Virus record (IMG/VR): IMGVR_UViG_3300032562_000004
Coordinates: 124,001 to 188,000 of that record
Reading direction: 5' to 3' (one strand)
Length of the DNA: 64,000 nt
In this document: piece after piece, positions 1 to 64,000 of the stretch
How positions within the stretch are numbered: the stretch's first letter is position 1
Layout of the letters: each line of letters begins with the position of its first letter
Made by a program: the position numbers and the translations under genes
The notes under the pieces: model-generated
What the model was told of the DNA's origin: nothing
The model's database searches: none
Seen by the model: only the letters and a program-made list of their open reading frames with translations

Positions 1-110
1 AAATTATAATCTTGAAAAGTACTTTGTCCTTGAAGATAGTTGATAAAGTTAGATTTAATAGAATCAAAATCTAAATTTGTGATTTGAATATTAGAATTAG
101 CGCCAGCCAT
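1..110 (-). CDS. gp6: Baseplate wedge gp6, N-terminal fragment (continues past the window edge)
   Basis: Own translation MAGANSNIQITNLDFDSIKSNFINYLQGQSTFQDYNF; ATG overlaps the gp25 stop (TAATG). Confidence 0.85.
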   Translation of the reverse strand, partial: MAGANSNIQITNLDFDSIKSNFINYLQGQSTFQDYN

Positions 111-499
111 TATCTGGTCCTTTGTAATATAAGATTAATTGCCGTAGGTGATGTTTGGTTACCTATAAAAACCGATAAAGATACATTAAATTGATTATTG
201 TCTGGATTAGCACTTACTACAAGAGTATTAATTGTGGCTCTTGGTTCATAATTTATTAATGTTCTTGTTATTTCATTTTGAATAAGAGTTGCAGTCAAAG
301 GTGAAACTGGTTCAAACAATAATTGATTTAATGTACTTCCTACGTCTGGTTGAAACAATCGGTCATATAAATTGGTATTCAAAAGATTACGAACCGAACG
401 AATTACCGCCTGTTCGTCATATTTCATAGAAACATCACCTGTCGCCGGTGAAGGTAGAAAGGTTAAATCTAAGTCTGAGTATATATGATTTGTTGCCAT
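110..499 (-). CDS. gp25: Baseplate wedge subunit gp25
   Basis: YSDLDLTF...AVIRSVRNLL...RLFQPDVGS...LLFEP...YEPR motifs. Confidence 0.92.
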   Translation of the reverse strand: MATNHIYSDLDLTFLPSPATGDVSMKYDEQAVIRSVRNLLNTNLYDRLFQPDVGSTLNQLLFEPVSPLTATLIQNEITRTLINYEPRATINTLVVSANPDNNQFNVSLSVFIGNQTSPTAINLILQRTR

Positions 500-523
500 T
501 CTTTATTTATTACAGTTGTATGG

Positions 524-763
524 TTAAGTTAAATTTATTATTTTCCATCCCAAATACCATTGTCCGTCTATTTGTATTGGTGTATCTGGAATTGCATTTT
601 GATTCTCTCCAATCGAAGGAGGGTCCGAAGAAAAAACTTTAACATAACCTTCTGGCATATGTGTATCTAATATTTCTAATGGAAAACTAACATTAGGAAA
701 TTCATCGCAAAGATTCATAATTGGAAATTTTTCAACCTGATTATTTGATATTTTAGCAAACAT
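524..763 (-). CDS. Small tail-fibre-associated hypothetical protein
   Basis: Co-oriented after the propeller protein; ends in a GQWYLGWKI motif. Confidence 0.5.
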   Translation of the reverse strand: MFAKISNNQVEKFPIMNLCDEFPNVSFPLEILDTHMPEGYVKVFSSDPPSIGENQNAIPDTPIQIDGQWYLGWKIINLT

Positions 764-764
764 T

Positions 765-2798
765 TTATTTTAAACTATAATAACTTCTAGTTTGATTAAA
801 AGGACTTTGAAAATACCCACAGGTAACCAATTGATTATTTGTTTGATTGTATGCCATTGAATAAAAATTATAACCAACACCCAAATATAATGAAGAATTT
901 GATGATGTCCAATTGATACCATCAAAGCTGGTAAATATGTCTCCATACAATCCCATAACAACATATTGAGTTCCTGTCCATAAACAATTTTGAAAATAAA
1001 TGGATTTTCTCAATGAATTTAAATTTCCAGCTGATGTCCAATTAATACCATCTGAACTCACTGCGGCCGATTGGCCAACAACCAAAAATTTTGTTCCGCC
1101 ATATACAATTGAATAAGCTGTATTTGCACCAAAAACTGTTCTAAAATTTGATTGTGGAGTCCAATTTACTAAATCTGTGCTTGTAACACAATTTGATGTG
1201 GCGGTTCCAACAACTACAGTTAATGTACCATTATTTGCAATAGCAGTGGCTGAATTTGCAGCACCTGAACCAAAAGCTGTTGTAAAGTTTGCTTGATTGT
1301 TCCAATTAATTGCATCAGAACTGGTAGCACATTTTCCATAAGTGCCTACTGCAATATATTGATTTCCTGTATATATTAATTTATTAACAGTATTTGTAGT
1401 GGCTGATCCAAAAACAGTTGGTAGTGTTGTTGTTTGATTTGTCCAAGTTACGCCATCCGAACTTGTCAATATCTTTGCATAAATTCCACTAACGACATAT
1501 TGAGATCCTGTCCAGGCAATTGTTTTTGGATCATTAAGTCCAAACCAAGATAATGTAAATCCATTTTGTTTTGTCCAATTAATGCCATCTGGACTAGTCG
1601 CACAATCTCCAGACGAACCAATAACAAGATATTGCGATTTATTATAATTAACGTCCCAAGGAATATTATTTACGGCAGTAAAAGGCGTATTAAAATTTCC
1701 ATTTGATAAAGACCATGAAGTTCCATTAGAGCTTATTGCCAATTTTGCCACTTGAGCAATAGTATCCTTTCCAAAAATTGCAACAGCGTTTGGACTTGCA
1801 ACAAGAGTGGATGTACTAACGCCAGGAAAAGTGCCTGGAGGATTAAGGCCATTATAAGCTGTCCATTGATTTATCAAATTTGATGATGGTTGTTTTGTCC
1901 AAGTTGATCCGGTTGTGCTGGTAATGATATTGCCTGTATTTGTTACCGCCACATATTGTGAGTTTGACCATACAATTTTTGGAGCATATTCAGTACTATT
2001 TCCTATAGCGGTTCTAAATGACGATTGATATGTCCAATTAACTCCATCAGTACTGGTTGCACAAGAAGTACCAACCGCACACATATTTGAAGCACCATTT
2101 GTAGCTATACCGTATGCGGTATTTCCAATTCCAAAAGAACTAGCAAAATTTGATTGTAGTGTCCAAGTTCTGCCATTAGAACTAGTAACTGCCGCATTCG
2201 CACCAACTCCAATCCATAAACTATTTTGTGGTAACCAAATAATTTGTTGCAAAGGATACGTGCTGGTAAAACCTATAGTAGTTAAATTTGTGGAAGGAGG
2301 ATACAATTTTCCTTCATACCAATATGCACCATTTGCTGTTGCAAAAGCGGTATAACCTGTACTAGATGCCGCCAAAAATGTATTATTATTTGATGCTAAT
2401 GTGATGGGATAAGTTGAGCCAGTAAAAATAGTATTAGAGGTATATGATGAAGTTTGGTTTGTCCAACTATTTCCTAAATTATTACTAGTAATAGCAAAAT
2501 TTCCCCCAGCAATCAATATGGTGTCATTACAAGTAGCTATTTGTGTTGAAGTTGATACAATAAAAGAAGAAAAAGCAGGTTTAATTGACCAAGTTATTAA
2601 ATCATTGCTGACAGCAAACCTGTTAGGATATGAACTAATATTATAAACAATAAAATTATTACTATTAGCGTTCCATGTTGAATTAATTGCTGAAGTTCCT
2701 ACGGCCCAAGTGTTTTGTAAATCTGAATATGTCCAAGTATTGCCTATAGATATAGTTGAAGCTCCGGCCGCAGAAAAAATAATATCTTGAACTGACAT
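765..2798 (-). CDS. BNR/Asp-box repeat beta-propeller protein, likely receptor-binding virion protein (start moved to MSVQDIIF at 2798)
   Basis: About a dozen (A/T)TS(S/P/T)DG(I/V)(N/T)WT-like repeats; ATG overlaps the upstream stop. Confidence 0.7.
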   Translation of the reverse strand: MSVQDIIFSAAGASTISIGNTWTYSDLQNTWAVGTSAINSTWNANSNNFIVYNISSYPNRFAVSNDLITWSIKPAFSSFIVSTSTQIATCNDTILIAGGNFAITSNNLGNSWTNQTSSYTSNTIFTGSTYPITLASNNNTFLAASSTGYTAFATANGAYWYEGKLYPPSTNLTTIGFTSTYPLQQIIWLPQNSLWIGVGANAAVTSSNGRTWTLQSNFASSFGIGNTAYGIATNGASNMCAVGTSCATSTDGVNWTYQSSFRTAIGNSTEYAPKIVWSNSQYVAVTNTGNIITSTTGSTWTKQPSSNLINQWTAYNGLNPPGTFPGVSTSTLVASPNAVAIFGKDTIAQVAKLAISSNGTSWSLSNGNFNTPFTAVNNIPWDVNYNKSQYLVIGSSGDCATSPDGINWTKQNGFTLSWFGLNDPKTIAWTGSQYVVSGIYAKILTSSDGVTWTNQTTTLPTVFGSATTNTVNKLIYTGNQYIAVGTYGKCATSSDAINWNNQANFTTAFGSGAANSATAIANNGTLTVVVGTATSNCVTSTDLVNWTPQSNFRTVFGANTAYSIVYGGTKFLVVGQSAAVSSDGINWTSAGNLNSLRKSIYFQNCLWTGTQYVVMGLYGDIFTSFDGINWTSSNSSLYLGVGYNFYSMAYNQTNNQLVTCGYFQSPFNQTRSYYSLK

Positions 2799-3688
2799 TA
2801 TCTGATATCCTTTGATAACAATAATCCATTCCAAGTTGTTCCAGAATCATATGTAAAAAACGCTAATATATCTCTACCTGAAGCGGTTAATGTTGGTGCG
2901 GTTTGTGCTGACCATTTGGTATTTGCCATCCAAAAAATTGTATTTGAGCCTCCGTTAGTCAAGTCAAGAATAAAGCTTCCAACAATTCCTGCAGGTGGAA
3001 CATTTGCAACAACAAAAGACGTATTTGAATTTATAGTTTTTGAAAAATAATTTCCTAATGAAATATCAATAGTATTTGCTGAAACTGTAGATTTAACTTC
3101 TTTTAAAGATGTTACTGTAATTGAGCTTGCAACAATATTTGCAGAAGTTGTAATATTATTAGCTAAAGTAAATGCTGCATTTGAAAATGTAAATAATTCT
3201 GTTCCATTAACATACACTCCTGCGGCAGTTACATTTCCTGTTGTTATAATACTTTCAGTAGTATTAACAGAAATGTTAGTAATATTTACATTCTCAATAG
3301 TGGTGTTACCTGTAACAATTAATGTACCATTAATACGAACATTACCTGAAACTGTGCCGCCAGTATAAACAAATGTATTTCCTACATTAGCGGTATTATA
3401 TGCCGCATTGGCTTGATTGAAAGCTGCATTGGCTTGATTGAAAGCTGCACCAGAAATTGTATTGGCAAAATTGTATGCCGCTTGAGCCGTTGTTAATGCC
3501 GATTGTGCAACATTAAGAGAAGTATTGGCTTGAGCAAAAGCCAGATTAGCCTGTATAAATTCTGGATCTAAAATAGGCACAGAAACATATAACGTTCCCG
3601 CAACATTAGAACTACCAACCACACCGCCAGTTTGACCGGCCACGGAAGATATTACTGCTGGATCTAAAGGTAAATTAAAATTAATCAT
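2798..3688 (-). CDS. Tail fibre-like protein with C-terminal adaptor-like domain
   Basis: AAFNQAN repeats, GGTVSGN fibre-like segments, C-terminal WSAQTAPTLTASGRDILAFFTYD. Confidence 0.6.
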   Translation of the reverse strand: MINFNLPLDPAVISSVAGQTGGVVGSSNVAGTLYVSVPILDPEFIQANLAFAQANTSLNVAQSALTTAQAAYNFANTISGAAFNQANAAFNQANAAYNTANVGNTFVYTGGTVSGNVRINGTLIVTGNTTIENVNITNISVNTTESIITTGNVTAAGVYVNGTELFTFSNAAFTLANNITTSANIVASSITVTSLKEVKSTVSANTIDISLGNYFSKTINSNTSFVVANVPPAGIVGSFILDLTNGGSNTIFWMANTKWSAQTAPTLTASGRDILAFFTYDSGTTWNGLLLSKDIR

Positions 3689-4482
3689 TAATATCCTAAC
3701 TCAGAATGTAGTTTGCTGGTTCCAATTAGTTGAATGAGTGAGTTTTGTGTACCACCCATATTACTAAATTGTAAAAGTGTTTGGTAGTCTTGTAAAACAG
3801 ACAAAGAGTTTTGGTAAAATGCCCAATCTTGTGTTCTTTGATTATCAACCAAAGTTTGTAATGTTTGTACATCAGATACAATTACATTCATTGCTGCATT
3901 TGATATATTACTTGTATTTGCTGTAATTGAATTATTTAATGTATTATAATCAATGGTAATATTATTACTTGAATTTGATAACTGTGGTCCAATATATAAA
4001 CTGGTAAAATTACCAAGTATAGGTGTATTATTTTGTACACCATCTGTTGTACTGGTTATGTTTAACATCTGGCGACCAACAGCCAAAGCAGAAGTTAAAT
4101 CTGGATACAAAGCAGTATTGGCAGAACGAGAAACACCAGATAAATTATTAGTATGAGTTGTAAAATTAATTAAAGATGAAGATAATGTTGCCAAACTACT
4201 AGATAACGTATTTGCTGTGTCTGGAGCATTAGTAAAAATGGTTGTATTTGAATTGGCCAATGTTGCCAAACCGTTCAAATAGATTGATAGTGTTGCCAAT
4301 ACATATTGATGTGGATTTTGATAATAACCACCAACGTTACTATTGGCAAGGTCATTAATCTGCCATTGAGATAATTGTATGTTTGTGTTACTAATATAAT
4401 TAATAACATTTTGTGAAAGTACATCCGCACCATTAAATAATGATGTGTTGAAATTGTATCCTAATCGACCATATACACTCAT
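3688..4482 (-). CDS. Hypothetical virion protein
   Basis: N/S/T-rich 264 aa ORF tiled within the baseplate operon. Confidence 0.5.
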   Translation of the reverse strand: MSVYGRLGYNFNTSLFNGADVLSQNVINYISNTNIQLSQWQINDLANSNVGGYYQNPHQYVLATLSIYLNGLATLANSNTTIFTNAPDTANTLSSSLATLSSSLINFTTHTNNLSGVSRSANTALYPDLTSALAVGRQMLNITSTTDGVQNNTPILGNFTSLYIGPQLSNSSNNITIDYNTLNNSITANTSNISNAAMNVIVSDVQTLQTLVDNQRTQDWAFYQNSLSVLQDYQTLLQFSNMGGTQNSLIQLIGTSKLHSELGY

Positions 4483-4484
4483 GA

Positions 4485-5309
4485 TTATATTTCCATCGGA
4501 CTAGTTGGTGGTGATGTTGGGAAACCTTTGTTACCAATATGAACGTGTTGGTCTACCTTCAATCTAAACATTTCCATAGCACCAAACATATCAGATACAG
4601 TAGGTGCAAACATTGATATACCAGCATTTATAAAACCTACTGCTGTAATTGACCCTGGTGTAGCAGGACCAGGAAGTCCAACATTGATACCTCCAAGTGT
4701 TGAGATACCTGCGGTTGGATTTTCTGAACCAGGAATACCAGCATGAATACCTGTGCCTGCGGTTACTGAACCTGAAGAATGTAAAGAATCAGCAAGTACT
4801 TCACCATGAACCGTAACATCAGTATCAACAATTAATCTATCACCAGCAATCATGTGAATCGATCCGGTTTGACCGAGATTATTAATATTTAAGTCTCCAC
4901 CTGCACTCAAGGTCATATTACCTTTGGCTAATACATTATAATTACCATCAACAACTTTATTAAAATCACCTTTAATGTGTTCGTAGGCATCGCCTTGAAC
5001 ATCCAATACCGCATCACCTTGAATCGTAATATTACAAATACCTTGAATTAATACATTGTTATCTTTAGCAACAATAGTATAATTTGTACCAAGTATTTTG
5101 TGAACTACTGAACCATCAGGTTGAATTTCAGTAAATGTTCCGGCTTTATGTTGTGTTCTAATACGTTCAGCACCAGGAGTATCATCAAACTCTTGAAAAT
5201 GACCAGATTCGGTCTGCATTACATTGTTGTATGGATACTGTGTCTGAGATGCCGATACCGGTTCTGTCCATGAGTAATCTACTGTACCTGCGCCACTTGA
5301 ATTAGCCAT
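4485..5309 (-). CDS. gp5: gp5-like baseplate spike, C-terminal (beta-helix) part
   Basis: YPYNNVMQTESGHFQEFDDTPGAERIR..HKAGTF.EI.PDG motif followed by beta-helix repeats; no lysozyme domain. Confidence 0.8.
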   Translation of the reverse strand: MANSSGAGTVDYSWTEPVSASQTQYPYNNVMQTESGHFQEFDDTPGAERIRTQHKAGTFTEIQPDGSVVHKILGTNYTIVAKDNNVLIQGICNITIQGDAVLDVQGDAYEHIKGDFNKVVDGNYNVLAKGNMTLSAGGDLNINNLGQTGSIHMIAGDRLIVDTDVTVHGEVLADSLHSSGSVTAGTGIHAGIPGSENPTAGISTLGGINVGLPGPATPGSITAVGFINAGISMFAPTVSDMFGAMEMFRLKVDQHVHIGNKGFPTSPPTSPMEI

Positions 5310-5317
5310 AATATGTC

Positions 5318-6184
5318 CTAAGGTTTAGCAGAACTTGGTGCATTAAATCCAGCGGCAGAAAATACTGCTGCTGTTGCTGCTTGTTGTGCTTGTGTATTTG
5401 CCACAGGAGTTAGACCTGGTGTTAAAGCAGAAATTGCTAAATTTGCCGGAGCAGCAGCTAAAGCAACCGAAGCGGAAATTAATTGTGATGTTTGATTTAT
5501 TACATCTTTAGCTGCCGAAATAATACTATCGGATGAACTTGTATCAATACTATCAGTTGAATCTGCCACGACAGACAAATATCCTGCTTGTAATTGTGCA
5601 TATGCTTTTTGTAAACAATCTTTAAAGAAAACAATCAGTTCAGAAGGTAAAGCAAGAATATAAGCAATTAACTGTTTAATAGCATTAACATAAACAATTA
5701 AACCATTAATTTGAGCGGTTAAATCTTTTACCCATTTAGTAGCATCAGCAATATCATGTGCTAATTTTTTTAATTGTGAACTTAATCCATTGGAAGTTGG
5801 CGTTACACCTAAAAAAGCTAATAGAGCTTTAATACCATTACGAATTGCAAGAATAATTTGTCTGCCTACTGAACCTGCTTTAAATAATGCGGTACTAACA
5901 GATGCCGGTAAATTACAGACGTGAGCAATATTTTGATTTGATTTTCGTAATGCTGTGTCTGCGCTAGGAGCATTACCTGAAGCATAGATTGGAATATTAG
6001 ATGGTGCACCAGGTTGTGGTGTATCACCAGAGGTGACTGTTGTTGGTGAATTGTTGGCCGTAGTAACAACAGGCAGTGTTGCGCTCGTTGATGTTGGTTT
6101 AGAATTTAATAATGCAACAAAAGCTGCTGCACTTACGCCAGCAATTTTAACAGTAGGACTTAAATTTGATAATAAATTTGCCAT
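5318..6184 (-). CDS. Hypothetical helical protein between the two gp5 halves
   Basis: 288 aa Ala/Leu-rich ORF starting 1 nt after the gp5-N stop. Confidence 0.55.
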   Translation of the reverse strand: MANLLSNLSPTVKIAGVSAAAFVALLNSKPTSTSATLPVVTTANNSPTTVTSGDTPQPGAPSNIPIYASGNAPSADTALRKSNQNIAHVCNLPASVSTALFKAGSVGRQIILAIRNGIKALLAFLGVTPTSNGLSSQLKKLAHDIADATKWVKDLTAQINGLIVYVNAIKQLIAYILALPSELIVFFKDCLQKAYAQLQAGYLSVVADSTDSIDTSSSDSIISAAKDVINQTSQLISASVALAAAPANLAISALTPGLTPVANTQAQQAATAAVFSAAGFNAPSSAKP

Positions 6185-6185
6185 T

Positions 6186-6497
6186 TTATTTTGGTTTTAT
6201 TCCTGGAAGAATACCCATCATAATTGGAAATTGACCTGATTCTCCGTCCATGAAGAATCCTACGATCCAATCTCCAACTCTTGGTTTACTGAATGTGTTA
6301 GGTGAATTTAATGGTAACATTGGGTGAGCCCAAGGTAAATCTTTTGTGGGTAATGCAGTAGTATCATCTGTGTGCCAACCAAATATACGAACTTGGCAAC
6401 GACCAATACCTAATGGATCTTTTCGAGCTTCTTCATTTTCAATTACACCAATCCACCAAATAAACCCACTTAATCCAGCAAAATTATTACGTTCCAT
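6186..6497 (-). CDS. gp5: gp5 N-terminal OB-fold as a stand-alone protein
   Basis: FIWWIGVIE...DPLGIGRCQVRIFGWH...LPWA...GDWIVGFFMDG..GQFPIMMG. Confidence 0.85.
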   Translation of the reverse strand: MERNNFAGLSGFIWWIGVIENEEARKDPLGIGRCQVRIFGWHTDDTTALPTKDLPWAHPMLPLNSPNTFSKPRVGDWIVGFFMDGESGQFPIMMGILPGIKPK

Positions 6498-7927
6498 TAT
6501 ATCTGTACACCATTAATATATTGTGTTAAAGAAGTACTTGTACCTGAATAAGAAGTGTTTACACTTTCTTTACACATTTCTAGTACCGTTATATATCCGT
6601 TGTTTTTAACGATATGTCTGCATGCAGTCACAAGGTATCTACCTGAATAAAATGGATCAGGTTCTCTTGTAACATTAGAACCACTTTGTGTAAAATTTAC
6701 TGGATTAATTCCATAAGTGTTAAAATTAACAACCGTACCAGCAGCCAATAAAGGATCACCAGGTACAGAAATTTTAATTCTCATATAATTAGCTATAGCT
6801 AATTGAGCAACTCGATTAGGAATGTATTTTTCAATTTGTACATCATTAGCAACGGCATCAGGTCCTTGTGATATATATGCATTTTTCTTTTGATTGGCAT
6901 TACCAGAACTCATTCGAAGTGTACCAATTTCAAGACCAACTACTGTTTTTGGTGGTGTTTCATACATCGTACCACCCAATCTATTCTTATAGTTGTTGGT
7001 CAAAGGAAACTTATTCATCGTTTTGGTGTTTGGATTTGAAAGATATTCATCGTAATTAAAAATACCAGTATTTGCCGTTCTTTGTAATGGATCCAAAGTA
7101 ATAACTTTATTTGACCACATACCATTAGATACAGCACCTAAAGTATCAAAGAAATTCAACATTTCGAAATCACTAGCATTAGTTAATTGTTGCTGAATAT
7201 TAATTTGACCTTGTACTGCCAATAAGTTTTTGGGATCATACTTATATGTTTGATATGAATTTGATTTATATAAGTTCTGTAATGAATGAAAATGATATCC
7301 GTTACTATTTTCATAGAACAACATATCAGCACCTGTATTGTTTACTGGCAAAGCATATGTTGATAACCAATTGATTGTTTCAAATATTTTTTTATTAGGT
7401 AAAATAAAATCGTAAACACCTTGAGTGGCATCGATGTATAAACGTTTATTACCTTTGCCTGCCAATACATAAGTGTTTAGAATGTTGGTAATAATATCCG
7501 ATATCATCGTACCTTTAACGGACTTAGAGATACGGTATTGTTCAGATAAAAAGAATTCTTCAGAAATAAAATTAATTACATATACTTCATAGTTATTACT
7601 ATCAGCAGTAACTCGCTTACTAATTTTGTATACTCGATAATTTCTAGAAAGAAATAGATTATCTGCTGTAGTTTTCTGTAATTGAACCTGAAGAAATTCA
7701 GTACCATTTAAAAGATAGTTAGCAATAATACCCAAAGCATCTTGTATGACCACTTCACCTGAAATGGTCGAACTGTAAATGTCCTCATATAGATTTAATT
7801 CAATCATCAAAGGACTTAAATCAATTGCACCATTGTTCAATGGTGTGTATAAAGCTAATGTTTTAAGATTATAATCGGTAGGATAACGTATATACTGTGT
7901 ACCAGTATTTGTACCGTTGGTTGCCAT
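6497..7927 (-). CDS. Baseplate hub protein (gp27-like)
   Basis: ELNLYEDIYS..ISG...D N-terminus, GDP...AG..V and SGRYLVTACRH C-terminus; position between gp53 and gp5. Confidence 0.65.
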   Translation of the reverse strand: MATNGTNTGTQYIRYPTDYNLKTLALYTPLNNGAIDLSPLMIELNLYEDIYSSTISGEVVIQDALGIIANYLLNGTEFLQVQLQKTTADNLFLSRNYRVYKISKRVTADSNNYEVYVINFISEEFFLSEQYRISKSVKGTMISDIITNILNTYVLAGKGNKRLYIDATQGVYDFILPNKKIFETINWLSTYALPVNNTGADMLFYENSNGYHFHSLQNLYKSNSYQTYKYDPKNLLAVQGQINIQQQLTNASDFEMLNFFDTLGAVSNGMWSNKVITLDPLQRTANTGIFNYDEYLSNPNTKTMNKFPLTNNYKNRLGGTMYETPPKTVVGLEIGTLRMSSGNANQKKNAYISQGPDAVANDVQIEKYIPNRVAQLAIANYMRIKISVPGDPLLAAGTVVNFNTYGINPVNFTQSGSNVTREPDPFYSGRYLVTACRHIVKNNGYITVLEMCKESVNTSYSGTSTSLTQYINGVQI

Positions 7928-7928
7928 A

Positions 7929-8555
7929 CTAAGCCTTCACTAGGGTTTGATAACGAGATTCAATTTGATTGGCGTATGCCGAATTGATGATGTTTATATT
8001 TCTTTTTGATTCGTTTAATTTATTTTCGTAATCATAAATTGAAACGGCATTGGTTGAAATAGTATATGTTATTTTTGTTCCATTAGAAAAAGATTTGGTT
8101 ACTGTTGATGGTATAATCAAATTATATGTAGGTTCATCAATCTCAACAGTTTTAATTGCTGTTGTTCCTGAATCCCCGTCAACAGAAGTAACTGTCTTTT
8201 CATAATGATGAATAGTACCTTGAGTGTACGATAATACATTACCATTGGCCACAGCACCATACTTATCATTTAAATAAATCAAAAATTGTTGTGAACTCAT
8301 TGGCCAATCTGCCTGAGGATCCAATATGGTTGGATTACCATACAATGTAATCCAAAATCTAAATGGATCACCATAATATTTGTTGGCAATAATTTCTGGT
8401 GTATCACCATCTTGTACAGAATAAGCATAGAACAACAAAGGGTTCTTGGCTAATTGTGGTATCAACTGTGTACGAATCAATAGATTTTTTAATGCAACAA
8501 TGTTTCCATTGTTATCATTGGCGGTAAGATAAGGTAAAGAATTAAAGTATCTCAT
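7929..8555 (-). CDS. gp53: Baseplate wedge gp53 (LysM-like)
   Basis: MRYFNSLP...YSVQDGDTPEIIANKYYGDP..FW. Confidence 0.88.
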   Translation of the reverse strand: MRYFNSLPYLTANDNNGNIVALKNLLIRTQLIPQLAKNPLLFYAYSVQDGDTPEIIANKYYGDPFRFWITLYGNPTILDPQADWPMSSQQFLIYLNDKYGAVANGNVLSYTQGTIHHYEKTVTSVDGDSGTTAIKTVEIDEPTYNLIIPSTVTKSFSNGTKITYTISTNAVSIYDYENKLNESKRNINIINSAYANQIESRYQTLVKA

Positions 8556-8558
8556 TTT

Positions 8559-9791
8559 TTAAAATTGTTGAGCTTGTAACATAGCTGTTTGTTGAGAACC
8601 AGGAGTTGTATTAAATTGTGTGGCGGTGGCAATATTTTGCTGTTGATTATTATAATTAGCTGCCACAGCACTACCTTTAAAGTTATTTTTAGTGTAGATA
8701 GTAGTTTCTTTAAATTGTAATACGATTCTAGTTTGTACTGGATAACCATCATCATATGTTGCCCAACCGTTAGGGGCATAATCAATTGAAACATTTGTTA
8801 AAACGCAATCATTAACTGTAAATGTTTTAGATGGTGTGCCACCCGTAATATTATTGGTTTGTGTTAAGAATCCAAGGCCACTTGCTGCCAATGCTGAGGA
8901 AATAGTATTGGTAATTTGACCAACAATACCTGAAGCACCTAAAAATTGAAATTGGACCTTGAATACTTGTGGTGGTGTTAAAAATTGTCCTGATGTACCA
9001 GTCATAGCACCAGCAATACCAGGTAATGAAAAATAAGCAAATGAATCGCAGATGTTTTGAATTGTTTGTGCTTCGGCTGCTGACTTTGGTGTTAATACAA
9101 ATTCCAATTGAAACTCTCTTAAATCAACACCTTTGTATAATAATTGCATTTGTGGGTTGGTAACTACTCCTAATGCTTGTGCAGCTAAACCACCTAATGC
9201 GGTGCCGTCCATTCCAAATGGACCACCAAGTTTATTAATTGTTGAACCAAATACTTTAGCGCCAATAGCCGTAGCCCATGGAGTAATAGCAGTTTGTAAA
9301 TCTCTACCTTTTTGGTCAGAATAAGCATTAGCAATCATACCAGGAAGTCCTAGTGCATCAGTCAAACTAACTTCACCATAGTTTGAAGTATAATTGATTG
9401 CCATGGTTTCTGGCATGAATAGTGAAATTGTTGCTAGTGGTGTACCTTGTGTTAATGGTTGATACTGAGATGCTGAAAACATGGTAGAGGCAACACTTTT
9501 TCCTGCATTAATAAAATTTTGAGCATCTGCCAGACTAGCATTACCTTCAATTAAATTCTTGCCACCAGCAATTACTGAATTACCTAAATCGGCTAAATTG
9601 TTACCAACGCCTGATTTATAATCATAAGCCTGAAAAATTACAGCATGACCTAATGTAGTATTAGTTCCTAAATCGGCTGGAAATACCATGTTTTGTGCTG
9701 AAGGTGTTCCGCCTAAGAGACTAGCTAATGGACTGGCAATTGAATTTAAACTAACGCCGCCAATATTTGTTGGTATAACTTGTAATCCCAT
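8559..9791 (-). CDS. gp48: Baseplate tail-tube cap gp48
   Basis: LFMPET....Y...Y and NPQMQLLYKGVDLREFQLEFVLTPKSAAEA motifs. Confidence 0.82.
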   Translation of the reverse strand: MGLQVIPTNIGGVSLNSIASPLASLLGGTPSAQNMVFPADLGTNTTLGHAVIFQAYDYKSGVGNNLADLGNSVIAGGKNLIEGNASLADAQNFINAGKSVASTMFSASQYQPLTQGTPLATISLFMPETMAINYTSNYGEVSLTDALGLPGMIANAYSDQKGRDLQTAITPWATAIGAKVFGSTINKLGGPFGMDGTALGGLAAQALGVVTNPQMQLLYKGVDLREFQLEFVLTPKSAAEAQTIQNICDSFAYFSLPGIAGAMTGTSGQFLTPPQVFKVQFQFLGASGIVGQITNTISSALAASGLGFLTQTNNITGGTPSKTFTVNDCVLTNVSIDYAPNGWATYDDGYPVQTRIVLQFKETTIYTKNNFKGSAVAANYNNQQQNIATATQFNTTPGSQQTAMLQAQQF

Positions 9792-9824
9792 GGTACTCTC
9801 TGGTTAATTGAATATATATTATTT

Positions 9825-10274
9825 ATGTCTAGAAATTCAGCTTATTCCGGAAAGTTCAAACCTAAAAATCCCCACAAGTATGTTGGTGATCCAACCAATA
9901 TTATTTACCGATCTTCGTGGGAATGTCGTTTTATGCACCATTTTGATGTATCGGATTGGTGTATAAACTGGTCAAGTGAAGAACTCGTGGTACCTTATAT
10001 TTCTCCTGTTGATAATCAATGGCACCGATATTTTGTTGATTTTGTTATAAAAGTTAAAAATGAAAAAGGTGAAATAAAAACTTGGATGATAGAAGTTAAA
10101 CCTAAAAAACAAACAAAAGAACCGGAAATAAAAAAAAGGGTTACCAAACAATATATCACAGAAGTTGTGACTTGGGGTGTAAATCAAGCCAAATGGAAGG
10201 CGGCCGAAGAATATTGTTTAGACCGTGGATGGAAATTTGTTATATTCACAGAGGATCAATTACCTAAGTTTTGA
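9825..10274 (+). CDS. gp4: Head completion protein gp4 (TnsA-like nuclease fold)
   Basis: YSGKFKPKNPHKYVGDPTNIIYRSSWE...WSSEE..VPY.SP.D...HRYFVDF...EVKP. Confidence 0.92.
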   Translation: MSRNSAYSGKFKPKNPHKYVGDPTNIIYRSSWECRFMHHFDVSDWCINWSSEELVVPYISPVDNQWHRYFVDFVIKVKNEKGEIKTWMIEVKPKKQTKEPEIKKRVTKQYITEVVTWGVNQAKWKAAEEYCLDRGWKFVIFTEDQLPKF

Positions 10275-10684
10275 CGCTTCAAAGCTTCTCTTTTTAACGC
10301 CATTTCTCTCATTCTTTGTATAGTTTCTTCACTAAATTTTCTATTTTTATTTCTTTGTTTTAAAGCTTCAAGTCGTTGTTCTTTGCCTTCTTCTGGCCAT
10401 TTTGAACCTTTTTTTGATTGACTTATTTTTTGTTTTGTTTCTTCAGAATGTGTTTTGCCTGTCCAATGATTAGTTTTACCTTTTAAACTATCACTAATAT
10501 TTTTTCGCTGCTCTTGTGTGTATTTGTAACCTGTGGTACCTTTTGTTTTTCCGCCACGGCCAACATTATCAACCTCAAAAATGGAAGATTCATAATCAAT
10601 ATAACGGTATTCAATTCCCAAGGCTTCGGAAAGAGATTTATTAATTTTTTCAAATTGTTTTGGTGTTATTGTAAAGGTATTCAT
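10256..10684 (-). CDS. NUMOD3-repeat protein with no recognisable nuclease domain
   Basis: GKTHSEETKQKISQSKKG-type motifs; TAAATA just upstream of the ATG at 10684. Confidence 0.6.
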   Translation of the reverse strand: MNTFTITPKQFEKINKSLSEALGIEYRYIDYESSIFEVDNVGRGGKTKGTTGYKYTQEQRKNISDSLKGKTNHWTGKTHSEETKQKISQSKKGSKWPEEGKEQRLEALKQRNKNRKFSEETIQRMREMALKREALKRQNLGN

Positions 10685-10713
10685 ACGTCTATTTATGTGA
10701 ACTAAATAACTAA

Positions 10714-11310
10714 ATGGCATCTAAATTTACCACACTCGCAGAAGAACATTCACAGGCAGATTTTGACCGACTGTCGAAAGATTCTTTATCTTGGATGAAA
10801 AAGAAAATCCAAGAGATTCGTTCACCAGCATCCATGGCATTAGGTATGGCTCGTGAGAAATCTAGGCAAACAAATACTTTTAAATTGGGTCAATTATATT
10901 GTTTTTATTATGATCCAAAAGGTAAAGATGATTTACCATATTACGATATATTCCCAATGGTATTGGTATTGGATCGTTATGAAGATGGCTTTTTAGGTTT
11001 GAACCTACATTATTTACCATACCGATACCGAGTGGCATTCCTGAAGAAACTCATGGATTACGCAGTCCTAAACAAAGATGATGAAATTAAAAGGTTGAGA
11101 GTCACTTACGACATTTTAACGACCTCCAGACGCCTCCGTGAGTTTCAACCTTGTCTCAAACGCTATCTTTTTGGTCATATTAAGTCAAGGTTACTTACCA
11201 TTCAACCGTCCGAGTGGGAAGTTGCTACATTATTGCCACTACAACAGTTTAGAAAAGCCAAACCTAATAAAGTCTGGCAAGATTCGATAGAAGAAATAAG
11301 GAAAAACTAA
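10714..11310 (+). CDS. gp2: DNA end protector gp2
   Basis: GQLYCFYYDPKGKDDLPYYDIFPMV...GFLGLNLHYLP. Confidence 0.92.
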   Translation: MASKFTTLAEEHSQADFDRLSKDSLSWMKKKIQEIRSPASMALGMAREKSRQTNTFKLGQLYCFYYDPKGKDDLPYYDIFPMVLVLDRYEDGFLGLNLHYLPYRYRVAFLKKLMDYAVLNKDDEIKRLRVTYDILTTSRRLREFQPCLKRYLFGHIKSRLLTIQPSEWEVATLLPLQQFRKAKPNKVWQDSIEEIRKN

Positions 11311-11895
11311 ATGGCCGGTACCATTAATGATTTTTTAGCCAGTTTTACCACAGATATTGCCAGACCGAATAGGTTTGATGTAACTATTCCTGTACCACTT
11401 TCTCTGGCAAACTATATCACTAGTGCCAGAAATTTAACTTTCCGTTGTGATACAGCGGTATTACCTGGTCGTTCATTTGAAACGGCAGATAAAAAAATGG
11501 GTTCGGCACCAATCGAAAAGTTTCCATACCATACAAATTATCAAGAAGCAACACTTACATTCATTCTATCTGATGATATGAATGAAAAGATTTTCTTTGA
11601 TGCTTGGATGGAATTAATGAATCCATCAACAACATATAACTTTCAGTATAAATCAAATTATGCTGTTGATATTAGTATTAATCAGTATGATGTGAAGAAC
11701 AATTTAACTTATGCTGGTTTATTACAAGAAGCATTTCCAATTGATGTGAACCAATTGGACTTAGATTGGGCGGCCGATGGTCACCATAAACTGGCGGTAG
11801 TATTTGCTTATCGTCAATGGAGCAATAATTCTGTTAGTTCACTTATTGAGAATCTTAAAACAGGTCTTATTTCTGGTTTGATTAATTCGATTTAA
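11311..11895 (+). CDS. Tail tube initiator / tail tube family protein (gp54/gp19-like)
   Basis: ARPNRFDV...[12 protein letters not shown]...KFPY...LTF..SDDM.EK.FF.AW. Confidence 0.8.
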
Positions 11896-12511
11896 TTGAA
11901 TTTCTTTTGTAATTTCTATATGTGGATGCACAAGACCTACCACAACATATACGATTTAAGTATTTTGGACTAGTAAAATCTTTATTACAGATTAAACAAT
12001 TTTTAACTAAACTACTACCATTTTCAATAAACCTTTGCTTGTGTTGTTTTTTTGTTTCTTCAGACCAAATACATTTTATTCCGGTATGAGATTTCGACAT
12101 TTTTAATATAGTTTCATCTTTATGCTTTTTGTTTTTCATACCATGTTGCCGGCCATGTTTATACTTTACACCCAAAAGAGATTTTCTTATTTTATCTTTA
12201 TGTTCTTGAGATTTTGGCTTATTGTTACCTGGAGCACCATCACCACCGTCAGTTTTATTTCTTAATATTCCAGTACCTAAATCTATTCTTCCATACCATT
12301 TAATCATTTTTCGTTCTAAAGCCAAAGCACCAATTTCTGTTAATTTTGATTCTATAATAACCACTCTATTTTTGTTTTTGGGTGGATAAACTTCACCTTT
12401 ACCTTTACAGTAAGCTCTATTATTTTTTCCTTTGCCAAAATAATAAGGCGATCCGTCTGGTCGTAGATAAGCATAGACATAAAAGACCAATTGGGGTATA
12501 TAAATAGACAT
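11882..12511 (-). CDS. GIY-YIG homing endonuclease with NUMOD3 motifs, inverted relative to neighbours
   Basis: [19 protein letters not shown]...[26 protein letters not shown]. Confidence 0.85.
12499..12506 (+). promoter_or_regulatory. T4-type late promoter TATAAATA upstream of gp26
   Basis: Exact TATAAATA about 100 nt upstream of the gp26 ATG. Confidence 0.65.
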
Positions 12512-12579
12512 AAGCTGGCATTCCTTTACAATGTTAGAGTGTGTGCGGAGGCCAATCCGGCGACATACACTTATTTATA
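12512..12579 (-). promoter_or_regulatory. Late promoter plus 36-nt structured leader of the GIY-YIG gene (copy 1)
   Basis: TATAAATA then AGTGTATGT-CGC-CGGA-TTGGCC-TCCG-C-ACACACTCT. Confidence 0.75.
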
Positions 12580-12602
12580 ATAATTTAATAGTTGAGGACA
12601 TA

Positions 12603-13325
12603 ATGTTACCAAAGATTGATGCACCAGTATATGAATTAGATTTACCTTTATCGAAGAAACATATTCGTTTTCGTCCTTTTTTAGTAAAAGAACAGAAGAA
12701 TTTGATGATGGCATTAGAATCTGATGATAGAGAAACAATTGAAAGAAATATCCGTCAGGTTCTAACTAACTGTACCTTGACCGACAATATTGATGTTGAT
12801 AAGTTACCAGTAATTGATGTTGAGTTTTACTTTATTAACTTACGAGCAAGGTCTGTAGGTGAGGTAGTAGAAAACGAATACATCTGTACCAATGAAGTTG
12901 ATGGTAAAGCCTGTAATAATAAAATGAAAGGCACATTAAACTTATTGGACATTAAAGTTGATGTTGATCCTGATAGAAAAGATACGATTAAAGTAACCGA
13001 TAAGATTTCTATCAAGATGAAATATCCAGAGTTCTCTTTGGTTGATAAGTTAAGTAAGAAAGAATCGGCTGTTGATATTGCTTTTGAAGTAATGGCAGAA
13101 AGTGTTGAATGGATTTTTGATGGTGAACAATATTACTATGCTAATGAAACACCTAAAGAAGAACTCATGCAGTTTATTGAATCTTTGAATCAAGAACAGT
13201 TTGGCAAGTTGGAAGAATTCTTTAGTAATCTTCCAACAATGCACAGAACAATGGAAATGAAATGCGGTAAATGTGGTTTTGAGCATCGTATTGATATGGA
13301 AGGCCTCGAAAGTTTTTTCGGGTAA
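12603..13325 (+). CDS. gp26: Baseplate hub assembly protein gp26 (start at MLPKID)
   Basis: MLPKIDAPVYELDLP.SKK.IRFRPFLVKEQKNL; C-terminal CGKCG...GLESFF. Confidence 0.9.
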   Translation: MLPKIDAPVYELDLPLSKKHIRFRPFLVKEQKNLMMALESDDRETIERNIRQVLTNCTLTDNIDVDKLPVIDVEFYFINLRARSVGEVVENEYICTNEVDGKACNNKMKGTLNLLDIKVDVDPDRKDTIKVTDKISIKMKYPEFSLVDKLSKKESAVDIAFEVMAESVEWIFDGEQYYYANETPKEELMQFIESLNQEQFGKLEEFFSNLPTMHRTMEMKCGKCGFEHRIDMEGLESFFG

Positions 13326-13375
13326 TATTTTGTTATGACAATTTGAGAAATTACTATAAAACTAATTTCTCCTTG

Positions 13376-13516
13376 ATGCAACACCATAAGTATTCTCTCA
13401 CGGAACTTGAAAATATGTTACCGTGGGAGAGGGACATTTACGTGGCTATGCTGATTCAGTATATTGAAGAAGAAAACGAAAAAATAAAACAACAACAGGC
13501 TGCAGCAAGACGATAG
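13376..13516 (+). CDS. gp51: Baseplate hub assembly catalyst gp51 (possibly made as a -1 frameshift extension of gp26)
   Basis: Own translation MQHHKYSLTELENMLPWERDIYVAMLIQYIEEENE; not in the supplied ORF track. Confidence 0.85.
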   Translation: MQHHKYSLTELENMLPWERDIYVAMLIQYIEEENEKIKQQQAAARR

Positions 13517-15181
13517 ATGGATGATAAAAATAATTCGGATTGGAAAAAGGAATGGAAGGATTCAGGATTAGATCCTGATAAACCTGAAGATTTTAAAAAA
13601 ATCCAAAGCATTTACGCCAAGAAAATGGAAACAAAAATTCTTGGAGGGTTGGAAAATAGCCCAGCACAAACCGTTTCAAACATAATCAACAAACTTCATG
13701 GAATTGATAAACAAAAACCATTGGTTGAAGGTAAAGATTATACTATTGCACCTGGTGGTGAAGATGTTGAATTGAGTCAAGAATTTATTGATTCGATGAG
13801 AAAAAGGTCAAAAGAACTCACTAAGACCAAAGGTATGGAAAATATGTTGGGTAACCCAATTATGTCTTCCGTATTTAAAAAGAATCCAAAAAGAAATCAA
13901 AAAAATTCAAAACCGGAAGTAGCAGCTGATACTTCAGTAAATGAAGATAAAGAAAAACTTGCTCCTAAAAAAGATCCATTAATTAACCATGTTGCACCTG
14001 CTTCTGAATCCAAACTAAAGGCAGGAGATTCTGAAGGTGATATTCTAGGTAAAATCTTTAATTTGATGGTAGAAAAATACCACAGAGATGATGCTAATTT
14101 TAAAGAAGAAACCAAATATAAAGAAAAACTCAAAGAAAAAAAAGAAACTCGTTCAAAAGAGTTAATTGATTTATTTACACCAGGTAAAAAGAAACCAGGT
14201 AAAAGAAAGAAAAAAGAAAAAGAAGGTACTGCCGAAAAAGTAGAACCTAAAACTACTGGTACAACTAAAGGTGGAACAACATCAGCAGTAAGAGATACCA
14301 CCAATTCAGTTGTTTCGACTGGAACTAAAGCTGTAGTGGGTGTTGCAGCTGCAGGTGCTGCGGTAGTTGGTGTTGATGCTTTGGCCGCCAAGATAACTAA
14401 AAATGAAGGCGGTGGAAATCCAAATCAAGCAAACATTGTAAAGGGACATTCAGCAAAAGAAGCACAAATTATCAAAGGTAATATAGATGTTACTACAGGT
14501 AAAACTTTTGATAAATCATTAGAAGAAATGACCTTAGGTGAAGCTTATGATTTGGGAACTAGAAGAGGTAAATATTATAATGCTAAAGGTGCTGGTGCCG
14601 CATTAGGTAAGTATGGTTTTATGCCTATTGCGATTGAAGATAGAGGTAGAGCACTTTATGGAAAAGATTGGAGAAATGTTCCGTTTGATTCAAAAACTCA
14701 GGATGAATTAAACAAGTCACTAATTATAACCAATTTACAAAAATTACAAAAAGCAGGAATACCACCATCTGAAAGAAATTTATATTTGATGCACTTTTTT
14801 GGTAATACTGCACAAACTTCAGCATTTTTAAATTCTTCAGATGAAAGTAGTATGGCGCCCATTCTAGATATGTACAATCATGGCGCTACTGCAAATCCGG
14901 ATGTTGCCAAGTTAACTGTTGGCCAATATAAAAAAAGGTTTTTGGCTAAATTTGATGATACTCCCGCTGACTTACAAGTAAAATCAGTAGCACAACCAGT
15001 ATCAAATCCACCTACAACAATTCCAAGTAAAATTCCAGATGGACAATCTTCAAGTGCACCATCTACAACAATAATAAGTAAAACTACCAATGTAATTAAA
15101 GGTGGTACTACATATAGTATAACGGAAGATAATTCTCCTGATACTTCTCCATTAATCGACAGACAATATAATTTAAGATAA
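13517..15181 (+). CDS. Hub/tape-measure-region protein with a lysozyme-like domain
   Basis: ITKNEGGG...EMTLGEA...AALGKYGFMP...FD.KTQDEL segment resembles muramidase AAGKYQF motifs. Confidence 0.55.
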   Translation: MDDKNNSDWKKEWKDSGLDPDKPEDFKKIQSIYAKKMETKILGGLENSPAQTVSNIINKLHGIDKQKPLVEGKDYTIAPGGEDVELSQEFIDSMRKRSKELTKTKGMENMLGNPIMSSVFKKNPKRNQKNSKPEVAADTSVNEDKEKLAPKKDPLINHVAPASESKLKAGDSEGDILGKIFNLMVEKYHRDDANFKEETKYKEKLKEKKETRSKELIDLFTPGKKKPGKRKKKEKEGTAEKVEPKTTGTTKGGTTSAVRDTTNSVVSTGTKAVVGVAAAGAAVVGVDALAAKITKNEGGGNPNQANIVKGHSAKEAQIIKGNIDVTTGKTFDKSLEEMTLGEAYDLGTRRGKYYNAKGAGAALGKYGFMPIAIEDRGRALYGKDWRNVPFDSKTQDELNKSLIITNLQKLQKAGIPPSERNLYLMHFFGNTAQTSAFLNSSDESSMAPILDMYNHGATANPDVAKLTVGQYKKRFLAKFDDTPADLQVKSVAQPVSNPPTTIPSKIPDGQSSSAPSTTIISKTTNVIKGGTTYSITEDNSPDTSPLIDRQYNLR

Positions 15182-15183
15182 AC

Positions 15184-16635
15184 ATGGACTATCAAAAAGC
15201 CAGACAGGTCAGAAAAAAGAGCCTATTATCACTCATCACACAACAAAAGTTTGGTGAGGGTAAAAGTCTTGGTGCATCCGTTAGAGGTGCAGTTTCACAA
15301 AAGTTTCAAGCCAAAGCCAAAGGTATTAAAGAAAGCCTTGATCCATTAAATTGGGTTAGAAAAGCCACAGGTAAAGGTGCTTTCGGTGACTTTGCTGTTA
15401 CTGGTTTAGGTAGAATGTTTGGTCGTTCTGATAAAGATATCAAAGCTTTTGGTGGTATTGGTAGAAAAAAATTAAGAGGCAAAAAAGATCCACAGTTTAC
15501 TACTATTGCTGCAGGTCCACTTAAACCATTAAAACGTGGTGATGGTGTTGCTGATGTTTTGGCCAAGATGTATAACTTCATGATGCAAAATGAAGAAATG
15601 CACAAACTGAACTTAGAGATTGATAAAGCTTTCAAACAAGAAGAAATGGATGAGGACGACCGCAGACATGAAGAATTAGTCAAAACAATTAAGAAGTATA
15701 TGAAAGTGTCAAAATCTTCTACAGGTAAAGTAAGAGATGTTGGTGGTGGAGGTTTCTTTGATGGTATAATTGATATGGTTAAAGGATTAATTGGGAAAGC
15801 AATTGACGCACTGAAATTTTTAATTGCTCCATTATTAACATTTGTTTCTTCGATAGGCGCAATGGCACTTGAGGCGTTAGGAACTTTAGCTGCATTTCTT
15901 ATTACTCCAGCAGGCGTTGCATTTTTAGGACTTATTGCTGCTGGTACAATTGCTGCATGGATTGCTAAAATGATTGCTGCTGATCCCCAGGCAGCATTAG
16001 CAGGTAAAGGTCCTGTAGGTACAGCTGTTGCAGGACCTGGTGCTGAAACTCAATTGCCTTCTTCGGAAGAAGAACAAGCAAATAAATCTTTGGCCAACAA
16101 AGCAAAAGCAGTGGACAAAAAAGGCATCAAAAAGGCATCATTAGAAGAATTGGAGGCCAAACAACAATTGCTAATTGAAACTGGCGATCCAAGATACAGA
16201 GTAAAAAAAGGTCAAGGTGATGAATCTGATAAACTCAAAGCAAAACAACTTGATGATATAGAATCAGAAATTACTGCAAGAAAATCAAAACAAACTTCAC
16301 AAGCACCAAACAATAAAACAGAAACACCTACTGCTGTTCCAGTAAAATCAGCTTCATCTGAACCCACGCCAGAAAAAACGGATGTGTCTGTGCCTACGGC
16401 CGCAACCGAAACACCTAAAGTACAACCCGTACAACAGTCAGCCAATCCTCCTGTGCCTGTAGCTGCACCAAGCCAAGCATCAACAGGTGGTGATACTCAA
16501 CCAATCGTTTCTGTAAACAGTAGTACTAATACTATTGGTGATAAATCTCCACCTAAGATTGTACAAACAAATACGGCAAGAGCAAGAAATGGCGACCTTA
16601 ACCGATACTTAATGAATATTGCGGGTGTTGTTTAA
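15184..16635 (+). CDS. Tape-measure/gp29-like protein
   Basis: Charged helical N-terminus, hydrophobic central helices, low-complexity P/T/S tail; follows gp26/51. Confidence 0.5.
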   Translation: MDYQKARQVRKKSLLSLITQQKFGEGKSLGASVRGAVSQKFQAKAKGIKESLDPLNWVRKATGKGAFGDFAVTGLGRMFGRSDKDIKAFGGIGRKKLRGKKDPQFTTIAAGPLKPLKRGDGVADVLAKMYNFMMQNEEMHKLNLEIDKAFKQEEMDEDDRRHEELVKTIKKYMKVSKSSTGKVRDVGGGGFFDGIIDMVKGLIGKAIDALKFLIAPLLTFVSSIGAMALEALGTLAAFLITPAGVAFLGLIAAGTIAAWIAKMIAADPQAALAGKGPVGTAVAGPGAETQLPSSEEEQANKSLANKAKAVDKKGIKKASLEELEAKQQLLIETGDPRYRVKKGQGDESDKLKAKQLDDIESEITARKSKQTSQAPNNKTETPTAVPVKSASSEPTPEKTDVSVPTAATETPKVQPVQQSANPPVPVAAPSQASTGGDTQPIVSVNSSTNTIGDKSPPKIVQTNTARARNGDLNRYLMNIAGVV

Positions 16636-16640
16636 CCAAT

Positions 16641-16662
16641 AAAAAACCCACCTTTCGGTGGG
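16641..16662 (-). terminator. Intrinsic terminator after gp32
   Basis: CCCACC-GAAA-GGTGGG followed by TTTTTT. Confidence 0.85.
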
Positions 16663-16683
16663 TCTAAACCAAGGGGTTAAGGT

Positions 16684-17577
16684 TTAATCTTCTTCTGCTA
16701 GTTTAGCAAAATAACTCAAGTCATCTTCATCAGATGTATCATCTTTAAATGGTGAATCTTCTGCTACTGCTTTAGGTGCAGAAAACTCTTTTGCTTTAAC
16801 TTGTTCTACGGTTGTCTTTGGTGCTTCACCATTGAGACCAAGAACTTTATCAAGGCGTTTCTTCAACTCATCATAAGACTTGAATTCTTTATCAGCAATC
16901 AAATCACTTAGAGCGAATTCACGCTTATAAACATCTTCCATCTGACCATCATCTTCAAATAATGCTGATGGTGATTCAAATTCAGACTTATCATAATTCT
17001 GATAACCTTCTACTTTACGAATCTTCAACTTAAAGTTAGCACCTTTCCACATATCAAATGGATTGATTGCTTGTTCATCTTCAAACTGAGGGTTCATTGC
17101 TTCGGAGATTTTATCAAAAATCTTTTTACCAAAACGGAACAACTTCACTTTACCTTCATTCTCAGGATGTTTTGGATCAGAAATGATGTATACGTTGGCA
17201 ATATAATCCAACTTACGTTTCTGTTTACGAACTACATCTTTGTTAGCTTCAATACCTGATTGCCATAATGTAGAATTGTGTTCACAAACAGGACATTGCT
17301 TGTTAAGTGTGGTTAAACAATTATCAATTAACCAACCACCAGGTCCTTGAAAACCATGTTTATGAATCTTGACCCATGGCAGAGCATCATCGCCATCTTT
17401 TTCGGATGCTGGTAGGAAACGAATAACGGCCATGCCATTACCTGCTTTATCTACTTCTGGCTTCCAAAAGTTTTCTGATTTATCTGAACCTGCTTCGGGG
17501 TTTTGATTGAGTGCCTCAACTGCTTGTTGTAATTTGCTGAGGTTGCCTGATTGGCGTTTGAGATTAGCGAAACTCAT
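16684..17577 (-). CDS. gp32: Single-stranded DNA-binding protein gp32 (start at MSFANLK)
   Basis: FWKPEVDKAGNGMAVIRFLPA...HGFQGPGGW.IDNCLTTL...CPVCE; acidic tail; AAGGAG RBS. Confidence 0.96.
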   Translation of the reverse strand: MSFANLKRQSGNLSKLQQAVEALNQNPEAGSDKSENFWKPEVDKAGNGMAVIRFLPASEKDGDDALPWVKIHKHGFQGPGGWLIDNCLTTLNKQCPVCEHNSTLWQSGIEANKDVVRKQKRKLDYIANVYIISDPKHPENEGKVKLFRFGKKIFDKISEAMNPQFEDEQAINPFDMWKGANFKLKIRKVEGYQNYDKSEFESPSALFEDDGQMEDVYKREFALSDLIADKEFKSYDELKKRLDKVLGLNGEAPKTTVEQVKAKEFSAPKAVAEDSPFKDDTSDEDDLSYFAKLAEED

Positions 17578-17654
17578 TGTACTTCTCCTTATTAACGGTG
17601 TATAAACGGAATATAAAAAACGACTTATCCAAAAACTACTCATAATCAACTACT

Positions 17655-17683
17655 AGTATATCATAATATTTATCCAAAGTCAA
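17655..17683 (-). promoter_or_regulatory. Sigma70-type promoter upstream of gp32
   Basis: TTGACT-17 nt-TATACT. Confidence 0.7.
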
Positions 17684-18171
17684 ACGTACATGGCCAATAT
17701 TGCCAATGTGGATGGCCAATCTTTATGAAGTATACCAATACCTCCTTTGGCCTTCCATTGTTCGATAACGGATTCAGTATCATCAATGATAATCTTATCA
17801 GGTGCTGCATAATCTTGTTTCAGTCTTTTACCTGGAACAAAGTTTGGTGTGAATGTAATACCGTGTGTCTGTAACCATATCAACTTCTGTTTAGAAATTG
17901 CATCGTATCTTGCCTCATTTGCTGTTGAGGATAGAATTTGAGTAGGTGCAGATGCCTTACGGAGAAATTCAATTCCATCCATAGTTCCTGGCATTAACTC
18001 TAGTGTTGCAAATTGACCTGTAGCAATAAACTCATCAAAGAATTTATCAAACTGTTTATTCTTTTCTGCCTCCCTTGGCATCATTTTATATAACTCTCGA
18101 TATCTTTTGGTGAAGTCAGCAATAACTCCATCCATATCAAGGTATATACAACTAATTTGTGGCTTACGCAT
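17680..18171 (-). CDS. HAD-family 5'(3')-deoxyribonucleotidase-like protein
   Basis: IYLDMDGVIADF and IIIDD motifs. Confidence 0.8.
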   Translation of the reverse strand: MRKPQISCIYLDMDGVIADFTKRYRELYKMMPREAEKNKQFDKFFDEFIATGQFATLELMPGTMDGIEFLRKASAPTQILSSTANEARYDAISKQKLIWLQTHGITFTPNFVPGKRLKQDYAAPDKIIIDDTESVIEQWKAKGGIGILHKDWPSTLAILAMYV

Positions 18172-18784
18172 ATTCTTTAATTTTTTCTTTCAAATTCTTT
18201 AAAAACTTTTCTTTATCATATTGTATAAATGGTGTGTATTTCTTAATTAATCGGTGCCAGATTGGCCAAATAATATCTTCGGTGACTTCTTTTTCCCATC
18301 TTGGCATACAACCTACCAAATCAACCAAAATACAAACCGATTCTAATGTTACTTCATTCTTCATGAACTTAGTGATAATCATTGGCCAACCACCACCGTG
18401 GCACCACAATATATCATCTCTCGTCCAAGACTCGGCACCATCTACCAAATCAAACAAGTATATTATATCATTATTAAAGGTATAAGTCAAGGCCTGTTGG
18501 GTCTTTTGCCACTTTAGGTAATTTTCCTCACCTTCAGTACCAGTCATATCACCTACCCACTTATCACCTTGTAGAAAGTTTGCCACATAAAAGTTTTTTA
18601 ATTCATCTAAACTATATTTACGGGACAACTTATAGAATTGGTACTTGTCTTTGCGTACCATAAAGGACTGCTTTGATACATTCGTCTTGCCATTATATTT
18701 AAAGTAATCGTAAGAATCGGATGTAAAATGTAATTTTATAGCATTATATAAAGCAAAGGCCGCAAATCCTGTGTTTTCACTCAT
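18164..18784 (-). CDS. gp59: Helicase loader gp59
   Basis: GFAAFALYNAIKLHFTSDSYDYFKYNGKT...KKYTPFI. Confidence 0.92.
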   Translation of the reverse strand: MSENTGFAAFALYNAIKLHFTSDSYDYFKYNGKTNVSKQSFMVRKDKYQFYKLSRKYSLDELKNFYVANFLQGDKWVGDMTGTEGEENYLKWQKTQQALTYTFNNDIIYLFDLVDGAESWTRDDILWCHGGGWPMIITKFMKNEVTLESVCILVDLVGCMPRWEKEVTEDIIWPIWHRLIKKYTPFIQYDKEKFLKNLKEKIKEYA

Positions 18785-19002
18785 ATTGGTAGTTTACTAG
18801 ATTTCTTAATTAAATTTAAACTCTGTGCTTCTTCTTTAATCTTGGCTTTGAGTGCTGAACTAATTAAACTGGCAGCAACTTCTATTTCTAATTCTGTTTC
18901 TTTACAATGATGGCAGATGGCATCCATTAAACCTAAATGTTCATCTGCCGCCAATTGTTCAATCATCATACTAAATTGTTTAATCTCATCTCTTGTAGGC
19001 AT
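18781..19002 (-). CDS. gp33: Late transcription coactivator gp33 (start at MPTRDEI)
   Basis: FSMMIE...MDAICHHC...IEVAASLISSALKAKI..EA..LNL. Confidence 0.88.
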   Translation of the reverse strand: MPTRDEIKQFSMMIEQLAADEHLGLMDAICHHCKETELEIEVAASLISSALKAKIKEEAQSLNLIKKSSKLPI

Positions 19003-19003
19003 C

Positions 19004-19534
19004 TCAAATATTCTTCGCTTTATAAAATATGTGGTGACCAATTTGTGTAACTCGTTGTAAGTTCCAACCTGGATTCACCTGTGTGTTATGATAGTATAAC
19101 GCATTTGTTCTCGCTATTGTATCATGAACATCTGGTTCCGTCAAGGCCTTTCTTGCAACCATTTCAGATTCATCGTAGGCATATTTGTTTCTTACCAACA
19201 TATTTTTCATACAAGTCCATGAAAACTGGCATACCACCAACTTATTAACATAACTACGTTGGTATACCACTTCACATACTGTACCACCAAACTTTGGATC
19301 GTTTGCACGATTGATTGTTACCTGTGCTACTGCCAATTTACCTTCATAAGATTCTGTTGCAGCTTCAAAATAAACATTATCTGCGAGGCATTTTAATTGT
19401 TTATTGAAATCTTCACTCACTTGTTGTTCTACTACCATTTGAGTAACCTCTTGTGAAATAGATGGGAATGAATATGCCAATAAAGCACAACTTAACAACA
19501 ATAATATAGCTTTTGATTTTGATGCGAACATCAT
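19004..19534 (-). CDS. SleB/CwlJ-type cell wall hydrolase
   Basis: CLADNVYFEA...GKLAVAQV..NR...CEVVYQ...CQFSW...LYYH...IGHHIFY. Confidence 0.9.
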   Translation of the reverse strand: MMFASKSKAILLLLSCALLAYSFPSISQEVTQMVVEQQVSEDFNKQLKCLADNVYFEAATESYEGKLAVAQVTINRANDPKFGGTVCEVVYQRSYVNKLVVCQFSWTCMKNMLVRNKYAYDESEMVARKALTEPDVHDTIARTNALYYHNTQVNPGWNLQRVTQIGHHIFYKAKNI

Positions 19535-19599
19535 ATCTCCTTTTGTTTACGGTCGTTACTCTGACCTTGGACCCAAGTACTTCTGACTTTGTGATAGGG

Positions 19600-19935
19600 T
19601 TTGTGGAACGATTGTTTCTGTTGCCAAGTACAATCGCTGGAAAACTCCGACAGGTGTTTAGGCTGCCAGTGCGTAACTTTCATCGTTAGCGTTTAATTTA
19701 ATTTGCTTCTTCGACCGAGTGTCCTCAATCCTAACGGCTTTCGCTTTGCCGATTCTCCATTGTTCTAATTATTGCCATGTCGAAACCGGTCGCCCACATC
19801 AAAAACATATTAGCTGGTAATACTCACTCCATTAAAAACCTGCCGTTGTGACTGGTTCACTAATATGCTTATGGTGTAGGCGGGGAGAATCGAACTCCCG
19901 TCCACAACAACTTTCAAACAACTTCAACGAATGTG
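19600..19935 (-). ncRNA. ssrA: Circularly permuted (two-piece) tmRNA, tag ANDESYALAA (outer ends approximate)
   Basis: T-arm + CGCCTACACCA (ends 19872), a 74-nt intervening segment, then GTGGGCGACCGGTTTCGAC (G1=19797); G3.U70; tag frame 19690-19658. Confidence 0.92.
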
Positions 19936-20052
19936 TATCAATAATGGTCCTAATCTATAACTAGTATAAACATCGCCATTATTAAATCTAACTTGGCCCC
20001 AATGAAAAATTCCACCACGGTACCAATGTGTCTTATATACTCTAATCTTCAT
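19924..20052 (-). CDS. 42 aa hypothetical protein
   Basis: Own translation MKIRVYKTHWYRGGIFHWGQ...; co-oriented, fills the gap. Confidence 0.35.
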   Translation of the reverse strand: MKIRVYKTHWYRGGIFHWGQVRFNNGDVYTSYRLGPLLIHIR

Positions 20053-20105
20053 GTCCGACCCACCACCTATTTTATTCGAAATAGGAAACCATTATATCAT
20101 TATAT

Positions 20106-20768
20106 TTATGCTTTGGCAACATTTTTTTGGTAATAATCAATCGCTTTCACCAATCCAGGTATGTGGTCATCGGTTTTCTGCTGAAATACCAATGGTGCTT
20201 CATTCTCTACCGCCATGATAATTACCAGATTATCAATTGGTGTACCAATCATTTCTTCATACATCAAAGCATATGCGGATGTTTGCCAAAAGTAATCTTC
20301 AATGTGTGCCATTTCTTTTATTTTCTTTGATGTTTTAAAGTCAATAACAGATAATACACCATCAAATTCACCAATACAATCCACACGACCTGCCATGCCT
20401 AATTGTTTAGACCATAATGCACATTCTTGATAATGAATATTGTTGATACGATTTAATTCTGGCTTAATTGATTGGAACATCTCCAACGCATCAGGCATGA
20501 TTGTGCCTAACTTCTCATTGTTTAGATATCTCTCGCACAAGGTGTGTACATTGGTGCCACGACCTGTTGCTTGTTTAGAGATTCTATTGGCTTCTGCTTC
20601 ACCAACTCTCTTACGCCATTTCATGATACCCTCTTTCTTTTGGGCGCCAATCACAGTAGTAACAGACGGCAATTTAGAACCATCAGGTAGAGTATAGTAC
20701 CTCATACCATCAGGAAAGGTTTCAGATTTTAAATCAATGAGGTCTTTTGGTGGGCAAAAAGTAAACAT
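20106..20768 (-). CDS. PD-(D/E)xK (Cas4/RecB-like) exonuclease
   Basis: PSVTTVIG...GRGTNVH...AGRVDCIGEFDGVLSVIDFKTS. Confidence 0.85.
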   Translation of the reverse strand: MFTFCPPKDLIDLKSETFPDGMRYYTLPDGSKLPSVTTVIGAQKKEGIMKWRKRVGEAEANRISKQATGRGTNVHTLCERYLNNEKLGTIMPDALEMFQSIKPELNRINNIHYQECALWSKQLGMAGRVDCIGEFDGVLSVIDFKTSKKIKEMAHIEDYFWQTSAYALMYEEMIGTPIDNLVIIMAVENEAPLVFQQKTDDHIPGLVKAIDYYQKNVAKA

Positions 20769-21544
20769 TATTTTTTATTTCTATAATTATCTAATTCAGC
20801 TTCAAACTTAGCTGCTTGTTCAGGAGTAATAACAGTAGCATCAATTCGTTTTCTCAACTCATCAGCATAATTCTGTAATTGTGTAATATCACCCTCATAG
20901 TGAAAATTCTTTGTAACATGTTTTGTATCATAGGCATCAATTAATAGATTATATCTATCAGTATCTCCATCATTTCTAATTTGATGCCATTTATTTACCC
21001 ATAAGATGTAAGCAGAACCATCAGCAGGCATATGTAGATTTTCACCTTCACAAATGAATACACATTTTGGATTTGTCCATAACGGAATATGAATTCGTGC
21101 CATGTATTCTTGTTCAGGTCCATCAGAATGTACCACAGATTTTGAACCAGCTTTTAGATTAGTAATTCTAGCACGCCTGGTGTAGAAACCCAATTCATCC
21201 AATTGGTCTAATACTTTCTTAATTTCACCGACACAACCTTGTGTTGGGTTTTTATATTCTAATGAATGTGCAATATCCAAATATTTTAGTGTTTCATAGT
21301 TATTGGCACCTTTGGGAAAGAATACTTCTTCTAATGTAGTACCTTCTTCATTCTGAAAGAAAGCAAACCCATCACGCCAATCACCAGTACGACTTTGTAA
21401 ACTGTAACCACCAAATCCATTATATTGTGGGGTTTCATATTCTTTACCTTGAATACATTCTCCACCCAATGTAAATACACTACGTTTAACTTCTTCTCTT
21501 AACTTTTCAATGTCGACTTTGAAATCTAATTTTTCATAGAACAT
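20768..21544 (-). CDS. Asp/Asn beta-hydroxylase-like 2OG-Fe(II) oxygenase
   Basis: RARITNL.AG....HSD...RIHIPLWTN...WHQIRNDG.TDRYNLLID. Confidence 0.8.
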   Translation of the reverse strand: MFYEKLDFKVDIEKLREEVKRSVFTLGGECIQGKEYETPQYNGFGGYSLQSRTGDWRDGFAFFQNEEGTTLEEVFFPKGANNYETLKYLDIAHSLEYKNPTQGCVGEIKKVLDQLDELGFYTRRARITNLKAGSKSVVHSDGPEQEYMARIHIPLWTNPKCVFICEGENLHMPADGSAYILWVNKWHQIRNDGDTDRYNLLIDAYDTKHVTKNFHYEGDITQLQNYADELRKRIDATVITPEQAAKFEAELDNYRNKK

Positions 21545-22128
21545 TATAATACACCTTTCAACATTTCAATGGTACTCTTATCAAATGTACCCAAATTGGA
21601 AGTTAATGATATTCTTGGTTGATTAGACCTGTTTTGTTCTACACTATGTAATACAAAACCTGGAAAGAATACTAACTTACTTTCTTTAGCTTTAATACGA
21701 TTAAACTTAGAACCATTCACACCATCGTTACCTGAATCCCAATCACAACCATTTCTAGGATCAATTAATAACAGGTCACCACAATTCTCAGGTGCTTGTA
21801 TATAATAAGTCATAGCAATCTTTGGTCCACCGTGTCCGTGTATGGCCATAGATTCACCTGGATTATTATAATTTACCCAACCTCTGTTGTGCCAATATTC
21901 AAAACCATCAACATAGTTGTGTGCCACATAATCATAAGTTTGTTCTTTGATTACCTTTAATGTATATTCTCTAAGTTCATTTAACCTTTTAGAATCGTTT
22001 GTCCAAACATTTGATGTTGGTTTGAATGATGTAATTTCATTCCACAATTCAATATTAAATTGTCTATCAAAATCAGTTTGTATCTCCCAAACAGGAGTAA
22101 CCCACATATCAGTTTTGTTTATAATCAT
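21544..22128 (-). CDS. 2OG-Fe(II) oxygenase (TIGR02466-like)
   Basis: GWVNYNNPGE....HGH...YYIQAP...LVFFPGFVLHSV...RISL. Confidence 0.82.
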   Translation of the reverse strand: MIINKTDMWVTPVWEIQTDFDRQFNIELWNEITSFKPTSNVWTNDSKRLNELREYTLKVIKEQTYDYVAHNYVDGFEYWHNRGWVNYNNPGESMAIHGHGGPKIAMTYYIQAPENCGDLLLIDPRNGCDWDSGNDGVNGSKFNRIKAKESKLVFFPGFVLHSVEQNRSNQPRISLTSNLGTFDKSTIEMLKGVL

Positions 22129-22667
22129 AAATGACCAGTTTCTTTCAACATATCACACACAGCAGCATAATCATAAGTTGCTGTAGCCAGAGTAATTGCT
22201 ACTCTATTTTTAATTCCTGATAATGGTGTAACTGAATGAGGTTTTGTTACATCTAAAATGTATACATCACCTGGTTCAGCAATGTAGTTACCATTAATCA
22301 ATAAATCTTCTTTATCATAAATGAAACCGTGTCCTGTTTGGTTCTCGATTCTGTGTTTCTTTGGGTCATCATTCTTAAATGTAAAGAACTCTGTTACACA
22401 ATTATCCGTTTCGACATAAAAGTTAATTGTTACCAAATCACAATCAGTATGTGGTGGTATTACTGTATTAATCTCCATCAATGATACACAGAACATATTA
22501 CGATATCGTTCAGGAATATATTCTATCACAGATTTATAATCTTGGCAATCCACATTAAGATATTTGATACCTTTGAACTCACCATCTACCACTTCACCGA
22601 ATGTTACTTGTTCAGTCAATGGTTTGTAACCAGTAATTGTGAATGGTTTATTTAATTTTTGGAACAT
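22125..22667 (-). CDS. 2OG-Fe(II) oxygenase-like protein
   Basis: IPPHTD (HxD) and LDVTKPHSV (distal His). Confidence 0.65.
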   Translation of the reverse strand: MFQKLNKPFTITGYKPLTEQVTFGEVVDGEFKGIKYLNVDCQDYKSVIEYIPERYRNMFCVSLMEINTVIPPHTDCDLVTINFYVETDNCVTEFFTFKNDDPKKHRIENQTGHGFIYDKEDLLINGNYIAEPGDVYILDVTKPHSVTPLSGIKNRVAITLATATYDYAAVCDMLKETGHL

Positions 22668-23322
22668 ATTCTTTAATCTTCACTAAATCATTTACCCAAC
22701 TCTTTAACACCACAGCATTAGGACTATCTTTCTCAATTTTCAATTTCATATCGGTAGATAATGAGATTCTTAAATCATTAGACTTGTTCTCTTGTACCTC
22801 ATGCATCAGATAGGCAGGAAAGAATACCAATTGGCCTGCCTTTGGTGTTATTGTTTTAATCTTTGCTGTTGGATTCTCCGTGGTGTATTCACCATCAACA
22901 ATAACAAGTTCACTAGTATCAATGAATGATATATCACCAGAGCTCTCTGGCACTTTAATATAATAAGTTGCCGCAAGTGCTGCATCAGAGTGTGCATGCA
23001 TCTCAATACGTTGACCAGGTTCTTTTACATTGACCCAACCAAATAGAAATTCAAATTGAATCTCCAATCCTTCTACTTCTCTTGCCTCACGAACATAATC
23101 GTTAGCATTCTCTACTACTAATTTGTGTATTGTTCTTTTGAGTTTTTGTATGTGTGGTAAATCGTAGTCCCATAAATCATCTTTGGGACTACTATCTACA
23201 CCAGTTTGAATATTTTTTGCTATTAGATAGATTTCATCCAGTAGTCTGTCGTTAAACTCTGAATCTAAATCTGTTGTTACTTCCCATATTGGTGATTTCC
23301 ACCATGTATTCACTTGAACCAT
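22648..23322 (-). CDS. 2OG-Fe(II) oxygenase (TIGR02466-like)
   Basis: GWVNVKEPGQ....HAH...YYIKVP...LVFFPAYLMHEV...RISL. Confidence 0.82.
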   Translation of the reverse strand: MVQVNTWWKSPIWEVTTDLDSEFNDRLLDEIYLIAKNIQTGVDSSPKDDLWDYDLPHIQKLKRTIHKLVVENANDYVREAREVEGLEIQFEFLFGWVNVKEPGQRIEMHAHSDAALAATYYIKVPESSGDISFIDTSELVIVDGEYTTENPTAKIKTITPKAGQLVFFPAYLMHEVQENKSNDLRISLSTDMKLKIEKDSPNAVVLKSWVNDLVKIKEYVPKIK

Positions 23323-23332
23323 TTTGTAAGGT

Positions 23333-23650
23333 TTACAGTCCTTTTTTTAACTTCCATGCTTCATATTGTTGTACAATTTCACACTTATGATTCCAATCAA
23401 TACCATCATGTGAGTTTAATTTGGCTGTATGGTACTCATCACCATATACAATATGTTCTAAAATAGGAATGCCATCATGAAAGATTGCTTCTAAGATATC
23501 AGCATAATCATGTAACATCTGAAACATTCTATCTTTTTTATCTTCAGGCAGGTTCAACATATCTGCACCCATCTGATTATCAAAATAATAGATTACATGC
23601 TGACGATATAGTTCAGTATCTTCTATTGTGATTTGATTGGTACCAGGCAT
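23333..23650 (-). CDS. Hypothetical acidic protein in the rSAM cluster
   Basis: Tiled in the operon. Confidence 0.5.
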   Translation of the reverse strand: MPGTNQITIEDTELYRQHVIYYFDNQMGADMLNLPEDKKDRMFQMLHDYADILEAIFHDGIPILEHIVYGDEYHTAKLNSHDGIDWNHKCEIVQQYEAWKLKKGL

Positions 23651-24519
23651 TTTAATTTTCCTTTAAAACTATTTAATTTTGTAATTGTAGATGCTGTGTA
23701 ATAACTAAAGAACAAGAAGAACCAAATAGTATATACTGTTGGTAATCCATGTTTACGTTTTGATTTAGCGATTCTTGGAATCATATCAACAACACGGCAG
23801 ATAGGACGGCCAATATTCATTAGAATACGACCCATGAAATTATCACGTTCAACAGCACCCATTAAGTATGCCATGTGTTGTGACCATGGTTGACCAATCT
23901 TGTTAGCCATATCAATCATGGCTTTCTGTTGTGCCTTCTGGCGTTCTTCTTTATTCTTAATCCACACCATGAAATCAGGACCTTTGCCTTCCATCCATGC
24001 TGTTACGATACGAGCCCAACGAATATAACCACGATATACCGATTTATCTGTTTTGCGTAACATCTGACCATAGGCTTGGTCGGCTGCCCATATATTGTGG
24101 CTCATCATACCAAGGTCAAACAGTTTAGCACAAACAATCTTAGAACAGTTACAAGCACAGTTACAATTATATGATGTTTGGCCTGTGGTACAGTTATAGG
24201 TACAAGCACAGTTGCAATTATTTTGTAACCAAGATTGTGAATCACAGTTGGTACAATTTACTGTACCTGAAATATAGCAGTTGTTGCATTGGATGTTACC
24301 ACAGTTACAATTGGATGTACAGTTACTATTGTTACAATTTCCTTGAGTGGTATTTTGAAAATAAGTCAAACCTTTAAACGAATTCATGTTTGGTGATGAT
24401 GGACTAATTGATGGCAAAACATAACCATTGAGAAAATTCAATGAAGAACTATACGTTGTGCCAATACCCAATTCGTTATTAACATCACTAACTGCAATTT
24501 GTCCTGTAGGTGTGGTCAT
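23623..24519 (-). CDS. Cys/Asn-rich repeat protein, candidate substrate of the adjacent radical SAM enzyme
   Basis: Virion-like N-terminus TPTGQIAVSDVNNELG; about 17 Cys in about 70 aa (NCNC repeats); C-terminal KIVCAKL...GYIRWA domain. Confidence 0.6.
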   Translation of the reverse strand: MTTPTGQIAVSDVNNELGIGTTYSSSLNFLNGYVLPSISPSSPNMNSFKGLTYFQNTTQGNCNNSNCTSNCNCGNIQCNNCYISGTVNCTNCDSQSWLQNNCNCACTYNCTTGQTSYNCNCACNCSKIVCAKLFDLGMMSHNIWAADQAYGQMLRKTDKSVYRGYIRWARIVTAWMEGKGPDFMVWIKNKEERQKAQQKAMIDMANKIGQPWSQHMAYLMGAVERDNFMGRILMNIGRPICRVVDMIPRIAKSKRKHGLPTVYTIWFFLFFSYYTASTITKLNSFKGKLKCLVPIKSQ

Positions 24520-24530
24520 TTATTTACTCT

Positions 24531-26000
24531 TTAAACGTTGATTTCAGTATTTATATCGTCAGCCAACCGTGATTTACCATATACTTCCACACCATCCAAT
24601 TCGCCAATTTTTTCACTAACCACCTTGATTGGAATAATCTTTTTGACTGGTTTCTCTTTATGTTCAAAGATAGTACCAAAGATATCTTGGCGTTCCAATG
24701 GTAACTCATCATTTTTAATGAGTGTTGGAATATAACCAGTCATTCGTTCTAATGCCACAGCAAACAATGCCACATTATCTGAATAAGAATTGGCACAGGA
24801 GATGTCCCAAAACTTCTTATCCAAGAACATACAGGCACCTTTACAGAGGTGTAATACTGGACAAGAACCACATTCTTTACGATTACTCCAATGCGTGGAG
24901 GTCTTAATCTCTACATTGTCCATATCAGTCATGTGGCCACCAAGATGAGACTCTCCATTCTTGGAGATTTCAAGGGAACTGACATTCTGGCAGGTCATTA
25001 CATTACCTCGTAAATCAACCGCCAATACATGTTCGTCATCCATACCACATTTCTGACCTAGGTACTTAGAATTGGCATGAGATAATACTGCTTGAGTAAA
25101 TCCATCAATCTTACCTAATTGGCCAACAAAACCAATTTGACCACCTGTGCTAAAGAAGTCAGCAAAGGCCGTTCTGCGATACTCAAAATGTTCTTGTAGT
25201 GTCTGTAATGAATTGGTAATACCTTCCTCATCATACGCATCAACAATACCACCTTCACCTAATTTAACATTAGGATCACCAGTCATATTAACAAACCATT
25301 CATAAATTTCTTTACGAGATTTATTTTTACTATTCATCATTGGATTGAATGAGATACCTTTTTTCAACCTACTCATCATACGATAGAAGCCAAGAATAAC
25401 TTTCTTCTTTTCTGGATCATCAAAAGGATCAGGACCACGAACAGATTGTCCAGGTCCATCGTGTGAGATTGATACAGAAAAATTATACTTCATCAACCAA
25501 TCACAAATTTCATCTGTAAGAATAGAACCATTGGTGATGATAGAAAATTGTGGTAGACGATTCCAATGTTGGAACTTATCTACGATTGCCTCAGTCAAAG
25601 GCTTTAATGTTTTCCAATAAACGAGTGGTTCACCACCCCACAATTCAATCTTCAAACCTTTTTGTTCATCAAATTCTAGAGTATCAAACATCTCCATAAA
25701 AGCATCAATATCTTTTTTGGAAGTTTCTGGCGCTCGTTCAACAAACTTCTGTGAACAGTAATCGCAAGAGTAATTACAACTCAAACCTAATTGAATTTTA
25801 AGTAATTGTACTTCTTTGGATTTTTTTAGTGGACGGTCTTTGTCGAATGATTTATATTCAGTCAACTGTTGATTGTGAATTGTGCCTTCAGGAAATTCAT
25901 ACACGATTCCATCTTCACTTTTGAGTGTGTTGGTTTCATTATCATAGTAGAAGATTTTTTTATCATCAGCACTACGTTCAGCATGTATTTCAAATAGCAT
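24531..26000 (-). CDS. Radical SAM/SPASM protein (anSME-like)
   Basis: CNYSCDYC, WGGEPL, SPASM Cys pattern KCG...CQNV...CGSCPVLHLCKGAC...C. Confidence 0.9.
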   Translation of the reverse strand: MLFEIHAERSADDKKIFYYDNETNTLKSEDGIVYEFPEGTIHNQQLTEYKSFDKDRPLKKSKEVQLLKIQLGLSCNYSCDYCSQKFVERAPETSKKDIDAFMEMFDTLEFDEQKGLKIELWGGEPLVYWKTLKPLTEAIVDKFQHWNRLPQFSIITNGSILTDEICDWLMKYNFSVSISHDGPGQSVRGPDPFDDPEKKKVILGFYRMMSRLKKGISFNPMMNSKNKSRKEIYEWFVNMTGDPNVKLGEGGIVDAYDEEGITNSLQTLQEHFEYRRTAFADFFSTGGQIGFVGQLGKIDGFTQAVLSHANSKYLGQKCGMDDEHVLAVDLRGNVMTCQNVSSLEISKNGESHLGGHMTDMDNVEIKTSTHWSNRKECGSCPVLHLCKGACMFLDKKFWDISCANSYSDNVALFAVALERMTGYIPTLIKNDELPLERQDIFGTIFEHKEKPVKKIIPIKVVSEKIGELDGVEVYGKSRLADDINTEINV

Positions 26001-26036
26001 TTATATTCCTAATTATAATATGAATTTCTGTGTGGA

Positions 26037-26228
26037 TCAAATGTTGATAGTATTGTTTTTGTTTTTTCTATTTCTCTGTGTTGCTTGGCCATTTCTGCCA
26101 ATTCTTGCTGTATTCTTTCTTTGTTGTTCTGTTCGTAATAAAGACGTTGTTGTTTGGACATCATTCTTTTCTTCGACATTCACACCCCTCTTAATTAAAA
26201 GTATAGGCAATTTCTTCACAGTTACCAT
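26037..26228 (-). CDS. Small basic hypothetical protein
   Basis: Co-oriented, overlaps the upstream stop. Confidence 0.35.
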   Translation of the reverse strand: MVTVKKLPILLIKRGVNVEEKNDVQTTTSLLRTEQQRKNTARIGRNGQATQRNRKNKNNTINI

Positions 26229-26503
26229 TCTCTAGGTGCCTTGGTTTTGTGACCAGATTTGATCGTGTTATTCGGAATACGTTCTTTCATTGGATTAATA
26301 ACATACTTCTCAAATGATGAGTCGGCTCGACCCATTCCAGGAACAGATAAACGAGAACCATCCGACATAACGGGTAGGTTCTCCGCAAAAATGTGCATTT
26401 CTAAATGGGGATTGTCTAGCTTGAACTGTTCTAAAACAGTATAAGACATACGGTGTTCTTCTACTTCACCTGTATTTTTGTTTAAAAAATCATAACTAGG
26501 CAT
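26222..26503 (-). CDS. FmdB-like small protein of T4-like phages
   Basis: MPSYDFLNKNTGEVEEH..S......F...NPHL. Confidence 0.7.
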   Translation of the reverse strand: MPSYDFLNKNTGEVEEHRMSYTVLEQFKLDNPHLEMHIFAENLPVMSDGSRLSVPGMGRADSSFEKYVINPMKERIPNNTIKSGHKTKAPREW

Positions 26504-27044
26504 TAAACCACTCCGGTTGATTACGAGAATTCACTTTACCTTTCCAGCTGGCTAAGTGTGTCTTATTATTTATATAGTAGTTACGATAGGAAGCCAATGA
26601 ATTACCAGTAATTTTAACGTCATCCGGCATGGCTGGAGTAGGCGCAGTAAAAGGTTTATTGGAAATGTTAGTTGGTGGTTGAGATAGAATATTTAATAAT
26701 CTGGAACAAGCGTGGGACTTACCATAACGATATGTATATTCTTTCAATAAATCTTTCCACAAATTATACAACCACACATAGTTTTCTTTAGATTCTCTAC
26801 ACCACAAAGCACTCGGATGGCTTGGGTGTGTGGATTTCATTAATAATGATTCTCTTTCGTCTAGTAACAACCATCTTTTTATTTTTCTACCGTTGGAGGT
26901 TTTATCATAATATTCTGTGCCATCTAATAATCTGTGTGTGGTGGATAATAACTGAGCATATTCGATACACATTTTTGTTACATGACGGTCTACATGATAT
27001 TCAGCACATTTTGTTGTGGAATTAGAAAGGTAAAATATATTCAT
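26496..27044 (-). CDS. Pyrimidine-dimer DNA glycosylase (DenV-like) family protein
   Basis: MNIFYL......CAEYHVDRHVTKMCIEYAQLLST...THPSHPS..W. Confidence 0.78.
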   Translation of the reverse strand: MNIFYLSNSTTKCAEYHVDRHVTKMCIEYAQLLSTTHRLLDGTEYYDKTSNGRKIKRWLLLDERESLLMKSTHPSHPSALWCRESKENYVWLYNLWKDLLKEYTYRYGKSHACSRLLNILSQPPTNISNKPFTAPTPAMPDDVKITGNSLASYRNYYINNKTHLASWKGKVNSRNQPEWFNA

Positions 27045-27325
27045 AACATTCTAATCAAACCAATACTATCAATAGAGGTTAACAAAATATAGTTAGCCAA
27101 CATGCCAAAAGATTTGCGAGTGTAAGCAGCCCAAGCATATAAAGCACAACCAGTAATCCAAACAGGATACATGAGACGTAAAGGGGGATTTGGAACGGTA
27201 AGTGCCATAGTAAGAGAGCAACCAATACTAATAGCCCAAGCAAGCAACTCAACCACAAACCTAAGTTTATGAGATTGCCAATCATCACGAATCCACCCAA
27301 ATGTTGTTCCCAACAAATCGTTCAT
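27041..27325 (-). CDS. Small membrane protein
   Basis: Three hydrophobic helices. Confidence 0.6.
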   Translation of the reverse strand: MNDLLGTTFGWIRDDWQSHKLRFVVELLAWAISIGCSLTMALTVPNPPLRLMYPVWITGCALYAWAAYTRKSFGMLANYILLTSIDSIGLIRML

Positions 27326-27621
27326 TATTTCTTAATACCAAGAACAGGAATTTCCAATGGTTCTTTTTCACCAGCAGTTTTCTTTAAAGATTTAACACGT
27401 TTAGCAATATCATCAGCGGATACTGTTTCCATAGCAAATTGTTTAAAAGCATCATAAGAATCTTTTACTTTGTATGCTGTTTTACCATTAACTGCAGCTG
27501 CATCAGCCATAAACAATGCACAACCACCTTCAACAAGTGGAGCAATTTCAATAATAGAATCTAGATTGATAATTACTTTACAATTTTTTTCAACTGATTC
27601 AACTTCAATAAAAATACTCAT
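27325..27621 (-). CDS. Hypothetical protein
   Basis: Tiled, with GGAG RBS. Confidence 0.55.
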   Translation of the reverse strand: MSIFIEVESVEKNCKVIINLDSIIEIAPLVEGGCALFMADAAAVNGKTAYKVKDSYDAFKQFAMETVSADDIAKRVKSLKKTAGEKEPLEIPVLGIKK

Positions 27622-27791
27622 TATTCTTCTCCTTGGTTAGTTTTGGTACTTAATTTGGCCAACTTGGCACGTTTCTCAGCAACTTCAGCATCAATCATCA
27701 TTTTCTTCCAATGGCCACGCTTTTCACTTGACAATCCAGAAAGAATACGTTTTGATTCTTTACTTAAATTAAAATCTTTAGTAGTTTTCAC
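27621..27791 (-). CDS. 56 aa hypothetical protein (GTG start)
   Basis: Own translation MKTTKDFNLSKESKRILSGL...; AGGA RBS. Confidence 0.5.
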   Translation of the reverse strand: MKTTKDFNLSKESKRILSGLSSEKRGHWKKMMIDAEVAEKRAKLAKLSTKTNQGEE

Positions 27792-27958
27792 TTGTTTCCT
27801 TTAATTTAATTAGTTCTAAGATTGATTTGGTAAATTCAACCGGAAAATCCGATTCTTGGCCAGATTCCATTCTACCTCTAGAACGGCCTTCTTCATACAA
27901 CCAAATATTATGAATTTCTTCTTTGTTGGGCATCATTTTTTATCACAATCTTCTAAAT

Positions 27959-28033
27959 TATAAATAGGTGTAGGTCACGATGCGCTAACATCTACCTACT
28001 CTATGTTTAACACTTTAACACGAAACACAGCTC
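27959..28033 (+). promoter_or_regulatory. Late promoter plus 36-nt structured leader of the GIY-YIG gene (copy 2)
   Basis: TATAAATA then GGTGTAGGT-CAC-GATG-CGCTAA-CATC-T-ACCTACTCT. Confidence 0.75.
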
Positions 28034-28672
28034 ATGTCAAGTATATATCAACCAAATCTACCATATTGTGTATATCTTACCACATATTTTGGTAACAAAC
28101 TTCCTATGTTTTATCTTGGATCTTCATCGGTTAAGAAGGTACAAAATGGTTATAAAGGTTCAGTATCTTCTAAAAAATACAAACAAATATGGAAAGAAGA
28201 ACTAAAACAAAATCCACAATTATTCAAAACACAAATTATATCGTATTATACAACAAGAATTGAAGCTACTGAAAAAGAAAATCAATTTCAACTTAAATTG
28301 AATGTAGTTAAATCTCCATTGTATATGAACACATCAAATGCAATACCAAATGGCATTTATGGTGTATCAATGAAAGGTGAAAATAATCCTATGTTTGGTA
28401 AAACCAGAAGTATGGCCACCGAAACCAAAATCAAAATAAGCCAAACCAAAAAAGGTGTTGTAAAATCGGAACAAACAAAACAAAAAATGAGAAAACCTAA
28501 ACCGATCGGTTTTAGTGAAAAACTAAAGGGCAATCAAAATGCAAAAGGTGCAAAATCTTGGTTAGGTAAAACTCATAGTGAAGAAACCAAAAAGAAAATC
28601 TCAGATAAAATCAAAGAATTAAACCGGTTAAAAAATCAAGGCTTATCACAATCAGGAACTCTAATTAAATAG
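28034..28672 (+). CDS. GIY-YIG homing endonuclease with NUMOD3 motifs, inverted
   Basis: YCVYLTTY......FYLGSS....GYKGS; ENNPMFGK, GKTHSEETKKKIS. Confidence 0.82.
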   Translation: MSSIYQPNLPYCVYLTTYFGNKLPMFYLGSSSVKKVQNGYKGSVSSKKYKQIWKEELKQNPQLFKTQIISYYTTRIEATEKENQFQLKLNVVKSPLYMNTSNAIPNGIYGVSMKGENNPMFGKTRSMATETKIKISQTKKGVVKSEQTKQKMRKPKPIGFSEKLKGNQNAKGAKSWLGKTHSEETKKKISDKIKELNRLKNQGLSQSGTLIK

Positions 28673-28878
28673 GTTGTATTGTTGGTATGTGGCCGAACAA
28701 AGAAACATTCTTTTTGAATATTCCAAACTAAATGGTTTTGAATCCCACCTTTAAACTGTTGCAACTCCGGTGGATTGGTCAATGAAATGAATTGATTGTA
28801 ACCAACAAAACCAATCAAAAGTAAACCAATAATAATAACAATGTGCTTCTTCAAAAATTCAGTTAGTTTTTTAAACAT
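28636..28878 (-). CDS. Membrane-anchored hypothetical protein
   Basis: N-terminal hydrophobic helix; 3' end overlaps the endonuclease. Confidence 0.55.
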   Translation of the reverse strand: MFKKLTEFLKKHIVIIIGLLLIGFVGYNQFISLTNPPELQQFKGGIQNHLVWNIQKECFFVRPHTNNTTYLIRVPDCDKP

Positions 28879-29113
28879 TCAAAACTCCATAACGATATAG
28901 AACTGCTATTATAACACAAATAATACCACCAAGCAACATACCTAGATTAAATCTACCATTAACCTGACGGAAGTATTCCACTTCCAACTCAAGATAATCT
29001 CGTTGACCTAATACCATATCAGGACATTCCGATTCACCACCCATTAACTCAATGGTTTCTTTAGCATTGGCCAATCGTTGTTTGGCTTCACGGTAATCTA
29101 AGTATGGTATCAT
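28871..29113 (-). CDS. Hypothetical protein with C-terminal TM helix (start at MIPYLDY)
   Basis: ATG overlaps the upstream stop. Confidence 0.5.
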   Translation of the reverse strand: MIPYLDYREAKQRLANAKETIELMGGESECPDMVLGQRDYLELEVEYFRQVNGRFNLGMLLGGIICVIIAVLYRYGVLNV

Positions 29114-29793
29114 TAGTCCCAAAGTCCCTCGTAGTACTTTCCTAGAAGCCGGAAACCATTGGTCTTTCTTGCTTGGTGTGCTCTCAGTCCATCCCAATCT
29201 ACCTTAGGTCCAACATAATCTTTATCCCAAGGTGCTGTATCACGACAACCCGTGTGGTCAAAGAATTGTGATTCATCATCATCTGTGACTTTTTGTGTAA
29301 AAGCCCAAATCATTTCATTGAGAACCCAATCCCATTTAAGGTGAACGGTGGATTCGCCATCATCTTCACCCATATCAACTGCATGAACCTGTATTGTATT
29401 ACGAACATCATTTTTCTTGCGTTTTAGTTTTGGTTTCTTAACTGCTCTTAATTCTTCTGGTACATCTTCATCATCTACCATTGGTGAACCATGTTTATCA
29501 TTACGCAACTGTATTAACATTGGTAGAATAATCTCAGCCAATGTATGATCCATTGACCAAGTATCCCATCGGTCAATCTTAATATAAGTCCATCTTGGAT
29601 GAATAAAGTCTAAAAACTTTTGCCATGCAATACAAATAGGATTCAAAAAGTTAACCACTTTTACATATTTGCCTGTGCCTGTATCTTCAAGATCATAGAA
29701 TACATCATCATTCTTTTCCCAAAAACAAACTTTTTTGAGAATAGTATATGGAGAAATCCAATGATTACGATATTTACTAATCCAAACTTTCAT
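29113..29793 (-). CDS. Hypothetical phage protein
   Basis: 226 aa; IDRWDTWSMDHTLAEIILPML...W.WVLNEMIWAF. Confidence 0.65.
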   Translation of the reverse strand: MKVWISKYRNHWISPYTILKKVCFWEKNDDVFYDLEDTGTGKYVKVVNFLNPICIAWQKFLDFIHPRWTYIKIDRWDTWSMDHTLAEIILPMLIQLRNDKHGSPMVDDEDVPEELRAVKKPKLKRKKNDVRNTIQVHAVDMGEDDGESTVHLKWDWVLNEMIWAFTQKVTDDDESQFFDHTGCRDTAPWDKDYVGPKVDWDGLRAHQARKTNGFRLLGKYYEGLWD

Positions 29794-29908
29794 TTTTATC
29801 CTTTAATGGCACAATATAATATTATAATCACAATTAATATGATTGGCAACCAGGCACGCAAGGTCATTGGTTCATTACTTGGTAATTTTGGTGGTGTAGG
29901 TCTTAGCA

Positions 29909-30865
29909 TTACACCACCACATATTGTAATTCAAATTGATCTGCACGTGCTTCGTAACCATCATAACCACGAGGATTACAAATCACTCTAGTACCTTTAA
30001 TCATGTAATCAAAAGGATGATGAGTGTGTCCATGAGTCCACAATTTAATCTGTGGACGATCCATAATAAAATCAATCAAATCACTAGTGTAAGCACCATT
30101 CATTGTCCTATCATTGGCATACATTTTGTGTATGCTGAATGGACTTGGTGTATGATGGCCAACAACCACATATTTTCTATCATGATTACCTTCAACAACA
30201 TGCCGGATAAAGTCCAACATCTTCTTATGGTCCTCTACCGAATCTTCAGGACAGAATTTGCTTGGTTCATCTTTATGTTTATAACCAATTGGGAACATAT
30301 TTCCCTTTTCGTCTTTTATATAACGACCACCATTCTTACCATCTTCTGTGTACAATAGATTTTCTTCATAGATTGGCACCTGGCGACTAACCATTCTATT
30401 ACTATTCTTTACACAATTAAAATCATTCATGGCACTACGGACATGGAACAAAGTCATTGGATCTTCCTTGTTCATATCAGTCCATAATGTACCACCAATA
30501 AAGGTAACATCATTCAATTCAAATACTTCTTTATCTAAAATGTGTAGATTAGGTAAGTAACTCAACATTTTCTTTAGATGGTCAATAGTATATTTGAAAT
30601 CATAATGATAATGCTCATGATTACCCATAACATAGATTACATGTGGAAACATGGCACAGCAATTACTGAAGAAATCATGGATTCTTCGGCTTTTATTAGT
30701 GCCAAGAGCGGCATGGCCATATTTAAAATCAGGACTAGTTTGTTCCAACAAATCGGCCGCAACACAAATATCACCACTCAGGATCAATACATCAGCCTGT
30801 TGGTCATTCTTTAAAAGGATATCTCCGAATTCCAAATGAATGTCGGAAGCTAAAGCAATTTTCAT
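29909..30865 (-). CDS. Calcineurin-like metallophosphoesterase
   Basis: SDIHLE, GDI, MGNHEHY, VVGHHTP, GHTH motifs. Confidence 0.88.
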   Translation of the reverse strand: MKIALASDIHLEFGDILLKNDQQADVLILSGDICVAADLLEQTSPDFKYGHAALGTNKSRRIHDFFSNCCAMFPHVIYVMGNHEHYHYDFKYTIDHLKKMLSYLPNLHILDKEVFELNDVTFIGGTLWTDMNKEDPMTLFHVRSAMNDFNCVKNSNRMVSRQVPIYEENLLYTEDGKNGGRYIKDEKGNMFPIGYKHKDEPSKFCPEDSVEDHKKMLDFIRHVVEGNHDRKYVVVGHHTPSPFSIHKMYANDRTMNGAYTSDLIDFIMDRPQIKLWTHGHTHHPFDYMIKGTRVICNPRGYDGYEARADQFELQYVVV

Positions 30866-30866
30866 T

Positions 30867-31160
30867 TTAATTCCATATTCTATGTTTTTCTGCGACCCAT
30901 TCTAGGCCATCATATTCTTCAAGCTGCCATTCTACTTCATCGGGAATATTTACTACTTTTAACTCTGAAAATCTACCATTGGCCTCATCGCCTAATTCTT
31001 CTATCACACGAACCAAATATTGGTCATTACGTTCAATATCATAATAAGACCAATCTTCTTGCCAATCTTTCCATTCAATCATAGAATATTGGCAAAATAG
31101 TTTTTGTGCCTTTTCAGATAAACTAAATCCGCCATGGCAAGAGTTAATTACAATTTTCAA
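30867..31160 (-). CDS. Hypothetical phage protein
   Basis: MKIVINSCHGGFSLS...EEYDGLEWVAE. Confidence 0.65.
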   Translation of the reverse strand: MKIVINSCHGGFSLSEKAQKLFCQYSMIEWKDWQEDWSYYDIERNDQYLVRVIEELGDEANGRFSELKVVNIPDEVEWQLEEYDGLEWVAEKHRIWN

Positions 31161-31441
31161 TGTAATATATCCTTATTTTCTTCTTGTGATAATATCTGTT
31201 CGGGAGCTTTTAGTAGTTCAATAAAATCATCCTGATATTGACCTTGTTTGGACAACCATGTTAATCGTGCCAATATAACGGCAGTCAAATTTAATGCTGG
31301 CACCTCATATGTATTCATCCATTTTAACAAGGCCATATCAATATCTTCCGATAGGTCTGCCAGCATTTTATCTTCTTCAATTGTTGCCATTACCATCTTC
31401 TTTCCACATTTTCTCACAACTTGATTTGGTTGCATTATCAT
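31157..31441 (-). CDS. Hypothetical protein (true start uncertain)
   Basis: Tiled. Confidence 0.45.
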   Translation of the reverse strand: MIMQPNQVVRKCGKKMVMATIEEDKMLADLSEDIDMALLKWMNTYEVPALNLTAVILARLTWLSKQGQYQDDFIELLKAPEQILSQEENKDILH

Positions 31442-31721
31442 TCAAACGAATACAATCTTCAATAAACTCAGATGGCGCTACCTCAGCTGAACTTACAGCT
31501 TTTACCTCAGGTGAATCCACGGTCTTGGCAGATGGCATAGAGAATACAAATAAACAACCAGCAACACCAATGCCCAATAGAATTTGTTTCCAATAGGTCA
31601 ATAGAATCAATCCAACAATAAGTGTGAAAAAGATTCCAACAATTAATAATTGTAATACTGTTGGAGTAATACCAACAGAGGACAACATATCAATAATATT
31701 CATGATTAGTAAGCATCGCAA
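31377..31721 (-). CDS. Membrane protein
   Basis: Two TM helices. Confidence 0.5.
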   Translation of the reverse strand: MRCLLIMNIIDMLSSVGITPTVLQLLIVGIFFTLIVGLILLTYWKQILLGIGVAGCLFVFSMPSAKTVDSPEVKAVSSAEVAPSEFIEDCIRLNDNATKSSCEKMWKEDGNGNN

Positions 31722-31945
31722 CGAACATCAACAGGCACCAATACCTTGCCACCAGTATCAACCTTTTGTGCCACATATTCGGTAGTAGGTCTCATCTTGG
31801 CACGGAGACATTCACGACCTGCATTGATTACTTCATTGCGACTCATGACCTCAGGACCATCATAACCTTTTACTTTATAAACAGGTGCAGATGAACAGGC
31901 TGGCATCATTAATACACATGCCACGACCAACAGTTTAACTTTCAC
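31706..31945 (-). CDS. Putative lipoprotein
   Basis: Signal-like N-terminus ending MPAC. Confidence 0.5.
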   Translation of the reverse strand: MKVKLLVVACVLMMPACSSAPVYKVKGYDGPEVMSRNEVINAGRECLRAKMRPTTEYVAQKVDTGGKVLVPVDVRCDAY

Positions 31946-32405
31946 TTTTTTTCTCCATAATATACTTAATTACTTCTTTTGCATCTTTCATATCAGACTT
32001 TTCTACTGCCTCATCAATCATATCCAATTGAACGCTATGCAAATGATTTAAATGTATTGTAATCATAATATCTCTTAGATTACGAACATTAAGAGGTAAT
32101 GGTTTATAATTCATTTACCCGTATCCACTTTAACTGAAACATTCTTAACAGTTTCAATACCATTATCTAATGCCTTGGCAATACCAGTAAAACCTACTGT
32201 AGCCACAATAAATCCCAAAATACAACCAATAATAAAATTAAACATAATCTTCCGCCAATACAATATATTCAATATACAAATTGTCCAATTCTTCATCAGA
32301 CTTTTTAATCAATGCATCAGTAGTAAAACCTTTAAATGATAACATTGTAATAATTTCTTCACGACTAATATGATCCATAAAAAACTCCTCGCCAATTAAG
32401 ATACC

Positions 32406-32433
32406 ATTATAACACATAGGTGGATGGTGTCAA
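32406..32433 (-). promoter_or_regulatory. Sigma70-type early promoter
   Basis: TTGACA-16 nt-TATAAT. Confidence 0.75.
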
Positions 32434-32447
32434 TACCAATGTTGTAC

Positions 32448-32666
32448 CTAAGCAACACAAATCAACTTACCAATGCCAGTATACTCCTCAATGGCATGCT
32501 TTAACTGCTTAGGAGACGCCTTAGGTGCAATAAACACATAATCCAACTCAGGATTCACATCATTGTCCGACAGCACCTTATTCAAGTATAGGACAGCTTC
32601 ACGAGCATCATCAAACTCTTTCATGCCAATATTATTAAACAACTTTGGTTTTGCAATATATTTCAT
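32448..32666 (-). CDS. Hypothetical protein
   Basis: Tiled. Confidence 0.5.
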   Translation of the reverse strand: MKYIAKPKLFNNIGMKEFDDAREAVLYLNKVLSDNDVNPELDYVFIAPKASPKQLKHAIEEYTGIGKLICVA

Positions 32667-33028
32667 TTCTTATCTTTCTTGTTTGGTTTAATTGCTGCAA
32701 TACCATATCCTTGGCCATCATAGGCATCTGATAACTGTTCACGCATTGCGGCACATTCATCTTCAAGCATTTGAATTTTAATGGCTGCATCAAGATTTTC
32801 ATTCAACAATTTTTTGTGTTGGCGAACTAAATCCATATGGACATCTTCAAATAAATCCCACAATTTGTTAAACTTCAATTCATACATTTCTTTCATACCA
32901 AATAACACATTGGTAGTCTGGTCTGTAGTGAGTCCATGTTCAAGTATAGCTTCAGCTAAATCATAGATATCATCCGTTACTGTCCAACATTTTTGAATCT
33001 GTTGTTCAAAATCAAATCTATCACTCAT
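32663..33028 (-). CDS. Hypothetical protein
   Basis: DRFDFEQQIQKCW.VTDDI N-terminus; tiled. Confidence 0.55.
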   Translation of the reverse strand: MSDRFDFEQQIQKCWTVTDDIYDLAEAILEHGLTTDQTTNVLFGMKEMYELKFNKLWDLFEDVHMDLVRQHKKLLNENLDAAIKIQMLEDECAAMREQLSDAYDGQGYGIAAIKPNKKDKK

Positions 33029-33209
33029 TTTTTTACTTTCTTTTTCTTTGGATTATACAAATCGTTATTAACAGCTTCTTTCAACATAGCAACCATACCC
33101 CATTGAATTAATAAAGCAAGAGCTTCTCGGTCAAAATTAATGGTTGCTTCAGCAGAACCATCTTCATTTTCTTCGATTACCTCAATTTCGAGTTTCATAA
33201 TTTACCTTT

Positions 33210-33367
33210 CACCTTATTGAAATACATCAACCCTAGAAGTTTCGAACCTTCTAAGTAACCCATCGGAATCTGTGTCGACCATAGTCCGCATATATGTATT
33301 GATTGGCGATGTATTTCAATAAGGTGTCACCGACTTACTGGCGTTTCACAACGAGCATGCGGTGACC
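33210..33367 (-). ncRNA. Intergenic structured element: perfect 19-bp inverted repeat around 79 nt, plus an adjacent hairpin
   Basis: CACCTTATTGAAATACATC (33210-33228) / GATGTATTTCAATAAGGTG (33308-33326); GTCACCG/CGGTGAC. Confidence 0.55.
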
Positions 33368-33371
33368 TAGA

Positions 33372-33713
33372 TTAAACTGTTACGGATTGTGTAAATGATT
33401 CGTCAGATGACTGTTTTGCAACACCACTTGGTGATTTTACTGTGGCGCCTTTGAATCGGCCATTTTGGTCAAATTGATCCGGATTGACTAATTGGTATCC
33501 GGTCACAGCACGGCCAGATTTAATGACCTTAATAACCGCACCATCTAAACGGCAATTATATATGTTCGTGGAAAGTCGGTACATTACCTTTTCTTGGTCT
33601 GTACCTTTAAAGCAATCAGCAATCTCCTGTGGAGATACCGGTTTGCCTGATAGAAGGCATTGCAACACTTTTTCATGACGATTAGGTTTACCCTTGCGTA
33701 CCATTTGTTTCAT
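33372..33713 (-). CDS. Winged-HTH-like protein
   Basis: RHEKVLQCLLSGKPVSPQEIA...RLST.IYN.R..G..I. Confidence 0.5.
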   Translation of the reverse strand: MKQMVRKGKPNRHEKVLQCLLSGKPVSPQEIADCFKGTDQEKVMYRLSTNIYNCRLDGAVIKVIKSGRAVTGYQLVNPDQFDQNGRFKGATVKSPSGVAKQSSDESFTQSVTV

Positions 33714-33779
33714 AATATATTTCCTTACTCAATTAAATTAATAAATTAATACTTCTCACATACAACATAAACCATTATA

Positions 33780-34973
33780 CTACACTTGAGGTTGGTTGGC
33801 AACCTCGGAAGTGGTAGCAATGGTACTCGTATTCGCTGGTGATTCTACTGATGCATCCACTTTTGAATACAAATCTAAAAATGCCATTTTGGTTTCTTCG
33901 TCAAAACGATTCACACACAATGTAATGGCCTTCATTCTATCTTTAAAGATACCAAATGCTTTGGCAATATGTACCAATCGGCGAGTAGAGATAATCTCGT
34001 CAGTAGCACCTTCTTGGTATGATTTACGAACCACATCAGCCCATTGGCAAAGATTCTCAACAAAATCTTTATCATCAAGCAATGGTCCTAAAATCTTTTT
34101 CTCGGTCTTAGCATCAGGGAATTCCTGCTCTACCGTAATCGGGAATCTTTCCAAAAATGCATCATCTAATATCTGTGATAGATATTTGCCTTCATCACTA
34201 CCACGACCTTTGGTATTTGCCGTTGCAATGATATTAAATCCATCTTTTGGATAAACCATTTCACCAGATTTCTTATTGTAATGTGGTTTGCCTTCCATGA
34301 TGCCTTGCAAACACATCAACTTATTAGAACCACGGTCTACTTCGTCAATCAACAATACTGCGCCACGCTTCATAGCAATAAGCACAGGACCATCACGATT
34401 GACCACATTACCATTCACCAATGTAGGACCGCCAAGTAGGTCACTCTCATCAGTTTCGACAGAGATATTCACACGGATACATTCACGATTCAACTCCGCA
34501 CACACCTGTTCGACCATCAAGGTCTTGCCGTTGCCTGATAGACCAGTAACAAATATCGGATAGAATGATTTGCTACCAATGATATTCTTCATATCTTTAT
34601 AGAAACCAAATGGCACATAATCAGGCCATTTCTGTGGTACAGCAGGTTCAGAATCATCTACCAGTTTTGGTTGACGGAACTCCAACACTTGTGCTGGTTG
34701 TGCATATGCCATTTCAGTTTCGGGTTCAATAACTTTACAATCAGCATCGTTTAACTTTACAATACTTTCTTTTAACTTTACAATCTTTTCACCTGATGGT
34801 GGCACTTTGTATTGACCACGGTCATAACGATATTGTGATTTTGTAACCAGCCAATATGGGTATGGTGCATCTGATTCATTACACACTTTGGTAATATCAT
34901 CACGATTCAAAATTGGTTCTGAACCAAAGATTGATTCAGCTGCTACAATAAATTGCTTTGCATTTTTATTCAT
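33780..34973 (-). CDS. MoxR/CbbQ/CobS-like AAA+ ATPase
   Basis: GLSGNGKT Walker A, LLIDEVDR, ATANTKG, AFLERF. Confidence 0.88.
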   Translation of the reverse strand: MNKNAKQFIVAAESIFGSEPILNRDDITKVCNESDAPYPYWLVTKSQYRYDRGQYKVPPSGEKIVKLKESIVKLNDADCKVIEPETEMAYAQPAQVLEFRQPKLVDDSEPAVPQKWPDYVPFGFYKDMKNIIGSKSFYPIFVTGLSGNGKTLMVEQVCAELNRECIRVNISVETDESDLLGGPTLVNGNVVNRDGPVLIAMKRGAVLLIDEVDRGSNKLMCLQGIMEGKPHYNKKSGEMVYPKDGFNIIATANTKGRGSDEGKYLSQILDDAFLERFPITVEQEFPDAKTEKKILGPLLDDKDFVENLCQWADVVRKSYQEGATDEIISTRRLVHIAKAFGIFKDRMKAITLCVNRFDEETKMAFLDLYSKVDASVESPANTSTIATTSEVANQPQV

Positions 34974-34980
34974 AATATCC

Positions 34981-35196
34981 TTAATCTAATAAAACCATAT
35001 ACGCTTCTGCGTTGTTATTCATAAACCAGTTAATGCCTTTTCTTAAACCATCATAATCACCAAAGATTTCACAACCTTTTAATGTATCATATACAGCAAC
35101 TTCTTCAGGTGATAACATAATGCCTTCACCTGAAAATGGATTGGTGATATACTCACTCATTTCACCAATAAAAATATCTTTGTAAGGCAATTTCAT
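34981..35196 (-). CDS. Hypothetical protein
   Basis: NPFSGEGIMLSPEEVAVYD...YMVLLD. Confidence 0.55.
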   Translation of the reverse strand: MKLPYKDIFIGEMSEYITNPFSGEGIMLSPEEVAVYDTLKGCEIFGDYDGLRKGINWFMNNNAEAYMVLLD

Positions 35197-35211
35197 AATA
35201 TTCCTTTTAAA

Positions 35212-36075
35212 TTAACCAACGATGGCATATTCTGCCAATTCTTTCCATTTACCATTAGGATTCGATTTACGAATCTTGGTAACCTGTATCAAAGTTCTTA
35301 ACGATAACTCTTTAACAGAATCGGCCAATTTACTAATCAAATTCATGGCATCATTCTTACTAACTAAATCATACTCAGGCATAAAATCTTTCTGCGTCAA
35401 TAAATGTTTCATTCTTTCAATCTTCTGCTCTGTGGTCATATTCAAATCAACTGCCAAGCTACGGGTAACGATTGCTTGGTCTAGTGCTACATTGCTCATA
35501 TTAGAGATAAACACCACACCACCTTTGAACTCAAAGGCATTAGGTAAATCTTCATCACGAATGTCCGCATTATATGAAATGATACGGCGTGAATATGAAT
35601 CAAGTGCAGCTTTTAATATATTCAATGATGTTGCATCTTTTAATACTGAATCACAATCATCAAACACCACAATACTATTACGATTCTCATACAAGGTACG
35701 ATACAAACCCTTGGCAGTAGAATAACCTTTGACTACACGATACGCATTGGCAGGCACATCATCACCAATATCCAAACCTGTTACATCCATCAAACCAGTA
35801 TTGGCTAATGTAGTGGTAACAGTATGTGATTTACCTAAACCACCAGGTCCTGTTACTACAACGGATGCTTGGTCTTTCTTGGCCAACATTGTAACCATAT
35901 CAGAAAGAAAACCAAATCGCTCATTGATTGTAAATTTGGATTCCATCACTGCGCCAGTAACTTTGGTTCCTGCCTTACGCAATACATATTGTAAATGTTC
36001 AATTTTGGTACGCTTCACGGTTTTGCCATTAATCACGGCAGTATATTTTCCATTTACGAATTTAATATCGGACAT
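35212..36075 (-). CDS. AAA+ ATPase
   Basis: GPGGLGKS Walker A, VVFDDCD Walker B, FISN sensor. Confidence 0.82.
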   Translation of the reverse strand: MSDIKFVNGKYTAVINGKTVKRTKIEHLQYVLRKAGTKVTGAVMESKFTINERFGFLSDMVTMLAKKDQASVVVTGPGGLGKSHTVTTTLANTGLMDVTGLDIGDDVPANAYRVVKGYSTAKGLYRTLYENRNSIVVFDDCDSVLKDATSLNILKAALDSYSRRIISYNADIRDEDLPNAFEFKGGVVFISNMSNVALDQAIVTRSLAVDLNMTTEQKIERMKHLLTQKDFMPEYDLVSKNDAMNLISKLADSVKELSLRTLIQVTKIRKSNPNGKWKELAEYAIVG

Positions 36076-36098
36076 AATTTCTCACAATTAAAACAACC

Positions 36099-36126
36099 AT
36101 TATACAGGTACCACACCACAAGTCAA
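36099..36126 (-). promoter_or_regulatory. Sigma70-type early promoter
   Basis: TTGACT-16 nt-TATAAT. Confidence 0.7.
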
Positions 36127-36282
36127 GAATTATTTGCGCTGCTGTTGTTTTGGTACAACACCATCAGGTATAGAAGGTCTGGACAACAATTGGTGCTGGA
36201 TCACCAGTCAATCCAAAGCGCCTGGAATTGGCGACCATATCAGCAATATTATCATCATAATGGTCATCTTTCATTTGTGTTT

Positions 36283-36492
36283 TCATTCTTCAACTCCAAA
36301 ATGTTCTTCAATCATTCTGTTTGACCACTTACCCCAATCTTCACTATATTGATTTTTTACTACTTCAGCACATTCCTTGACAATCAACTCGGCGAATTTC
36401 ATTCTACTAAATGAATAGTATTCTTCGCCGGTGATAGGGTCAATTAGTTTTTCTTGTGCTAATGCAGAGAGTTCGTTAAATTTCTCGTTCAT
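36283..36492 (-). CDS. Small protein of the MNE...FAELIV.ECA...EHFGVEE repeated family (copy A)
   Basis: Shares 24 identical nt at its 3' end with 53024-53290. Confidence 0.65.
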   Translation of the reverse strand: MNEKFNELSALAQEKLIDPITGEEYYSFSRMKFAELIVKECAEVVKNQYSEDWGKWSNRMIEEHFGVEE

Positions 36493-36707
36493 TATTCAAC
36501 TCCGAAAACTGAAATTTTCTTAACCATATCACCTAACCGCAGTTCTACAGCCAGGCGCCGTTCGTTTCCGTTAAACATGCCGTCGCTAACTACAGTAGTA
36601 TTAGCGATTTCATTAAACAATAACTCGGCCAGCTTATTAGCACGGCCTGCTAACTCTGGAGCCGCATAGCCTGCCTCTAGCATAAGTTCTTTAAGACGTT
36701 CGTTCAT
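36492..36707 (-). CDS. Same small-protein family (copy B)
   Basis: MNERLKELMLEAG...KLAELL...FGVE. Confidence 0.6.
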   Translation of the reverse strand: MNERLKELMLEAGYAAPELAGRANKLAELLFNEIANTTVVSDGMFNGNERRLAVELRLGDMVKKISVFGVE

Positions 36708-36708
36708 A

Positions 36709-36906
36709 TCAATATCCTTCGTATTGTTCCAGTGTTCTTATTAGATCAGGTAGTGCTCGCTTGTCTATGGTCAGGTAATATGGACCAATATCATCGTAGG
36801 CGTGTAATTGGATTCGAACGGCGTCTTTATTGTCTGATACTGATAGATACGGCAGACCTGTTGGGCCATTGATCGTGATCATTTCTTTACTGCCTCCAGG
36901 TAGCAT
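36709..36906 (-). CDS. Hypothetical protein
   Basis: Tiled. Confidence 0.45.
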   Translation of the reverse strand: MLPGGSKEMITINGPTGLPYLSVSDNKDAVRIQLHAYDDIGPYYLTIDKRALPDLIRTLEQYEGY

Positions 36907-37202
36907 TCTTTACAAGCACTATCATTTCCATGTTTACATACATCTAATAACGGATTATCAAAATCATATACCCGATCTGCTTGTGCTAATTTAGCTTTTA
37001 ATAATTCATTCTCAACTGCCAATTCATCTGCTCGAACCATTTCGTGTGAGTGTGTCGAGAACAGCAGGTCTCGTTCCTTTTGTAGCTGGCGTAGCTTTGC
37101 CTCAGCTTTTATTAAATATGCTTCAGCATTTCCATAGTAGGATTCTGCGCCGGCAAGCATGGTTTTTATTTCATCAGCTAGTTCATTTGCGTTCATTACC
37201 AT
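36879..37202 (-). CDS. Coiled-coil hypothetical protein with C-terminal Cys motif
   Basis: CKHGNDSACKEC. Confidence 0.5.
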   Translation of the reverse strand: MVMNANELADEIKTMLAGAESYYGNAEAYLIKAEAKLRQLQKERDLLFSTHSHEMVRADELAVENELLKAKLAQADRVYDFDNPLLDVCKHGNDSACKECYLEAVKK

Positions 37203-37501
37203 TGTTCTGTTCCAAATTTTAGTCTAAACCATACAGCATCTGCAGGATCTCTAAAATAGACCACGGTGTAATCTTCGGACCGGTCAGCCACAGGACTGCG
37301 GCGGTGCCGGGTCCTGCCCCAGCTCTTGTCGTGATATGCTTCTATTGTAACCGGGGTGATCAATCTAGCAAACCAACGGCGGCCTTTTTGAACTCCAGCC
37401 GGTCCAAAGTTCTCTTCACAAAATGCGTATGTATAATACCAGGCGGCTGAATTACCTGCTCGAATTCGTGTAGTTGCTGTGCCCATTATTCTACCCACCA
37501 T
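37196..37501 (-). CDS. Hypothetical protein (ends VWFRLKFG)
   Basis: C-terminus resembles those of 37851 (FFRLAWS) and 46068 (FLLRWG). Confidence 0.5.
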   Translation of the reverse strand: MVGRIMGTATTRIRAGNSAAWYYTYAFCEENFGPAGVQKGRRWFARLITPVTIEAYHDKSWGRTRHRRSPVADRSEDYTVVYFRDPADAVWFRLKFGTEQW

Positions 37502-37848
37502 TCAATTTTAGGATTTGTTTTTTCATACTGTTCAACCAATTGGTCCATAGTCCACAAGTCATCAGTTTCAATAGTTTCTAACCATTTACCAAATTGAGCC
37601 CACGATGAATCTTTCATAGGATCAACACCAATTTCCGCACCCCACGGACCTAACCCTGTGCCACAACAATCAATACGACCACATGAATAACTTTGTAGTA
37701 TCTCATCATACTCAAATGATTCACCAGCTTTTCTGCCAGTGAGTTTGGAATCTTCTGTTAGTGTTCGGGTGACCCGTTTGGTCAATCCGCGATCTATATA
37801 CCATTGCAAGTTAATAACACCCATCCAATTTGTAGAATACCTAATCAT
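37486..37848 (-). CDS. Hypothetical protein
   Basis: MIRYSTNWMG.INL.W; tiled. Confidence 0.55.
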   Translation of the reverse strand: MIRYSTNWMGVINLQWYIDRGLTKRVTRTLTEDSKLTGRKAGESFEYDEILQSYSCGRIDCCGTGLGPWGAEIGVDPMKDSSWAQFGKWLETIETDDLWTMDQLVEQYEKTNPKIEWWVE

Positions 37849-37850
37849 CG

Positions 37851-38120
37851 TTAACTCCAGGCCAAACGGAAAAAGGTTGCCAACTGCTCGGAAGCAAATC
37901 TATAGCCCAATTCGGTCTGCTGATAATCGGTTCCACACTGATAGCCATGATCAACTAACCACTGACTCATGCCTTCGCATCGTTGAGCGATTTCTTTACG
38001 GATCTCAAGTCTGTCCTGATTCTTACCTGTGCCTAGACTAGTATAGCGACGCACCAAATCCGCATAAAACGGTTCGGTATCTACAGCAATACAAAGATGT
38101 GGGTATAGTAGTTGACTCAT
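37851..38120 (-). CDS. Hypothetical protein
   Basis: Downstream of a TTGACT-17-TATAAT promoter. Confidence 0.5.
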   Translation of the reverse strand: MSQLLYPHLCIAVDTEPFYADLVRRYTSLGTGKNQDRLEIRKEIAQRCEGMSQWLVDHGYQCGTDYQQTELGYRFASEQLATFFRLAWS

Positions 38121-38291
38121 GCTACTATTATACTATCTTCAGTATTAAGAGTCAAGTCGTAAAAACCCACTAAAGTGTGCTTCTGTGAGAGGCAGGGTGG
38201 GTATGTGGCTTTTTGGCTACAGTTTTATTGTTTGGTGGCCAATCTTTCCACGGCTTGTTGAGCCATGGCCCGGAATGGACCCGAGGAAGGA

Positions 38292-38897
38292 CTACATTAC
38301 GGGTCCATTCCCATTCTTAAATCCGACTTCCCCTCCCTGCTCTTTAATCCTCTTTAATACATCTTCAAATAAGATTGGAGCAAAGTCGGGTAGTTGTTCA
38401 ACGGACACATTGAAATATCGTGGATCAATCTCGTCGCTATATAGAATTTTGCCGGTCTTGGCATCAACTCCGCGTGGCTTCATTACACGATTGGCGTGGA
38501 GGTGGCCGTGGATTGAGCAACCAAATCTACCTAGCGATTCTTCATGAATAGGAATATGGCTAAGAATCATTCCATTCATCACATGATATGCACGAAGTTC
38601 ACGGAAGTATTTCCGGTAGTCCTCATCTTTAAAAATGTCGTGATTACCACGAATAAGAACCTTGTCTCCGTTAAGTCTATCCATAATAGGCAATGCTTTT
38701 CGATTCATAACAACATCACCTAAGTGGTAAACTTTGTCGTTAGGTCGTACTCTTTCGTTCCATGCTGTAATCATGGCCTCATCCATCTCCTCAGCAGAGT
38801 CCCACGGGCGAAGTTTTGTAACCCCATCACTACGAGTGAAGCGACATACACCGGCATGACCAAAGTGTGTATCGCTAACTAAAAATACTGCTGGCAT
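38292..38897 (-). CDS. Calcineurin-like metallophosphoesterase
   Basis: SDTHFGH, YHLGDV, RGNHD, SHIP, HGHLH. Confidence 0.88.
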   Translation of the reverse strand: MPAVFLVSDTHFGHAGVCRFTRSDGVTKLRPWDSAEEMDEAMITAWNERVRPNDKVYHLGDVVMNRKALPIMDRLNGDKVLIRGNHDIFKDEDYRKYFRELRAYHVMNGMILSHIPIHEESLGRFGCSIHGHLHANRVMKPRGVDAKTGKILYSDEIDPRYFNVSVEQLPDFAPILFEDVLKRIKEQGGEVGFKNGNGPVM

Positions 38898-38959
38898 ATT
38901 ATGCTCCTTTCTCTAAGTTAATAAAACATTATACTATAAAAGTATTTTTTTGTCAATTC

Positions 38960-39035
38960 TGGTGGAAATGGAGGGATTCGAACCCCCGACCTTGTCCGTA
39001 TGAAGGACCTGCTCTACCAACTAAGCTACATTTCC
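38960..39035 (-). tRNA. tRNA anticodon CAT (elongator Met or Ile2)
   Basis: Cloverleaf, loop TTCATAC, CCA. Confidence 0.85.
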
Positions 39036-39522
39036 GTAAATGAAAAAAGGCGTAGAGTATTATCCCCAAACCTCTTTATATTTTTCTAAAGCCTTTTTTC
39101 TTGCTAACACAAGTCTAATTTTCATTTCATCCGAAATGTCTTGTACATCAGCTGTTTGGTCGACTAGCTCTGGACGACGATATCCAATTTGAAACTCTGG
39201 AGTTTCATCGTAATAGTCATCATCGTTATCATTTAAAAATACACGAGCTAACGGTCGCTTAGGTAGATGTAGTTTTGCCTTCGTTCTTGTGATGATAGCA
39301 CGGACCCGACCGTTTGCTGTCGCAGTTGGGGCAACCCATTCTAAGCGATTGGAATCCAAAGACTGTGCCAACTCGGCTGAGCTTTTCTGGCTTATTATTA
39401 CTAAAGTCGCGAGTGTTAATACTTGTAACAGGGTGGGTATACATGAGTTTCTCCTAAGCATACTATATTAACGCTTAAGAGTTACACTAAGTTGACAATA
39501 ATATTGCCAAAATTATATCTTT

Positions 39523-39597
39523 TGGTCCGGCGTACAGGAATCGAACCCATATTCATCGGGTAGAAGCCGATTGTACTATCCATTGTACTAACGCCAG
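39523..39597 (-). tRNA. tRNA-Arg(TCT)
   Basis: ATCGG-CTTCTAC-CCGAT, CCA. Confidence 0.9.
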
Positions 39598-39600
39598 CTT

Positions 39601-39718
39601 ATATTGAAACACACTAGAAGAACCGTGACGAGCGGATTCATTTACCTTCCTCCAACAAGCGGAAGCCCATACCGGTCAGATATGGTGCCACTACTAAGGA
39701 TTAATGTGCTTCAATATA
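39601..39718 (-). ncRNA. Structured spacer RNA closed by a long inverted repeat
   Basis: ATATTGAAGCACATT / AGTGTGTTTCAATAT enclosing two hairpins. Confidence 0.5.
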
Positions 39719-39721
39719 AAC

Positions 39722-39797
39722 TGGTCCAGGCGCAGAGATTTGAACTCTGAAAGTTCGGGTAAAAGCCGAATATGATAGCCAGTTTCATCACACCTGG
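39722..39797 (-). tRNA. tRNA-Lys(TTT)
   Basis: TTCGG-CTTTTAC-CCGAA, CCA. Confidence 0.85.
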
Positions 39798-39906
39798 ATT
39801 GTTTTTCTTGCTTGCGTAGAGCTTTATTGCTCTTGCGGTGCGAGCCCGCTTTCCGTTTATTTGCTAGTACAGCAAATATATTTCTTGCTTTCATTTTACT
39901 TCTCCT

Positions 39907-40326
39907 TTAAAAATCTGTTAGTGGAACTAGTTCCTCTAAATTTACAACATCGGTCCAATCTTCAATATGGCCCGAGTAGTAACCGTTGTGTTCGTTGCGT
40001 ACTTCAAAATCAATATATCCACGGTTAGTGCGAATAGTAAAGAAGCCATCTTCGACTACTTCTGCGTATTCGTCATCTGTCTCAACATTGACCCACTCTT
40101 TTTCTTCTACAGCAGTAACTAACGCACCACGTAGCAAATCAAAAGTGTTACCTTCTCCAATTACATCTCTACCTTGAAAGTGATTAATGTAAACAGTATT
40201 ACAACAATCGCCACATACATAAAATCCTAATACTTCTCCTTCGATGGTACGAAATGCAACTCTATCATGGTCTTCGTTTAGGAAAATACCATTAATGCGT
40301 TTTCCAACTAGCTTGTTTAAAACCAT
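39907..40326 (-). CDS. Hypothetical protein inside the tRNA array
   Basis: GDCC and RNEHNGYYSG motifs; AGGAG RBS. Confidence 0.6.
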   Translation of the reverse strand: MVLNKLVGKRINGIFLNEDHDRVAFRTIEGEVLGFYVCGDCCNTVYINHFQGRDVIGEGNTFDLLRGALVTAVEEKEWVNVETDDEYAEVVEDGFFTIRTNRGYIDFEVRNEHNGYYSGHIEDWTDVVNLEELVPLTDF

Positions 40327-40358
40327 GCCATTCTCCTTTTAAAATTTAAAACATATTA

Positions 40359-40433
40359 GGGGTGACCTGTGGAATTCGAATCCACCCTATCGGAATCACA
40401 ATCCGAGGTGCTAACCGCTAACACTAAGGCCAC
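40359..40433 (-). tRNA. tRNA-His(GTG)
   Basis: TCGGA-TTGTGAT-TCCGA; C73; 3' end CCT rather than CCA. Confidence 0.88.
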
Positions 40434-40447
40434 ACCTAATATGTCTA

Positions 40448-40523
40448 TGGTGCACCCTCTTGGTTACGCTCCAAGCCATCCAGCTCTTAGAGCTGGCGCT
40501 TCCACTAGGTTAGCTTAGGGTGC
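40448..40523 (-). tRNA. Atypical class I tRNA, anticodon TAA (loop TCTAAGA)
   Basis: Perfect acceptor stem + CCA; C at position 33; T-loop AGCGTAA; short variable loop. Confidence 0.65.
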
Positions 40524-40739
40524 TCTACCTCTTGATATCCAACCATCATAGTTGTCGACATCTTTTACTTCGTCTACTCCTAGTTTACTCGTGCAGTTAG
40601 GATTTTCACTACACATCGTAACAAAGGTATGTCCAAGGCTACGATGGAATTGAGACGCAGATAATGCCATACTTAAATCATCAAACACTTCTGCGTGTGG
40701 TTTATTATCCACAGTATAATAAACTTTAAACATATTCAC
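40515..40739 (-). CDS. Hypothetical protein; stop codon inside the next tRNA
   Basis: FVTMCSENPNCTSKLGVD motif. Confidence 0.55.
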   Translation of the reverse strand: MNMFKVYYTVDNKPHAEVFDDLSMALSASQFHRSLGHTFVTMCSENPNCTSKLGVDEVKDVDNYDGWISRGRAP

Positions 40740-40749
40740 TTTCTAAAAT

Positions 40750-40823
40750 TGGTACCTCGTGATGGTGTCGAACCACCGAGACCCACTTGTAAGGAGGGCA
40801 GTATACCGTTTACTTAACGAGGC
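40750..40823 (-). tRNA. tRNA-Val(TAC)
   Basis: Loop CTTACAA, CCA. Confidence 0.88.
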
Positions 40824-40826
40824 ATT

Positions 40827-40900
40827 TGGTAGAGGTACTAAGATTTGAACTTAGACTAATGCCTTCAAAGGGCACGGTGCTGCCGTTACACTATACCTCA
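40827..40900 (-). tRNA. tRNA-Gln(TTG)
   Basis: GTGCC-CTTTGAA-GGCAT, CCA. Confidence 0.9.
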
Positions 40901-40906
40901 ACAGTT

Positions 40907-40980
40907 TGGTTGCGGGTTCTGGAATCGCACCAGAGACTAGGGCTTATGAGACCCTCGAGATACTCCTTCTCCAACCCGCG
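40907..40980 (-). tRNA. tRNA-fMet(CAT)
   Basis: C1:A72 mismatch, loop CTCATAA, T-loop TGCGATT. Confidence 0.85.
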
Positions 40981-40986
40981 ATAGAT

Positions 40987-41061
40987 TGGTGGACCGTGGG
41001 AGAGTCGAACTCCCTACTCCTGCGTGCAAGGCAGGTGTGTTCCCAATTATACCAACAGCCC
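40987..41061 (-). tRNA. tRNA-Ala(TGC)
   Basis: G3.U70, loop CTTGCAC. Confidence 0.92.
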
Positions 41062-41493
41062 TAAATTCTTTTGCCATTCATTAATAAATGGCAATACTTC
41101 GTGTTTCCATTTGCTATGAACCATCTCGTGATGATTTGGGCATAGCGGTATTAAATTACTGGGCTTGTTATTTTTTCTATTCTCATCAATATGATGGATA
41201 GCAACAATCTTGTCAAACCCGCAAATAATACACTTGTGTTCGTGATGCTGTTTTGCTATAGTCGCATAATGTGTGGCATTGTCTTTCCACCAAGAGCTTC
41301 TGTTATTAGCACAACTTCTACTACAAAATCTAGCTGTTTCAAATTGTTTGGTATTTTGTCTACCAGTCCAAACAAATTCTTTATTACAGCATCCGCAAAT
41401 TTTAGTATGATCTTTTACTGGACCATACTTTCTATTTACTTTTGCTATTTGACCAGCTTTATAAGATTCTGTATAATATTTTCCGTTATTCAT
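41047..41493 (-). CDS. HNH endonuclease
   Basis: CIICG...IHHIDENRKNNKPSNLIPLCPNHH. Confidence 0.85.
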   Translation of the reverse strand: MNNGKYYTESYKAGQIAKVNRKYGPVKDHTKICGCCNKEFVWTGRQNTKQFETARFCSRSCANNRSSWWKDNATHYATIAKQHHEHKCIICGFDKIVAIHHIDENRKNNKPSNLIPLCPNHHEMVHSKWKHEVLPFINEWQKNLGLLV

Positions 41494-41508
41494 AATTTTT
41501 AATTACTT

Positions 41509-41582
41509 TGGAGCGGGTAGAGAGAATCGAACTCTCAACTAAACCTTGGCAAGGTCTCGGGTTACCATTACACCATACCCGC
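41509..41582 (-). tRNA. tRNA-Gly(GCC)
   Basis: Loop TTGCCAA, TCCA end. Confidence 0.9.
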
Positions 41583-41586
41583 AAAT

Positions 41587-42102
41587 TTATAAAATACTTT
41601 CTAATAACTTCCTAACATCTAATGTAATAGGTTGTAAGTTATTTACTACTGTAGAATCTTTACATATCCAATTAGCAACAGGCAGTCCTGGTTTTAAATT
41701 AAACTGCCCGCTTTTTGTTTCAAGATTCCTATTACATTCGTCCCACGATAATTGCGATATAGCAAACTTATGCGGGGCTGACTGAATACATAACAAATAA
41801 TCAAATGATTGATTAAATTTAGACTTATTAGTATTTTGAAGTGAAACTCGTCCTGTAATTGTATTCTTCGGTGAAAACATATCAGCTACTGATTTAAATT
41901 CATATTTTGTATTAGTTTCTAAATCAATGCTATCATATCCTTCCTGGTCAACATACTTTAATCTTCCGTCTGTTGCTTTCTCTAATGCTAATGCTAGAAC
42001 TTCGCCTTTGAGAAATCTATAAGATGGCTTATTAAGTTGCTTGCCAAGTTTAACTAAACAATCAACTACGGGTTGATAATCTACATCCTTCAAAAAACTC
42101 AT
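41587..42102 (-). CDS. Putative PD-(D/E)xK endonuclease between two tRNA-Gly genes
   Basis: GYDSIDLETNTKYEFKS (D...ExK). Confidence 0.5.
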   Translation of the reverse strand: MSFLKDVDYQPVVDCLVKLGKQLNKPSYRFLKGEVLALALEKATDGRLKYVDQEGYDSIDLETNTKYEFKSVADMFSPKNTITGRVSLQNTNKSKFNQSFDYLLCIQSAPHKFAISQLSWDECNRNLETKSGQFNLKPGLPVANWICKDSTVVNNLQPITLDVRKLLESIL

Positions 42103-42116
42103 AAGTTCCTTTAATT

Positions 42117-42190
42117 TGGAGCGGGATAAGAGAATCGAACTCTTGACCGAAGATTGGAAATCTGCTGTTTTACCATTAAACTAATCCCGC
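42117..42190 (-). tRNA. tRNA-Gly(TCC)
   Basis: Loop TTTCCAA, TCCA end. Confidence 0.9.
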
Positions 42191-42192
42191 AT

Positions 42193-42375
42193 TGGTGTCG
42201 TAACGGCAGGGCCCTTCAGGATGAGTTACGACGTTACTACATTGAGGCATTGCACCGTAGCTTACGCTACCCCCATCAACTGCCTCAAATTTTGTGTAGG
42301 GCTTCCACCTACTCCCACCTCGCTTTAAAGTCTGCGTGTCCAAGACTTAGTTCTATTGCTAGAACTGAAAATGTT
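42193..42375 (-). ncRNA. Multi-hairpin RNA ending in an 8-bp stem + ACCA; not a cloverleaf
   Basis: Five hairpins; GTCGTAAC/GTTACGAC-ACCA. Confidence 0.55.
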
Positions 42376-42389
42376 ACTTTCTAATACTT

Positions 42390-42415
42390 TGGTACCTCGG
42401 GCCGGAATCGAACCG
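42390..42415 (-). pseudogene. Orphan 3' fragment (T-arm + acceptor strand) of a tRNA, probably Leu
   Basis: CGGTTCGATTCCGGCCCGAGGTACCA with no 5' half. Confidence 0.75.
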
Positions 42416-42427
42416 TTCGCGTTATAT

Positions 42428-42513
42428 TGGTGCCCGGAGCCGGACTCGAACCGGCATGCCTTTTAAAGCGGAAGATTTTAAGTCTTCTATGTATACCATT
42501 TCATCACCCGGGC
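42428..42513 (-). tRNA. tRNA-Leu(TAA)
   Basis: GAAGA-CTTAAAA-TCTTC, long variable arm. Confidence 0.92.
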
Positions 42514-42968
42514 GTTTGATCTATCTTGCGCCAACCTTTAGGTTTACCACCTTTTCTGTTAGCGGCAATTTTTGCCTTATGTTCTTCCGACTTTGGTTTT
42601 CCTTTATTTCCAGATCCATTAGTATTACCTAACATTACTTTGCTATTCATAGCAGATGCTTTTTCTAAACCATATTTTTCAACACGGCGTTCAAAAGGAT
42701 TTTTATGTGTCCCAAACTCTTTACCATCAATGATGATATTATCGTAATCAGTGCCCCAATACAAATGTTTTGGATTACTACATTTACTATTATTACAAGC
42801 ATGACACAACAGTATGCGCCCGCTTGGAATAGTTGTATCTAAATATTGTGCTAATACACCTTTATGATTAGTAGAGTTACCGCCGCGTTCACAACAAGGC
42901 TCGGATAAGTCTAAGTGAGCCCTGCGTTCTTCGCGAGATTTTTTAATAAATTCTTCTACTATAATCAT
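42504..42968 (-). CDS. HNH-type endonuclease with NUMOD3-like tail (start at MIIVEE)
   Basis: LCHACNNSKCSNPKHLYWGT..DN; GKPKSEEHKAKIA. Confidence 0.78.
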   Translation of the reverse strand: MIIVEEFIKKSREERRAHLDLSEPCCERGGNSTNHKGVLAQYLDTTIPSGRILLCHACNNSKCSNPKHLYWGTDYDNIIIDGKEFGTHKNPFERRVEKYGLEKASAMNSKVMLGNTNGSGNKGKPKSEEHKAKIAANRKGGKPKGWRKIDQTPG

Positions 42969-43009
42969 AACAGTATTATATAGTAATAATTTATTACTGT
43001 CAAATATTT

Positions 43010-43094
43010 TGGTGGGCAAGGAGAGACTCGAACTCTCACGCCTTGCGGCACTGGCTTCTAAGACCAGCATGGCTACCAATTACATCACTCACCC
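43010..43094 (-). tRNA. tRNA-Leu(TAG)
   Basis: CTGGT-CTTAGAA-GCCAG, long variable arm. Confidence 0.92.
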
Positions 43095-43559
43095 ATTTAC
43101 TACTTTTAAACCTTTTAATCTATCTGCGGCATAACTAGCCGCAAACGCTTGTGGCTTAACTAGTGGCTCTACATTACATACGCCACGGATATAACCAATA
43201 GCTTGACTTACAACATTAGAACTAGCATGAATTTCGTTAGGATTAATATCTAAATGTACTTCTACAGCACGACCTTCTAATACTTCTGCTAATTTTAAAT
43301 ACAATTCACTAACCTTAAACACTTCAGTCATTAATCTAGTATTAGGTTTATCACAACGGTCATAATCTCGTTCTCTAGTCACTTCACCAAATAACTTACA
43401 ACCGTGATTACCGTCAATATGTACAACAATAGCGGCTGTATAGTCAGCATACCATTCTTTGCCACGCTTAATTCGTTCAGAGTCCACACCAATATAAATC
43501 TTAGTGTCTGGACCTTGAGCATCTATAAACTTTTTGATTTGTGGTATGTTAAACTTCAT
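43089..43559 (-). CDS. RNase H-like YkuK/DUF458 family protein (start at MKFNIP)
   Basis: IYIGVDS...RLMTEV...EVHLDIN...KPQAFAASYAAD. Confidence 0.78.
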   Translation of the reverse strand: MKFNIPQIKKFIDAQGPDTKIYIGVDSERIKRGKEWYADYTAAIVVHIDGNHGCKLFGEVTRERDYDRCDKPNTRLMTEVFKVSELYLKLAEVLEGRAVEVHLDINPNEIHASSNVVSQAIGYIRGVCNVEPLVKPQAFAASYAADRLKGLKVVNG

Positions 43560-43580
43560 TATTCTCTTTCTTAAGTTATT

Positions 43581-43654
43581 TGGCGTCCCGGCAGGGATTC
43601 GAACCCCGACCAACAGTTTTGGAGACTGCGATGCTACCGTTACACTACCAAGAC
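43581..43654 (-). tRNA. tRNA-Trp(CCA)
   Basis: Loop CTCCAAA. Confidence 0.92.
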
Positions 43655-43674
43655 GTTGTACTACTATTTAATGT

Positions 43675-43751
43675 TGGTGCCTCAACCTAGACTCGAACTA
43701 GGGACCCTTGCGTTATCAACACAATGCTCTAACCAACTGAGCTATTGAGGC
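43675..43751 (-). tRNA. tRNA-Ile(GAT)
   Basis: Loop TTGATAA. Confidence 0.92.
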
Positions 43752-43752
43752 A

Positions 43753-43829
43753 TGGTGGGTCTTGAGAGACTCGAACTCCCAACCGCTAGTTTCGAAGACT
43801 AGAACTCTAATCCATTGAGCTAAAGACCC
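43753..43829 (-). tRNA. tRNA-Arg(TCG)
   Basis: CTAGT-CTTCGAA-ACTAG. Confidence 0.92.
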
Positions 43830-43834
43830 ATGTT

Positions 43835-43929
43835 TGGTAGTAGATATAGGTTATGATCCTATCCGTTGCAGCCCATCTGACCACTCTCCCAGGTTTATAA
43901 AACCCGGCCGCACACCAGTGCTATCTACC
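43835..43929 (-). tRNA. Atypical 95-nt tRNA, anticodon TAT (reads Ile AUA)
   Basis: 7-bp acceptor + ACCA; 4-nt D-loop; loop TTTATAA; long variable arm; T-loop ATCATAA. Confidence 0.7.
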
Positions 43930-43939
43930 ATATTGTTAT

Positions 43940-44026
43940 TGGCGGAAAGTATTGGAGTCGAACCAATCCACCCATTGCTGAATGACAGATTAGCAATCTG
44001 TTGCCTTGCCGCTCGGCCAACTTTCC
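43940..44026 (-). tRNA. tRNA-Ser(GCT)
   Basis: Loop TTGCTAA, G73, long variable arm. Confidence 0.92.
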
Positions 44027-44035
44027 TTAATTGTT

Positions 44036-44130
44036 TGGCGGAAGACAGAGGAGTCGAACCCCACCCGGCTCTTCACCAGGACCTGGTTTTCAAGGCCAGT
44101 CGCAGGACCATCCCCGCTGCATTATCTTCC
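44036..44130 (-). tRNA. tRNA-Ser(TGA) with enlarged D-arm
   Basis: Loop CTTGAAA, G73, long variable arm. Confidence 0.85.
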
Positions 44131-44136
44131 ATATTG

Positions 44137-44212
44137 TGGCTCCCCGAGCTGGGCTCGAACCAGCGACACCGTGATTAACAGTCACGTACTCTACCAACTG
44201 AGCTATCAGGGA
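44137..44212 (-). tRNA. tRNA-Asn(GTT)
   Basis: Loop CTGTTAA. Confidence 0.93.
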
Positions 44213-44220
44213 ATTGTTTT

Positions 44221-44298
44221 TGGTCTGTGAGGTAGGATTCGAACCTACAGCCTCCTGACTCCAGATCAGGCCGTCTACCAGATTGACATTACACACAG
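44221..44298 (-). tRNA. tRNA-Pro(TGG), non-canonical C33
   Basis: CCTGA-TCTGGAG-TCAGG; C1-G72, A73. Confidence 0.8.
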
Positions 44299-44306
44299 AT
44301 TGTTAC

Positions 44307-44381
44307 TGGTGCCCCAGAATGGAATCGAACCACCGAACCCGGCTTACAAGACCGGACCTTTACCACTAAGGATACAAGGGC
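44307..44381 (-). tRNA. tRNA-Thr(TGT)
   Basis: CCGGT-CTTGTAA-GCCGG. Confidence 0.9.
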
Positions 44382-44764
44382 TATTTTCTGTCTCTACCAT
44401 TTCCTTTATTTTTAGCCTTATATGTAGGCGTCTGACTATGGCAGTTTGGGCATATTGCCCTTAAATTTTCTTCTTTGTTATTTTTATAATTCCCGTCGAT
44501 ATGATCTAATTCTAGATATAGCGGAAGACCATTATGTTCTTCGATACCACAAATAAGACATTTATTATTTTGTTTTGCCCTTATATAACGATGTATATAC
44601 ATACTAGTTTGATGTTTGCCTCGAAGGCCATCTTCTAAACCAGACTTCCACCGTTCTATGTAACTTTGATGCATTCCTTCTAAGTAATGCTTGCCACAAT
44701 AGATTCTTTTTTCTTTATGTGTAAATACCGTAGAACATATTTTACAGCTATATTTTTGTAACAT
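44381..44764 (-). CDS. HNH endonuclease
   Basis: CLICG...LELDHIDGNYKNNKEENLRAICPNCHSQTPTY. Confidence 0.88.
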   Translation of the reverse strand: MLQKYSCKICSTVFTHKEKRIYCGKHYLEGMHQSYIERWKSGLEDGLRGKHQTSMYIHRYIRAKQNNKCLICGIEEHNGLPLYLELDHIDGNYKNNKEENLRAICPNCHSQTPTYKAKNKGNGRDRK

Positions 44765-44780
44765 ATAATCTTTCTTTAAC

Positions 44781-44857
44781 TGGCACTCTGTAGGGGTGAC
44801 GATCCCCTCTTACCAACGTGAAAGGCTGGGGTCCTAACCAACATAGACGAACAGAGT
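44781..44857 (-). tRNA. tRNA-Glu(TTC)
   Basis: Loop CTTTCAC; T-loop ATCGTCA. Confidence 0.85.
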
Positions 44858-44863
44858 ATAACT

Positions 44864-44941
44864 TGGCGTCCTCACCGGGTGTCGATCCCGGTCCTACACC
44901 TTGAAAGGGTGTTGATCTAGCCAATCGTAATCTATGAGGAC
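44864..44941 (-). tRNA. tRNA-Glu(TTC), second copy
   Basis: ACACC-CTTTCAA-GGTGT; T-loop ATCGACA. Confidence 0.85.
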
Positions 44942-44947
44942 ATAACT

Positions 44948-45022
44948 TGGCGACTCCAGGGAGTAACGATCTCCCTCTTCCTCTTAGACAGAGAGGTGTG
45001 CGTCCATGAACACTTTGGAGCC
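44948..45022 (-). tRNA. tRNA-Asp(GTC)
   Basis: CCTCT-CTGTCTA-AGAGG; T-loop ATCGTTA. Confidence 0.85.
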
Positions 45023-45027
45023 TTTGT

Positions 45028-45101
45028 TGGTTGCGGGCTAGGGTAACGCTCCCTATTCCATCCTGGCTTATGAGACCGGAGTGTGGCTATCACAACCCGC
45101 A
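45028..45101 (-). tRNA. Initiator-like tRNA-Met(CAT) with short D-arm
   Basis: GCGGG acceptor, loop CTCATAA, T-loop AGCGTTA. Confidence 0.7.
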
Positions 45102-45109
45102 ATAGTTGT

Positions 45110-45187
45110 TGGAGGAACGGGTCGGATTCGAACCGACGACTTTACAGTTTTGCAGACTGTTGCTTTGGGCCACTCAGCCACCGTTCC
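45110..45187 (-). tRNA. tRNA-Cys(GCA)
   Basis: Loop CTGCAAA, U73. Confidence 0.92.
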
Positions 45188-45196
45188 GTTATTGTT

Positions 45197-45281
45197 TGGT
45201 GGGTGGTCATGGAGTCGAACCAAGTATGCCAGAGGCGTCTGATTTACAGTCAGGTGCGGTCGCCAGTGCCGCTCACCACCC
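45197..45281 (-). tRNA. tRNA-Tyr(GTA)
   Basis: Loop CTGTAAA, long variable arm. Confidence 0.92.
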
Positions 45282-45285
45282 ATAT

Positions 45286-45505
45286 AACGCTCTCTTTAGA
45301 AAGCGTGTAATAAAGCATACTAAGGCAATCATTTTTGCGCTGTGGAAAAGCGCCATGTCTTCGATCCGCGATGCCATTGACGGACCAGGTCTTTTAGTAT
45401 GCTTTATTACGCTGTAGTTTTTTGCTCCACAAAAGGAGTTTCATCGTACAGGCCGCCCGTTTACTAGATGTTTTAAGTGCCTAGCGTGGACCTCGTTCCC
45501 ACATA
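45286..45505 (-). ncRNA. Structured leader of the tRNA array with a perfect 16-bp helix
   Basis: TAATAAAGCATACTAA / TTAGTATGCTTTATTA plus flanking hairpins. Confidence 0.5.
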
Positions 45506-45509
45506 ACAC

Positions 45510-45538
45510 ACTATACTACCTTACTGTTTATTTGTCAA
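45510..45538 (-). promoter_or_regulatory. Sigma70-type promoter proximal to the tRNA array
   Basis: TTGACA-17 nt-TATAGT. Confidence 0.75.
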
Positions 45539-45720
45539 TCTTCTATTTGAAAATAAACAGCTTCTTTACGCTGCGAAGCAAGTAATACCTTTGCTCGCTC
45601 GATCTTATTCTGAATCAACTTCTGCTTTTGCTCATCACTGAGTGAATAACTATAAGCCTGTTCCACAATACGATCATTTAATTTACTATAATCTATTGTC
45701 ATCTTTCTTTCCTTTTAAAA

Positions 45721-45752
45721 ACAAAAAACCCGGAGTGTTTAGTTCCGGGTCC
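45721..45752 (-). terminator. Intrinsic terminator (candidate attenuator)
   Basis: GGACCCGGA-ACTAAACAC-TCCGGGTTT then TTTGT. Confidence 0.85.
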
Positions 45753-45779
45753 TTAAAGTTTGTGATATTAAAATATTAC

Positions 45780-45941
45780 TTAATCATCATATCCTTCTTG
45801 GACCCTACTATAATCTTTCCCTGCCTCAATCATATTAAAGCCACTATTATGAATTGTTGAGCGTAAAGAGGCTACCGGGCTCCAGCAGAGTGCTGAACCT
45901 TGTGCTATTTGATACGTTACGGACAATCTTGTATTTTTCAT
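45780..45941 (-). CDS. 53 aa candidate leader peptide containing all 20 amino acids
   Basis: Own translation MKNTRLSVTYQIAQGSALCWSPVASLRSTIHNSGFNMIEAGKDYSRVQEGYDD; ATG lies 9 nt after the -10 box. Confidence 0.6.
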   Translation of the reverse strand: MKNTRLSVTYQIAQGSALCWSPVASLRSTIHNSGFNMIEAGKDYSRVQEGYDD

Positions 45942-45950
45942 AATATGTTT

Positions 45951-45979
45951 ATTATAATGCTTAATTAATTCTTTGTCAA
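45951..45979 (-). promoter_or_regulatory. Consensus sigma70 promoter of the leader peptide
   Basis: TTGACA-17 nt-TATAAT. Confidence 0.85.
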
Positions 45980-46067
45980 CCTTCTTTTTTACTTCTCTGA
46001 ACTTTTATTTACCTAATGTTGCAATTATACGCATATTTCCATTGAAAGTCAACCACTTTTGGTAAAA

Positions 46068-46322
46068 TTAGTTGCCCCATCTTAAAAGGAAGAGTGATGA
46101 GTCGGTATCGCGAACAAAACTTACACCACATAAGTGTGGTTGATCCAATGTCCACATGGTCCAAGTCCAGTGTATGTAATGTCTACCTACTGTTGTTTCA
46201 AGCCAATATTCCATAGTATCCACTGCGGCGATCCAATCTAAATTTCCATTGGTTTCTATTATTGGCCAAGGCGCTACAGCTCTATAAGGAAGTTCAGGAT
46301 GTTTGTCCCAAAGTGCTCGCAT
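46068..46322 (-). CDS. Hypothetical Trp-rich protein
   Basis: Ends FLLRWG. Confidence 0.55.
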   Translation of the reverse strand: MRALWDKHPELPYRAVAPWPIIETNGNLDWIAAVDTMEYWLETTVGRHYIHWTWTMWTLDQPHLCGVSFVRDTDSSLFLLRWGN

Positions 46323-46360
46323 AGAAGTATTTACGAGCCCAGAACTTTCATTATATGCTA

Positions 46361-46975
46361 TTAATTGATTAGATCTTCTATAGATTTTTCGAACCCCACT
46401 GTAATTACTAATCTCGGTCCTGGGCTCAAATGTACGGTATGCACATAGTCTGTGCGTACAAATGCGCTAGGAGTTAGTAAATTTGATTCTGCAGCCGTAG
46501 CAGGGCCTAAATATTCCATTTTTTCTGCTACTGTTGTTCCTGGCATAGTTAGCCCAGTAAAAGGTAATCCAGTTCGAGTACTTACTTGAGTAATCGAGTA
46601 TAGTCTTTTATCAGTATGATGAAAATCGGTCCACCAATGCATAGGATCTTCTGGATTACCTTTTATTAATATATTAAATCTACTTTTTAAAATTTTATGG
46701 TTTTCGTTATCCACATGGGGTCTTCCATAACCTTGATTTTCTAAATTAGCTAAATGTGCGGTTATGATTAGATTGGATGTATCACAATTATATTGCGACA
46801 AATAATTTAATAATTCTTGTCCAGCACTTACTTCACGCCATTCGTGCTGTAACTTTCTTTGATCCCAATCTAAATTATGATAAAAATTTTCATTAAAATG
46901 ATTTTTATATCGATTAAGTATCCAATCTTTAGCTTCCTGCGAAAAATCAAAATCTGTTTTATGGAATAGTAACAT
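46361..46975 (-). CDS. 2OG-Fe(II) oxygenase-like protein, tandem paralogue 2
   Basis: RPHVD (HxD), SAFVRTDYVHTV, PRLVITV. Confidence 0.6.
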   Translation of the reverse strand: MLLFHKTDFDFSQEAKDWILNRYKNHFNENFYHNLDWDQRKLQHEWREVSAGQELLNYLSQYNCDTSNLIITAHLANLENQGYGRPHVDNENHKILKSRFNILIKGNPEDPMHWWTDFHHTDKRLYSITQVSTRTGLPFTGLTMPGTTVAEKMEYLGPATAAESNLLTPSAFVRTDYVHTVHLSPGPRLVITVGFEKSIEDLIN

Positions 46976-47606
46976 TGATTAACTCTTCTATACTTTTATC
47001 GAAAGGCACAGTAATTACCAATCTTGGTCCAGGACTTAATTTTATAGTATGAATATAATCTGTGCGTACAAATGCGCTAGGAGTTAGTAAATTTGATGCT
47101 GTATCTGTAGCAGGACCTAGATACTCCATTTTTTCTTCATTAGTGTGTCCTGGCATAGATAAACTACTAAATTCTTGATTAGTACGTGTATTTAAAACAT
47201 TACTATAGTACAAGCGTTTATCTGTATGGTGAAAGTTAGTCCACCAAAGCATAGGATCTTCTGGATTACCAAGCACTATTATATTAAATTTTGAAGTTAC
47301 TGTTATTTTACCTTTAGCAGGTCCGTATAATTGTTCGGCGTCAACGTGCGGGCGACTATAATATGGTATTGTTAAATTTGCCAGATGAGCAGTTATGATC
47401 AGATTAGATGTATCGCAATTATATTGAGAAAGGTAAGACAATAATTCTTCTCCAGCAATAGATGCTCGCCATTCATGTTGTAGTTGATTTTGAATCCAAT
47501 CATAATTATGATAGAAATTTAATTTGAAGTGATCTTTATATCGGTTAAGTAACCAATCTTTAGCTTCTTGTGAGAAATCAAAATTTGTTTTATGATATAA
47601 CAGCAT
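46959..47606 (-). CDS. 2OG-Fe(II) oxygenase-like protein, tandem paralogue 1
   Basis: RPHVD, SAFVRTDYIHTI; shares long identical blocks with its neighbour. Confidence 0.6.
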   Translation of the reverse strand: MLLYHKTNFDFSQEAKDWLLNRYKDHFKLNFYHNYDWIQNQLQHEWRASIAGEELLSYLSQYNCDTSNLIITAHLANLTIPYYSRPHVDAEQLYGPAKGKITVTSKFNIIVLGNPEDPMLWWTNFHHTDKRLYYSNVLNTRTNQEFSSLSMPGHTNEEKMEYLGPATDTASNLLTPSAFVRTDYIHTIKLSPGPRLVITVPFDKSIEELINVTIP

Positions 47607-48106
47607 TATAATTTCCTACTAGTATTATCAAATTCTATCATAGTGACTCTTTTATTATCTAAAAAATATTTAATACCGTTAATAACTTGATTAACATCAA
47701 TGACTGTACGACCTAATTCAACGCACCTAGCATTATTTTCAAGAAAACCTGGTATCAACAATAAACATCTTTCTGGATAAAATGGTTTATGATATTGATA
47801 TGTTTCGTGTATTATTTTTTTATTAACTTGATATGGATTGGTGCTATAGTATCCAGCAATACTTCCAATAGTAATTAAAGTTACTTTTGAATCTTTTAAA
47901 TCTTTTATGATATTTGCTTGTATAGTACCTGAATAGGCATTATTGAATACTATGTCCGCTGATTTCATTATAGACAAGCACTCGTCGTACTTTGTAGTTA
48001 AATCGTATCCGTTACTACGACTTAACCCGATAACTTCTTCATTGGGGAATAATTCAACTATTTTGCTTCCTACTAAACCAGTATGTCCAGTGATTACTAT
48101 CTTCAT
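47606..48106 (-). CDS. Truncated Rossmann-fold (SDR-like) protein
   Basis: MKIVITGHTGLVGSKI...GLSRSNGYDL...VFNNAY. Confidence 0.7.
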   Translation of the reverse strand: MKIVITGHTGLVGSKIVELFPNEEVIGLSRSNGYDLTTKYDECLSIMKSADIVFNNAYSGTIQANIIKDLKDSKVTLITIGSIAGYYSTNPYQVNKKIIHETYQYHKPFYPERCLLLIPGFLENNARCVELGRTVIDVNQVINGIKYFLDNKRVTMIEFDNTSRKL

Positions 48107-48121
48107 TCTATATTTACCAAC

Positions 48122-48146
48122 AAAAAAAGGACCCGAAGGCCCTTTT
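48122..48146 (-). terminator. Intrinsic terminator with UUCG loop
   Basis: AAGGGCC-TTCG-GGTCCTT-TTTTT. Confidence 0.85.
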
Positions 48147-48163
48147 AGTTTAACTCGTAAAAA

Positions 48164-48616
48164 TTAGAACGAGTACTTAACACCTGCGGTTACGATGTTG
48201 CCATTGTAAGCCTTAGTAATGTTATTACCTTTTTGGTAGGCATAATCAGCTACCAAATTTACATTCTTAACTACAGGATAGGCAATCCCTGCGCCAATAA
48301 ATCCAGCACCACCATTACCTACGCCAGGTTTTTGTGTGTCAATAAATGCAGCTCCAGCACGAACATTAGTTTGTACGGGACCTAGTTTGATAACGTCATA
48401 ACTCACAGATGCTGTGTAACGATTAACATCAACAGCATTGGTAGTACTACGATCAAAAGTTCCTTGAACGCCAATTGCGCCAAATGATTGACCAACAGAA
48501 ACGCCTGCGGTATCTTGTTTAGAGCCCATGTTGCGGCCACCAAAAACACCAACGTCAGTTGCGAAAGCAAAAGTAGTTGATGCTAATAATGCTACTGCTA
48601 AAATTACTTTTTTCAT
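48164..48616 (-). CDS. Small outer-membrane beta-barrel protein (OmpA/Lom-like)
   Basis: Signal peptide, amphipathic strands, C-terminal GVKYSF. Confidence 0.8.
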   Translation of the reverse strand: MKKVILAVALLASTTFAFATDVGVFGGRNMGSKQDTAGVSVGQSFGAIGVQGTFDRSTTNAVDVNRYTASVSYDVIKLGPVQTNVRAGAAFIDTQKPGVGNGGAGFIGAGIAYPVVKNVNLVADYAYQKGNNITKAYNGNIVTAGVKYSF

Positions 48617-48736
48617 ACTAATAGTTCCTTTATGTTTATACTACTGAACAAATATTTATTGTTTTTTTGCGTTGGCCTGCAAAAATTGCTAGGTTTTGGC
48701 ATATTTTTAAGTTTAATATACGCATATAATGAAGTC

Positions 48737-48764
48737 AAAAGAATAGGGGTCGAAGCCCCTATCT
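48737..48764 (-). terminator. Terminator at the end of the tmRNA coding piece
   Basis: ATAGGGGC-TTCG-ACCCCTAT-TCTTTT. Confidence 0.8.
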
Positions 48765-49097
48765 GTTATTTTCTGTTTCGACGGATAACTCCGCAAAGCA
48801 GTGATTAAACTGCTAATGTTTGGCGTTGTGCTGTACGAGCAGAGAAACGAATTCCCTTACCTGAAACAGTTACTTCGCCTTTAGATGCGTTTGCATTTAA
48901 GTTTTTCGCTTGATTTACAGTCATCGCCTACTGTGTTGCCTCTTTCATTATCTCACCATGTCGAAACCTTGTCATCCCCACTGAAACATACTACAGCTTT
49001 TGGCCTCGCTACCGATAACTCGGTTCGGTAATATGCTTCGGTGGAGATGCCGGGAATCGAACCCGGGTCCACAGCGCCTTCACTACGAAGGAATTAC
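48765..49097 (-). ncRNA. ssrA: Second circularly permuted tmRNA, 29-aa tag ANASKGEVTVSGKGIRFSARTAQRQTLAV (outer ends approximate)
   Basis: GGACCCGGGTTCGATTCCCGGCATCTCCACC, an intervening segment, then GGGGATGACAAGGTTTCGAC (G1=48979); G3.U70; tag frame 48894-48805. Confidence 0.9.
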
Positions 49098-49106
49098 AAC
49101 AATTCT

Positions 49107-49310
49107 TTACAGCGGAAGAATATTTGATGCTTGCTTGCCTTTAGGGCCTGCCACTACATCGAATGTTACCGCTTGATTCTCTTTTAAACTCTTAAAACCA
49201 TTTGTGCTAATTGCGGAAAAATGTGCAAACAATTCCTCACCACCAGCATCGGGGGTAATAAATCCAAACCCTTTTGCATCATTAAACCACTTTACTTTAC
49301 CTGTTGCCAT
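49107..49310 (-). CDS. cspA: Cold-shock protein
   Basis: [18 protein letters not shown]...FAHFSAI...[10 protein letters not shown]. Confidence 0.95.
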
Positions 49311-49338
49311 GTTACTTTACTTCCTTTATTAAAAACTA

Positions 49339-49554
49339 TTATACTACTATTTTACCTATTTTGTCAACCAATTTGATATAAACAAGCGTAGCGTGATACT
49401 TAATATATCTAACCACTCTAAAACTCAAATGAGCATTAGTAGGTATATTTAGTATTGATCGGTTCCGAATTGCTGGCAATGGACCACAACCTAATCTGCT
49501 CCACTCTTCTTCAGAGTAATAATACTGTTCAACTGGTTTTTTGTTCTGTTCCAT
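49339..49554 (-). CDS. Hypothetical protein
   Basis: YYYSEEEWSRLGCGPLP; TAAATA upstream. Confidence 0.45.
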   Translation of the reverse strand: MEQNKKPVEQYYYSEEEWSRLGCGPLPAIRNRSILNIPTNAHLSFRVVRYIKYHATLVYIKLVDKIGKIVV

Positions 49555-49596
49555 AAATCTATTTAGTACTGGTAGGCCTTGTTACTTAAAGACATT

Positions 49597-49672
49597 TGGT
49601 GGTCCGGGTAGGACTTGCACCCACACTCCCCGAATTATGAGTTCGACGCTTTACTTTTTAAGCTACCGGGCC
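49597..49672 (-). tRNA. tRNA anticodon CAT, Ile2-like body
   Basis: GGCCC acceptor, loop CTCATAA, A73. Confidence 0.82.
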
Positions 49673-49701
49673 ATCTTTACTACATTGTAAGTATAACATC
49701 G

Positions 49702-50070
49702 TTAGCTATAATTGTCAAGAAATTTTTCTAGACTACCATACAAATTAGCTAATACTGCTTCTTTACTACCAAAAAAAACAATAGACTTTGGTACACCTTT
49801 AGTAGTTATAATATAGTAAGGCATTTGAAGTTTTCTATCAAGGTCTAGTATTGTATGCTGATTAAACTTCATAGGATCATCAATGCGATATTCATAAAAT
49901 TCAAGGTCTAATGTATCGGCTAAAGCAAACCAACCTAATTGAGTTAATCTAAGTCCGCCAGTTGGACGCAAATTATACCACCATGATACTCTAGCTGATT
50001 CTACGCTAATGCGTTGTTCTTCCGGGAGTTGATTTACTAATTGTTCTGTAAGTTTGAGTTTGTTACGCAC
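49702..50070 (-). CDS. Hypothetical phage protein
   Basis: WWYNLRPTGGLRLT..G...LDRKLQMPYY. Confidence 0.6.
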   Translation of the reverse strand: MRNKLKLTEQLVNQLPEEQRISVESARVSWWYNLRPTGGLRLTQLGWFALADTLDLEFYEYRIDDPMKFNQHTILDLDRKLQMPYYIITTKGVPKSIVFFGSKEAVLANLYGSLEKFLDNYS

Positions 50071-50077
50071 AGTAATA

Positions 50078-50365
50078 TCAAGGATATACTTTTTCGCCTT
50101 GCTTGAGTAACACTACGCTAAACTTATCAGTTTTGAATTGTGTGTTGAGTTTTTTGGCAAGATTGATTGCGTGACCTGGATTACTAAAACTTACTTTTTT
50201 ATATTTAGGTCCAGGGTACTGAACTAATAAATTAGAAGTTTTAAGATTAACTGGTTTATTATCAAAGTAAACGGCCCATACTCCTTCCGAAGCAAGTACT
50301 TGCTCGGTTTTGTATGTTTGCTTGTTTGTAAGCTCAGCTAAAATGGTTGGCTTGGGGCGACTCAC
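50078..50365 (-). CDS. Hypothetical phage protein
   Basis: MSRPKPTIL...GPKYKKVSFSNPGHA.NLAKKLN. Confidence 0.65.
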   Translation of the reverse strand: MSRPKPTILAELTNKQTYKTEQVLASEGVWAVYFDNKPVNLKTSNLLVQYPGPKYKKVSFSNPGHAINLAKKLNTQFKTDKFSVVLLKQGEKVYP

Positions 50366-50964
50366 TTAGAATTCCTTTTGAATAGTTCTTTTCGTGCTTC
50401 AGATATTTTTTTACAAGTTTCTGGAGAACGCTTTTTACCTTTGTGGAGCAACGATATTTTTTGTTTGAATTCCTCACTTCGTGGAACCATTATTTGTTTA
50501 GCTCTAGCATCTTTTATTTTTTGTTTTGTTTCGTCACTATGCTTTTTTCCTAACATAGTAGGCGCTTGTTTTGCTCTAGCAGTTCGAATCTTTTCTTTAC
50601 TAGACTCTGTATGTCTATAGTTTTTACTATTTTCTCTAATTTTTTGTCTAGTGGACTCTTTTACAGTACCGTAACTACCTCCCATTAATCCATCTTCGGG
50701 TTTAATGTTAGCCCATTCTGCTGACTCGACAATTTTGTTTTCTGTAGAAAATTTTAAAGCGTATTCGACTAATGTTTCTTTATTATCGAATAGCTGACAC
50801 CAAACGGTAGTAACATCTAGACCGTGTTTATTAAGATGTGCCCGCCAGTGTACGCCAGATCCTAAATATTTGTTAGGATCCCGTATAGTTTTTCCAAAGT
50901 ATTTTAGACCGGTAGTATTATGTTGCTTAATGTACAACCAGGTAGGTTTAAACGGTTTCGACAT
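50362..50964 (-). CDS. GIY-YIG homing endonuclease with NUMOD3 repeats
   Basis: LYIKQHNTTGLKYFGKT..DP..YLGSG..W; GKKHSDETKQKI. Confidence 0.88.
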   Translation of the reverse strand: MSKPFKPTWLYIKQHNTTGLKYFGKTIRDPNKYLGSGVHWRAHLNKHGLDVTTVWCQLFDNKETLVEYALKFSTENKIVESAEWANIKPEDGLMGGSYGTVKESTRQKIRENSKNYRHTESSKEKIRTARAKQAPTMLGKKHSDETKQKIKDARAKQIMVPRSEEFKQKISLLHKGKKRSPETCKKISEARKELFKRNSK

Positions 50965-51002
50965 AGTATATTATTTAGTCATAATATACCTACTTATTTC
51001 AT

Positions 51003-51215
51003 TTATTTGAACCCACCGCCATCAATTTTAAGTTCAATAACCTGGTCCTGCTGGGGCTTTAATGCGGCTGTTTGTAGGGTTCTAAGTTCAAGTAATAGCT
51101 CGGTTAAGTCCGCGGCCATGCCTTTAGCATCTTTCATTGGCATAACAAAGTCTTTACTACCCCGAGCATCATTACCTCGAACCCGCTCAATAAATTTTTG
51201 TAAGTGTAAGCTCAA
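51003..51215 (-). CDS. Hypothetical protein
   Basis: MSLHLQKFIERVR...IDGGGF. Confidence 0.55.
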   Translation of the reverse strand: MSLHLQKFIERVRGNDARGSKDFVMPMKDAKGMAADLTELLLELRTLQTAALKPQQDQVIELKIDGGGFK

Positions 51216-51586
51216 TGTTCTCTCTTTAAAAAGTTAGCTAGCTTAGGTGGTTCCCATCCCAATGGTTTAAGAATTTTACCATCTTCACGACGGCGTACTT
51301 TGCCCAGTTGACGGTCAATTTTGGCAAAGTTAGTAGCCATTACCTCACGCCAAGCACCTTCACCATCTGCGCCCATCGAATTGATTGCTCCGATAGTAAC
51401 GACAATAATATCGATTAAAGCATCAAGAGTTTCAACTTGATTTTTATTAGCAATAGCTACTTGTAGCTCGTCGTATTCTTCTGTAATCAATTTGGAGTAA
51501 AGTCTAAACTGATCATCATTCATGCCTGAGATAGTCTGCTCGCAAGCTGTCATAAATTTTGCTGAATCCTTAAACGGGTTTGTCAT
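51212..51586 (-). CDS. MazG-like / PRA-PH nucleotide pyrophosphohydrolase (start at MTNPFKD)
   Basis: LITEEYDEL...LDALIDI...EVMATNFAKI...RREDGKILKP.GW. Confidence 0.82.
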   Translation of the reverse strand: MTNPFKDSAKFMTACEQTISGMNDDQFRLYSKLITEEYDELQVAIANKNQVETLDALIDIIVVTIGAINSMGADGEGAWREVMATNFAKIDRQLGKVRRREDGKILKPLGWEPPKLANFLKREH

Positions 51587-52203
51587 ACTTTTTCCTTTTT
51601 CTTTAATTGTGCGTTGCGTCTTGCTTCGGACCAAGGCTTACCTTTATGCTGTGATCCATAAATCTTTTTTCTCTCTTCTTCTGTAAGAGAACTTCTATGT
51701 TGTAATGCCTTTTCTTGCATCACTACTTTTGTATCTTCTGAATGTTCTTTATCTCTAAACGGATTATTTTCCTTCATCCATTCTCTGTGTTTTTCTTTTC
51801 TTCTCTTTGCTTCTTCTTTATCCTGTTGTATCTCTTCGTAAGTCTTGCCTTTGTTTTTACCTGGCTTACCTCTGCTGGCATTGCCTATTTTAGTTTTTGC
51901 TTCTTCGGTATGACTAAACGGACCACCATCGCCTGCTTCTGGTTTTAAGTTAGCCCACTCTGGACTATCTACTACCTGCCATAAGTCACTGTAGTACAGG
52001 CCCCAGGCTCTTATTTCTTCATTATCTTTACACTCTTTTAATATTTCTGTATCAACATCATTGCCGTGTTTCTCGATATGAGCTGACCAACGCTTACCAG
52101 AACCTTTGTAAGTGTACGGATCTTGATTAGTCTTACCTAAATATTTTAATCCGGTTTTACGATGAGTTTTAATGTACAAGTAAATCATATTGTACTTAGT
52201 CAT
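51583..52203 (-). CDS. GIY-YIG homing endonuclease with NUMOD3 repeats
   Basis: IYLYIKTHRKTGLKYLGKT..DPYTYKGSG. Confidence 0.88.
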   Translation of the reverse strand: MTKYNMIYLYIKTHRKTGLKYLGKTNQDPYTYKGSGKRWSAHIEKHGNDVDTEILKECKDNEEIRAWGLYYSDLWQVVDSPEWANLKPEAGDGGPFSHTEEAKTKIGNASRGKPGKNKGKTYEEIQQDKEEAKRRKEKHREWMKENNPFRDKEHSEDTKVVMQEKALQHRSSLTEEERKKIYGSQHKGKPWSEARRNAQLKKKEKV

Positions 52204-52393
52204 CGTAAAGGGTTAGTCATTTATTTCTCTTGTATCTTTTTCACTTCTATACAAGCCCATCCCGATGCTGATTTAACAAGTACTCCATCATTCATTTCGC
52301 ATTGGTTAGCTCTTTGTATTTGCTGATAAATCAAAAAAGGAACGGATAACAATATCAATAAAAGTATTGGCGGCCAAATTTTTTCAATTAAAT

Positions 52394-52843
52394 TCATTTA
52401 GGTAGTGCCTCTTCTTTAGTTTGAAATGGACCCTCGTAAGGGTAGCGTTGTAATACAATTAATTTAGGATCTTGCATAGCCGCCCAATGACGACCTTTCT
52501 TGACTGTGTACCAACCAGCCGCATACCAAGATTTACTTTTCTTTGTTTTAGTGTAAACTGGTAGCTTTTGTGGAACGTCCCACATAGGATTATATACACG
52601 ACCTGCTGCCGGAAAGCCATGTACTATATTGGTTGTTTTCTTTTTCTCAGGTTTAATAATAGCTTCAAAAGTAACATTGATATTTCGTTCAACTAATTTA
52701 ATACTTTTGTATTGTGCTACTACTTGATTATTAATCTTAACTTGATAGCCGCCATCGCAGGCTTCAATGTTCCCTACTTTATTATTATTTTCTTGTAAAA
52801 TCCAAAACTGTTTATCTATTACGGGTTTAGCTACTAGACTCAT
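52394..52843 (-). CDS. Hypothetical phage protein
   Basis: LPVYTKTKKSKSWYAAGWY...QRYPYEGPF. Confidence 0.6.
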   Translation of the reverse strand: MSLVAKPVIDKQFWILQENNNKVGNIEACDGGYQVKINNQVVAQYKSIKLVERNINVTFEAIIKPEKKKTTNIVHGFPAAGRVYNPMWDVPQKLPVYTKTKKSKSWYAAGWYTVKKGRHWAAMQDPKLIVLQRYPYEGPFQTKEEALPK

Positions 52844-53040
52844 TTAGTCATCCTTTTTCTACATTGTTCTTTTACTGCTACAGGATAGTCGGGACTAATC
52901 TCTGCGATACCACAATCATACTTTACTGTTACATGGCGTACATCTGCGGGCCAAAATGCTAAGGCTAATATAGTTAACAATACAGCAAATGTTACCGTAG
53001 TCCAAAACATATCTTTAGCCATATTATTCTTCAACTCCAA
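52840..53040 (-). CDS. Small membrane protein
   Basis: TM helix; YDCGIAEISPDYP. Confidence 0.55.
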   Translation of the reverse strand: MELKNNMAKDMFWTTVTFAVLLTILALAFWPADVRHVTVKYDCGIAEISPDYPVAVKEQCRKRMTK

Positions 53041-53290
53041 AATGTTCTTTAATTACTCTGCCTACACCTAGAGTAATACCTTCGGCTTCTGAATTATGGT
53101 CATTGGCAACTTCGGCACATTCCTGAACAATCAACTCGGCGAACTTGGCTAAATCGTCGTGCGACATATTGCCATCGCTTAGATTATTATCAGTGATACC
53201 AGCCTGTTCAGCAAGTTGTTTAATCTTCTCGTTCATTGCTTTAATTCCCAAATTTAATTGTATGCTACTATTGTAACAGAATTTAACCAT
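53024..53290 (-). CDS. MNE...FAELIV.ECA...EHFGVEE family (copy C)
   Basis: Same motifs as 36283-36492. Confidence 0.65.
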   Translation of the reverse strand: MVKFCYNSSIQLNLGIKAMNEKIKQLAEQAGITDNNLSDGNMSHDDLAKFAELIVQECAEVANDHNSEAEGITLGVGRVIKEHFGVEE

Positions 53291-53342
53291 ACGGTCAACT
53301 ATTTTGGTAACCTAATAAAATTAACGAAAGATAAATATGAAC

Positions 53343-53409
53343 TAAATAAGTGTAGTTCGCGATCCTGGCAGATCCAACTACTCTAACAGTTAAAAAGGAA
53401 CTATTAGCA
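53343..53409 (+). promoter_or_regulatory. TAAATA promoter plus 36-nt structured leader of the GIY-YIG gene (copy 3)
   Basis: AGTGTAGTT-CGC-GATC-CTGGCA-GATC-C-AACTACTCT. Confidence 0.75.
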
Positions 53410-54150
53410 ATGACTATTTACACGCTTTACATTAAGACGCATAAGAAAACAGGACTAAAATATTTAGGTCAAACTCATTACGATCCCTATGAATACAAAG
53501 GTTCGGGGATTGATTGGAAAAAACATATTAAACAGTATGGAGACGATATTACTACTCAAGTTATTTATTCCGGAAAAAATCGTAATGAAATGTCGTCCTT
53601 GGGCAGATATTACAGCAACCTATACCGCATTACAACTTCTGTGGATGATTTTGGCAACAGAATTTGGGCTAACAGAACTATAGAAAACGGTGGAGGCGGA
53701 TGGAACATAGGTAAAACATACTCTACAGAAGAACGAAAAAAGTTTGGGCATACTAAGCATAAGGGTTCTAAACGAACAGATAAACAAAAACAAAAAATGA
53801 AGGATAATCACGCAGATTTTTCTGGTAGCAATAATCCTAACTATGGCAAAAAAGCAAAAGATTCAACACTTACAAAAATGAGAGTCTCAAAAGTAAGAGT
53901 ATGTCGCATAGTTGATCGCAAAGAAATGTCTGTAAACGAACTTACTGGCTGGATTAAGCGAGGCTGTAATCTAAAAGACAACTATCGACATGATCCTACT
54001 ATCTATTCATTTACTAACCTAATAACTAACGAAACTATTACTGCTACTAAACGAGAAATGATTGAACGATACAATCTAGATCAAAGTGCTATGAGTAGAG
54101 TATTAACCAGAAAGTTAAAATCTACTAAGGGATGGTCTTTAACTTTGTAG
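53410..54150 (+). CDS. GIY-YIG homing endonuclease, inverted
   Basis: TIYTLYIKTHKKTGLKYLGQT..DPY.YKGSG; GSNNPNYGK. Confidence 0.88.
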   Translation: MTIYTLYIKTHKKTGLKYLGQTHYDPYEYKGSGIDWKKHIKQYGDDITTQVIYSGKNRNEMSSLGRYYSNLYRITTSVDDFGNRIWANRTIENGGGGWNIGKTYSTEERKKFGHTKHKGSKRTDKQKQKMKDNHADFSGSNNPNYGKKAKDSTLTKMRVSKVRVCRIVDRKEMSVNELTGWIKRGCNLKDNYRHDPTIYSFTNLITNETITATKREMIERYNLDQSAMSRVLTRKLKSTKGWSLTL

Positions 54151-55140
54151 TGATCCAGTGTAGTGCTTATTAAGCCAATCACCAAATGTTGCTGCGTTTT
54201 CGCTTACCTTTGTAAGTTCGTAACGCCCACAAAATTTAAGGAAGTGACTACCAACTTGTCCTACATCCTTGTGACTAATTTGTTCCTTAATAGTATCATC
54301 TACTACTTCTTTAACATCATCTGGTTGCGCTGTTAAATCTACTAATGCTACATTACGCTGATAATCGTCCAACACACGATGTTCTACACCATCTGGATCC
54401 GTCCAGCGTTGTAGCATCATATTGTTCCAATTATATCCCTTTTTGTCCTTGTCAGCGAATGCCTCCACAAGGCCAACCTTGTTTTTAGTGCCCTTTGTTC
54501 TGACACCGGGAAATGCCGAAAAGACATTGTCGCTCGAATCGCCGCGCATACATTTCTCAAAAAGTAACCACTGTGGATCCGGTATTGTTTTTGGTTCTTT
54601 AGTTTTCTTGTCGATGACTGGTCTACCTTTGGCATCAAAGATTCCTTCTATAGTATGTAATTCGTCGGTAATTCCGTTATACTGCTTGACATTTTGTGCT
54701 AATAATTGAACAAAGTCAGTATCACTGCTGATAATAACGTGTTCATCTTGTGGATGTAATGCGATCCAACGAGCTATAATATCATCCCCTTCTGCTGTTG
54801 GGCAACGGATAACACTACAGTTTGTTTTCTCTGACAAGTATTTAGTCAAGGAATCATAGGTTTCCCAGAACATCTTATCTTCTTCTTGTTCTGCTTCTGT
54901 AAGCGCAGCTCTAGATACAGCACGATTAGCCTTATATGGTTTGTAGAAGTCTTTGCGCCAACTGCGCCCTTCTAAAGCAAATACCACATGATCCGCCTCA
55001 AATCGACGAGCCATTTTGTTAGCGGCCATTAATGTTACATGGAGGGCAAATCCTACCTTTTCCCAAGTATCACTAGCACGAAAGGCTCCATGTCTAGCAC
55101 GAAAGAAAAGATTAGCGGTATCTATAAGAACATATTTCAT
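54139..55140 (-). CDS. 5'-3' exonuclease / T4 RNase H-like flap endonuclease
   Basis: LIDTANLFFRA, WRKDFY.PYKANR, EGDD.IA, SSDTDFVQL, GDSSDNV..PGV. Confidence 0.9.
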   Translation of the reverse strand: MKYVLIDTANLFFRARHGAFRASDTWEKVGFALHVTLMAANKMARRFEADHVVFALEGRSWRKDFYKPYKANRAVSRAALTEAEQEEDKMFWETYDSLTKYLSEKTNCSVIRCPTAEGDDIIARWIALHPQDEHVIISSDTDFVQLLAQNVKQYNGITDELHTIEGIFDAKGRPVIDKKTKEPKTIPDPQWLLFEKCMRGDSSDNVFSAFPGVRTKGTKNKVGLVEAFADKDKKGYNWNNMMLQRWTDPDGVEHRVLDDYQRNVALVDLTAQPDDVKEVVDDTIKEQISHKDVGQVGSHFLKFCGRYELTKVSENAATFGDWLNKHYTGSLQS

Positions 55141-55171
55141 ACAAACAGTATAGCAGAACTTATATTAAAAG

Positions 55172-55714
55172 TCAAACGAAATTGTTGGTAATAATGTAAT
55201 TTAGGAGTAAACGGTTCCAAAAAGAATGCCCGTCTTTACCAAAATGCTTAGAATTTGGGGATACCGTTTCGATATTGGCATTACGAATTTTATCTTCGTA
55301 AGTATCTGATATAAAGCTATTGTTCCAATCGTGTTGGATGTTAAAAGATTGGCTACTGTTAAAAAATATATGTTTAATATTTTGGTTGGCTAATTCCAAA
55401 TGAAATTGCCAAATTTTTCCTTCATCTTCAGCAGTAGCAGGCCATTGGATAATAACTAAAACATCCTGCTTTTTCTCGTCTAACCATTTTTTTGTTGCGG
55501 CTATAATATCATCGGTGGTATTATCAACATACGCTTCGCAATGAAAACTATAACGAAGGGCTAGACTTAACATCTTGCCCCAACTGATTGCTATATTATC
55601 AGGATGCGGTAGTTGGCCTAAATGAGCTATTCTTGCGTCATCGCCGGCAACAATATATTGATTTACAGCTTCGGCGGCTGTGGTGTGACTATCACCGTTT
55701 ACATATAATATCAT
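55172..55714 (-). CDS. SGNH-like hypothetical protein
   Basis: LYVNGDSHT; HFGKDGH. Confidence 0.55.
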   Translation of the reverse strand: MILYVNGDSHTTAAEAVNQYIVAGDDARIAHLGQLPHPDNIAISWGKMLSLALRYSFHCEAYVDNTTDDIIAATKKWLDEKKQDVLVIIQWPATAEDEGKIWQFHLELANQNIKHIFFNSSQSFNIQHDWNNSFISDTYEDKIRNANIETVSPNSKHFGKDGHSFWNRLLLNYIITNNFV

Positions 55715-56184
55715 TGTTGTTTTAAGAGTTTAAAAGTTTCAGCTTCGACTACACGTCTGCGTAAACTACTACTTGAAAACGAATGGTCACGATCGTTAAA
55801 AATACATTCGATACCTCGTCGATAACATTCACTCTTTCCAGTAAATTCTTTATCCTCATACTCAATACCCAATACACGAACATCCAAAGGCAGTATTAGA
55901 AGCAAATCAACTAAGTCTTGTTCTGTTTGATAAACAACAACTTCGTCTACATAGCGACAAGCGGCTAATTGTATTTGCCGTTCAACAATACTTTGTACAG
56001 GTTTGTTTTTAGTATCTCGGTCAATAGTAGGATCTGTTTGCAATCCAGCAATTAAGTAATCACAATGGTTCTTAGCTTCGGATAGCATAGCAATATGCCC
56101 AGCGTGTAGCATATCAAAAGTACTAAAGGTAATACCAATCTTTTTACCTTCTTCTGTAAGTCTGCGAATGTGATTAAAAATCAA
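55711..56184 (-). CDS. Cytidylyltransferase (TagD-like)
   Basis: STFDMLHAGH, YVDEV, RDH.FSSSSLR. Confidence 0.85.
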   Translation of the reverse strand: MIFNHIRRLTEEGKKIGITFSTFDMLHAGHIAMLSEAKNHCDYLIAGLQTDPTIDRDTKNKPVQSIVERQIQLAACRYVDEVVVYQTEQDLVDLLLILPLDVRVLGIEYEDKEFTGKSECYRRGIECIFNDRDHSFSSSSLRRRVVEAETFKLLKQQ

Positions 56185-56546
56185 CTTACTTCACTCCTGC
56201 CATCGCCAACATCGCGACTTTTAACTACTCGCGGCGACATTGCTTCGTATTGTTCTGCTGTTTCTAATACTACATTACGACATACTGCGGTAAACCAACG
56301 ATCAATAATATCTGCGTCTGTATCTTTAGGATCCATCATATAGCCATGGCGAACCAAATCGGCAATCATTTTGTCATTCCAATCAAATTCAAATGCGCCT
56401 GAATTAATATCGTTAGGATCTATGTCCATACTTAATACTTCAAAGTATGCTTCGCCTTTTTCAGTAGCAACTTGTTTAGCTGACTTAGCTTGTTGTTGCG
56501 CTACAGCCGCAATTGGCTTCTTTTTAAAAAAATCAAATATTCCCAT
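56181..56546 (-). CDS. Hypothetical phage protein
   Basis: GAFEFDWNDK...WFTAVCRNV. Confidence 0.6.
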   Translation of the reverse strand: MGIFDFFKKKPIAAVAQQQAKSAKQVATEKGEAYFEVLSMDIDPNDINSGAFEFDWNDKMIADLVRHGYMMDPKDTDADIIDRWFTAVCRNVVLETAEQYEAMSPRVVKSRDVGDGRSEVS

Positions 56547-57649
56547 TACTGATCCTTAAACAAATTTATTTCTTCCCATGGCAAATCTTTTTTGCCAAAG
56601 TGACCATAGTTAGTAGTCTTACTGTATATAGGTCTAAACAGCTTAAAGCGATTAATAATACCTAACGGAGTTAAATCTACATTATTATAAATCCACTCTG
56701 TTAACGCACGACTATCACCGTCTGACTCTATATAAAAACTCATAGGTTGTGCTACCCCAATAGCATAACTAATTTGTACAGTAGCCCAGTTAGCACGACC
56801 AGCGGCAACAATATTCTTAGCCAAATAGCGAGCCATGTAAGCGGCGCTACGGTCTACCTTAGTAGGATCCTTGCCACTAAACGCACCACCGCCGTGTGGG
56901 CTATATCCACCGTATGTGTCTACAATAATCTTACGACCTGTTAATCCTGTGTCACCATCAGGACCACCTACTACAAAACGCCCTGTTGGGTTAATATAAA
57001 ATTCTGTCTTTTCATCTACAAATTCTGTAGGTAATATATTACGAATAATATTGCCAACGTCTTTACGAACAGTTTCGATATCAACATCGGCATTATGTTG
57101 TGTAGAACAAACTACTTTAGCAATACGAATAGGTTTGGCATCATCGCTGTATTCAAAAGTAACTTGACTCTTAGCATCTGGTCCAAGATAGTTAAGTACA
57201 CCTTGTTTACGAACTTGTGTTAACCCTTCTACAATTCTATGACTCCAGTAAATTGCCGAAGGCATAAAGTTTTCTGTTTCGTTACAAGCATATCCAAACA
57301 TTAATCCTTGGTCGCCTGCGCCAAAGTTGTCTGTGCCTAACGCAATATCTGCGGACTGGCCATGTAGCAAGTTAATAATTTTAACAGTACGCCAATCAAA
57401 TCCTGACTGCTCGTAACCAATATCTTTGATGACTCGACGAATAGCTGATTCTACTTCTTCTGAATGTAATACACCTTTATATTCTCCAGCAACAATTACT
57501 GTATCTGTAGTTACCAATGTTTCACAAGCACAACGAAGACTAGTGTCTTCTTTACTCATTACTAAATCTAAAATAGCATCACTAATAGCATCTGCTACTT
57601 TGTCTGGATGTCCTTCTGATACTGATTCGCTTGTGAATAGATAGCTCAT
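56546..57649 (-). CDS. metK: S-adenosylmethionine synthetase (start at MSYLFTSES)
   Basis: FTSESVSEGHPDK, GAGDQGLMFGYA, GLTGRKIIVDTYGG, GGAFSGKDPTKVDRS. Confidence 0.97.
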   Translation of the reverse strand: MSYLFTSESVSEGHPDKVADAISDAILDLVMSKEDTSLRCACETLVTTDTVIVAGEYKGVLHSEEVESAIRRVIKDIGYEQSGFDWRTVKIINLLHGQSADIALGTDNFGAGDQGLMFGYACNETENFMPSAIYWSHRIVEGLTQVRKQGVLNYLGPDAKSQVTFEYSDDAKPIRIAKVVCSTQHNADVDIETVRKDVGNIIRNILPTEFVDEKTEFYINPTGRFVVGGPDGDTGLTGRKIIVDTYGGYSPHGGGAFSGKDPTKVDRSAAYMARYLAKNIVAAGRANWATVQISYAIGVAQPMSFYIESDGDSRALTEWIYNNVDLTPLGIINRFKLFRPIYSKTTNYGHFGKKDLPWEEINLFKDQ

Positions 57650-57891
57650 TAATTTCCTTTTAATTTCCATATAAGATGTTCGGTACTGCTATGCCATTTG
57701 TATTGATACGCTGGTTCGCCTGGCCCGGACCATCCAGCTACGCCACGATAGGCATATTCTAGCCAGATTAACTTATTACTTAGCGCACATTTATGGGGTA
57801 GCCAAGAAAATTTGAGTTCCCAAAATGCCTTTCTATAAAAAGGATCGATTAAATCAGGTATAGGCATACCATGAAATCCTTGTGGATACAA
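57649..57891 (-). CDS. Hypothetical protein
   Basis: Tiled; FSWLPHKC. Confidence 0.45.
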   Translation of the reverse strand: MYPQGFHGMPIPDLIDPFYRKAFWELKFSWLPHKCALSNKLIWLEYAYRGVAGWSGPGEPAYQYKWHSSTEHLIWKLKGN

Positions 57892-58746
57892 TCAAGTACC
57901 CCAGTCGTTTTTCCAAAGAACCACTTGAAGTCTATCACTATAGCGTAAGCCATTTGCCATAGCTAGTTCTGCTACTCGACGATTATTCAAAGTATAAACA
58001 CTTTCAACCCCGCCAACTGGCATTAAGTAAATTGGGCCTTTAAACCCAGCCGCTTGATAAATTTGCGATACTGCTAGTGCTTCTTCGGCATCTTCTTCTG
58101 TAGAGATTACAAATTTTAAATAAGTGTATCCAACTTCTTGATATTCGCAAACTACTTCAGGCTTAATAGCATCTTCACGCAATTCACCAGAGCAACTTAA
58201 TTTAGCACTAACACTAAATGTAACTTGTTTAGGCTTGCCAACTCCATCTAATGACCAGTTAATCAAAAACTCTTTAAACTCTGGACTTAGCTTTTGAGTG
58301 CCATTCGTTTCAAAAGTAATTTCTCGTAAATTGGCCATCTTAGGATTGTTCAGCAAGTCTGGATAAGCACGTTGCCAACCTAACAAAGGTTCTCCGCCTG
58401 TGATAACCAAGTGCTCAGTGCCCCACTGACCAAATGGCAGAATCTCCATAATGCGATTAGCAATAGCATCTGACTCCATTAAAGGACTTAAATCTTTAAA
58501 GCGCGGATCCCAACTAGCATAGCTATCACATCCTGTACTTACTAATGGCAAGTCTTCATATTTGGTAAACATATGAGCAACTTCTGCTATTTCTTCTACT
58601 TCTGTGCTAAGTTGACCTTTGGGCATACCAAATCCAGCACAGCGGAAATTACAGCCGAAAGTTCTAAGGAATATACTGGGCACTCCCATATAGCGACCTT
58701 CGCCTTGAATACTATAAAATAGTTCTGCTACTTTTAATTTACTCAC
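57892..58746 (-). CDS. queE: 7-carboxy-7-deazaguanine synthase (radical SAM)
   Basis: ELFYSIQGEG...FLRTFGCNFRC...CDS, VITGGEPLL, ETNGT, YSDRLQV.LW. Confidence 0.85.
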   Translation of the reverse strand: MSKLKVAELFYSIQGEGRYMGVPSIFLRTFGCNFRCAGFGMPKGQLSTEVEEIAEVAHMFTKYEDLPLVSTGCDSYASWDPRFKDLSPLMESDAIANRIMEILPFGQWGTEHLVITGGEPLLGWQRAYPDLLNNPKMANLREITFETNGTQKLSPEFKEFLINWSLDGVGKPKQVTFSVSAKLSCSGELREDAIKPEVVCEYQEVGYTYLKFVISTEEDAEEALAVSQIYQAAGFKGPIYLMPVGGVESVYTLNNRRVAELAMANGLRYSDRLQVVLWKNDWGT

Positions 58747-59044
58747 CGAATTCCTCTCTCATCATTTGATCATGTTCATTTTCTTCTTTAGCACCTTTCC
58801 GTGCTTTTTGTTCTTGATAGCCGCGACTACCGTCTCCTTTGCCTTTTACTCTGCGCCCACACTCCGTACATTCGTGAAATCCTTGTACAAACTCTTTTCC
58901 ACTATCAAATGTTATTACTTCTGTGCCTTCGATTGTGAATTTTTTGTAACACTGGTTAAAGGTACAAACCACTTTCATAGTTTCAGGATCTATAAAAGAT
59001 ACGTCTACTTTTTTCTTTGACAATTTACTCATTTCTTCCACCAC
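58739..59044 (-). CDS. Small Cys-containing protein
   Basis: CTFNQC...HECTECG. Confidence 0.45.
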   Translation of the reverse strand: MVEEMSKLSKKKVDVSFIDPETMKVVCTFNQCYKKFTIEGTEVITFDSGKEFVQGFHECTECGRRVKGKGDGSRGYQEQKARKGAKEENEHDQMMREEFGE

Positions 59045-59598
59045 CCTTCATAAGGAAAATTAACCCATCGAGGGTCTTCGTTTTTATTAATCTCCATACC
59101 AGCATAGTTAATAGTTAATTCACTCTTACTTGGTAAGTTATCGATTAGTACTGCTACTCGTACATTGTTGCCCCAAACTTGTTCCCAAACTTCTGTAGCC
59201 TGCGGTAAGCAACTTGATTGCCAATCTTGTTTAATCCAGTTTAGAGTAGCACCTGTATCATTAATATCATCAACGATAAGAATATTTTTGCGTAGCTTTT
59301 TCTTAGAATATGATTCGTGATCTTTGCGGATTTCTAAGTTGACATACCCAAAGGCATCACTTGCCATTCCGCAATCACTTACACAATCTTGATCATCCCG
59401 TAATGATACTTTAAGTGTTTGCATTGGCACGTCTAGATATTGGGATATAAGAACAGCTGGAAGTAACCCGCCACGAGTAAGTCCTACAACATAATCGGGT
59501 TTCCAGCCGTCTTTCGTAATTTGACGTAGAATGTCTTGAGTTAAACATTCTACGTCTTTGTAAGTTAAATTAGTATGGTCCATACAAGTATTATACAC
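59029..59598 (-). CDS. Type I phosphoribosyltransferase (Gpt-like)
   Basis: VGLTRGGLLPA, ILIVDDINDTGAT, FPYEGWW. Confidence 0.85.
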   Translation of the reverse strand: MYNTCMDHTNLTYKDVECLTQDILRQITKDGWKPDYVVGLTRGGLLPAVLISQYLDVPMQTLKVSLRDDQDCVSDCGMASDAFGYVNLEIRKDHESYSKKKLRKNILIVDDINDTGATLNWIKQDWQSSCLPQATEVWEQVWGNNVRVAVLIDNLPSKSELTINYAGMEINKNEDPRWVNFPYEGWWKK

Positions 59599-59622
59599 AC
59601 TTGTATTTAGGTCGTCAAGCTA

Positions 59623-60516
59623 TTACGATAAAATTTGGCGAATACCTTCTTCAAACGACATAGGATTATAGTCAGGCATAATCGAACGAAGTTTGGTAAT
59701 ATCAGGACGGCGATTAGCAACAGAACCTGGCATACTTGGTAACTGTTCAAATACTGCGTCTGGATGACCTAATTCGGTAGCAATAACTTTAACAGCATCA
59801 CCAATTGAAATCTCGCGGTCATTGCCCACATTAACCAATTCACGAGTAGTGTTTTCGGCAACATAGATACTAGCACGGATAGCATCTGATACATGACAGA
59901 AGCTACGAGTTTCTTGTGCGCCGATTACAGAGAAAATACCGTTTTTAATCTTGTTAATTTGGTCACCTAAGAAATGACCTTGTTTACTGTTTTCACCATA
60001 TACATTAAAGTAACGGATCATAACATAAGGTAAGTCCGAATTAGCCAAATAGTTTTCACTAGTAATCTTAGCCAAACGATAACTCCAACGAGCATTGTGT
60101 ATATCTTTAATAAACACATCTGAATTCTCTGGAACTGGACTCGTAGGATCATCTGCTACAATTTCACTGCTCGAAGCATATACTAAGCTCTTAAGATTAG
60201 TACATTTACGAGCAAAATTGAAAATGTTTAAATCGCAAACAAAGTTATTTTCTAATACCTTGTTAGGCATTTTGTAAAAGTTAGTTGTACCGTTAATAGC
60301 ACCATAGTGATAAATGTAATCAAAATCAGTTGGCAATAATTCATCAAACAATACTGTGTTATTTAAGTCAGCGGCAACAAACTTATCACAATCAGGAATA
60401 CTTGAACTACGACTATGATTATCTAGTGCCCATACTTCATTGCCAGCGGCTTTAAGTTGTTTACAAAATTCTGTGCCTAGCAATCCGCTAGCGCCTGTAA
60501 TTAAAATTTTAGCCAT
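59623..60516 (-). CDS. NAD-dependent epimerase/dehydratase
   Basis: ITGASGLLG, YASSSE, YRLAK (YxxxK), RYFNVYG, TRSFCHVSD. Confidence 0.9.
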   Translation of the reverse strand: MAKILITGASGLLGTEFCKQLKAAGNEVWALDNHSRSSSIPDCDKFVAADLNNTVLFDELLPTDFDYIYHYGAINGTTNFYKMPNKVLENNFVCDLNIFNFARKCTNLKSLVYASSSEIVADDPTSPVPENSDVFIKDIHNARWSYRLAKITSENYLANSDLPYVMIRYFNVYGENSKQGHFLGDQINKIKNGIFSVIGAQETRSFCHVSDAIRASIYVAENTTRELVNVGNDREISIGDAVKVIATELGHPDAVFEQLPSMPGSVANRRPDITKLRSIMPDYNPMSFEEGIRQILS

Positions 60517-61285
60517 TTACAATTTTCTCATTATCTTTAATAGTTGCTTCAATCATAGCGAAGTCAAGTCCTAAGTTCTTAACTAAGTTAGCCCACGCAC
60601 TTGTATCTTTTGGCAAGCAATGTCCGCCAAAGCCACGCAAGTTTTCATTACACATCAAATATGCTGGATTAATACAATCACGCTTGGTAATAGCATTGTA
60701 AACATTATTATAATCTGCGCCTAATGCTTTACATACTTCATAAGCAATATTAGCAAAAATAATTTGTACAGAATGATTTACATTGTTGAAGTATTTGATA
60801 ACTTCTGCTTCTGCTGGCTTAACACAAGCAACATTTTGTGGCAAGTTACCATGGATAGCTTTAACAATAATATAATCTTCTTCGCGATTACTGCCAATTA
60901 CTAATAAATCATGATTGTACATAAAATCAGCTAACGCTGTTTTAGCACGAAGAAATTCTGGAACGGAGCAAATACGCAAGTTAGGGTATTGGGCAGATAG
61001 CTTATCGCAAGTACCAGGAACACAAGTACTTTTAAGTCCTACTAAACCTTTGTAGCCAGCGTCGTTTAATTCGCCAACTACCTTTTCTACAATACTTGTA
61101 TCGCAATCACCATTTGGCGCTTGGTTAGTAGGAACACAAATGAATACACATTCTGTATCTAATACATCATTAAGTGTTGATCCTTCGTATGCTGGATCAA
61201 AGAAACTCATTTGGTGACCCAAATGATTTAATCCTTCATAAACTGCTTTGCCTACTGTGCCTTTTCCTATTAAACCAATCTTCAT
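60509..61285 (-). CDS. UDP-glucose/GDP-mannose dehydrogenase family protein
   Basis: IGKGTVG, CVPT, PEFLRA, GFGGHCLPKD. Confidence 0.88.
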   Translation of the reverse strand: MKIGLIGKGTVGKAVYEGLNHLGHQMSFFDPAYEGSTLNDVLDTECVFICVPTNQAPNGDCDTSIVEKVVGELNDAGYKGLVGLKSTCVPGTCDKLSAQYPNLRICSVPEFLRAKTALADFMYNHDLLVIGSNREEDYIIVKAIHGNLPQNVACVKPAEAEVIKYFNNVNHSVQIIFANIAYEVCKALGADYNNVYNAITKRDCINPAYLMCNENLRGFGGHCLPKDTSAWANLVKNLGLDFAMIEATIKDNEKIVNG

Positions 61286-61882
61286 TCAATTCTCCTCTGG
61301 ATATTTCATATCAACTAGTTGATTACTCTGAGCTGACGCCATGCTTAATATTTCTTGTGCCACATCTTCGGGTTCTAAACATATAGCCGAAGTTTTCATA
61401 TCTATCATTTTAGTGCGTGTGCGTACTGGATTAATTAATCCTAATGTAACTTCACTGCCTTTAAAATACTCACAGGCACCTTGCCATACATTATATAGTG
61501 CTGCTTTACTGGCGGCGTATAAAATGTAGTCTTTGCGTCCTGACTTATACGCACTAGATCCAACCATAATAATCTTTACAGGTTTCTTAGTACCGTTACT
61601 AATGTAATGACGAATAATGGACCAATTCGATCCAATGTTTATATCAAATGTATTTGAATGTGTTTCGTTATTAGTTTTATCGAAATGACCTACACAATTT
61701 ACAATAACATCTGGATCATTACTTGATAACATTTCTTGTATTTTAATATCGCTATCTAAATAAACAAAATTTACTTGATTTTTGCTAATAGGTTTGACAA
61801 TATAGCCGGCTCGAGTGAAGGCTTCACAGGTAGCTTGACCGATGCCGCCATTAGATCCAAATATAACTGCTCGTTTAATCAT
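61286..61882 (-). CDS. Short-chain dehydrogenase/reductase
   Basis: FGSNGGIG, YAASK. Confidence 0.82.
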   Translation of the reverse strand: MIKRAVIFGSNGGIGQATCEAFTRAGYIVKPISKNQVNFVYLDSDIKIQEMLSSNDPDVIVNCVGHFDKTNNETHSNTFDINIGSNWSIIRHYISNGTKKPVKIIMVGSSAYKSGRKDYILYAASKAALYNVWQGACEYFKGSEVTLGLINPVRTRTKMIDMKTSAICLEPEDVAQEILSMASAQSNQLVDMKYPEEN

Positions 61883-62288
61883 GTTTTGGTAAAATAGAAT
61901 CTACACGGAATGTATCATTCTCGTAATCTTCGCCACCGCGTGGGCCTTCAGCAAAAGCAATAAACACACAGCCATCGCTACCAGCTTCCATACCGTGGAT
62001 CTCATTAGGTTCGCTAATAACCATATCCCCAGGACCGGCAGTGATTCCAACGGCTGGCTCATCACTATCAACAGGCTTAGAGTAATAGTGTAAAGTACCA
62101 GCTAACACATAGGTATACTGCGTAGTAAGTTTGTGATAATGATTAGCACGAATAGCACCAGGAGCGTTAGTAATAATACAAGCATGATTCATATTTGCTT
62201 TGTAAAAAATATCGGTAATCGAACCACGGTCGTCTGCGTGTTTGCCTAAACCTTCTTCTGTATTGTTATAAATGTTGTAATGTCTCAT
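61875..62288 (-). CDS. Cupin (NDP-sugar isomerase/epimerase-like)
   Basis: DDRGSI, RANHYHK, EPNEIHG. Confidence 0.75.
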   Translation of the reverse strand: MRHYNIYNNTEEGLGKHADDRGSITDIFYKANMNHACIITNAPGAIRANHYHKLTTQYTYVLAGTLHYYSKPVDSDEPAVGITAGPGDMVISEPNEIHGMEAGSDGCVFIAFAEGPRGGEDYENDTFRVDSILPKHD

Positions 62289-63514
62289 TGTGATATAAAC
62301 CTTGTGTTAGGGTTGATGCTTAATAGAGCTTTCTTTAGTGGCTCTCCGATATTCCAGCTTAGTACTAATGCGTATGGTTTTTCGTGTTTAGCAAACTCGT
62401 CATCGCTACGAATAGGAATACGAGTTAATGGTGTGTATTTGCCTTGTTTAAATTGACTAGCATCTGTAATACAAGTTAATACTGTTTTATCTAGTTTGTG
62501 CCAGTTTAACCAAGTATTAGCTTTGGCTGCCGCCCCAACACCAATAATAACAGCATCAGGTTCATCTGCTAAAATTTGATAAAAGTTAAGTAGCCACGCA
62601 TTGCGTTGCTTTTCAAACTTGTCTTGTAATTTGGTATAGAAAGTAGTATCAAACAAACCCATAGCAGTTTCGTTTTCGATAGCACCACGAACCAAGAATG
62701 GCATTCCGTTGTTAGTAGTATGTTTAGCAATAACTCTAATACTGCCGCCATGATAATCAACTATATCAAAATCTACAATATCTAAACCAACTTGCTGTAG
62801 CAAGTTCCAAGCACTCTTAATAGTAAAGTAAGAAATGTGTTCGTGATAAACCATATCTACGAATCGACCACTTTCAATCATACTTGCCCAGTACGGTAAC
62901 TCAAATACAAATATACCATCTTTATCTAATAACTGTGAAACTCCCGAAGCAAAGTTAACAGGATCGTTAGCATGATTGAATACATTGTTAGCTATAATTA
63001 CCGAAGCCTTGCCATGTTCTTCGGCAACTTCAACTGCTGTATCAATATTGAATAAAGCAGCTAATGAGTCGACTCCTTTTTCTTTGGCAATATCGCACAT
63101 AGTTTGGGAAGAATCGATCCCAAGTACTTTGGTATCTGTATCTTGAAATTGTTTAATTAAGTAAGCATCGTTACTACCAATCTCTACAACCAATCCCTCA
63201 GTGTTGTATTTGCTTTTGATAGTAGAAGCATATTCATCCCAGTGATCTCTGGCAGTTTTTGAATTTGACGATGTATAGCTATAACTGTATAAGTTATAAC
63301 GATCTTCGGCATCGCTAACGAATCCTAATTGGATTTGCCCTGAACTAGAATTTAAATGTAGTTGTAGTGGAAATACTGGTTCAGACATATGAAGCTGATC
63401 TTCAGCAATGAATGTATCAGCATAAGCGTGTTGCCCGAAGTCTAAAATTTTTGTAACAAACTCGCCTGTAATTAAACAGCGATCTAAGTGGGTGCTTTCA
63501 GTTATTTTACTCAT
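62285..63514 (-). CDS. NDP-hexose C-methyltransferase
   Basis: VEIGSNDA, ANNVFNHA, YHEHISYF, HGGSIR, GAAAKANT, GKYTP..RIPI, LSWN. Confidence 0.88.
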   Translation of the reverse strand: MSKITESTHLDRCLITGEFVTKILDFGQHAYADTFIAEDQLHMSEPVFPLQLHLNSSSGQIQLGFVSDAEDRYNLYSYSYTSSNSKTARDHWDEYASTIKSKYNTEGLVVEIGSNDAYLIKQFQDTDTKVLGIDSSQTMCDIAKEKGVDSLAALFNIDTAVEVAEEHGKASVIIANNVFNHANDPVNFASGVSQLLDKDGIFVFELPYWASMIESGRFVDMVYHEHISYFTIKSAWNLLQQVGLDIVDFDIVDYHGGSIRVIAKHTTNNGMPFLVRGAIENETAMGLFDTTFYTKLQDKFEKQRNAWLLNFYQILADEPDAVIIGVGAAAKANTWLNWHKLDKTVLTCITDASQFKQGKYTPLTRIPIRSDDEFAKHEKPYALVLSWNIGEPLKKALLSINPNTRFISQ

Positions 63515-64000
63515 TATCTTTTTACCGGAGTTTGTATCATTTGTTTATTAATATCATTCTTTTTAAGTTTTTCCCAAGGATCCTGTTGACCTAGTTTTAC
63601 ATTTTGCCAGAAAGAAAGGTCTTTACCTTTTGACACTAGATAAGAAGCAATCTTTTCAGCGTCAACTAATCTGCCATTGCCATATGAAGGATGATGGAAA
63701 TCTTTTGGACTACTAGGATTACCTTCTAATACCTCACGATTTTTAAATGTAAGGTCTGCGTTGCTACCAGTTAAGTCATGTCTATCGTGTGTAGCGTAAA
63801 TTTCTACAATTTCCATAATGTCAAGCATATAAGCAATTTGACTTAACTCAGCATCAATCATTTGATGACGTGAGAAGAATCCAAATAAGTCATACCATTC
63901 TTTAGGAACAATAGGGAAAATAGAATATGGATGTTCGCGATGAACATGGATTTTAAGTAGTTTGAATTCACCAGTATGATCAGTGATAATTTTATCCCAA
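63514..64000 (-). CDS. Probable glycosyltransferase, C-terminal part (5' end outside the window)
   Basis: Frame open to the window edge: WDKIITDHTGEF...HPYSIFPIVPKEW...DAELSQIAY...HDRHD. Confidence 0.5.
   Translation of the reverse strand, partial: WDKIITDHTGEFKLLKIHVHREHPYSIFPIVPKEWYDLFGFFSRHQMIDAELSQIAYMLDIMEIVEIYATHDRHDLTGSNADLTFKNREVLEGNPSSPKDFHHPSYGNGRLVDAEKIASYLVSKGKDLSFWQNVKLGQQDPWEKLKKNDINKQMIQTPVKR

What the first reader, a model, noticed from the sequence alone, without database searches (positions are those of the whole stretch)
19600..19935. Phage-encoded two-piece tmRNA with a host-like tag
Order is permuted: acceptor piece ending CCA, intervening segment, then coding piece. The acceptor stem is unusual (G1-C72, U2-A71) but keeps G3.U70. 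The tag ANDESYALAA is a canonical ClpXP-type degron resembling betaproteobacterial tags, which hints at the host (inference). Two-piece tmRNAs are known from alpha-, some beta-proteobacteria and some cyanobacteria. No smpB is in the window.
Basis: partly seen in the sequence, partly recalled or inferred. Interest (0 to 1): 0.6.

Follow-up and report, generated by a model that had tools for sequence, protein, structure and literature searches.

The report
Two-piece tmRNA in T4-like phage
The flagged stretch is a real ribosome-rescue RNA gene (a permuted, two-piece tmRNA) carried by a T4-like lake phage; it belongs to a large, already described class of phage tmRNAs, and its tag says little about the host.

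Summary
On the minus strand, 19932-19600, lies a permuted tmRNA gene. ARAGORN calls the tag ANDESYALAA; Rfam tmRNA_permuted scores 104 bits against a cut-off of 47. The acceptor stem reads G1-C72, U2-A71, G3.U70, followed by A73 and an encoded CCA. Nine related phage sequences support its helices with compensatory changes. It sits at a locus conserved in T4-like aquatic phages (nuclease, tmRNA, endolysin, gp59, gp32) and falls in an all-viral clade of beta-type permuted tmRNAs. No smpB is present, so the host must supply every partner. Phage two-piece tmRNAs are already published, so this is a new member of a known kind. The host hint is weak. The identical tag occurs in at least 120 bacterial species, mostly with one-piece tmRNA. 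The same RNA type occurs in phages of Stenotrophomonas and Synechococcus. U2-A71 is rare: 2 of 63 distinct phage sequences and 0 of 106 bacterial ones. It changes a known minor AlaRS determinant. The window also holds a second permuted tmRNA at 48714-49131, but the 236-kb record is very probably an assembly chimera joined at 37021-37197. The two tmRNAs therefore belong to different phages. No expression data exist.

The parts
20091..20119 (-). sigma-70-like promoter candidate: TTGCCA, 17-nt spacer, TATAAT with TG before the second hexamer, overlapping the 3' end of the nuclease gene
   Evidence: 11 of 12 matches. Genome-wide, TTG[AC]C[AT]-N16-18-TATAAT occurs 21 times on the coding strand and once on the other. 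In related lake strains the promoter lies about 36 nt from the tmRNA, because 19933-20053 is missing there. This is a consensus match only; use of the promoter is inferred.
19933..20053 (-). 121-nt leader or insert between the promoter and the tmRNA; absent in related strains
   Evidence: contigs of runs X14, X18 and X20 join 19932 to 20053/20054 with only 5-12 other letters between. It is not repeated elsewhere in the record. Its 42-aa ORF has no Pfam match.
19872..19932 (-). acceptor piece: 5' strands of helix P2, T arm (19899-19883), acceptor 3' strand (19882-19876), A73, encoded CCA (19874-19872)
19798..19871 (-). intervening segment, expected to be removed from the precursor; a hairpin whose base extends the acceptor helix
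   Evidence: 12 further pairs (alignment columns 66-79 / 260-273) with compensatory changes in 9 relatives; fold z-score -2.4. The length varies from 4 to 194 nt among 67 phage genes.
19600..19797 (-). coding piece: acceptor 5' strand 19797-19791, GGUUUCGA loop 19787-19780, P2 3' strands 19779-19752, hairpin 19751-19735, extra hairpin 19730-19713, tag frame, terminal hairpin 19638-19607
   Evidence: The 3' end is not defined by a terminator; it was placed just after the conserved terminal hairpin.
19658..19690 (-). tag reading frame: GCU resume codon to TAA, encoding ANDESYALAA
   Evidence: Among 37 phage relatives the terminal ALAA is spelled with all 4 Ala and all 6 Leu codons, which points to selection on the peptide.
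19004..19534 (-). endolysin (Hydrolase_2) gene that starts directly after the tmRNA with no terminator between
20106..20768 (-). PD-(D/E)XK exonuclease gene directly upstream; a conserved neighbour of phage permuted tmRNAs
   Evidence: In 27 of 67 viral loci a homolog lies on the same strand within 1.5 kb upstream of the tmRNA.
37021..37197 (.). 177-nt repeat shared by two phages; the probable chimeric joint of the record. It separates the T4-like phage that carries this tmRNA from a jumbo-phage fragment.
48714..49131 (-). second permuted tmRNA (tm2, 29-codon tag). It belongs to the other (jumbo) phage and is not part of this system.

Best explanation
This is a genuine permuted ssrA gene of a T4-like freshwater phage of about 162 kb, kept by selection at a conserved locus. 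Inferred mechanism: host RNA polymerase transcribes it early, probably from the consensus promoter at 20119-20091. The precursor folds so that the acceptor stem closes the 74-nt intervening hairpin. Host RNase P cuts 5' of G1 (19797), and host 3' processing trims to the encoded CCA (19872). This leaves an acceptor piece of about 60 nt or more and a coding piece of about 200 nt, held together by the acceptor stem and helix P2. Host AlaRS charges it through G3.U70 and A73. Host SmpB and EF-Tu bring it to ribosomes stalled on broken mRNAs. Translation resumes at GCU (19690) and adds ANDESYALAA, which marks the product for host ClpXP-type proteases. The likely benefit is that ribosome rescue and amino-acid recycling continue after the phage shuts off host transcription and mRNAs are being cut. 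Shown here: the gene, its structure, covariation, selection on the peptide, conserved synteny, and the absence of phage-encoded partners. Inferred: expression, processing, charging, tagging and the benefit.
For: - The detectors agree: ARAGORN and RF04321 at 104.3 bits against a cut-off of 47.
- The two pieces co-fold at -80 kcal/mol, giving the T arm, a 7-bp acceptor stem and two P2 helices.
- RNAalifold on 9 relatives predicts 61 pairs, 30 of them with compensatory changes. These cover P2, the T arm, the acceptor stem, its extension into the intervening segment, two hairpins before the tag and the terminal hairpin.
- T-arm pairs left free by the search pattern are canonical in 63 of 63 sequences, with 2 or 4 pair types.
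- G3.U70 and A73 are present. U2-A71 is a double, pair-preserving change that is also found in a different tmRNA (L005).
- The tag is under peptide-level selection.
- Synteny nuclease-tmRNA-endolysin-gp59-gp32 recurs in 27 of 67 loci.
- A 12.4-kb contig from another sample (L004) holds a 100% identical copy, and the stretch is present in 20 lake or freshwater runs.
- Phage two-piece tmRNAs are documented: PMC9004378 reports 53 two-piece forms among 133 unique phage tmRNAs.
Against: - There is no expression evidence: no RNA run holds the stretch.
- U2-A71 replaces G2-C71, which is a listed bacterial AlaRS determinant (PMC9976931). Charging may therefore be weaker.
- Among its subfamily, only L094 scores lower on RF04321 (99 bits). 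On RF01850 it scores 76.8 bits, below the cut-off of 84.
- By my own reading, the second stem of pseudoknot PK1 is reduced to 2-3 pairs.
- A 121-nt insert separates the gene from its likely promoter.
- No terminator follows.
- The record encodes no SmpB, CCA-adding enzyme, ClpP or ArfB, so function depends wholly on an unknown host.
Confidence: 0.75

Rival explanations
1. It is a decoy. The RNA binds host SmpB, and perhaps AlaRS, but is charged poorly because of U2-A71. It would then damp host trans-translation rather than perform it, as proposed for the tRNA-like-domain-only molecule of mycobacteriophage DS6A.
For: U2-A71 changes a known AlaRS determinant. It is rare: 2 of 63 distinct phage sequences, and 0 of 106 bacterial and 0 of 21 viral one-piece tmRNAs. 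A tRNA-like-domain-only molecule inhibits tmRNA, probably by titrating SmpB (PMC4131195).
Against: The tag frame is intact and canonical, and it is under peptide-level selection in the clade. The resume-codon context and the helices before and after the tag are conserved. A decoy needs none of these. The close relatives have G2-C71.
Confidence: 0.08
2. It is a decaying or nearly neutral passenger: an inherited tmRNA gene under relaxed selection in this phage lineage.
For: Among its subfamily only L094 scores lower on RF04321. The PK1 second stem is weakened. A 121-nt insertion lies between the promoter and the gene. The outer P2 helix is shortened.
Against: Every helix still pairs. The change at 2:71 is compensated on both strands. 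The tag has no frameshift or stop. The sequence is identical in an independent sample.
Confidence: 0.1
3. It is host DNA: a recently captured or co-assembled bacterial ssrA, or an attachment-site remnant of a temperate element.
For: The record is chimeric elsewhere (at 37021-37197). tmRNA genes are common integration sites (PMC4383910, listed).
Against: The gene lies between T4-like genes on the same strand, at a locus conserved in 27 other viral contigs. It is complete. Its nearest relatives are all viral. Bacteria with the same tag mostly have one-piece genes.
Confidence: 0.02

Closest known systems
Two-piece tmRNAs of phages of streamlined marine bacteria (Methylophilales phage Melnitz, pelagimyophages; Buchholz et al. 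2022, PMC9004378)
   Same: A permuted ssrA in a T4-like aquatic myophage, placed after an early-type promoter, with no smpB reported. The paper counts 53 two-piece forms among 133 unique phage tmRNAs, 50 of them aquatic.
   Different: Melnitz's RNA is alphaproteobacterial in type and carries a glutamine riboswitch in its 3' domain. Here the best clade model is beta_tmRNA, no riboswitch family matches, and the locus is nuclease-tmRNA-endolysin-gp59-gp32.
Betaproteobacterial two-piece tmRNA (Rfam RF01850; Sharkady and Williams 2004, as cited in PMC9004378)
   Same: The architecture is shared: P2, T arm, an acceptor stem closing an intervening loop, one hairpin before the tag and one after. The tag is of the ANDxxYALAA type.
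   Different: The score is 76.8 bits, below the cut-off of 84. An extra 7-bp hairpin (19730-19713) is inserted before the tag. It has U2-A71. In the tree it lies in an all-viral clade apart from both bacterial groups. Only 4 of 151 sampled genomes of that bacterial order have the beta form at all.
tmRNA of Stenotrophomonas phages (IME-SM1, Marzo, Yut2 and others) and the unannotated one of Synechococcus phage BUCT-ZZ01
   Same: These are beta-type permuted tmRNAs in isolated phages (RF01850 95.6 and 94.5 bits).
   Different: The tags differ (VAANDDSYTVRIAA, ANDETFSMALAA). The phage backbones differ. Similarity to tm1 is limited to the tRNA-like core and the tag region.
One-piece tmRNAs of mycobacteriophages (Bxz1 group, Wildcat) and the tRNA-like-domain-only RNA of DS6A (PMC4131195)
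   Same: Phage-borne ssrA without smpB.
   Different: They have the standard, unpermuted gene form and actinobacterial-type tags. DS6A lacks a tag frame.
Caulobacter two-piece tmRNA (Keiler, Shapiro and Williams 2000, as cited in PMC9004378)
   Same: It is the experimentally shown model for how a permuted gene gives two base-paired RNAs that work in trans-translation.
   Different: It is of the alphaproteobacterial type, chromosomal, and has its own smpB partner in the same genome.

Membership tests
tmRNA, permuted (two-piece) gene form (Rfam RF04321) | Covariance-model score at or above the curated cut-off | tested here: met
   104.3 bits against 47, E 3e-19.
tmRNA, permuted (two-piece) gene form (Rfam RF04321) | Permuted order: 3' tRNA half ending in CCA, then the intervening segment, then the 5' tRNA half with the tag frame | tested here: met
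   CCA at 19874-19872, intervening segment 19871-19798, G1 at 19797, tag 19690-19658.
tmRNA, permuted (two-piece) gene form (Rfam RF04321) | tRNA-like domain: a T arm and a 7-bp acceptor stem formed between the two pieces, kept by covariation | tested here: met
   Co-fold; compensatory changes. Note that the acceptor 5' strands were located by requiring pairing, so the T arm and P2 are the independent evidence.
tmRNA, permuted (two-piece) gene form (Rfam RF04321) | Alanine identity: G3.U70 and A73 | tested here: met
tmRNA, permuted (two-piece) gene form (Rfam RF04321) | Alanine identity: G2-C71 (a minor determinant, otherwise near-universal in tmRNA) | tested here: not met
   U2-A71. The determinant list is from PMC9976931.
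tmRNA, permuted (two-piece) gene form (Rfam RF04321) | Tag frame that opens with an Ala resume codon, closes with a stop and ends in a hydrophobic ALAA-type C-terminus | tested here: met
tmRNA, permuted (two-piece) gene form (Rfam RF04321) | Pseudoknot PK1 between P2 and the resume codon | tested here: inconclusive
   The first hairpin is supported. By my own reading of alignment A1, the second stem covaries in relatives (UGC/GCA, UGUA/UACA, UAUC/GAUA) but is only 2-3 pairs in tm1. This was not tested with a pseudoknot-aware count.
tmRNA, permuted (two-piece) gene form (Rfam RF04321) | SmpB partner encoded in the same genome | tested here: not met
   PF01668 is absent from the whole record. 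This is usual for phage tmRNAs; supply by the host cannot be tested here.
tmRNA, permuted (two-piece) gene form (Rfam RF04321) | Processed into two RNAs, alanylated, and active in trans-translation | not testable with these tools
   No RNA run holds the stretch.
Betaproteobacterial two-piece tmRNA (RF01850) | Score at or above 84 bits | tested here: not met
   76.8 bits. Five of the six subfamily relatives that reach a clade-model cut-off pass clearly at 95-124 bits, and L030 only just at 84.5.
Betaproteobacterial two-piece tmRNA (RF01850) | Groups with bacterial members of the family | tested here: not met
   In the tree, tm1 lies in a 21-row all-viral clade (support 97/96). The 7 bacterial rows form two other groups.
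Alphaproteobacterial two-piece tmRNA (RF01849) | Score at or above 50 bits and the best model of the clan | tested here: inconclusive
   50.8 bits just passes but is lower than the beta model's score.
Permuted tmRNA of T4-like aquatic phages | Lies in a T4-like genome at the nuclease-tmRNA-gp59-gp32 locus | tested here: met
Permuted tmRNA of T4-like aquatic phages | Glutamine riboswitch in the 3' domain (the Melnitz type) | tested here: not met
   No riboswitch family matches.

The most novel reading that the evidence does not exclude
Beta-type permuted tmRNA is an old, vertically kept gene of T4-like aquatic phages, and its tRNA-like module is traded between co-infecting phages. L005 carries the body of the jumbo-phage lineage (tm2) but tm1's T arm and acceptor stem. 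The T4-like and jumbo phages here also share a 177-nt stretch that differs by a single base. On this reading, the rare U2-A71 acceptor stem is a retuned alanine identity. It might lower competition with host tRNA-Ala or tmRNA, or fit a particular host AlaRS, rather than being drift.
Probability: 0.15. Interest if true: 0.5.

Novelty: new member of a known kind. Interest (0 to 1): 0.3.

Why it matters
- It adds a well-supported member to the phage two-piece tmRNAs. It also shows that in T4-like aquatic phages this gene sits at a fixed locus and forms an all-viral clade. That argues for a real role in infection rather than accidental capture.
- It shows that a tmRNA tag is a poor host marker.
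- It offers a natural 2:71 variant for testing how AlaRS reads tmRNA.
- As a practical point, the record that holds it is probably a chimera of two phages. Features counted across the joint (two tmRNAs, 31 tRNAs, 236 kb) should not be ascribed to one virus.

Tried and rejected
- **Two specialised tmRNAs in one jumbo phage.** This looked attractive at first: 0 of 33 other phage records hold two. I rejected it once contigs from other samples showed the record to be a chimera at 37021-37197 with two gp43 polymerases.
- **Host from the tag.** The degenerate-tag scan hit at least 120 species, including Ca. Methylopumilus universalis, but nearly all have one-piece genes. That genome has no beta_tmRNA match. 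This gives no host call.
- **Cyanophage test.** psbA/psbD, hli and CP12 are absent, although gp32 and gp20 are closest (about 55%) to T4-like cyanophages.
- **Expression.** No RNA run holds the stretch. Laying contigs showed only strain variation and the 121-nt indel.
- **wcaG-like RNA upstream.** It scores 22.6 bits against a cut-off of 42, and its fold z-score is +0.4. I treat it as chance.
- **Phage-encoded helpers.** A CCA-adding enzyme, ClpP and ArfB were not found.
- **Record not searchable.** The 201,964-base metagenome contig could not be searched as a genome. I read its ends through the look-up of encoding contigs instead.
- I made no formal count with a typed structure string, to avoid long typed text; RNAalifold's own pair table was used instead.

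Full report
**1. The observation**

ARAGORN reports a permuted tmRNA on the minus strand at 19567-19966 with the tag ANDESYALAA. Rfam's general model for permuted tmRNA (RF04321) matches 19932-19658 at 104.3 bits. The cut-off is 47 and the E-value is 3e-19.

Reading the strand gives these parts:
- T arm: 19899-19883.
- Acceptor 3' strand: 19882-19876.
- A73, then an encoded CCA: 19875-19872.
- Intervening segment: 74 nt, 19871-19798.
- Acceptor 5' strand: 19797-19791.
- Tag frame: GCU at 19690 to TAA at 19660-19658.

The stem is G1-C72, U2-A71, G3.U70, G4-C69, G5-C68, C6-G67, G7-C66. SmpB is absent from the window and from the whole 235,812-base record.

**2. Structure**

The two predicted pieces co-fold at -80 kcal/mol. 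The fold has the T arm, the 7-bp acceptor stem and two further intermolecular helices of 9 and 7 pairs. So the pieces can pair.

I collected permuted tmRNAs from viral contigs with a degenerate pattern over the T arm and acceptor strand. ARAGORN called 67 of them as permuted. Nine form a subfamily with tm1. On these, RNAalifold predicts 61 pairs, 30 with compensatory changes. The supported elements are:
- the outer and inner P2 helices;
- the T arm;
- the acceptor stem;
- a 12-pair extension of the acceptor helix into the intervening segment;
- a CGGC/GCCG hairpin (19751-19735);
- an extra 7-bp hairpin (19730-19713) specific to this subfamily;
- a terminal hairpin after the tag (19638-19607).

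A second PK1 stem seems to covary in relatives by my own reading, but it is weak in tm1.

The tag is under selection as a peptide. Among 62 distinct phage genes, 42 tags start with AND and 37 end with ALAA. That ALAA is spelled with all four Ala codons and all six Leu codons.

**3. The odd acceptor stem**

Position 71 was left free by my search pattern. G2-C71 occurs in 64 of 67 genes. U2-A71 occurs only in tm1, in its identical copy L004, and in L005, which is a different tmRNA. None of 106 bacterial and 21 viral one-piece tmRNAs has it.

G2-C71 is listed among the bacterial AlaRS determinants, together with A73, G3.U70 and G4-C69 (PMC9976931). The change is therefore rare and is compensated on both strands. 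It touches a minor identity element and may lower charging. That is an inference.

**4. What kind of tmRNA it is, and where it sits**

With permissive filters the best clade model is beta_tmRNA, at 76.8 bits, below its cut-off of 84. The alpha model gives 50.8 bits. Sixteen further loci were scanned: 12 viral and 4 bacterial (L134, L168, L188, L189). Of the 12 viral permuted tmRNAs, 10 score best on the beta model at 84.5-157 bits. These include the RNA of Stenotrophomonas phage IME-SM1. One (L052) scores best on the alpha model, and one (L094) matches only the general permuted model. Separately, Synechococcus phage BUCT-ZZ01 carries an unannotated beta-type tmRNA scoring 94.5 bits.

In a maximum-likelihood tree tm1 is sister to L064. 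It lies inside an all-viral clade of 21 rows (support 97/96). Seven bacterial beta-type sequences form two other groups.

The neighbours are T4-like: a PD-(D/E)XK nuclease upstream, and endolysin, gp59, a deoxyribonucleotidase and gp32 downstream. Of 67 viral loci with a permuted tmRNA, 27 have the nuclease homolog on the same strand within 1.5 kb upstream. 24 have gp59 or gp32 homologs. So tm1 occupies a conserved site of a large group of T4-like aquatic phages.

**5. Expression signals**

A consensus promoter lies at 20119-20091: TTGCCA, 17-nt spacer, TG-n-TATAAT. Such consensus sites are 21 to 1 in favour of the coding strand in the record.

Related lake strains lack 19933-20053, which brings that promoter to about 36 nt from the first helix. 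No intrinsic terminator follows, and the endolysin start is at 19534. The 3' end is presumably made by processing at the terminal hairpin.

No RNA run holds the region. Transcription, processing and charging are therefore inferred.

**6. The record is probably a chimera**

The window also contains 26 tRNAs and a second permuted tmRNA (tm2, 48714-49131). I first read this as one phage with two tmRNAs, which none of 33 other records shows. Further checks argue against that reading:
- Three contigs from other samples carry the right-hand part of the record at 99.997-100% identity. Two of them leave the record at record position 161,021. The third starts at 161,757 and runs 84 kb past the record's end.
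- A 201,964-base contig starts at 161,179 and runs down to position 1. After 545 nt and a second copy of a 177-nt repeat, it continues into the sequence that those other contigs carry.
- A 161,869-base contig has the same start. It ends inside that repeat with a terminal overlap of about 127 nt, the mark of a circular assembly.
- The two parts each encode a full gp43-type DNA polymerase.
- They differ in G+C: 35.1% against 37.9%.

The simplest reading is a T4-like phage of about 161.7 kb joined by the assembler to a fragment of a jumbo phage. The T4-like phage holds tm1, five tRNAs and portal, sheath, terminase, gp43, gp32 and gp59 genes. The jumbo fragment holds tm2, 26 tRNAs, a cold-shock gene, queuosine-pathway genes and a Lon-like protease. 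The joint is the shared repeat at window 37021-37197. I did not see read-level evidence, so this is a strong inference, not proof.

**7. Host**

The phage comes from lake or freshwater metagenomes: 20 runs from 18 studies. gp32 and gp20 are nearest, at about 55%, to T4-like cyanophages. But psbA/psbD, hli and CP12 are absent, which suggests a heterotrophic host.

The exact tag is encoded in at least 120 bacterial species. They include Acinetobacter, Psychrobacter, Moraxella, Methylophilaceae (among them Ca. Methylopumilus), Neisseriaceae, Herbaspirillum and others. ARAGORN called 112 tmRNAs in them: 107 one-piece and 5 permuted. Only 4 of 151 sampled genomes of the order of Advenella have a beta-type permuted gene.

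Together with the all-viral clade, and with the occurrence of this RNA type in phages of Stenotrophomonas and Synechococcus, this means that neither the tag nor the gene form identifies the host.

**8. Function and rivals**

My best reading, with confidence 0.75, is a working tmRNA that relies on the host for SmpB, AlaRS, EF-Tu, RNase P and proteases. It would keep ribosome rescue going during infection.

The rivals are:
- an SmpB-titrating decoy (0.08), suggested by U2-A71 but contradicted by the conserved tag frame;
- a decaying passenger (0.10), suggested by the low model scores and the insert but contradicted by intact, compensated helices and identity across samples;
- host DNA (0.02).

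**9. Novelty**

Phage two-piece tmRNAs are published. PMC9004378 counts 53 two-piece forms among 133 unique phage tmRNAs, and PMC11915505 lists 79 phage tmRNAs in its database. This is a new member of a known kind. It has a rare acceptor-stem variant and an extra hairpin. Interest is modest.

Noticed in passing
window 37021-37197 (record 161,021-161,197): A 177-nt repeat is shared, with one base difference, by a T4-like phage of about 162 kb and a jumbo phage. The 235,812-base record is very probably an assembly chimera joined here. There are two gp43 polymerases, G+C is 35.1% against 37.9%, a 161,869-base circular-looking contig holds the T4-like part alone, and other contigs continue differently on either side.
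   Followed up: yes
window 48714-49131 (-): A second permuted, beta-type tmRNA (RF01850 117.6 bits) lies in the jumbo-phage part. It has a 29-codon tag, ANASKGEVTVSGKGIRFSARTAQRQTLAV, and its 3' end is encoded as ACCG, with no CCA. It starts right after the stop of a cold-shock gene (49107-49310). A perfect TTGACA-18-TATAAT promoter lies at 49367-49338 and a terminator at 48763-48742. A 79%-identical relative (L093) begins AKANTGEVTVSG, so the long tag is conserved.
   Followed up: partly
record 218,464-220,743 (outside the window; locus L362:10464-12743): The jumbo-phage part encodes a 759-aa Lon-like ATP-dependent protease (phrog_4871, 789 bits). A phage with its own odd-tagged tmRNA and its own protease might run a self-contained tagging and degradation pair. 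This was not examined.
   Followed up: no
L005:4403-4810 (-): This is a mosaic tmRNA. Its body, tag (ANASNDEVFALAA) and locus (tRNA-Met upstream) are those of the tm2 lineage. Its T arm, acceptor stem (with U2-A71) and the base of the intervening helix are identical to tm1. That suggests exchange of the tRNA-like module between phage lineages.
   Followed up: partly
L003:1461-1879 (-) = ON615601.1 116,861-117,279: Synechococcus phage BUCT-ZZ01 carries an unannotated beta-type permuted tmRNA (tag ANDETFSMALAA, RF01850 94.5 bits) overlapped by two 'hypothetical protein' calls. Nearby is a tRNA with anticodon CUA, which ARAGORN labels Pyl.
   Followed up: partly
window 19933-20053: A 121-nt stretch between the promoter and the tmRNA is missing in related lake strains, replaced by 5-12 letters. 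It is not repeated in the record, folds moderately (z -1.7), and its 42-aa ORF has no family.
   Followed up: partly
window 20052-20141 (-): There is a weak match to wcaG RNA (22.6 bits, cut-off 42, E 0.098) over the promoter region. The fold is no better than shuffles (z +0.4), so it is probably chance.
   Followed up: yes
window 43835-43929 (-): ARAGORN calls a 95-nt tRNA-Ile with anticodon UAU at position 31. That is unusually long, and Rfam's tRNA model did not list it at gathering score.
   Followed up: no
L168, L189, L134, L188, L382 (bacterial loci): Advenella, Alcaligenaceae and two unclassified proteobacterial MAGs carry permuted tmRNAs with the same tag, ANDESYALAA. They form a group of their own, scoring 158-169 bits on RF01850, against 250-296 bits for two other bacterial members. 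Only 4 of 151 sampled genomes of the order have the permuted form.
   Followed up: partly
record 170,361-171,606 (window 46361-47606): Two adjacent paralogous genes, about 74% identical at the DNA level, sit in the jumbo-phage part, with a third homolog in the sequence that follows the repeat in other contigs.
   Followed up: no

What the first reader, a model, noticed from the sequence alone, without database searches (positions are those of the whole stretch)
20768..26000. Radical SAM/SPASM enzyme, Cys/Asn-rich protein and four 2OG-Fe(II) oxygenases: RiPP-like modification cluster
The SPASM enzyme lies directly upstream of a protein with about 17 Cys in about 70 aa (NCNC, CxxxC), followed by four tandem oxygenases including an Asp/Asn beta-hydroxylase-like one. 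SPASM enzymes of ranthipeptide and sactipeptide systems make Cys thioether links on adjacent Cys-rich substrates (established). Here the substrate has a virion-like N-terminus, so the cluster may cross-link and hydroxylate a structural protein (inference). An Fe-scavenging or metal-binding role is an alternative.
Basis: partly seen in the sequence, partly recalled or inferred. Interest (0 to 1): 0.75.

Follow-up and report, generated by a model that had tools for sequence, protein, structure and literature searches.

The report
Radical SAM enzyme paired with Cys-Asn-repeat phage fibre protein
A large T4-like phage carries a radical SAM/SPASM enzyme next to a late-expressed protein with a Cys-Asn repeat, and the same pairing turns up in many unrelated phages on the tips of tail-fibre proteins, which points to an undescribed enzymatic modification (probably cross-linking) of phage fibres.

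Summary
All genes lie on the minus strand:
- a 489-aa radical SAM/SPASM enzyme (24531-26000);
- a 298-aa protein with 17 Cys and 18 Asn in residues 60-130 (23623-24519);
- a 105-aa ORF;
- four cupin/2OG-Fe(II) oxygenases, one of them Asp/Asn-hydroxylase-like.

The pairing is far more general than this phage.
- In about 50 non-redundant relatives the order rSAM, Cys-rich protein, ox2, AspH-like is kept.
- A scan of viral contigs for NCNCxCNC found 56 unrelated loci with the motif at the extreme C-terminus of an ORF. Sampled examples are tail-fibre or collagen-like proteins.
- 41 of these loci hold a homologous rSAM on the same strand. The other 15 are cut off too early to judge.
- About 150 non-coding or internal occurrences of the motif gave none.
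- In other phages the repeat is followed by a self-cleaving S74 or Hint domain, so it would become the mature C-terminus.
- A T4-type late-promoter motif lies 28 nt before the Cys-rich gene and is conserved in orthologues.

Best reading: the rSAM modifies the (Asn-Cys)n module of a fibre-like virion protein, probably through thioether cross-links, and at least some oxygenases act with it. The chemistry is untested. I found no published description in the searchable library.

The parts
24531..26000 (-). Radical SAM/SPASM enzyme (489 aa), predicted maturase of the neighbouring Cys-Asn-repeat protein
   Evidence: Pfam PF04055 above cutoff. NCBIfam best hits are PapB, QhpD and other peptide maturases, all far below their equivalog cutoffs. 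Across 42 family members C75/C79/C82, GGE122-124, C377, C380, C386 and C402 are invariant, and C318, C337 and C390 are kept in at least 90%; together they give C318-x13-G-x4-C337 and C377xxC380x5C386x3C390 plus C402. 294 clusters at 50% identity match at E<1e-30.
24548..24555 (-). T4-type late-promoter motif TATAAATA, 28 nt upstream of the Cys-rich gene's ATG (inside the 3' end of the rSAM gene)
   Evidence: One of only 5 matches in the window. Two others precede baseplate genes. TATAAATA lies 23-33 nt before the start in 25 of 58 distinct orthologues, and NATAAATA occurs within 80 nt upstream in 40 of 58, against a background of 0.007 per 80 nt.
24346..24519 (-). Cys-rich protein, N-terminal conserved domain (aa 1-58)
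   Evidence: Conserved in all orthologues, including short forms that lack the C-terminal domain. No family hit. No paralogue in the 235.8-kb genome.
24130..24342 (-). Cys/Asn-repeat core (aa 60-130): 17 Cys, 18 Asn; ends in YNCNCACNCSKIVC
   Evidence: The residue before Cys is N 77%, A 9%, Q 7.5%, D 4% across orthologues. AF2 pLDDT is below 50 here. This is the only NCNCxCNC site in the whole genome.
23623..24129 (-). C-terminal all-helical domain with a hydrophobic last helix (aa 131-298); accessory module, possibly a membrane anchor or a removed chaperone
   Evidence: AF2 pLDDT 84-91, helices 129-290, last helix 259-290. The same domain ends a Gly-rich protein next to fibre genes in Synechococcus phage SynMITS9220M01 and a DUF4815 phage protein. 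In orthologues it is replaced by Peptidase_S74 or by nothing.
23333..23650 (-). Conserved 105-aa ORF, overlaps the end of the Cys-rich gene by 28 nt; function unknown
   Evidence: Found in 31 of 51 non-redundant related loci by tblastn. No family or atlas lead.
22648..23322 (-). 2OG-Fe(II) oxygenase ox1 (PF13759 / TIGR02466 / phrog_81)
   Evidence: Homologues of this family sit directly upstream of the rSAM in unrelated fibre-linked loci.
22125..22667 (-). Cupin/JmjC-like oxygenase ox2 (no Pfam hit)
   Evidence: Invariant H73, D75, H144, R155. AF2 pLDDT 94.7. Foldseek top hits are MINA53, NO66, YcfD and cysteine dioxygenase, TM 0.4-0.49. Present in 49 of 51 related loci.
21544..22128 (-). 2OG-Fe(II) oxygenase ox3 (PF13759), paralogue of ox1
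   Evidence: hhalign of ox1 against ox3 gives 100% probability. Present in only 10 of 51 related loci.
20768..21544 (-). Asp/Asn beta-hydroxylase-like oxygenase (PF05118)
   Evidence: Present in 49 of 51 related loci, always together with ox2.
20106..20768 (-). PD-(D/E)XK exonuclease; conserved downstream neighbour, probably not part of the system
   Evidence: phrog_298 exonuclease at 7e-76. Marks the distal boundary of the block in most relatives.

Best explanation
The rSAM/SPASM enzyme and the Cys/Asn-rich protein form an enzyme-substrate pair. They belong to a widespread, undescribed phage system.

Proposed mechanism:
1. A SPASM radical SAM enzyme modifies an (Asn-Cys)n module that lies at the mature C-terminus of fibre-type virion proteins.
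2. By analogy with QhpD, PapB and NxxcB, the most likely chemistry is radical formation of thioether bridges from Cys sulfur to a side-chain carbon of Asn (or of Ala, Gln or Asp at the same position). This would give a rigid, covalently stapled knot or ladder.
3. In this T4-like phage the substrate is a dedicated late protein with three parts: an N-terminal attachment-type domain, the repeat core, and a helical, probably membrane-anchoring or removable C-terminal domain.
4. The co-conserved cupin oxygenases (ox2 and the AspH-like enzyme, plus PF13759-type enzymes) probably hydroxylate residues of the same core.

Shown by the data: gene content, motif, co-occurrence, fibre context, late-promoter motif.
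Inferred: that the enzyme acts on this protein, the type of bond, virion incorporation, and the role of the oxygenases.
For: 1. Synteny in the T4-like clade. Of 51 non-redundant related loci with at least 6 kb downstream of the rSAM, 49 keep Cys-rich, ox2 and AspH-like genes downstream. The rSAM is 64-98% identical and the substrate only 37-95%, yet the substrate always has 13-28 Cys.

2. Co-occurrence outside the clade, starting from the motif. Of 56 viral loci with NCNCxCNC within 12 aa of the stop of an ORF of at least 90 aa, 41 have a family rSAM (HMM E<1e-20). By tblastn all 43 rSAM hits in such loci are on the same strand, 36 of them with the motif ORF upstream. The other 15 loci have less than 2.5 kb of downstream sequence. 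Internal-motif ORFs gave 0 of 6, and 37 of 40 short-frame hits had none. Fisher p = 2e-9. In bacterial genomes, 0 of 116 non-C-terminal hits had the rSAM, while the Polynucleobacter and Limnohabitans MAG hits with C-terminal motifs did.

3. Co-occurrence starting from the enzyme. Homologues at 31-46% identity (JWF, RSP15, P0144, P0172, P0254, P0199) all have an upstream protein ending in a CxC-type tail wherever upstream sequence exists.

4. Fibre nature. PHROG tail-fibre hits for six sampled proteins, collagen repeats and Mtd_N, and the position after J-like central-fibre genes.

5. The repeat abuts self-cleaving domains. Peptidase_S74 follows it in the T4-like orthologues L079 and L139. A Hint domain follows it in JWF gp028 and in a Rhodospirillales MAG.

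6. A conserved T4 late-promoter motif precedes the gene.

7. Enzyme class. The SPASM motif is complete. The best named matches are thioether-forming maturases: PapB, QhpD, SCIFF and CcpM. The closest solved structures are 8vpo and 5wgg.

8. [quoted passage not shown] These are the same four residues that precede Cys here, and (NC)n contains overlapping NxxC motifs.

9. PF13759-type oxygenases homologous to ox1 and ox3 lie next to the rSAM in about 18 unrelated fibre loci.

10. Tree. The T4-like rSAMs form one well-supported group (100/99) inside a family whose other members all accompany C-terminal-tail substrates.
Against: - There is no biochemical evidence, and the complex prediction gave no answer.
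- The rSAM scores far below every curated maturase cutoff, so the reaction type cannot be transferred by homology.
- In this phage the cluster lies in the replication/auxiliary region next to gp32 and gp59, not in the structural module.
- The N-terminal domain matches no known virion protein.
- The C-terminal hydrophobic helix could mean a membrane protein rather than a virion part.
- Radical SAM enzymes are oxygen-sensitive whereas 2OG oxygenases need O2, so concerted action needs explanation.
- Tandem dioxygenases are common in cyanophage-type genomes without this rSAM (PMC2938197). ox1 and ox3 vary in presence and order.
- AspH-like and ox2 homologues were not found outside the T4-like clade.
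Confidence: 0.55

Rival explanations
1. The Cys/Asn-rich module is a metal-binding or Fe-S-binding element. It would be metallothionein-like, or an axial metal site of a trimeric fibre like the HxH iron sites of T4 gp37. The rSAM would not cross-link it; at most it would help load or use the metal.
For: High Cys density with CxC spacing. Alternating residues in a beta-strand would put all Cys on one face. Fibre tips of other phages bind metals (own knowledge). AF2 cannot fold the core as a monomer.
Against: The strict coupling to one rSAM/SPASM family across distant phages is what is expected of an enzyme-substrate pair, not of a plain metal site. The residue before Cys is strongly constrained to N, A, Q or D, which metal binding does not explain. 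No metal chaperone genes were seen in the annotated neighbourhoods.
Confidence: 0.12
2. The cluster is a true RiPP-like auxiliary pathway. Its product is released, or acts inside the cell as a toxin, bacteriocin, signal or host-takeover factor, and is not a virion component. The helical C-terminal domain would serve as a membrane anchor or export part.
For: The location is among auxiliary and early-type genes. There is a C-terminal hydrophobic helix. Some phages have tandem small (about 100 aa) repeat-tailed ORFs resembling multi-copy precursors (L177 and L181). Fatty-acid desaturase genes are inserted in the same spot in relatives, which marks an auxiliary-gene hot spot.
Against: The late-promoter motif is conserved. 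Orthologues carry a tail-fibre-type S74 chaperone. In non-T4 phages the sampled motif-bearing ORFs are tail-fibre or collagen-like proteins within tail modules. No protease or transporter was recognised.
Confidence: 0.15
3. The rSAM does act on the repeat but performs other chemistry. Candidates are Cys to formylglycine (anSME-like), epimerisation, C-methylation, or C-C or C-O cross-links.
For: SPASM enzymes catalyse all of these (own knowledge; PMC9389541, PMC8326336). The anaerobic sulfatase maturase model also matches over the full length (TIGR03942), and JWF gp030 was annotated that way.
Against: No sulfatase and no C/S-x-P-x-R motif is present in the core as printed. The substrate is dominated by Cys, which is the donor in all thioether-forming SPASM systems. 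The best model matches are thioether synthases.
Confidence: 0.13
4. The four oxygenases are a generic cyanophage-type dioxygenase array placed here by descent, and they do not act on the Cys-rich protein.
For: Cyanophages carry up to 10 tandem dioxygenases without this rSAM (PMC2938197). The presence and order of ox1 and ox3 vary. AspH-like and ox2 were not found in non-T4 loci. The oxygen requirements of the two enzyme types conflict.
Against: ox2 and AspH-like occur in 49 of 49 loci that carry the long-form substrate. PF13759-type homologues lie directly between fibre gene and rSAM in about 18 unrelated loci. Genes overlap or abut, which suggests co-translation.
Confidence: 0.4

Closest known systems
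QhpD/QhpC (quinohemoprotein amine dehydrogenase maturation)
   Same: A SPASM radical SAM enzyme that installs several Cys-to-Asp/Glu thioether bridges in a folded protein subunit rather than in a leader-bearing peptide. It is the second-best NCBIfam match (TIGR03906).
   Different: The score of 70 bits is far below the 453-bit cutoff. There is no dehydrogenase context. The substrate here is an (Asn-Cys)n repeat on phage fibre-type proteins.
Ranthipeptide maturases PapB (freyrasin) and NxxcB
   Same: SPASM enzymes that make beta-thioethers from Cys to Asp (PapB) or to Asn (NxxcB), with repeated short motifs in the substrate. PapB is the best NCBIfam match, aligned over residues 65-392. The acceptor tolerance of NxxcB (N, A, Q, D; PMC9389541) equals the residues found before Cys here.
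   Different: 83.5 bits against a cutoff of 340. The substrates are 100-600-aa proteins, not short precursors. No RRE, protease or exporter was recognised. The context is phage structural genes.
SCIFF/CteB and other Cys-rich peptide maturases (CcpM, CefB)
   Same: An rSAM/SPASM enzyme adjacent to a Cys-rich substrate. 5wgg (CteB, identification from my own memory) is the second-closest solved structure.
   Different: Different Cys spacing, small peptides, bacterial operons.
Tail-fibre C-terminal maturation modules (Peptidase_S74 intramolecular chaperone; Hint domains)
   Same: In orthologues and in JWF the repeat is directly followed by these self-cleaving domains, as in endosialidase-type fibres.
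   Different: The window's protein has a different, all-helical C-terminal domain with a hydrophobic end. No enzyme-made cross-link is known for such fibres.
Cyanophage tandem dioxygenase arrays (Iyer et al. 2010, PMC2938197)
   Same: Several 2OG/JmjC-type oxygenases in tandem in T4-like cyanophage-type genomes. That paper also noted operons that combine a beta-hydroxylase-family gene with tail-collar and collagen-like proteins.
   Different: No radical SAM or Cys-repeat partner was described there.

Membership tests
Radical SAM superfamily | CxxxCxxC cluster motif and SAM-binding GGE motif | tested here: met
   C75, C79, C82 and G122-G123-E124 are invariant in 42 homologues. PF04055 scores 36.3 bits against a 29.5 cutoff.
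SPASM subfamily | C-terminal 7-Cys motif Cx9-15Gx4C ... CxxCx5Cx3C ... C for two auxiliary clusters | tested here: met
   C318-x13-G332-x4-C337; C377-xx-C380-x5-C386-x3-C390; C402. All are invariant or kept in at least 90% of members.
PapB-family ranthipeptide maturase (NF047865) | Score above the curated equivalog cutoff (340 bits) | tested here: not met
   83.5 bits.
QhpD (TIGR03906) | Score above cutoff (453 bits) and a qhp operon context | tested here: not met
   70.2 bits, N-terminal half only. No qhp genes nearby.
Anaerobic sulfatase maturase (TIGR03942) | Score above cutoff (349 bits) and a sulfatase substrate with C/S-x-P/A-x-R | tested here: not met
   49.8 bits. No sulfatase among the annotated ORFs of the cluster and its flanks, and no such motif in the core as printed.
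Classical RiPP cluster | Short precursor with leader and core, a recognition element (RRE) on the enzyme, and a leader protease or exporter | tested here: not met
   The substrate is 298 aa here and 100-620 aa elsewhere. No PqqD/RRE, protease or transporter family hit was found in the cluster. Possible self-cleaving S74 or Hint domains lie C-terminal to the core instead.
2OG-Fe(II)/JmjC oxygenases | Double-stranded beta-helix fold with an HxD/E...H iron triad and a basic 2OG-binding residue | tested here: met
   ox1, ox3 and AspH-like are above their Pfam cutoffs. ox2 has invariant H73, D75, H144 and R155 and a cupin fold.
Phage tail fibre with Peptidase_S74 chaperone | C-terminal PF13884 domain | tested here: not met
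   The window protein has none. Its orthologues L079 and L139 do (29.1 and 22.4 bits against a cutoff of 22).
Virion structural protein of this phage | Presence in purified particles | not testable with these tools
   Indirect evidence only: the late-promoter motif and the fibre context of homologous systems.
Metallothionein-like metal binder | Stoichiometric metal bound by free Cys thiolates | not testable with these tools
   Only composition is known.

The most novel reading that the evidence does not exclude
Phages from several unrelated lineages use RiPP-type radical SAM chemistry to build part of the virion. A SPASM enzyme would staple the C-terminal (Asn-Cys)n tails of trimeric fibres, possibly between chains, into a thioether ladder or knot at the fibre tip. 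2OG oxygenases would add hydroxyl groups. This would be a new class of enzymatic covalent cross-link in virus particles and a new ranthipeptide-like motif.
Probability: 0.35. Interest if true: 0.9.

Novelty: new variant of a known kind. Interest (0 to 1): 0.8.

Why it matters
If true, it extends radical SAM peptide-maturase chemistry from small secreted natural products to virion proteins. It also defines a simple and very recognisable new substrate motif, (Asn-Cys)n at a mature C-terminus. The enzyme family is large: about 300 clusters at 50% identity.

It would bear on the function of at least some of the long-puzzling oxygenase genes of cyanophage-type genomes. It would add a new way of hardening or shaping receptor-binding fibres.

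The system is directly testable in cultured phages (Achromobacter phage JWF, Ralstonia phage RSP15) and by co-expression in E. coli.

Tried and rejected
- Near-identical DNA search of the cluster in the phage collection found no match.
- Pfam, PHROGs and NCBIfam gave nothing for the Cys-rich protein or the 105-aa ORF.
- Foldseek on the Cys-rich model matched only uncharacterised C-terminal domains, so no function could be assigned.
- ESM Atlas searches for the C-terminal domain, the M1 partner and the 105-aa ORF all scored below useful levels.
- Complex prediction of the rSAM with residues 1-135 of the substrate gave 'no answer'. It is not evidence either way.
- By eye I guessed that RSP15 ORF046 is AspH-like. 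hhalign did not support this (probability 0.3%). It belongs to a separate unknown family, M3.
- I found no paralogues of either end of the Cys-rich protein in the phage's own genome.
- Six literature searches found no description of the pairing.
- The anSME reading was rejected. It was the annotation given to JWF gp030. The model score is low and there is no sulfatase motif.

Full report
**What is there.** The window is part of a 235.8-kb virus record that CheckV rates as complete. It is a T4-like phage. Its gp32 is about 55% identical to those of cyanomyoviruses. Baseplate and tail genes lie at 0.8-16.6 kb, and gp32 and gp59 at 16.7-18.8 kb.

From 26000 down to 20106, tightly packed or overlapping minus-strand genes encode the following:
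- a 489-aa radical SAM enzyme;
- a 298-aa Cys/Asn-rich protein;
- a 105-aa ORF;
- a PF13759 oxygenase (ox1);
- a 180-aa protein without a Pfam hit (ox2);
- a second PF13759 oxygenase (ox3);
- an Asp/Asn beta-hydroxylase-like protein (PF05118);
- a PD-(D/E)XK exonuclease.

The Cys-rich protein has 17 Cys and 18 Asn in residues 60-130. Thirteen of the 17 Cys follow an Asn. No other open frame in the window exceeds 7 Cys per 70 residues.

ox2 has invariant H73-x-D75, H144 and R155. Its confident AF2 model (pLDDT 94.7) has a cupin/JmjC-like fold, with MINA53, NO66 and YcfD as top matches.

**The enzyme.** The rSAM has the canonical CxxxCxxC (C75, C79, C82), a GGE motif and a complete SPASM signature: C318-x13-G-x4-C337, C377xxC380x5C386x3C390, and C402. 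These are conserved across 42 homologues down to 28% identity.

Its best named matches are thioether-forming maturases: PapB over residues 65-392, then QhpD, SCIFF, CcpM and others. All fall far below their curated cutoffs. It is therefore a separate family of that class. The family is large, with 294 clusters at 50% identity matching at E<1e-30. The closest solved structures are 8vpo and 5wgg.

**Co-occurrence inside the clade.** Eighty IMG/VR loci carry an rSAM that is 64-98% identical. In 51 non-redundant loci with at least 6 kb downstream, 49 have the Cys-rich gene, ox2 and the AspH-like gene downstream. ox1 is present in 42, p105 in 31 and ox3 in 10. The two exceptions have no Cys-rich gene downstream of the rSAM; in some clade members, such as L079 and L080, it lies upstream instead.

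The substrate evolves faster (37-95% identity) but always keeps 13-28 Cys. It has a conserved N-terminal domain and a core with conserved landmarks: NCxNCDxQxWLQxNCN ... YNC ... CNCxCNCSKIIC. Because these phages are related, this synteny alone could be inheritance.

**Co-occurrence outside the clade.** This is the key result.

Achromobacter phage JWF and Ralstonia phage RSP15 have rSAMs 44-46% identical, and both lie inside tail-fibre modules. JWF gp028, a tail-fibre protein, contains ...QNCNCDCNCNCS followed directly by a Hint domain. RSP15's side tail fibre ends ...NCQCGN.

I scanned IMG/VR for DNA encoding NCNC[ADENKT]CNC and received 120 loci. Eighteen belong to the T4-like clade. Among the rest:
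- 56 loci have the motif within 12 residues of the stop codon of an ORF of at least 90 aa.
- 41 of these contain a family rSAM (HMM E<1e-20).
- By tblastn, all 43 rSAM hits in such loci are on the same strand, 36 with the motif ORF upstream, at a median gap of 1.4 kb.
- The remaining 15 have less than 2.5 kb of downstream sequence, so no assessable locus lacks the rSAM.

Controls:
- Six ORFs with an internal motif gave none.
- Of 40 loci where the pattern falls in short frames, only three had the enzyme. One is an ORF cut by the contig end and two are real 71-82-aa ORFs (Fisher p = 2e-9).
- In bacterial genomes, 116 hits outside C-terminal coding positions (mostly simple repeats) gave none.
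- The C-terminal hits in Polynucleobacter and Limnohabitans MAGs did have the enzyme.

Starting instead from distant enzyme homologues (31-38% identity), every locus with upstream sequence has a small or collagen-like protein ending in a CxC-rich tail.

**What the substrates are.** The motif-bearing proteins I sampled match PHROG tail-fibre families. Several contain collagen triple-helix repeats or Mtd_N.

The usual layout is:
1. a J-like protein of about 1100 aa;
2. a protein of about 150 aa;
3. a protein of about 400-450 aa;
4. the repeat-tailed fibre of about 300 aa;
5. one or two ORFs of 200-340 aa;
6. the rSAM.

A lysis cassette follows in JWF, L216 and L217.

The intervening ORFs fall into recurrent families:
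- M1, with 23 members plus RSP15 ORF047, of unknown function;
- two groups of PF13759-type oxygenases, one clustering by blastp with ox1 and ox3 and the other matching them by hhalign at 97% probability;
- M3, which includes RSP15 ORF046;
- in some loci, a second radical SAM enzyme.

**The repeat becomes a C-terminus.** In most loci the gene simply stops after the repeat. In the T4-like orthologues L079 and L139 the repeat is followed at once by a Peptidase_S74 intramolecular chaperone. In JWF and a Rhodospirillales MAG it is followed by a Hint domain. Both domain types are self-cleaving (established knowledge), so the mature protein would again end in the repeat (inference).

The window's protein instead carries a confidently predicted all-helical domain whose last helix is hydrophobic. 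The same domain ends a Gly-rich protein beside fibre genes in a cyanophage, and also a DUF4815 phage protein.

In the rSAM tree the T4-like enzymes form one group (100/99) within a family otherwise tied to C-terminal-tail substrates. The helical-domain form is a single subgroup (100/100). The tree is rooted at the midpoint only, so I claim no direction of events.

**Timing.** TATAAATA, the T4 late-promoter consensus (own knowledge), occurs only five times in the window. Two copies precede baseplate genes. One lies 28 nt before the Cys-rich start codon. It is found 23-33 nt upstream in 25 of 58 distinct orthologues, and NATAAATA within 80 nt upstream in 40 of 58, against a background of 0.007 per 80 nt. 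This fits late expression together with virion proteins.

**Mechanism proposed.** The rSAM probably binds the repeat and makes Cys-S to side-chain-carbon bridges.

Across orthologues the residue before Cys is Asn (77%), Ala, Gln or Asp. NxxcB forms Cys-to-Asn beta-thioethers and tolerates exactly Ala, Gln and Asp as acceptor (PMC9389541). (NC)n also contains overlapping NxxC motifs. QhpD shows that SPASM enzymes can cross-link a protein subunit (own knowledge).

The oxygenases may hydroxylate Asn or Asp in the core. Support for this is the perfect co-conservation of ox2 and AspH-like with the long-form substrate, and the recurrence of PF13759 enzymes in unrelated loci. Against it stand the generic dioxygenase arrays of cyanophages (PMC2938197) and the opposite oxygen needs of the two enzyme classes.

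**Limits.**
- Nothing here shows catalysis.
- Complex prediction returned no answer.
- AF2 does not fold the core.
- The cluster lies outside the structural module in this phage.
- The N-terminal domain has no recognisable relatives.
- The literature held in the library does not describe the pairing.

I rate it a new variant of a known kind, an rSAM/SPASM enzyme with a Cys-rich substrate, with high interest.

Noticed in passing
L020:7440-8896 and L007:3886-4605: In several relatives, one or two membrane fatty-acid-desaturase genes (PF00487) are inserted between the rSAM and the Cys-rich gene. The spot behaves as an auxiliary-gene hot spot, and the pair tolerates being separated by 0.7-1.5 kb.
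   Followed up: partly
window 28034-28672 (+): An isolated plus-strand ORF in a block otherwise occupied by minus-strand genes. It has two NUMOD3 motifs (Pfam 4e-12), so it is probably a homing endonuclease.
   Followed up: partly
window 12499-12506 (+) and 12572-12579 (-): Two back-to-back TATAAATA late-promoter motifs drive divergent baseplate genes (the hub gene at 12531-13325 and the ORF at 11882-12511).
   Followed up: partly
window 57892-58746 (-), with 56546-57670, 59623-60516 and 60509-61285: A second, unrelated radical SAM enzyme (QueE-like, phrog_2076). It sits next to an unknown conserved protein, a nucleotide-sugar epimerase and a UDP-glucose dehydrogenase. This may be a DNA or sugar modification module.
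   Followed up: no
L106:7616-8473, L001:4314-5129 and 21 other loci: An uncharacterised protein family (M1, 245-412 aa) almost always follows the repeat-tailed fibre gene in non-T4 phages. It includes RSP15 ORF047. It has no Pfam or PHROG hit and is absent from the window's clade.
   Followed up: partly
L177:5385-7200 (minus strand) and L181: Three tandem ORFs of about 100 aa, each ending in NCNC(N/A)CNC, lie upstream of one rSAM. The layout resembles multi-copy RiPP precursors.
   Followed up: no
L109, L194, L213, L152, L153, L203, L211: Some loci hold two to four radical SAM genes in a row beside the repeat-tailed protein, which suggests several radical modifications.
   Followed up: no
L003:4669-6519 (Synechococcus phage SynMITS9220M01 gp028): This protein has long Gly-rich stretches, a run of about 34 prolines and a run of arginines. 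These are followed by the same helical C-terminal domain as the window's protein, and the gene lies next to fibre genes. No rSAM homologue was found in the 12.5-kb stretch fetched.
   Followed up: partly
window 33780-34973 (-) and 19004-19534 (-): A CobS-like 'porphyrin biosynthesis' ATPase (phrog_249), as annotated in other phage genomes, and a SleB-type cell-wall hydrolase (PF07486).
   Followed up: no
window 13517-16635 (+) and 765-2834 (-): Three large ORFs (554, 483 and 689 aa) in the tail region have no PHROG or Pfam hit.
   Followed up: no

What the first reader, a model, noticed from the sequence alone, without database searches (positions are those of the whole stretch)
40515..44764. 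ORFs in the tRNA array keep their stop codons inside the next tRNA
Stop positions: 40515 ORF, TAA at tRNA nt 7-9; HNH 41047, TAA at tRNA-Ala nt 13-15; HNH 42504, TGA at tRNA-Leu nt 8-10; YkuK-like 43089, TGA at tRNA-Leu nt 4-6; HNH 44381, TAG whose G is G1 of tRNA-Thr. The 39694-39894 ORF runs through tRNA-Lys. RNase P cleavage at G1 would remove each stop and give nonstop mRNAs, the substrate of tmRNA, and this half encodes a tmRNA with a 29-aa tag. This may silence toxic nucleases or append a phage-specified tail. The 41587 ORF is an exception. Compaction plus stop-like triplets in tRNA 5' ends is the null explanation.
Basis: partly seen in the sequence, partly recalled or inferred. Interest (0 to 1): 0.75.

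Follow-up and report, generated by a model that had tools for sequence, protein, structure and literature searches.

The report
Phage genes ending inside tRNA genes
In the tRNA gene array of a freshwater T4-like phage, several genes, mostly mobile nucleases, really do end inside the next tRNA gene; this is largely tight packing already seen in phages T4 and T5, but one small conserved gene fused to tRNA-Lys may truly be made without a stop codon.

Summary
In detail: all five stop positions are exact, and the 39694-39894 ORF does run through tRNA-Lys. One of the "tRNAs" (40448-40523) is only a sub-threshold tRNA-like sequence.

The window comes from a 236-kb freshwater T4-like phage.

- **Baseline.** About 39% of same-strand ORF-to-ORF junctions in this genome overlap. 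About 33% of 216 unique ORF-to-tRNA junctions in 80 related contigs overlap. Overlap as such is therefore ordinary compaction, helped by stop-like triplets built into tRNAs (53% carry one at nt 8-10).
- **Homing nucleases exceed the baseline.** Homing-endonuclease-type ORFs end inside the tRNA in 17 of 19 cases. They are recent insertions, absent from the closest relative. The tRNA-Thr HNH keeps the same TA|G junction in a T5-like coliphage.
- **The stops look used.** ORFs reading into tRNAs use frames with an early stop (82% against 35% expected).
- **Prior art.** Limiting nuclease expression by tRNA processing was already proposed for T4 SegB and the T5 nucleases.
- **The exception.** The tRNA-Lys ORF is a real, widespread small basic protein. 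It never has a stop before the tRNA, and its stop position is unconstrained. It is a candidate programmed non-stop gene.
- **tmRNA.** The 29-aa-tag tmRNA is a conserved family.

No expression data exist.

The parts
38960..45281 (-). Co-oriented tRNA array. 25 tRNAs by default ARAGORN, plus tRNA-Ser(UGA) at 44040-44126 and a tRNA-like sequence at 40448-40523, with ORFs wedged between them. tRNA-to-tRNA spacers are mostly 1-13 nt. ORF starts lie 14-18 nt (41 nt in one case) after the preceding tRNA's 3' end.
44381..44764 (-). HNH homing-endonuclease gene (127 aa). Its TAG stop uses G1 of tRNA-Thr(UGU) as its last base. It is absent from the closest relative, where tRNA-Glu and tRNA-Thr are 5 nt apart. 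The same family and the same TA|G junction occur in T5-like coliphage HdH2.
44307..44381 (-). tRNA-Thr(UGU), the downstream partner of the HNH gene.
43089..43562 (-). RNaseH_like (PF04308, YkuK/DUF458) gene (157 aa). Its TGA stop is nt 4-6 of tRNA-Leu(UAG). The protein has the same length as in relatives, which keep their own stop upstream. Only 2 of 22 unique junctions of this family overlap.
43010..43094 (-). tRNA-Leu(UAG). Its acceptor 5' strand pairs with the 3' strand through two G-U wobbles exactly at nt 4 and 5, the first two bases of the embedded TGA.
42504..42968 (-). HNH-like endonuclease gene (154 aa from ATG 42968; PHROG endonuclease/HNH families only). Its TGA stop is nt 8-10 of tRNA-Leu(UAA). 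In relative L007 the orthologue stops at d=15 instead.
42975..43003 (-). Perfect sigma-70-like promoter match (TTGACA, 17 nt, TATAAT) ending 6 nt before ATG 42968. If active, the HNH-like mRNA is the 5' leader of tRNA-Leu(UAA). A consensus match only.
42428..42513 (-). tRNA-Leu(UAA). The U8-G9-A10 triplet is also present in orthologous tRNAs that have no overlapping ORF.
41047..41493 (-). HNH endonuclease gene (148 aa). Its TAA stop is nt 13-15 of tRNA-Ala. It is absent from L007, which has a 110-nt spacer and a different tRNA-Ala there.
40987..41061 (-). tRNA-Ala(UGC) with the G3-U70 pair.
41587..42102 (-). 171-aa ORF of unknown function. It has its own stop 4 nt before tRNA-Gly(GCC) (d=-7), and the same holds in L007.
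40515..40733 (-). 72-aa ORF of unknown function. Its TAA stop lies at nt 7-9 of the tRNA-like sequence.
40448..40523 (-). tRNA-like cloverleaf with a perfect 7-bp acceptor stem, CCA end, C33, a non-canonical T-loop and a short variable arm with anticodon UAA. It is below the default ARAGORN threshold and not found by Rfam.
39694..39894 (-). Small basic protein gene with an AGGAG Shine-Dalgarno 7 nt before the ATG. The conserved core is 32 aa and ends 1 nt before tRNA-Lys. The ORF then runs through the whole tRNA to a stop 28 nt beyond it. It belongs to a family of at least 721 protein clusters with no annotation.
39722..39797 (-). tRNA-Lys(UUU), the fixed downstream partner of the small basic ORF in about 80% of variants.
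48714..49131 (-). Two-piece (permuted) tmRNA with a 29-aa tag ending LAV. The tag's frame and length are conserved in 44 viral contigs.
19567..19966 (-). Second two-piece tmRNA with a canonical degron-type tag, ANDESYALAA.

Best explanation
The array is a very compact tRNA-plus-mRNA operon of a freshwater T4-like phage.

- **What sits between the tRNAs.** Free-standing homing-endonuclease genes (three HNH-type) and a few other small genes occupy spacers that are otherwise only a few nucleotides long.
- **Where each ORF starts and ends.** Each ORF starts about 15 nt after the previous tRNA's CCA, leaving room only for a ribosome-binding site. It runs to the first in-frame stop. That stop often lies in the first 15 nt of the next tRNA, because conserved tRNA nucleotides (U8-R9-R10; N13-A14-R15) spell stop codons.
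- **Why nuclease genes do this most.** They are recent, minimal, selfish cassettes that insert directly beside the tRNA genes they are associated with, and probably target, as T4 SegB does.
- **How translation ends (inferred).** For these ORFs the embedded stop is read on transcripts still uncut by RNase P. RNase P cleavage competes with translation, strips the stop and shortens the mRNA's useful life. This lowers nuclease output, as a by-product or as mild negative control, as already proposed for SegB. Any resulting non-stop ribosomes go to the ordinary rescue systems.
- **The exception.** The small basic ORF fused to tRNA-Lys probably has its coding end set by the tRNA 5' processing site rather than by a stop codon.

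Shown: coordinates, presence/absence in relatives, the statistics, the family-tRNA association, and that the small ORF is coding. Inferred: co-transcription, RNase P timing, and any tagging.
For: **Compaction baseline**
- About 39% of same-strand ORF-to-ORF junctions overlap and the median gap is 3 nt, by my own crude gene calls.
- 33% of 216 unique ORF-to-tRNA junctions overlap in 80 related contigs, with peaks at nt 8-10 (25 cases) and nt 13-15 (12 cases).
- tRNA-intrinsic stops: 53% of 975 unique tRNAs have a stop triplet at nt 8-10, and in 25% the first stop in that frame is at nt 13-15. The same triplets occur in orthologous tRNAs with no overlapping ORF.

**Mobility and association of the nuclease genes**
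- The nearest relative, L007 (94% YkuK identity), lacks both clear HNH genes.
- Nuclease-type ORFs overlap in 17/19 cases against 54/197 for the rest, p = 1.4e-7.
- Homologues of the tRNA-Thr HNH sit next to tRNA-Thr in all five hits I fetched that have a tRNA nearby (T5-like and jumbo phages and a Kyanoviridae phage); the sixth, DSL-LC03, has no annotated tRNA within 700 nt. HdH2 has the identical TA|G junction.

**The stops are selected**
- 82% of 76 long frames entering a tRNA stop by d<=15, against 35% for the other frames of the same tRNAs, p about 9e-16.

**Precedent**
- T5 record: hegC, hegD, T5.057 and T5.069 overlap the downstream tRNAs by 6-24 nt.
- The SegB paper gives cleavage sites inside tRNA genes and the processing-based control idea (PMC2330249).
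Against: - No transcript or protein data. The two 'RNA' runs contain only tRNA-sized pieces from relatives and nothing over the ORFs.
- Why nucleases overlap so much more often than other genes is inferred, not shown.
- The conserved TA|G junction between very distant phages could mean the arrangement itself is selected, which pure compaction does not predict.
- The junction counts are not phylogenetically corrected. My gene calls for the ORF-to-ORF baseline are crude.
- Promoter and terminator calls are consensus matches only.
Confidence: 0.6

Rival explanations
1. The stops are placed in tRNAs so that RNase P makes non-stop mRNAs by design. tmRNA, including the phage's own, then tags the products either to silence toxic nucleases or to add a phage-specified 29-aa tail.
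For: - The geometry allows it.
- Nuclease-type ORFs overlap in 17/19 cases.
- The TA|G junction with tRNA-Thr is conserved between this phage and a T5-like coliphage.
- The phage carries two tmRNAs, one with a conserved long tag.
- A related idea is in print for SegB (PMC2330249).
- A relative encodes a stand-alone RF-1/GGQ-domain protein in its array.
Against: - Frames entering tRNAs are strongly biased toward early stops. That bias would be pointless if the stop were always cut off first.
- Non-toxic genes (HSP20, radical SAM, phosphoesterase) overlap too.
- The overlaps are not conserved in the closest relative.
- Two-piece tmRNAs occur in 18/24 related records irrespective of these junctions.
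- T5 shows the same overlaps relying on host tmRNA only.
- There are no expression data.
Confidence: 0.15
2. Homing-site geometry. The nuclease genes end inside tRNAs because each cassette sits within its own recognition site, which spans the spacer and the tRNA's 5' part. The insertion splits the site and makes the carrier genome immune. The overlap is a footprint of insertion, not of expression control.
For: - The HNH family is tied to tRNA-Thr across unrelated phages.
- The filled-site versus empty-site comparison shows the cassette replacing a 5-nt spacer and abutting tRNA nt 1.
- SegB cuts inside tRNA genes (PMC2330249).
Against: - Free-standing homing endonucleases usually cut at some distance from their insertion point and rely on target polymorphisms for immunity (my background knowledge).
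- In GAP32, XbC2 and AmPh_EK80 the homologue lies downstream of tRNA-Thr rather than upstream.
- Cleavage specificity cannot be tested here.
Confidence: 0.3
3. Translation-tRNA maturation feedback. Ribosomes running into the 5' part of a tRNA precursor unfold it and delay RNase P. Translation of the upstream ORF would then tune how much mature tRNA is made, for example a Lys-rich ORF upstream of tRNA-Lys sensing Lys-tRNA supply.
For: - The small ORF is rich in Lys/Arg codons, always precedes tRNA-Lys(UUU) and always reads into it.
- ORFs sit directly on tRNA 5' ends throughout the array.
Against: - The small ORF's non-Lys residues (N, A-G-S-H, R) are invariant through synonymous changes, which points to a protein function.
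- Variants away from tRNA-Lys keep the protein.
- I found no precedent and no data.
Confidence: 0.08
4. Nothing is there. The overlaps are accidents of ORF calling, or chance, in an AT-rich genome.
For: - The 55-aa TTG ORF 42176-42343, which also ends in a tRNA, has no relatives and lies over a tRNA 3'-half remnant, so some such ORFs are spurious.
- General overlap frequency equals the genome baseline.
Against: - The overlapping ORFs have Pfam/PHROG domains or many homologues.
- The nuclease enrichment, the early-stop bias and the 40/40 tRNA-Lys fusions are far from chance.
Confidence: 0.03

Closest known systems
T4 SegB, a GIY-YIG homing endonuclease in the T4 tRNA gene cluster (PMC2330249)
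   Same: - A free-standing nuclease gene between two tRNA genes, co-transcribed with them.
- The nuclease acts on tRNA genes of nuclease-free relatives.
- The authors proposed that a processing cut next to the stop codon during maturation of the downstream tRNA limits its expression.
   Different: - SegB is GIY-YIG, not HNH.
- In the T4 record its stop lies 5 nt upstream of tRNA-Arg rather than inside it.
- No link to tmRNA was drawn.
T5 tRNA-region HNH endonucleases (F-TflI/II/IV; hegC, hegD) and T5-like phage HdH2
   Same: - HNH genes inside a tRNA array whose annotated CDS overlap the next tRNA by 14-23 nt.
- The HdH2 homologue of the window's tRNA-Thr HNH ends TA|G on G1 of tRNA-Thr exactly as here.
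   Different: - A different virus family (Demerecviridae) and host, with only about 31% protein identity.
- No tmRNA gene is annotated in the T5 stretch I examined.
Programmed non-stop genes: arfA (RNase III cut inside the ORF) and lacI (transcript ends inside the ORF).
   Same: For the small ORF fused to tRNA-Lys:
- the conserved coding region has no stop before a conserved RNA-processing site;
- the site lies at a fixed distance from the conserved core;
- whatever follows it is unconstrained.
   Different: - The processing element would be a tRNA cut by RNase P, not a hairpin or terminator.
- There is no detectable sequence similarity to E. coli ArfA (hhalign probability 0.1%).
- The function is unknown and tagging is untested.
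tRNA punctuation with incomplete stop codons in animal mitochondria (my background knowledge)
   Same: ORFs abut tRNA genes, and tRNA excision defines the mRNA 3' end. The TA|G junction would leave an mRNA ending in UA.
   Different: Here the stop is complete in the precursor. Completion by polyadenylation is not known for phage mRNAs and was not tested.
Phage-encoded two-piece tmRNAs of aquatic T4-like phages (e.g. OM43 phage Melnitz; PMC9004378)
   Same: Permuted tmRNA genes in aquatic myophages. Most relatives here carry canonical ANDExFALAA-type tags.
   Different: This phage carries two tmRNAs. One belongs to a family with a conserved 27-31-aa tag ending [LF]AV. The one paper I read on phage tmRNAs does not mention such a tag.

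Membership tests
Free-standing homing endonuclease genes of phage tRNA clusters (SegB / T5 heg type) | Recognisable homing-nuclease catalytic domain (HNH or GIY-YIG) | tested here: met
   - 44381-44764: Pfam HNH at 24.8 bits (cut-off 21.4) and PHROG HNH at E = 1e-22.
- 41047-41493: PHROG HNH at E = 2e-15; the Pfam HNH families score below cut-off.
- 42504-42968: PHROG endonuclease/HNH at E = 5e-8 to 3e-6 only.

Free-standing homing endonuclease genes of phage tRNA clusters (SegB / T5 heg type) | Presence/absence polymorphism between close relatives at the same site | tested here: met
   L007 (94% YkuK identity) has tRNA-Glu and tRNA-Thr 5 nt apart, and has tRNA-Gly and tRNA-Ala with no HNH between them.
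Free-standing homing endonuclease genes of phage tRNA clusters (SegB / T5 heg type) | Stable association of the nuclease family with one target gene across unrelated genomes | tested here: met
   Homologues of the 44381 HNH lie beside tRNA-Thr in HdH2, AmPh_EK80, GAP32, XbC2 and Ochrobactrum phage OC. DSL-LC03 shows no tRNA within 700 nt. This was not tested for the other two nucleases.
Free-standing homing endonuclease genes of phage tRNA clusters (SegB / T5 heg type) | Site-specific cleavage of the nuclease-free allele and preferential inheritance in mixed infection | not testable with these tools
   Needs purified enzyme and phage crosses.
Programmed non-stop genes (ArfA-like logic) | No in-frame stop between the conserved coding core and a conserved RNA-processing site | tested here: met
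   Holds for the small ORF only. In 40 of 40 unique cores fused to tRNA-Lys(UUU), no stop precedes the tRNA and the core ends 0-3 codons before tRNA nt 1.
Programmed non-stop genes (ArfA-like logic) | Downstream stop position and reading phase unconstrained | tested here: met
   All three phases are used (5, 21 and 14 cases). d ranges from 5 to 125. About 39% stop by d<=15, equal to the random-frame expectation of 38.5% and unlike the 82% seen for other ORFs.
Programmed non-stop genes (ArfA-like logic) | The ORF encodes a real protein | tested here: met
   - Invariant residues use all synonymous codons, including both Ser and both Arg codon families.
- Entropy at codon position 3 is at least twice that at positions 1 and 2.
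- An AGGAG Shine-Dalgarno precedes the ATG.
- 721 homologous protein clusters exist.
Programmed non-stop genes (ArfA-like logic) | Sequence homology to ArfA | tested here: not met
   - hhalign of the family profile against E. coli ArfA gives probability 0.1%.
- No hit in Pfam, PHROG, NCBIfam or PDB.
- No similarity to bS21 or bL34 either.
Programmed non-stop genes (ArfA-like logic) | mRNA 3' end at the processing site and tmRNA tagging of the product | not testable with these tools
   The public RNA runs hold nothing over the ORFs.
Two-piece (permuted) tmRNA | Match to the permuted tmRNA covariance model, with a tag reading frame | tested here: met
   - RF04321 scores 118.4 and 104.3 bits against a gathering score of 47.
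- ARAGORN gives the tags.
- The long tag's frame and length are conserved in 23 variants.
Mitochondrial-type tRNA punctuation with incomplete stop codons | Stop codon incomplete in the DNA and completed by polyadenylation | tested here: not met
   Every ORF here has a complete stop in the DNA. Only the TA|G case shares a base with the tRNA.

The most novel reading that the evidence does not exclude
The small basic protein gene at 39694-39894, and its hundreds of relatives in aquatic phages, is a programmed non-stop gene. RNase P cleavage at tRNA-Lys(UUU) nt 1 creates its mRNA 3' end, so its product is released or tagged only through ribosome rescue. Its level or form would then report on, or depend on, trans-translation in the infected cell. 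Rescue could involve the phage's own two-piece tmRNAs, one of which would append a conserved 29-aa peptide instead of a degron. This would be an RNase P/tRNA version of the ArfA principle, carried by a virus.
Probability: 0.3. Interest if true: 0.85.

Novelty: new variant of a known kind. Interest (0 to 1): 0.55.

Why it matters
- **Nuclease genes.** The result places a large set of uncultured aquatic phages alongside T4 and T5. Homing nucleases live in tRNA arrays, butt against their tRNA partners and borrow the tRNA's nucleotides as stop codons. This is a general rule for annotating phage tRNA regions, and it quantifies an idea so far mentioned only in a discussion section.
- **The small ORF fused to tRNA-Lys.** If RNase P defines its end, it would be a natural gene whose expression is wired through ribosome rescue in a virus. 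It would also give phage-encoded tmRNAs, whose role is unknown, a concrete substrate to test.
- **The long-tag tmRNA family.** It raises the question whether some phage tmRNAs add a functional peptide rather than a degradation signal.

Tried and rejected
1. **Transcript evidence.** Two searches of public runs found only lake-water DNA metagenomes and two nominal RNA runs. Laid on the array, those cover tRNA-sized pieces from relatives and have zero depth over the ORFs, so they say nothing about co-transcription or ends.
2. **ArfA homology of the small ORF.** I thought I saw shared motifs by eye. hhalign against E. coli ArfA, bS21 and bL34 gave nothing. Pfam, PHROG, NCBIfam, a PDB profile search and the Atlas gave no named family. 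Rejected as homology and kept only as an analogy of logic.
3. **Specific link between the fused small ORF and phage tmRNA.** Records with the fused form carry a tmRNA in 16/26 cases against 0/6 for the unfused form. However, tmRNA is present in 18/24 related records, of which only 3 have the small ORF. It is a lineage trait, not a specific link.
4. **Gene calls from the public collection.** The look-up returned nothing for this protein, so the ORF-to-ORF overlap baseline rests on my own crude gene calling.
5. **Megablast against cultured phages.** It found only tRNA-sized matches, so there is no close cultured relative.
6. **The 55-aa ORF 42176-42343**, which also ends in a tRNA. It was set aside as probably spurious: a singleton lying over a tRNA 3'-half remnant that L007 lacks.

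Full report
**Context.** The window is bases 124001-188000 of a single 235,812-bp viral contig with 36% G+C. CheckV rates it complete. It encodes a T4-type major capsid protein (Pfam Gp23, E = 7e-142). The sequence occurs in many lake-water metagenomes. No close cultured relative exists. The genome has 31 tRNA genes and two tmRNA genes by default ARAGORN. Both tmRNAs match Rfam's permuted tmRNA model well above threshold.

**Checking the observation.**
- All array genes are on the - strand.
  - HNH 41047: nt 13-15 of tRNA-Ala.
  - HNH-like 42504: nt 8-10 of tRNA-Leu(UAA).
  - YkuK-like 43089: nt 4-6 of tRNA-Leu(UAG).
  - HNH 44381: the last base of the stop is nt 1 of tRNA-Thr.
- The 41587 ORF stops 4 nt before tRNA-Gly.
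- The 39694-39894 ORF runs through tRNA-Lys.
- The partner of the 40515 ORF is a cloverleaf at 40448-40523. ARAGORN reports it only at a relaxed threshold and Rfam does not report it. Its acceptor stem is perfect, but it has C33 and an odd T-loop.
- The domain labels are correct: HNH, an HNH-like endonuclease at PHROG level, and RNaseH_like PF04308.
- The array is extremely tight. tRNA-to-tRNA spacers are mostly 1-13 nt. ORF starts lie 14-18 nt after the preceding tRNA, 41 nt in one case.

**Is it more than chance?** I used three comparators.
1. *The genome itself.* With a simple gene call, about 39% of 285 same-strand ORF-to-ORF junctions overlap and the median gap is 3 nt. A stop inside the next gene is normal here.
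2. *Relatives.* The YkuK-like protein retrieved 80 IMG/VR loci at 62-100% identity. Nearly all have it inside a co-oriented tRNA array.
   - These gave 277 unique ORF-to-tRNA junctions.
   - I define d as the first base of the stop minus tRNA nt 1. Of the 216 junctions with a stop between d=-30 and d=+45, 71 overlap the tRNA.
   - The peaks are at nt 8-10 (25 cases) and nt 13-15 (12 cases).
3. *The tRNAs.* Of 975 unique phage tRNAs, 53% spell a stop at nt 8-10, and in 25% the first stop in its frame is at nt 13-15. The same triplets occur in orthologous tRNAs with no ORF upstream.

**Two subsets exceed the null.**
- *Nuclease-type ORFs.* Clustering and annotating the junction ORFs gave these overlap counts: HNH cluster 9/10, HNH-like 2/2, DUF559 2/2, single HNHs 2/2, SegE-like GIY-YIG 1/1, PD-(D/E)XK 1/2. 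That is 17 of 19, against 54 of 197 for all other ORFs (Fisher p = 1.4e-7).
  - The YkuK-like gene overlaps in only 2 of 22 unique junctions. In relatives it keeps its own stop at the same codon position as in the window.
  - Non-toxic genes such as HSP20, a 632-aa radical-SAM protein and a phosphoesterase also overlap in some relatives.
- *Frame choice.* Among 76 unique cases where a frame open for at least 60 codons reads into a tRNA, 82% stop by d<=15. The other frames of the same tRNAs do so in 35% (p about 9e-16). The frames are not random. They are those that terminate early, so the embedded stop is under selection.

**What the nuclease genes are.**
- The closest distinct relative (L007) lacks the HNH at 44381-44764. 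There tRNA-Glu and tRNA-Thr are 5 nt apart.
- L007 also lacks the HNH at 41047-41493, where it has a 110-nt spacer and a different tRNA-Ala.
- Its YkuK gene ends with its own TAA 8 nt before tRNA-Leu, and its HNH-like gene stops at d=15 instead of 7.
- The nucleases are therefore recent insertions and the overlaps are labile.
- In the window the inserted cassette fills the slot from 16 nt after tRNA-Glu to the base before tRNA-Thr G1.
- Homologues of this HNH in cultured phages lie beside tRNA-Thr in all five of the six fetched hits that have a tRNA nearby, spanning T5-like phages, Mimasvirus jumbo phages and a Kyanoviridae phage. In T5-like phage HdH2 the annotated CDS ends TA|G on G1 of tRNA-Thr, exactly as here, at only about 31% protein identity.
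- This family-tRNA association is what a homing endonuclease tied to a tRNA target would show.
- In the window's tRNA-Leu(UAG), the embedded TGA coincides with two G-U wobble pairs in the acceptor stem. ORF and tRNA have accommodated each other.

**Literature.**
- The T4 SegB paper shows that a GIY-YIG nuclease gene located between tRNA genes cuts inside tRNA genes of phage T2L.
- Its discussion proposes that segB expression is restrained by a processing cut between its last sense codon and its stop codon during tRNA-Arg maturation. It proposes the same for the T5 tRNA-region nucleases (PMC2330249).
- In the T5 record, hegC, hegD, T5.057 and T5.069 overlap downstream tRNAs by 14, 23, 6 and 24 nt.
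- In the T4 record, segB stops 5 nt before tRNA-Arg.
- The nuclease part of the finding is thus a new set of members of a known arrangement, with a previously voiced mechanism.
- Two-piece tmRNAs in aquatic T4-like phages are also on record (PMC9004378).

**The ORF that runs through tRNA-Lys.** This turned out to be the most interesting piece.
- *It is a real gene.* Its first 32 aa belong to a small, very basic protein family. Shared features include an RN motif near the start and an invariant A-G-S/T-H-x-K-x-x-K core.
  - A locus search returned 80 more contigs.
  - A protein search returned 721 clusters, all unannotated.
  - Invariant residues are encoded by all synonymous codons, including both Ser and both Arg codon families. 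Third-position entropy is at least twice that of positions 1 and 2.
  - The window copy has an AGGAG ribosome-binding site 7 nt before its ATG.
- *Its junction with tRNA-Lys is unusual.* Of 55 unique variants, about 44 lie immediately 5' of tRNA-Lys(UUU).
  - In all 40 unique fused cores the conserved region ends 0-3 codons before tRNA nt 1, and there is never a stop before the tRNA.
  - All three reading phases occur (5, 21 and 14 cases).
  - The stop lies anywhere from d=5 to d=125.
  - About 39% stop by d<=15. That equals the random-frame expectation of 38.5% and contrasts with 82% for the other ORFs.
- *Reading.* This is the signature of a coding region whose functional end is the tRNA's 5' end. 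It fits an RNase P-generated non-stop mRNA, the logic known for arfA.
- *Caveats.*
  - Variants away from tRNA-Lys have their own stops and variable tails of 3-30 aa. One keeps the first ~10 nt of tRNA-Lys as its end. A tolerated junk tail therefore remains possible.
  - There is no detectable homology to ArfA, bS21 or bL34, nor to any curated family.

**The tmRNAs.** The 29-aa tag is not an ARAGORN artefact.
- A degenerate pattern built from the tag found 44 viral contigs.
- ARAGORN called a permuted tmRNA with a long tag in 30 of the 44. Translating from the pattern in all hits gave 23 distinct tags; 22 are 28-30 aa and end [LF]AV, and one is cut to 16 aa.
- Because the pattern required part of the tag, the result shows conservation of frame and length, not frequency.
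- Relatives otherwise carry canonical ANDExFALAA-type tags or long tags of 27-31 aa.
- Records with the fused small ORF carry a tmRNA in 16/26 cases, against 0/6 for unfused variants. However, 18/24 YkuK-sampled relatives carry one and only 3 of those have the small ORF. The tmRNA is a lineage trait, not a specific partner.

**Transcription.**
- Perfect sigma-70-type consensus matches lie upstream of the array (45979-45951), directly before the HNH-like ORF (43003-42975) and after the last tRNA (38956-38928).
- No convincing terminator separates ORFs from tRNAs.
- These are pattern matches only. Public RNA runs gave no usable coverage.

**Verdict.**
- The general phenomenon is compaction plus homing-nuclease biology, already visible in T4 and T5. 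For those ORFs the embedded stops appear to be used. RNase P processing probably trims expression as a side effect or as mild control.
It remains a live and testable reading for the small ORF fused to tRNA-Lys.

Noticed in passing
window 48714-49131 (-); L170-L213: The long-tag two-piece tmRNA is a conserved family. There are 23 distinct tags in 44 viral contigs; 22 of them are 28-30 aa and end [LF]AV rather than the usual AA, and one is cut to 16 aa. The window's phage carries it in addition to a canonical-tag tmRNA at 19567-19966.
   Followed up: partly
window 43835-43929 (-): ARAGORN calls a 95-nt 'tRNA-Ile(UAU)' with a long variable arm, a 3-bp D stem and A73. The Rfam tRNA model does not hit it. 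It is conserved at 94-96 nt in relatives (L001, L007, L009, L011, L014, L015). A type-II-like tRNA with an Ile anticodon is unusual.
   Followed up: partly
window 40448-40523 (-): A tRNA-like cloverleaf with a perfect acceptor stem and CCA end, but with C33, a non-canonical T-loop, and anticodon UAA on a short variable arm. It could be a decaying or non-standard tRNA.
   Followed up: partly
window about 42390-42427 (-): Directly after tRNA-Leu(UAA) lies what looks like the 3' half of a tRNA (T-arm, acceptor 3' strand, ACCA), inside a 237-nt insertion that L007 lacks. The 55-aa TTG ORF 42176-42343 over this insertion is probably not a gene.
   Followed up: partly
window 44040-44126 (-): tRNA-Ser(UGA) is missed by default ARAGORN. 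It is found at a relaxed threshold and by Rfam as a sub-threshold tRNA-Sec match (38 bits).
   Followed up: yes
L017:11004-11378 (+): A relative's tRNA array encodes a 124-aa stand-alone RF-1/GGQ-domain protein (Pfam RF-1, E = 7e-14). It resembles ArfB- or PrfH-type ribosome-rescue or release factors. None is found in the window's own genome.
   Followed up: partly
window 43003-42975, 45979-45951, 38956-38928 (-): Three perfect 12/12 matches to TTGACA-17-TATAAT on the coding strand. One ends 6 nt before the ATG of the HNH-like ORF, which would make that mRNA nearly leaderless.
   Followed up: no
genome C1:62032-63224 (outside the window): A second, small tRNA cluster (Met, Gly, Tyr, Asn, Trp) duplicates specificities of the main array. 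No long ORF reads into these tRNAs.
   Followed up: partly
L220 (Acidovorax phage ACP17, NC_041997: 151751-151864): The only cultured-phage homologue of the small basic protein lies in an unannotated gap between two CDS, with no tRNA nearby and no obvious ATG start.
   Followed up: partly
L060, L067, L042 (relatives): ARAGORN calls tRNAs with anticodon CUA (labelled Pyl, i.e. amber-suppressor-like) directly downstream of array ORFs in some relatives.
   Followed up: no
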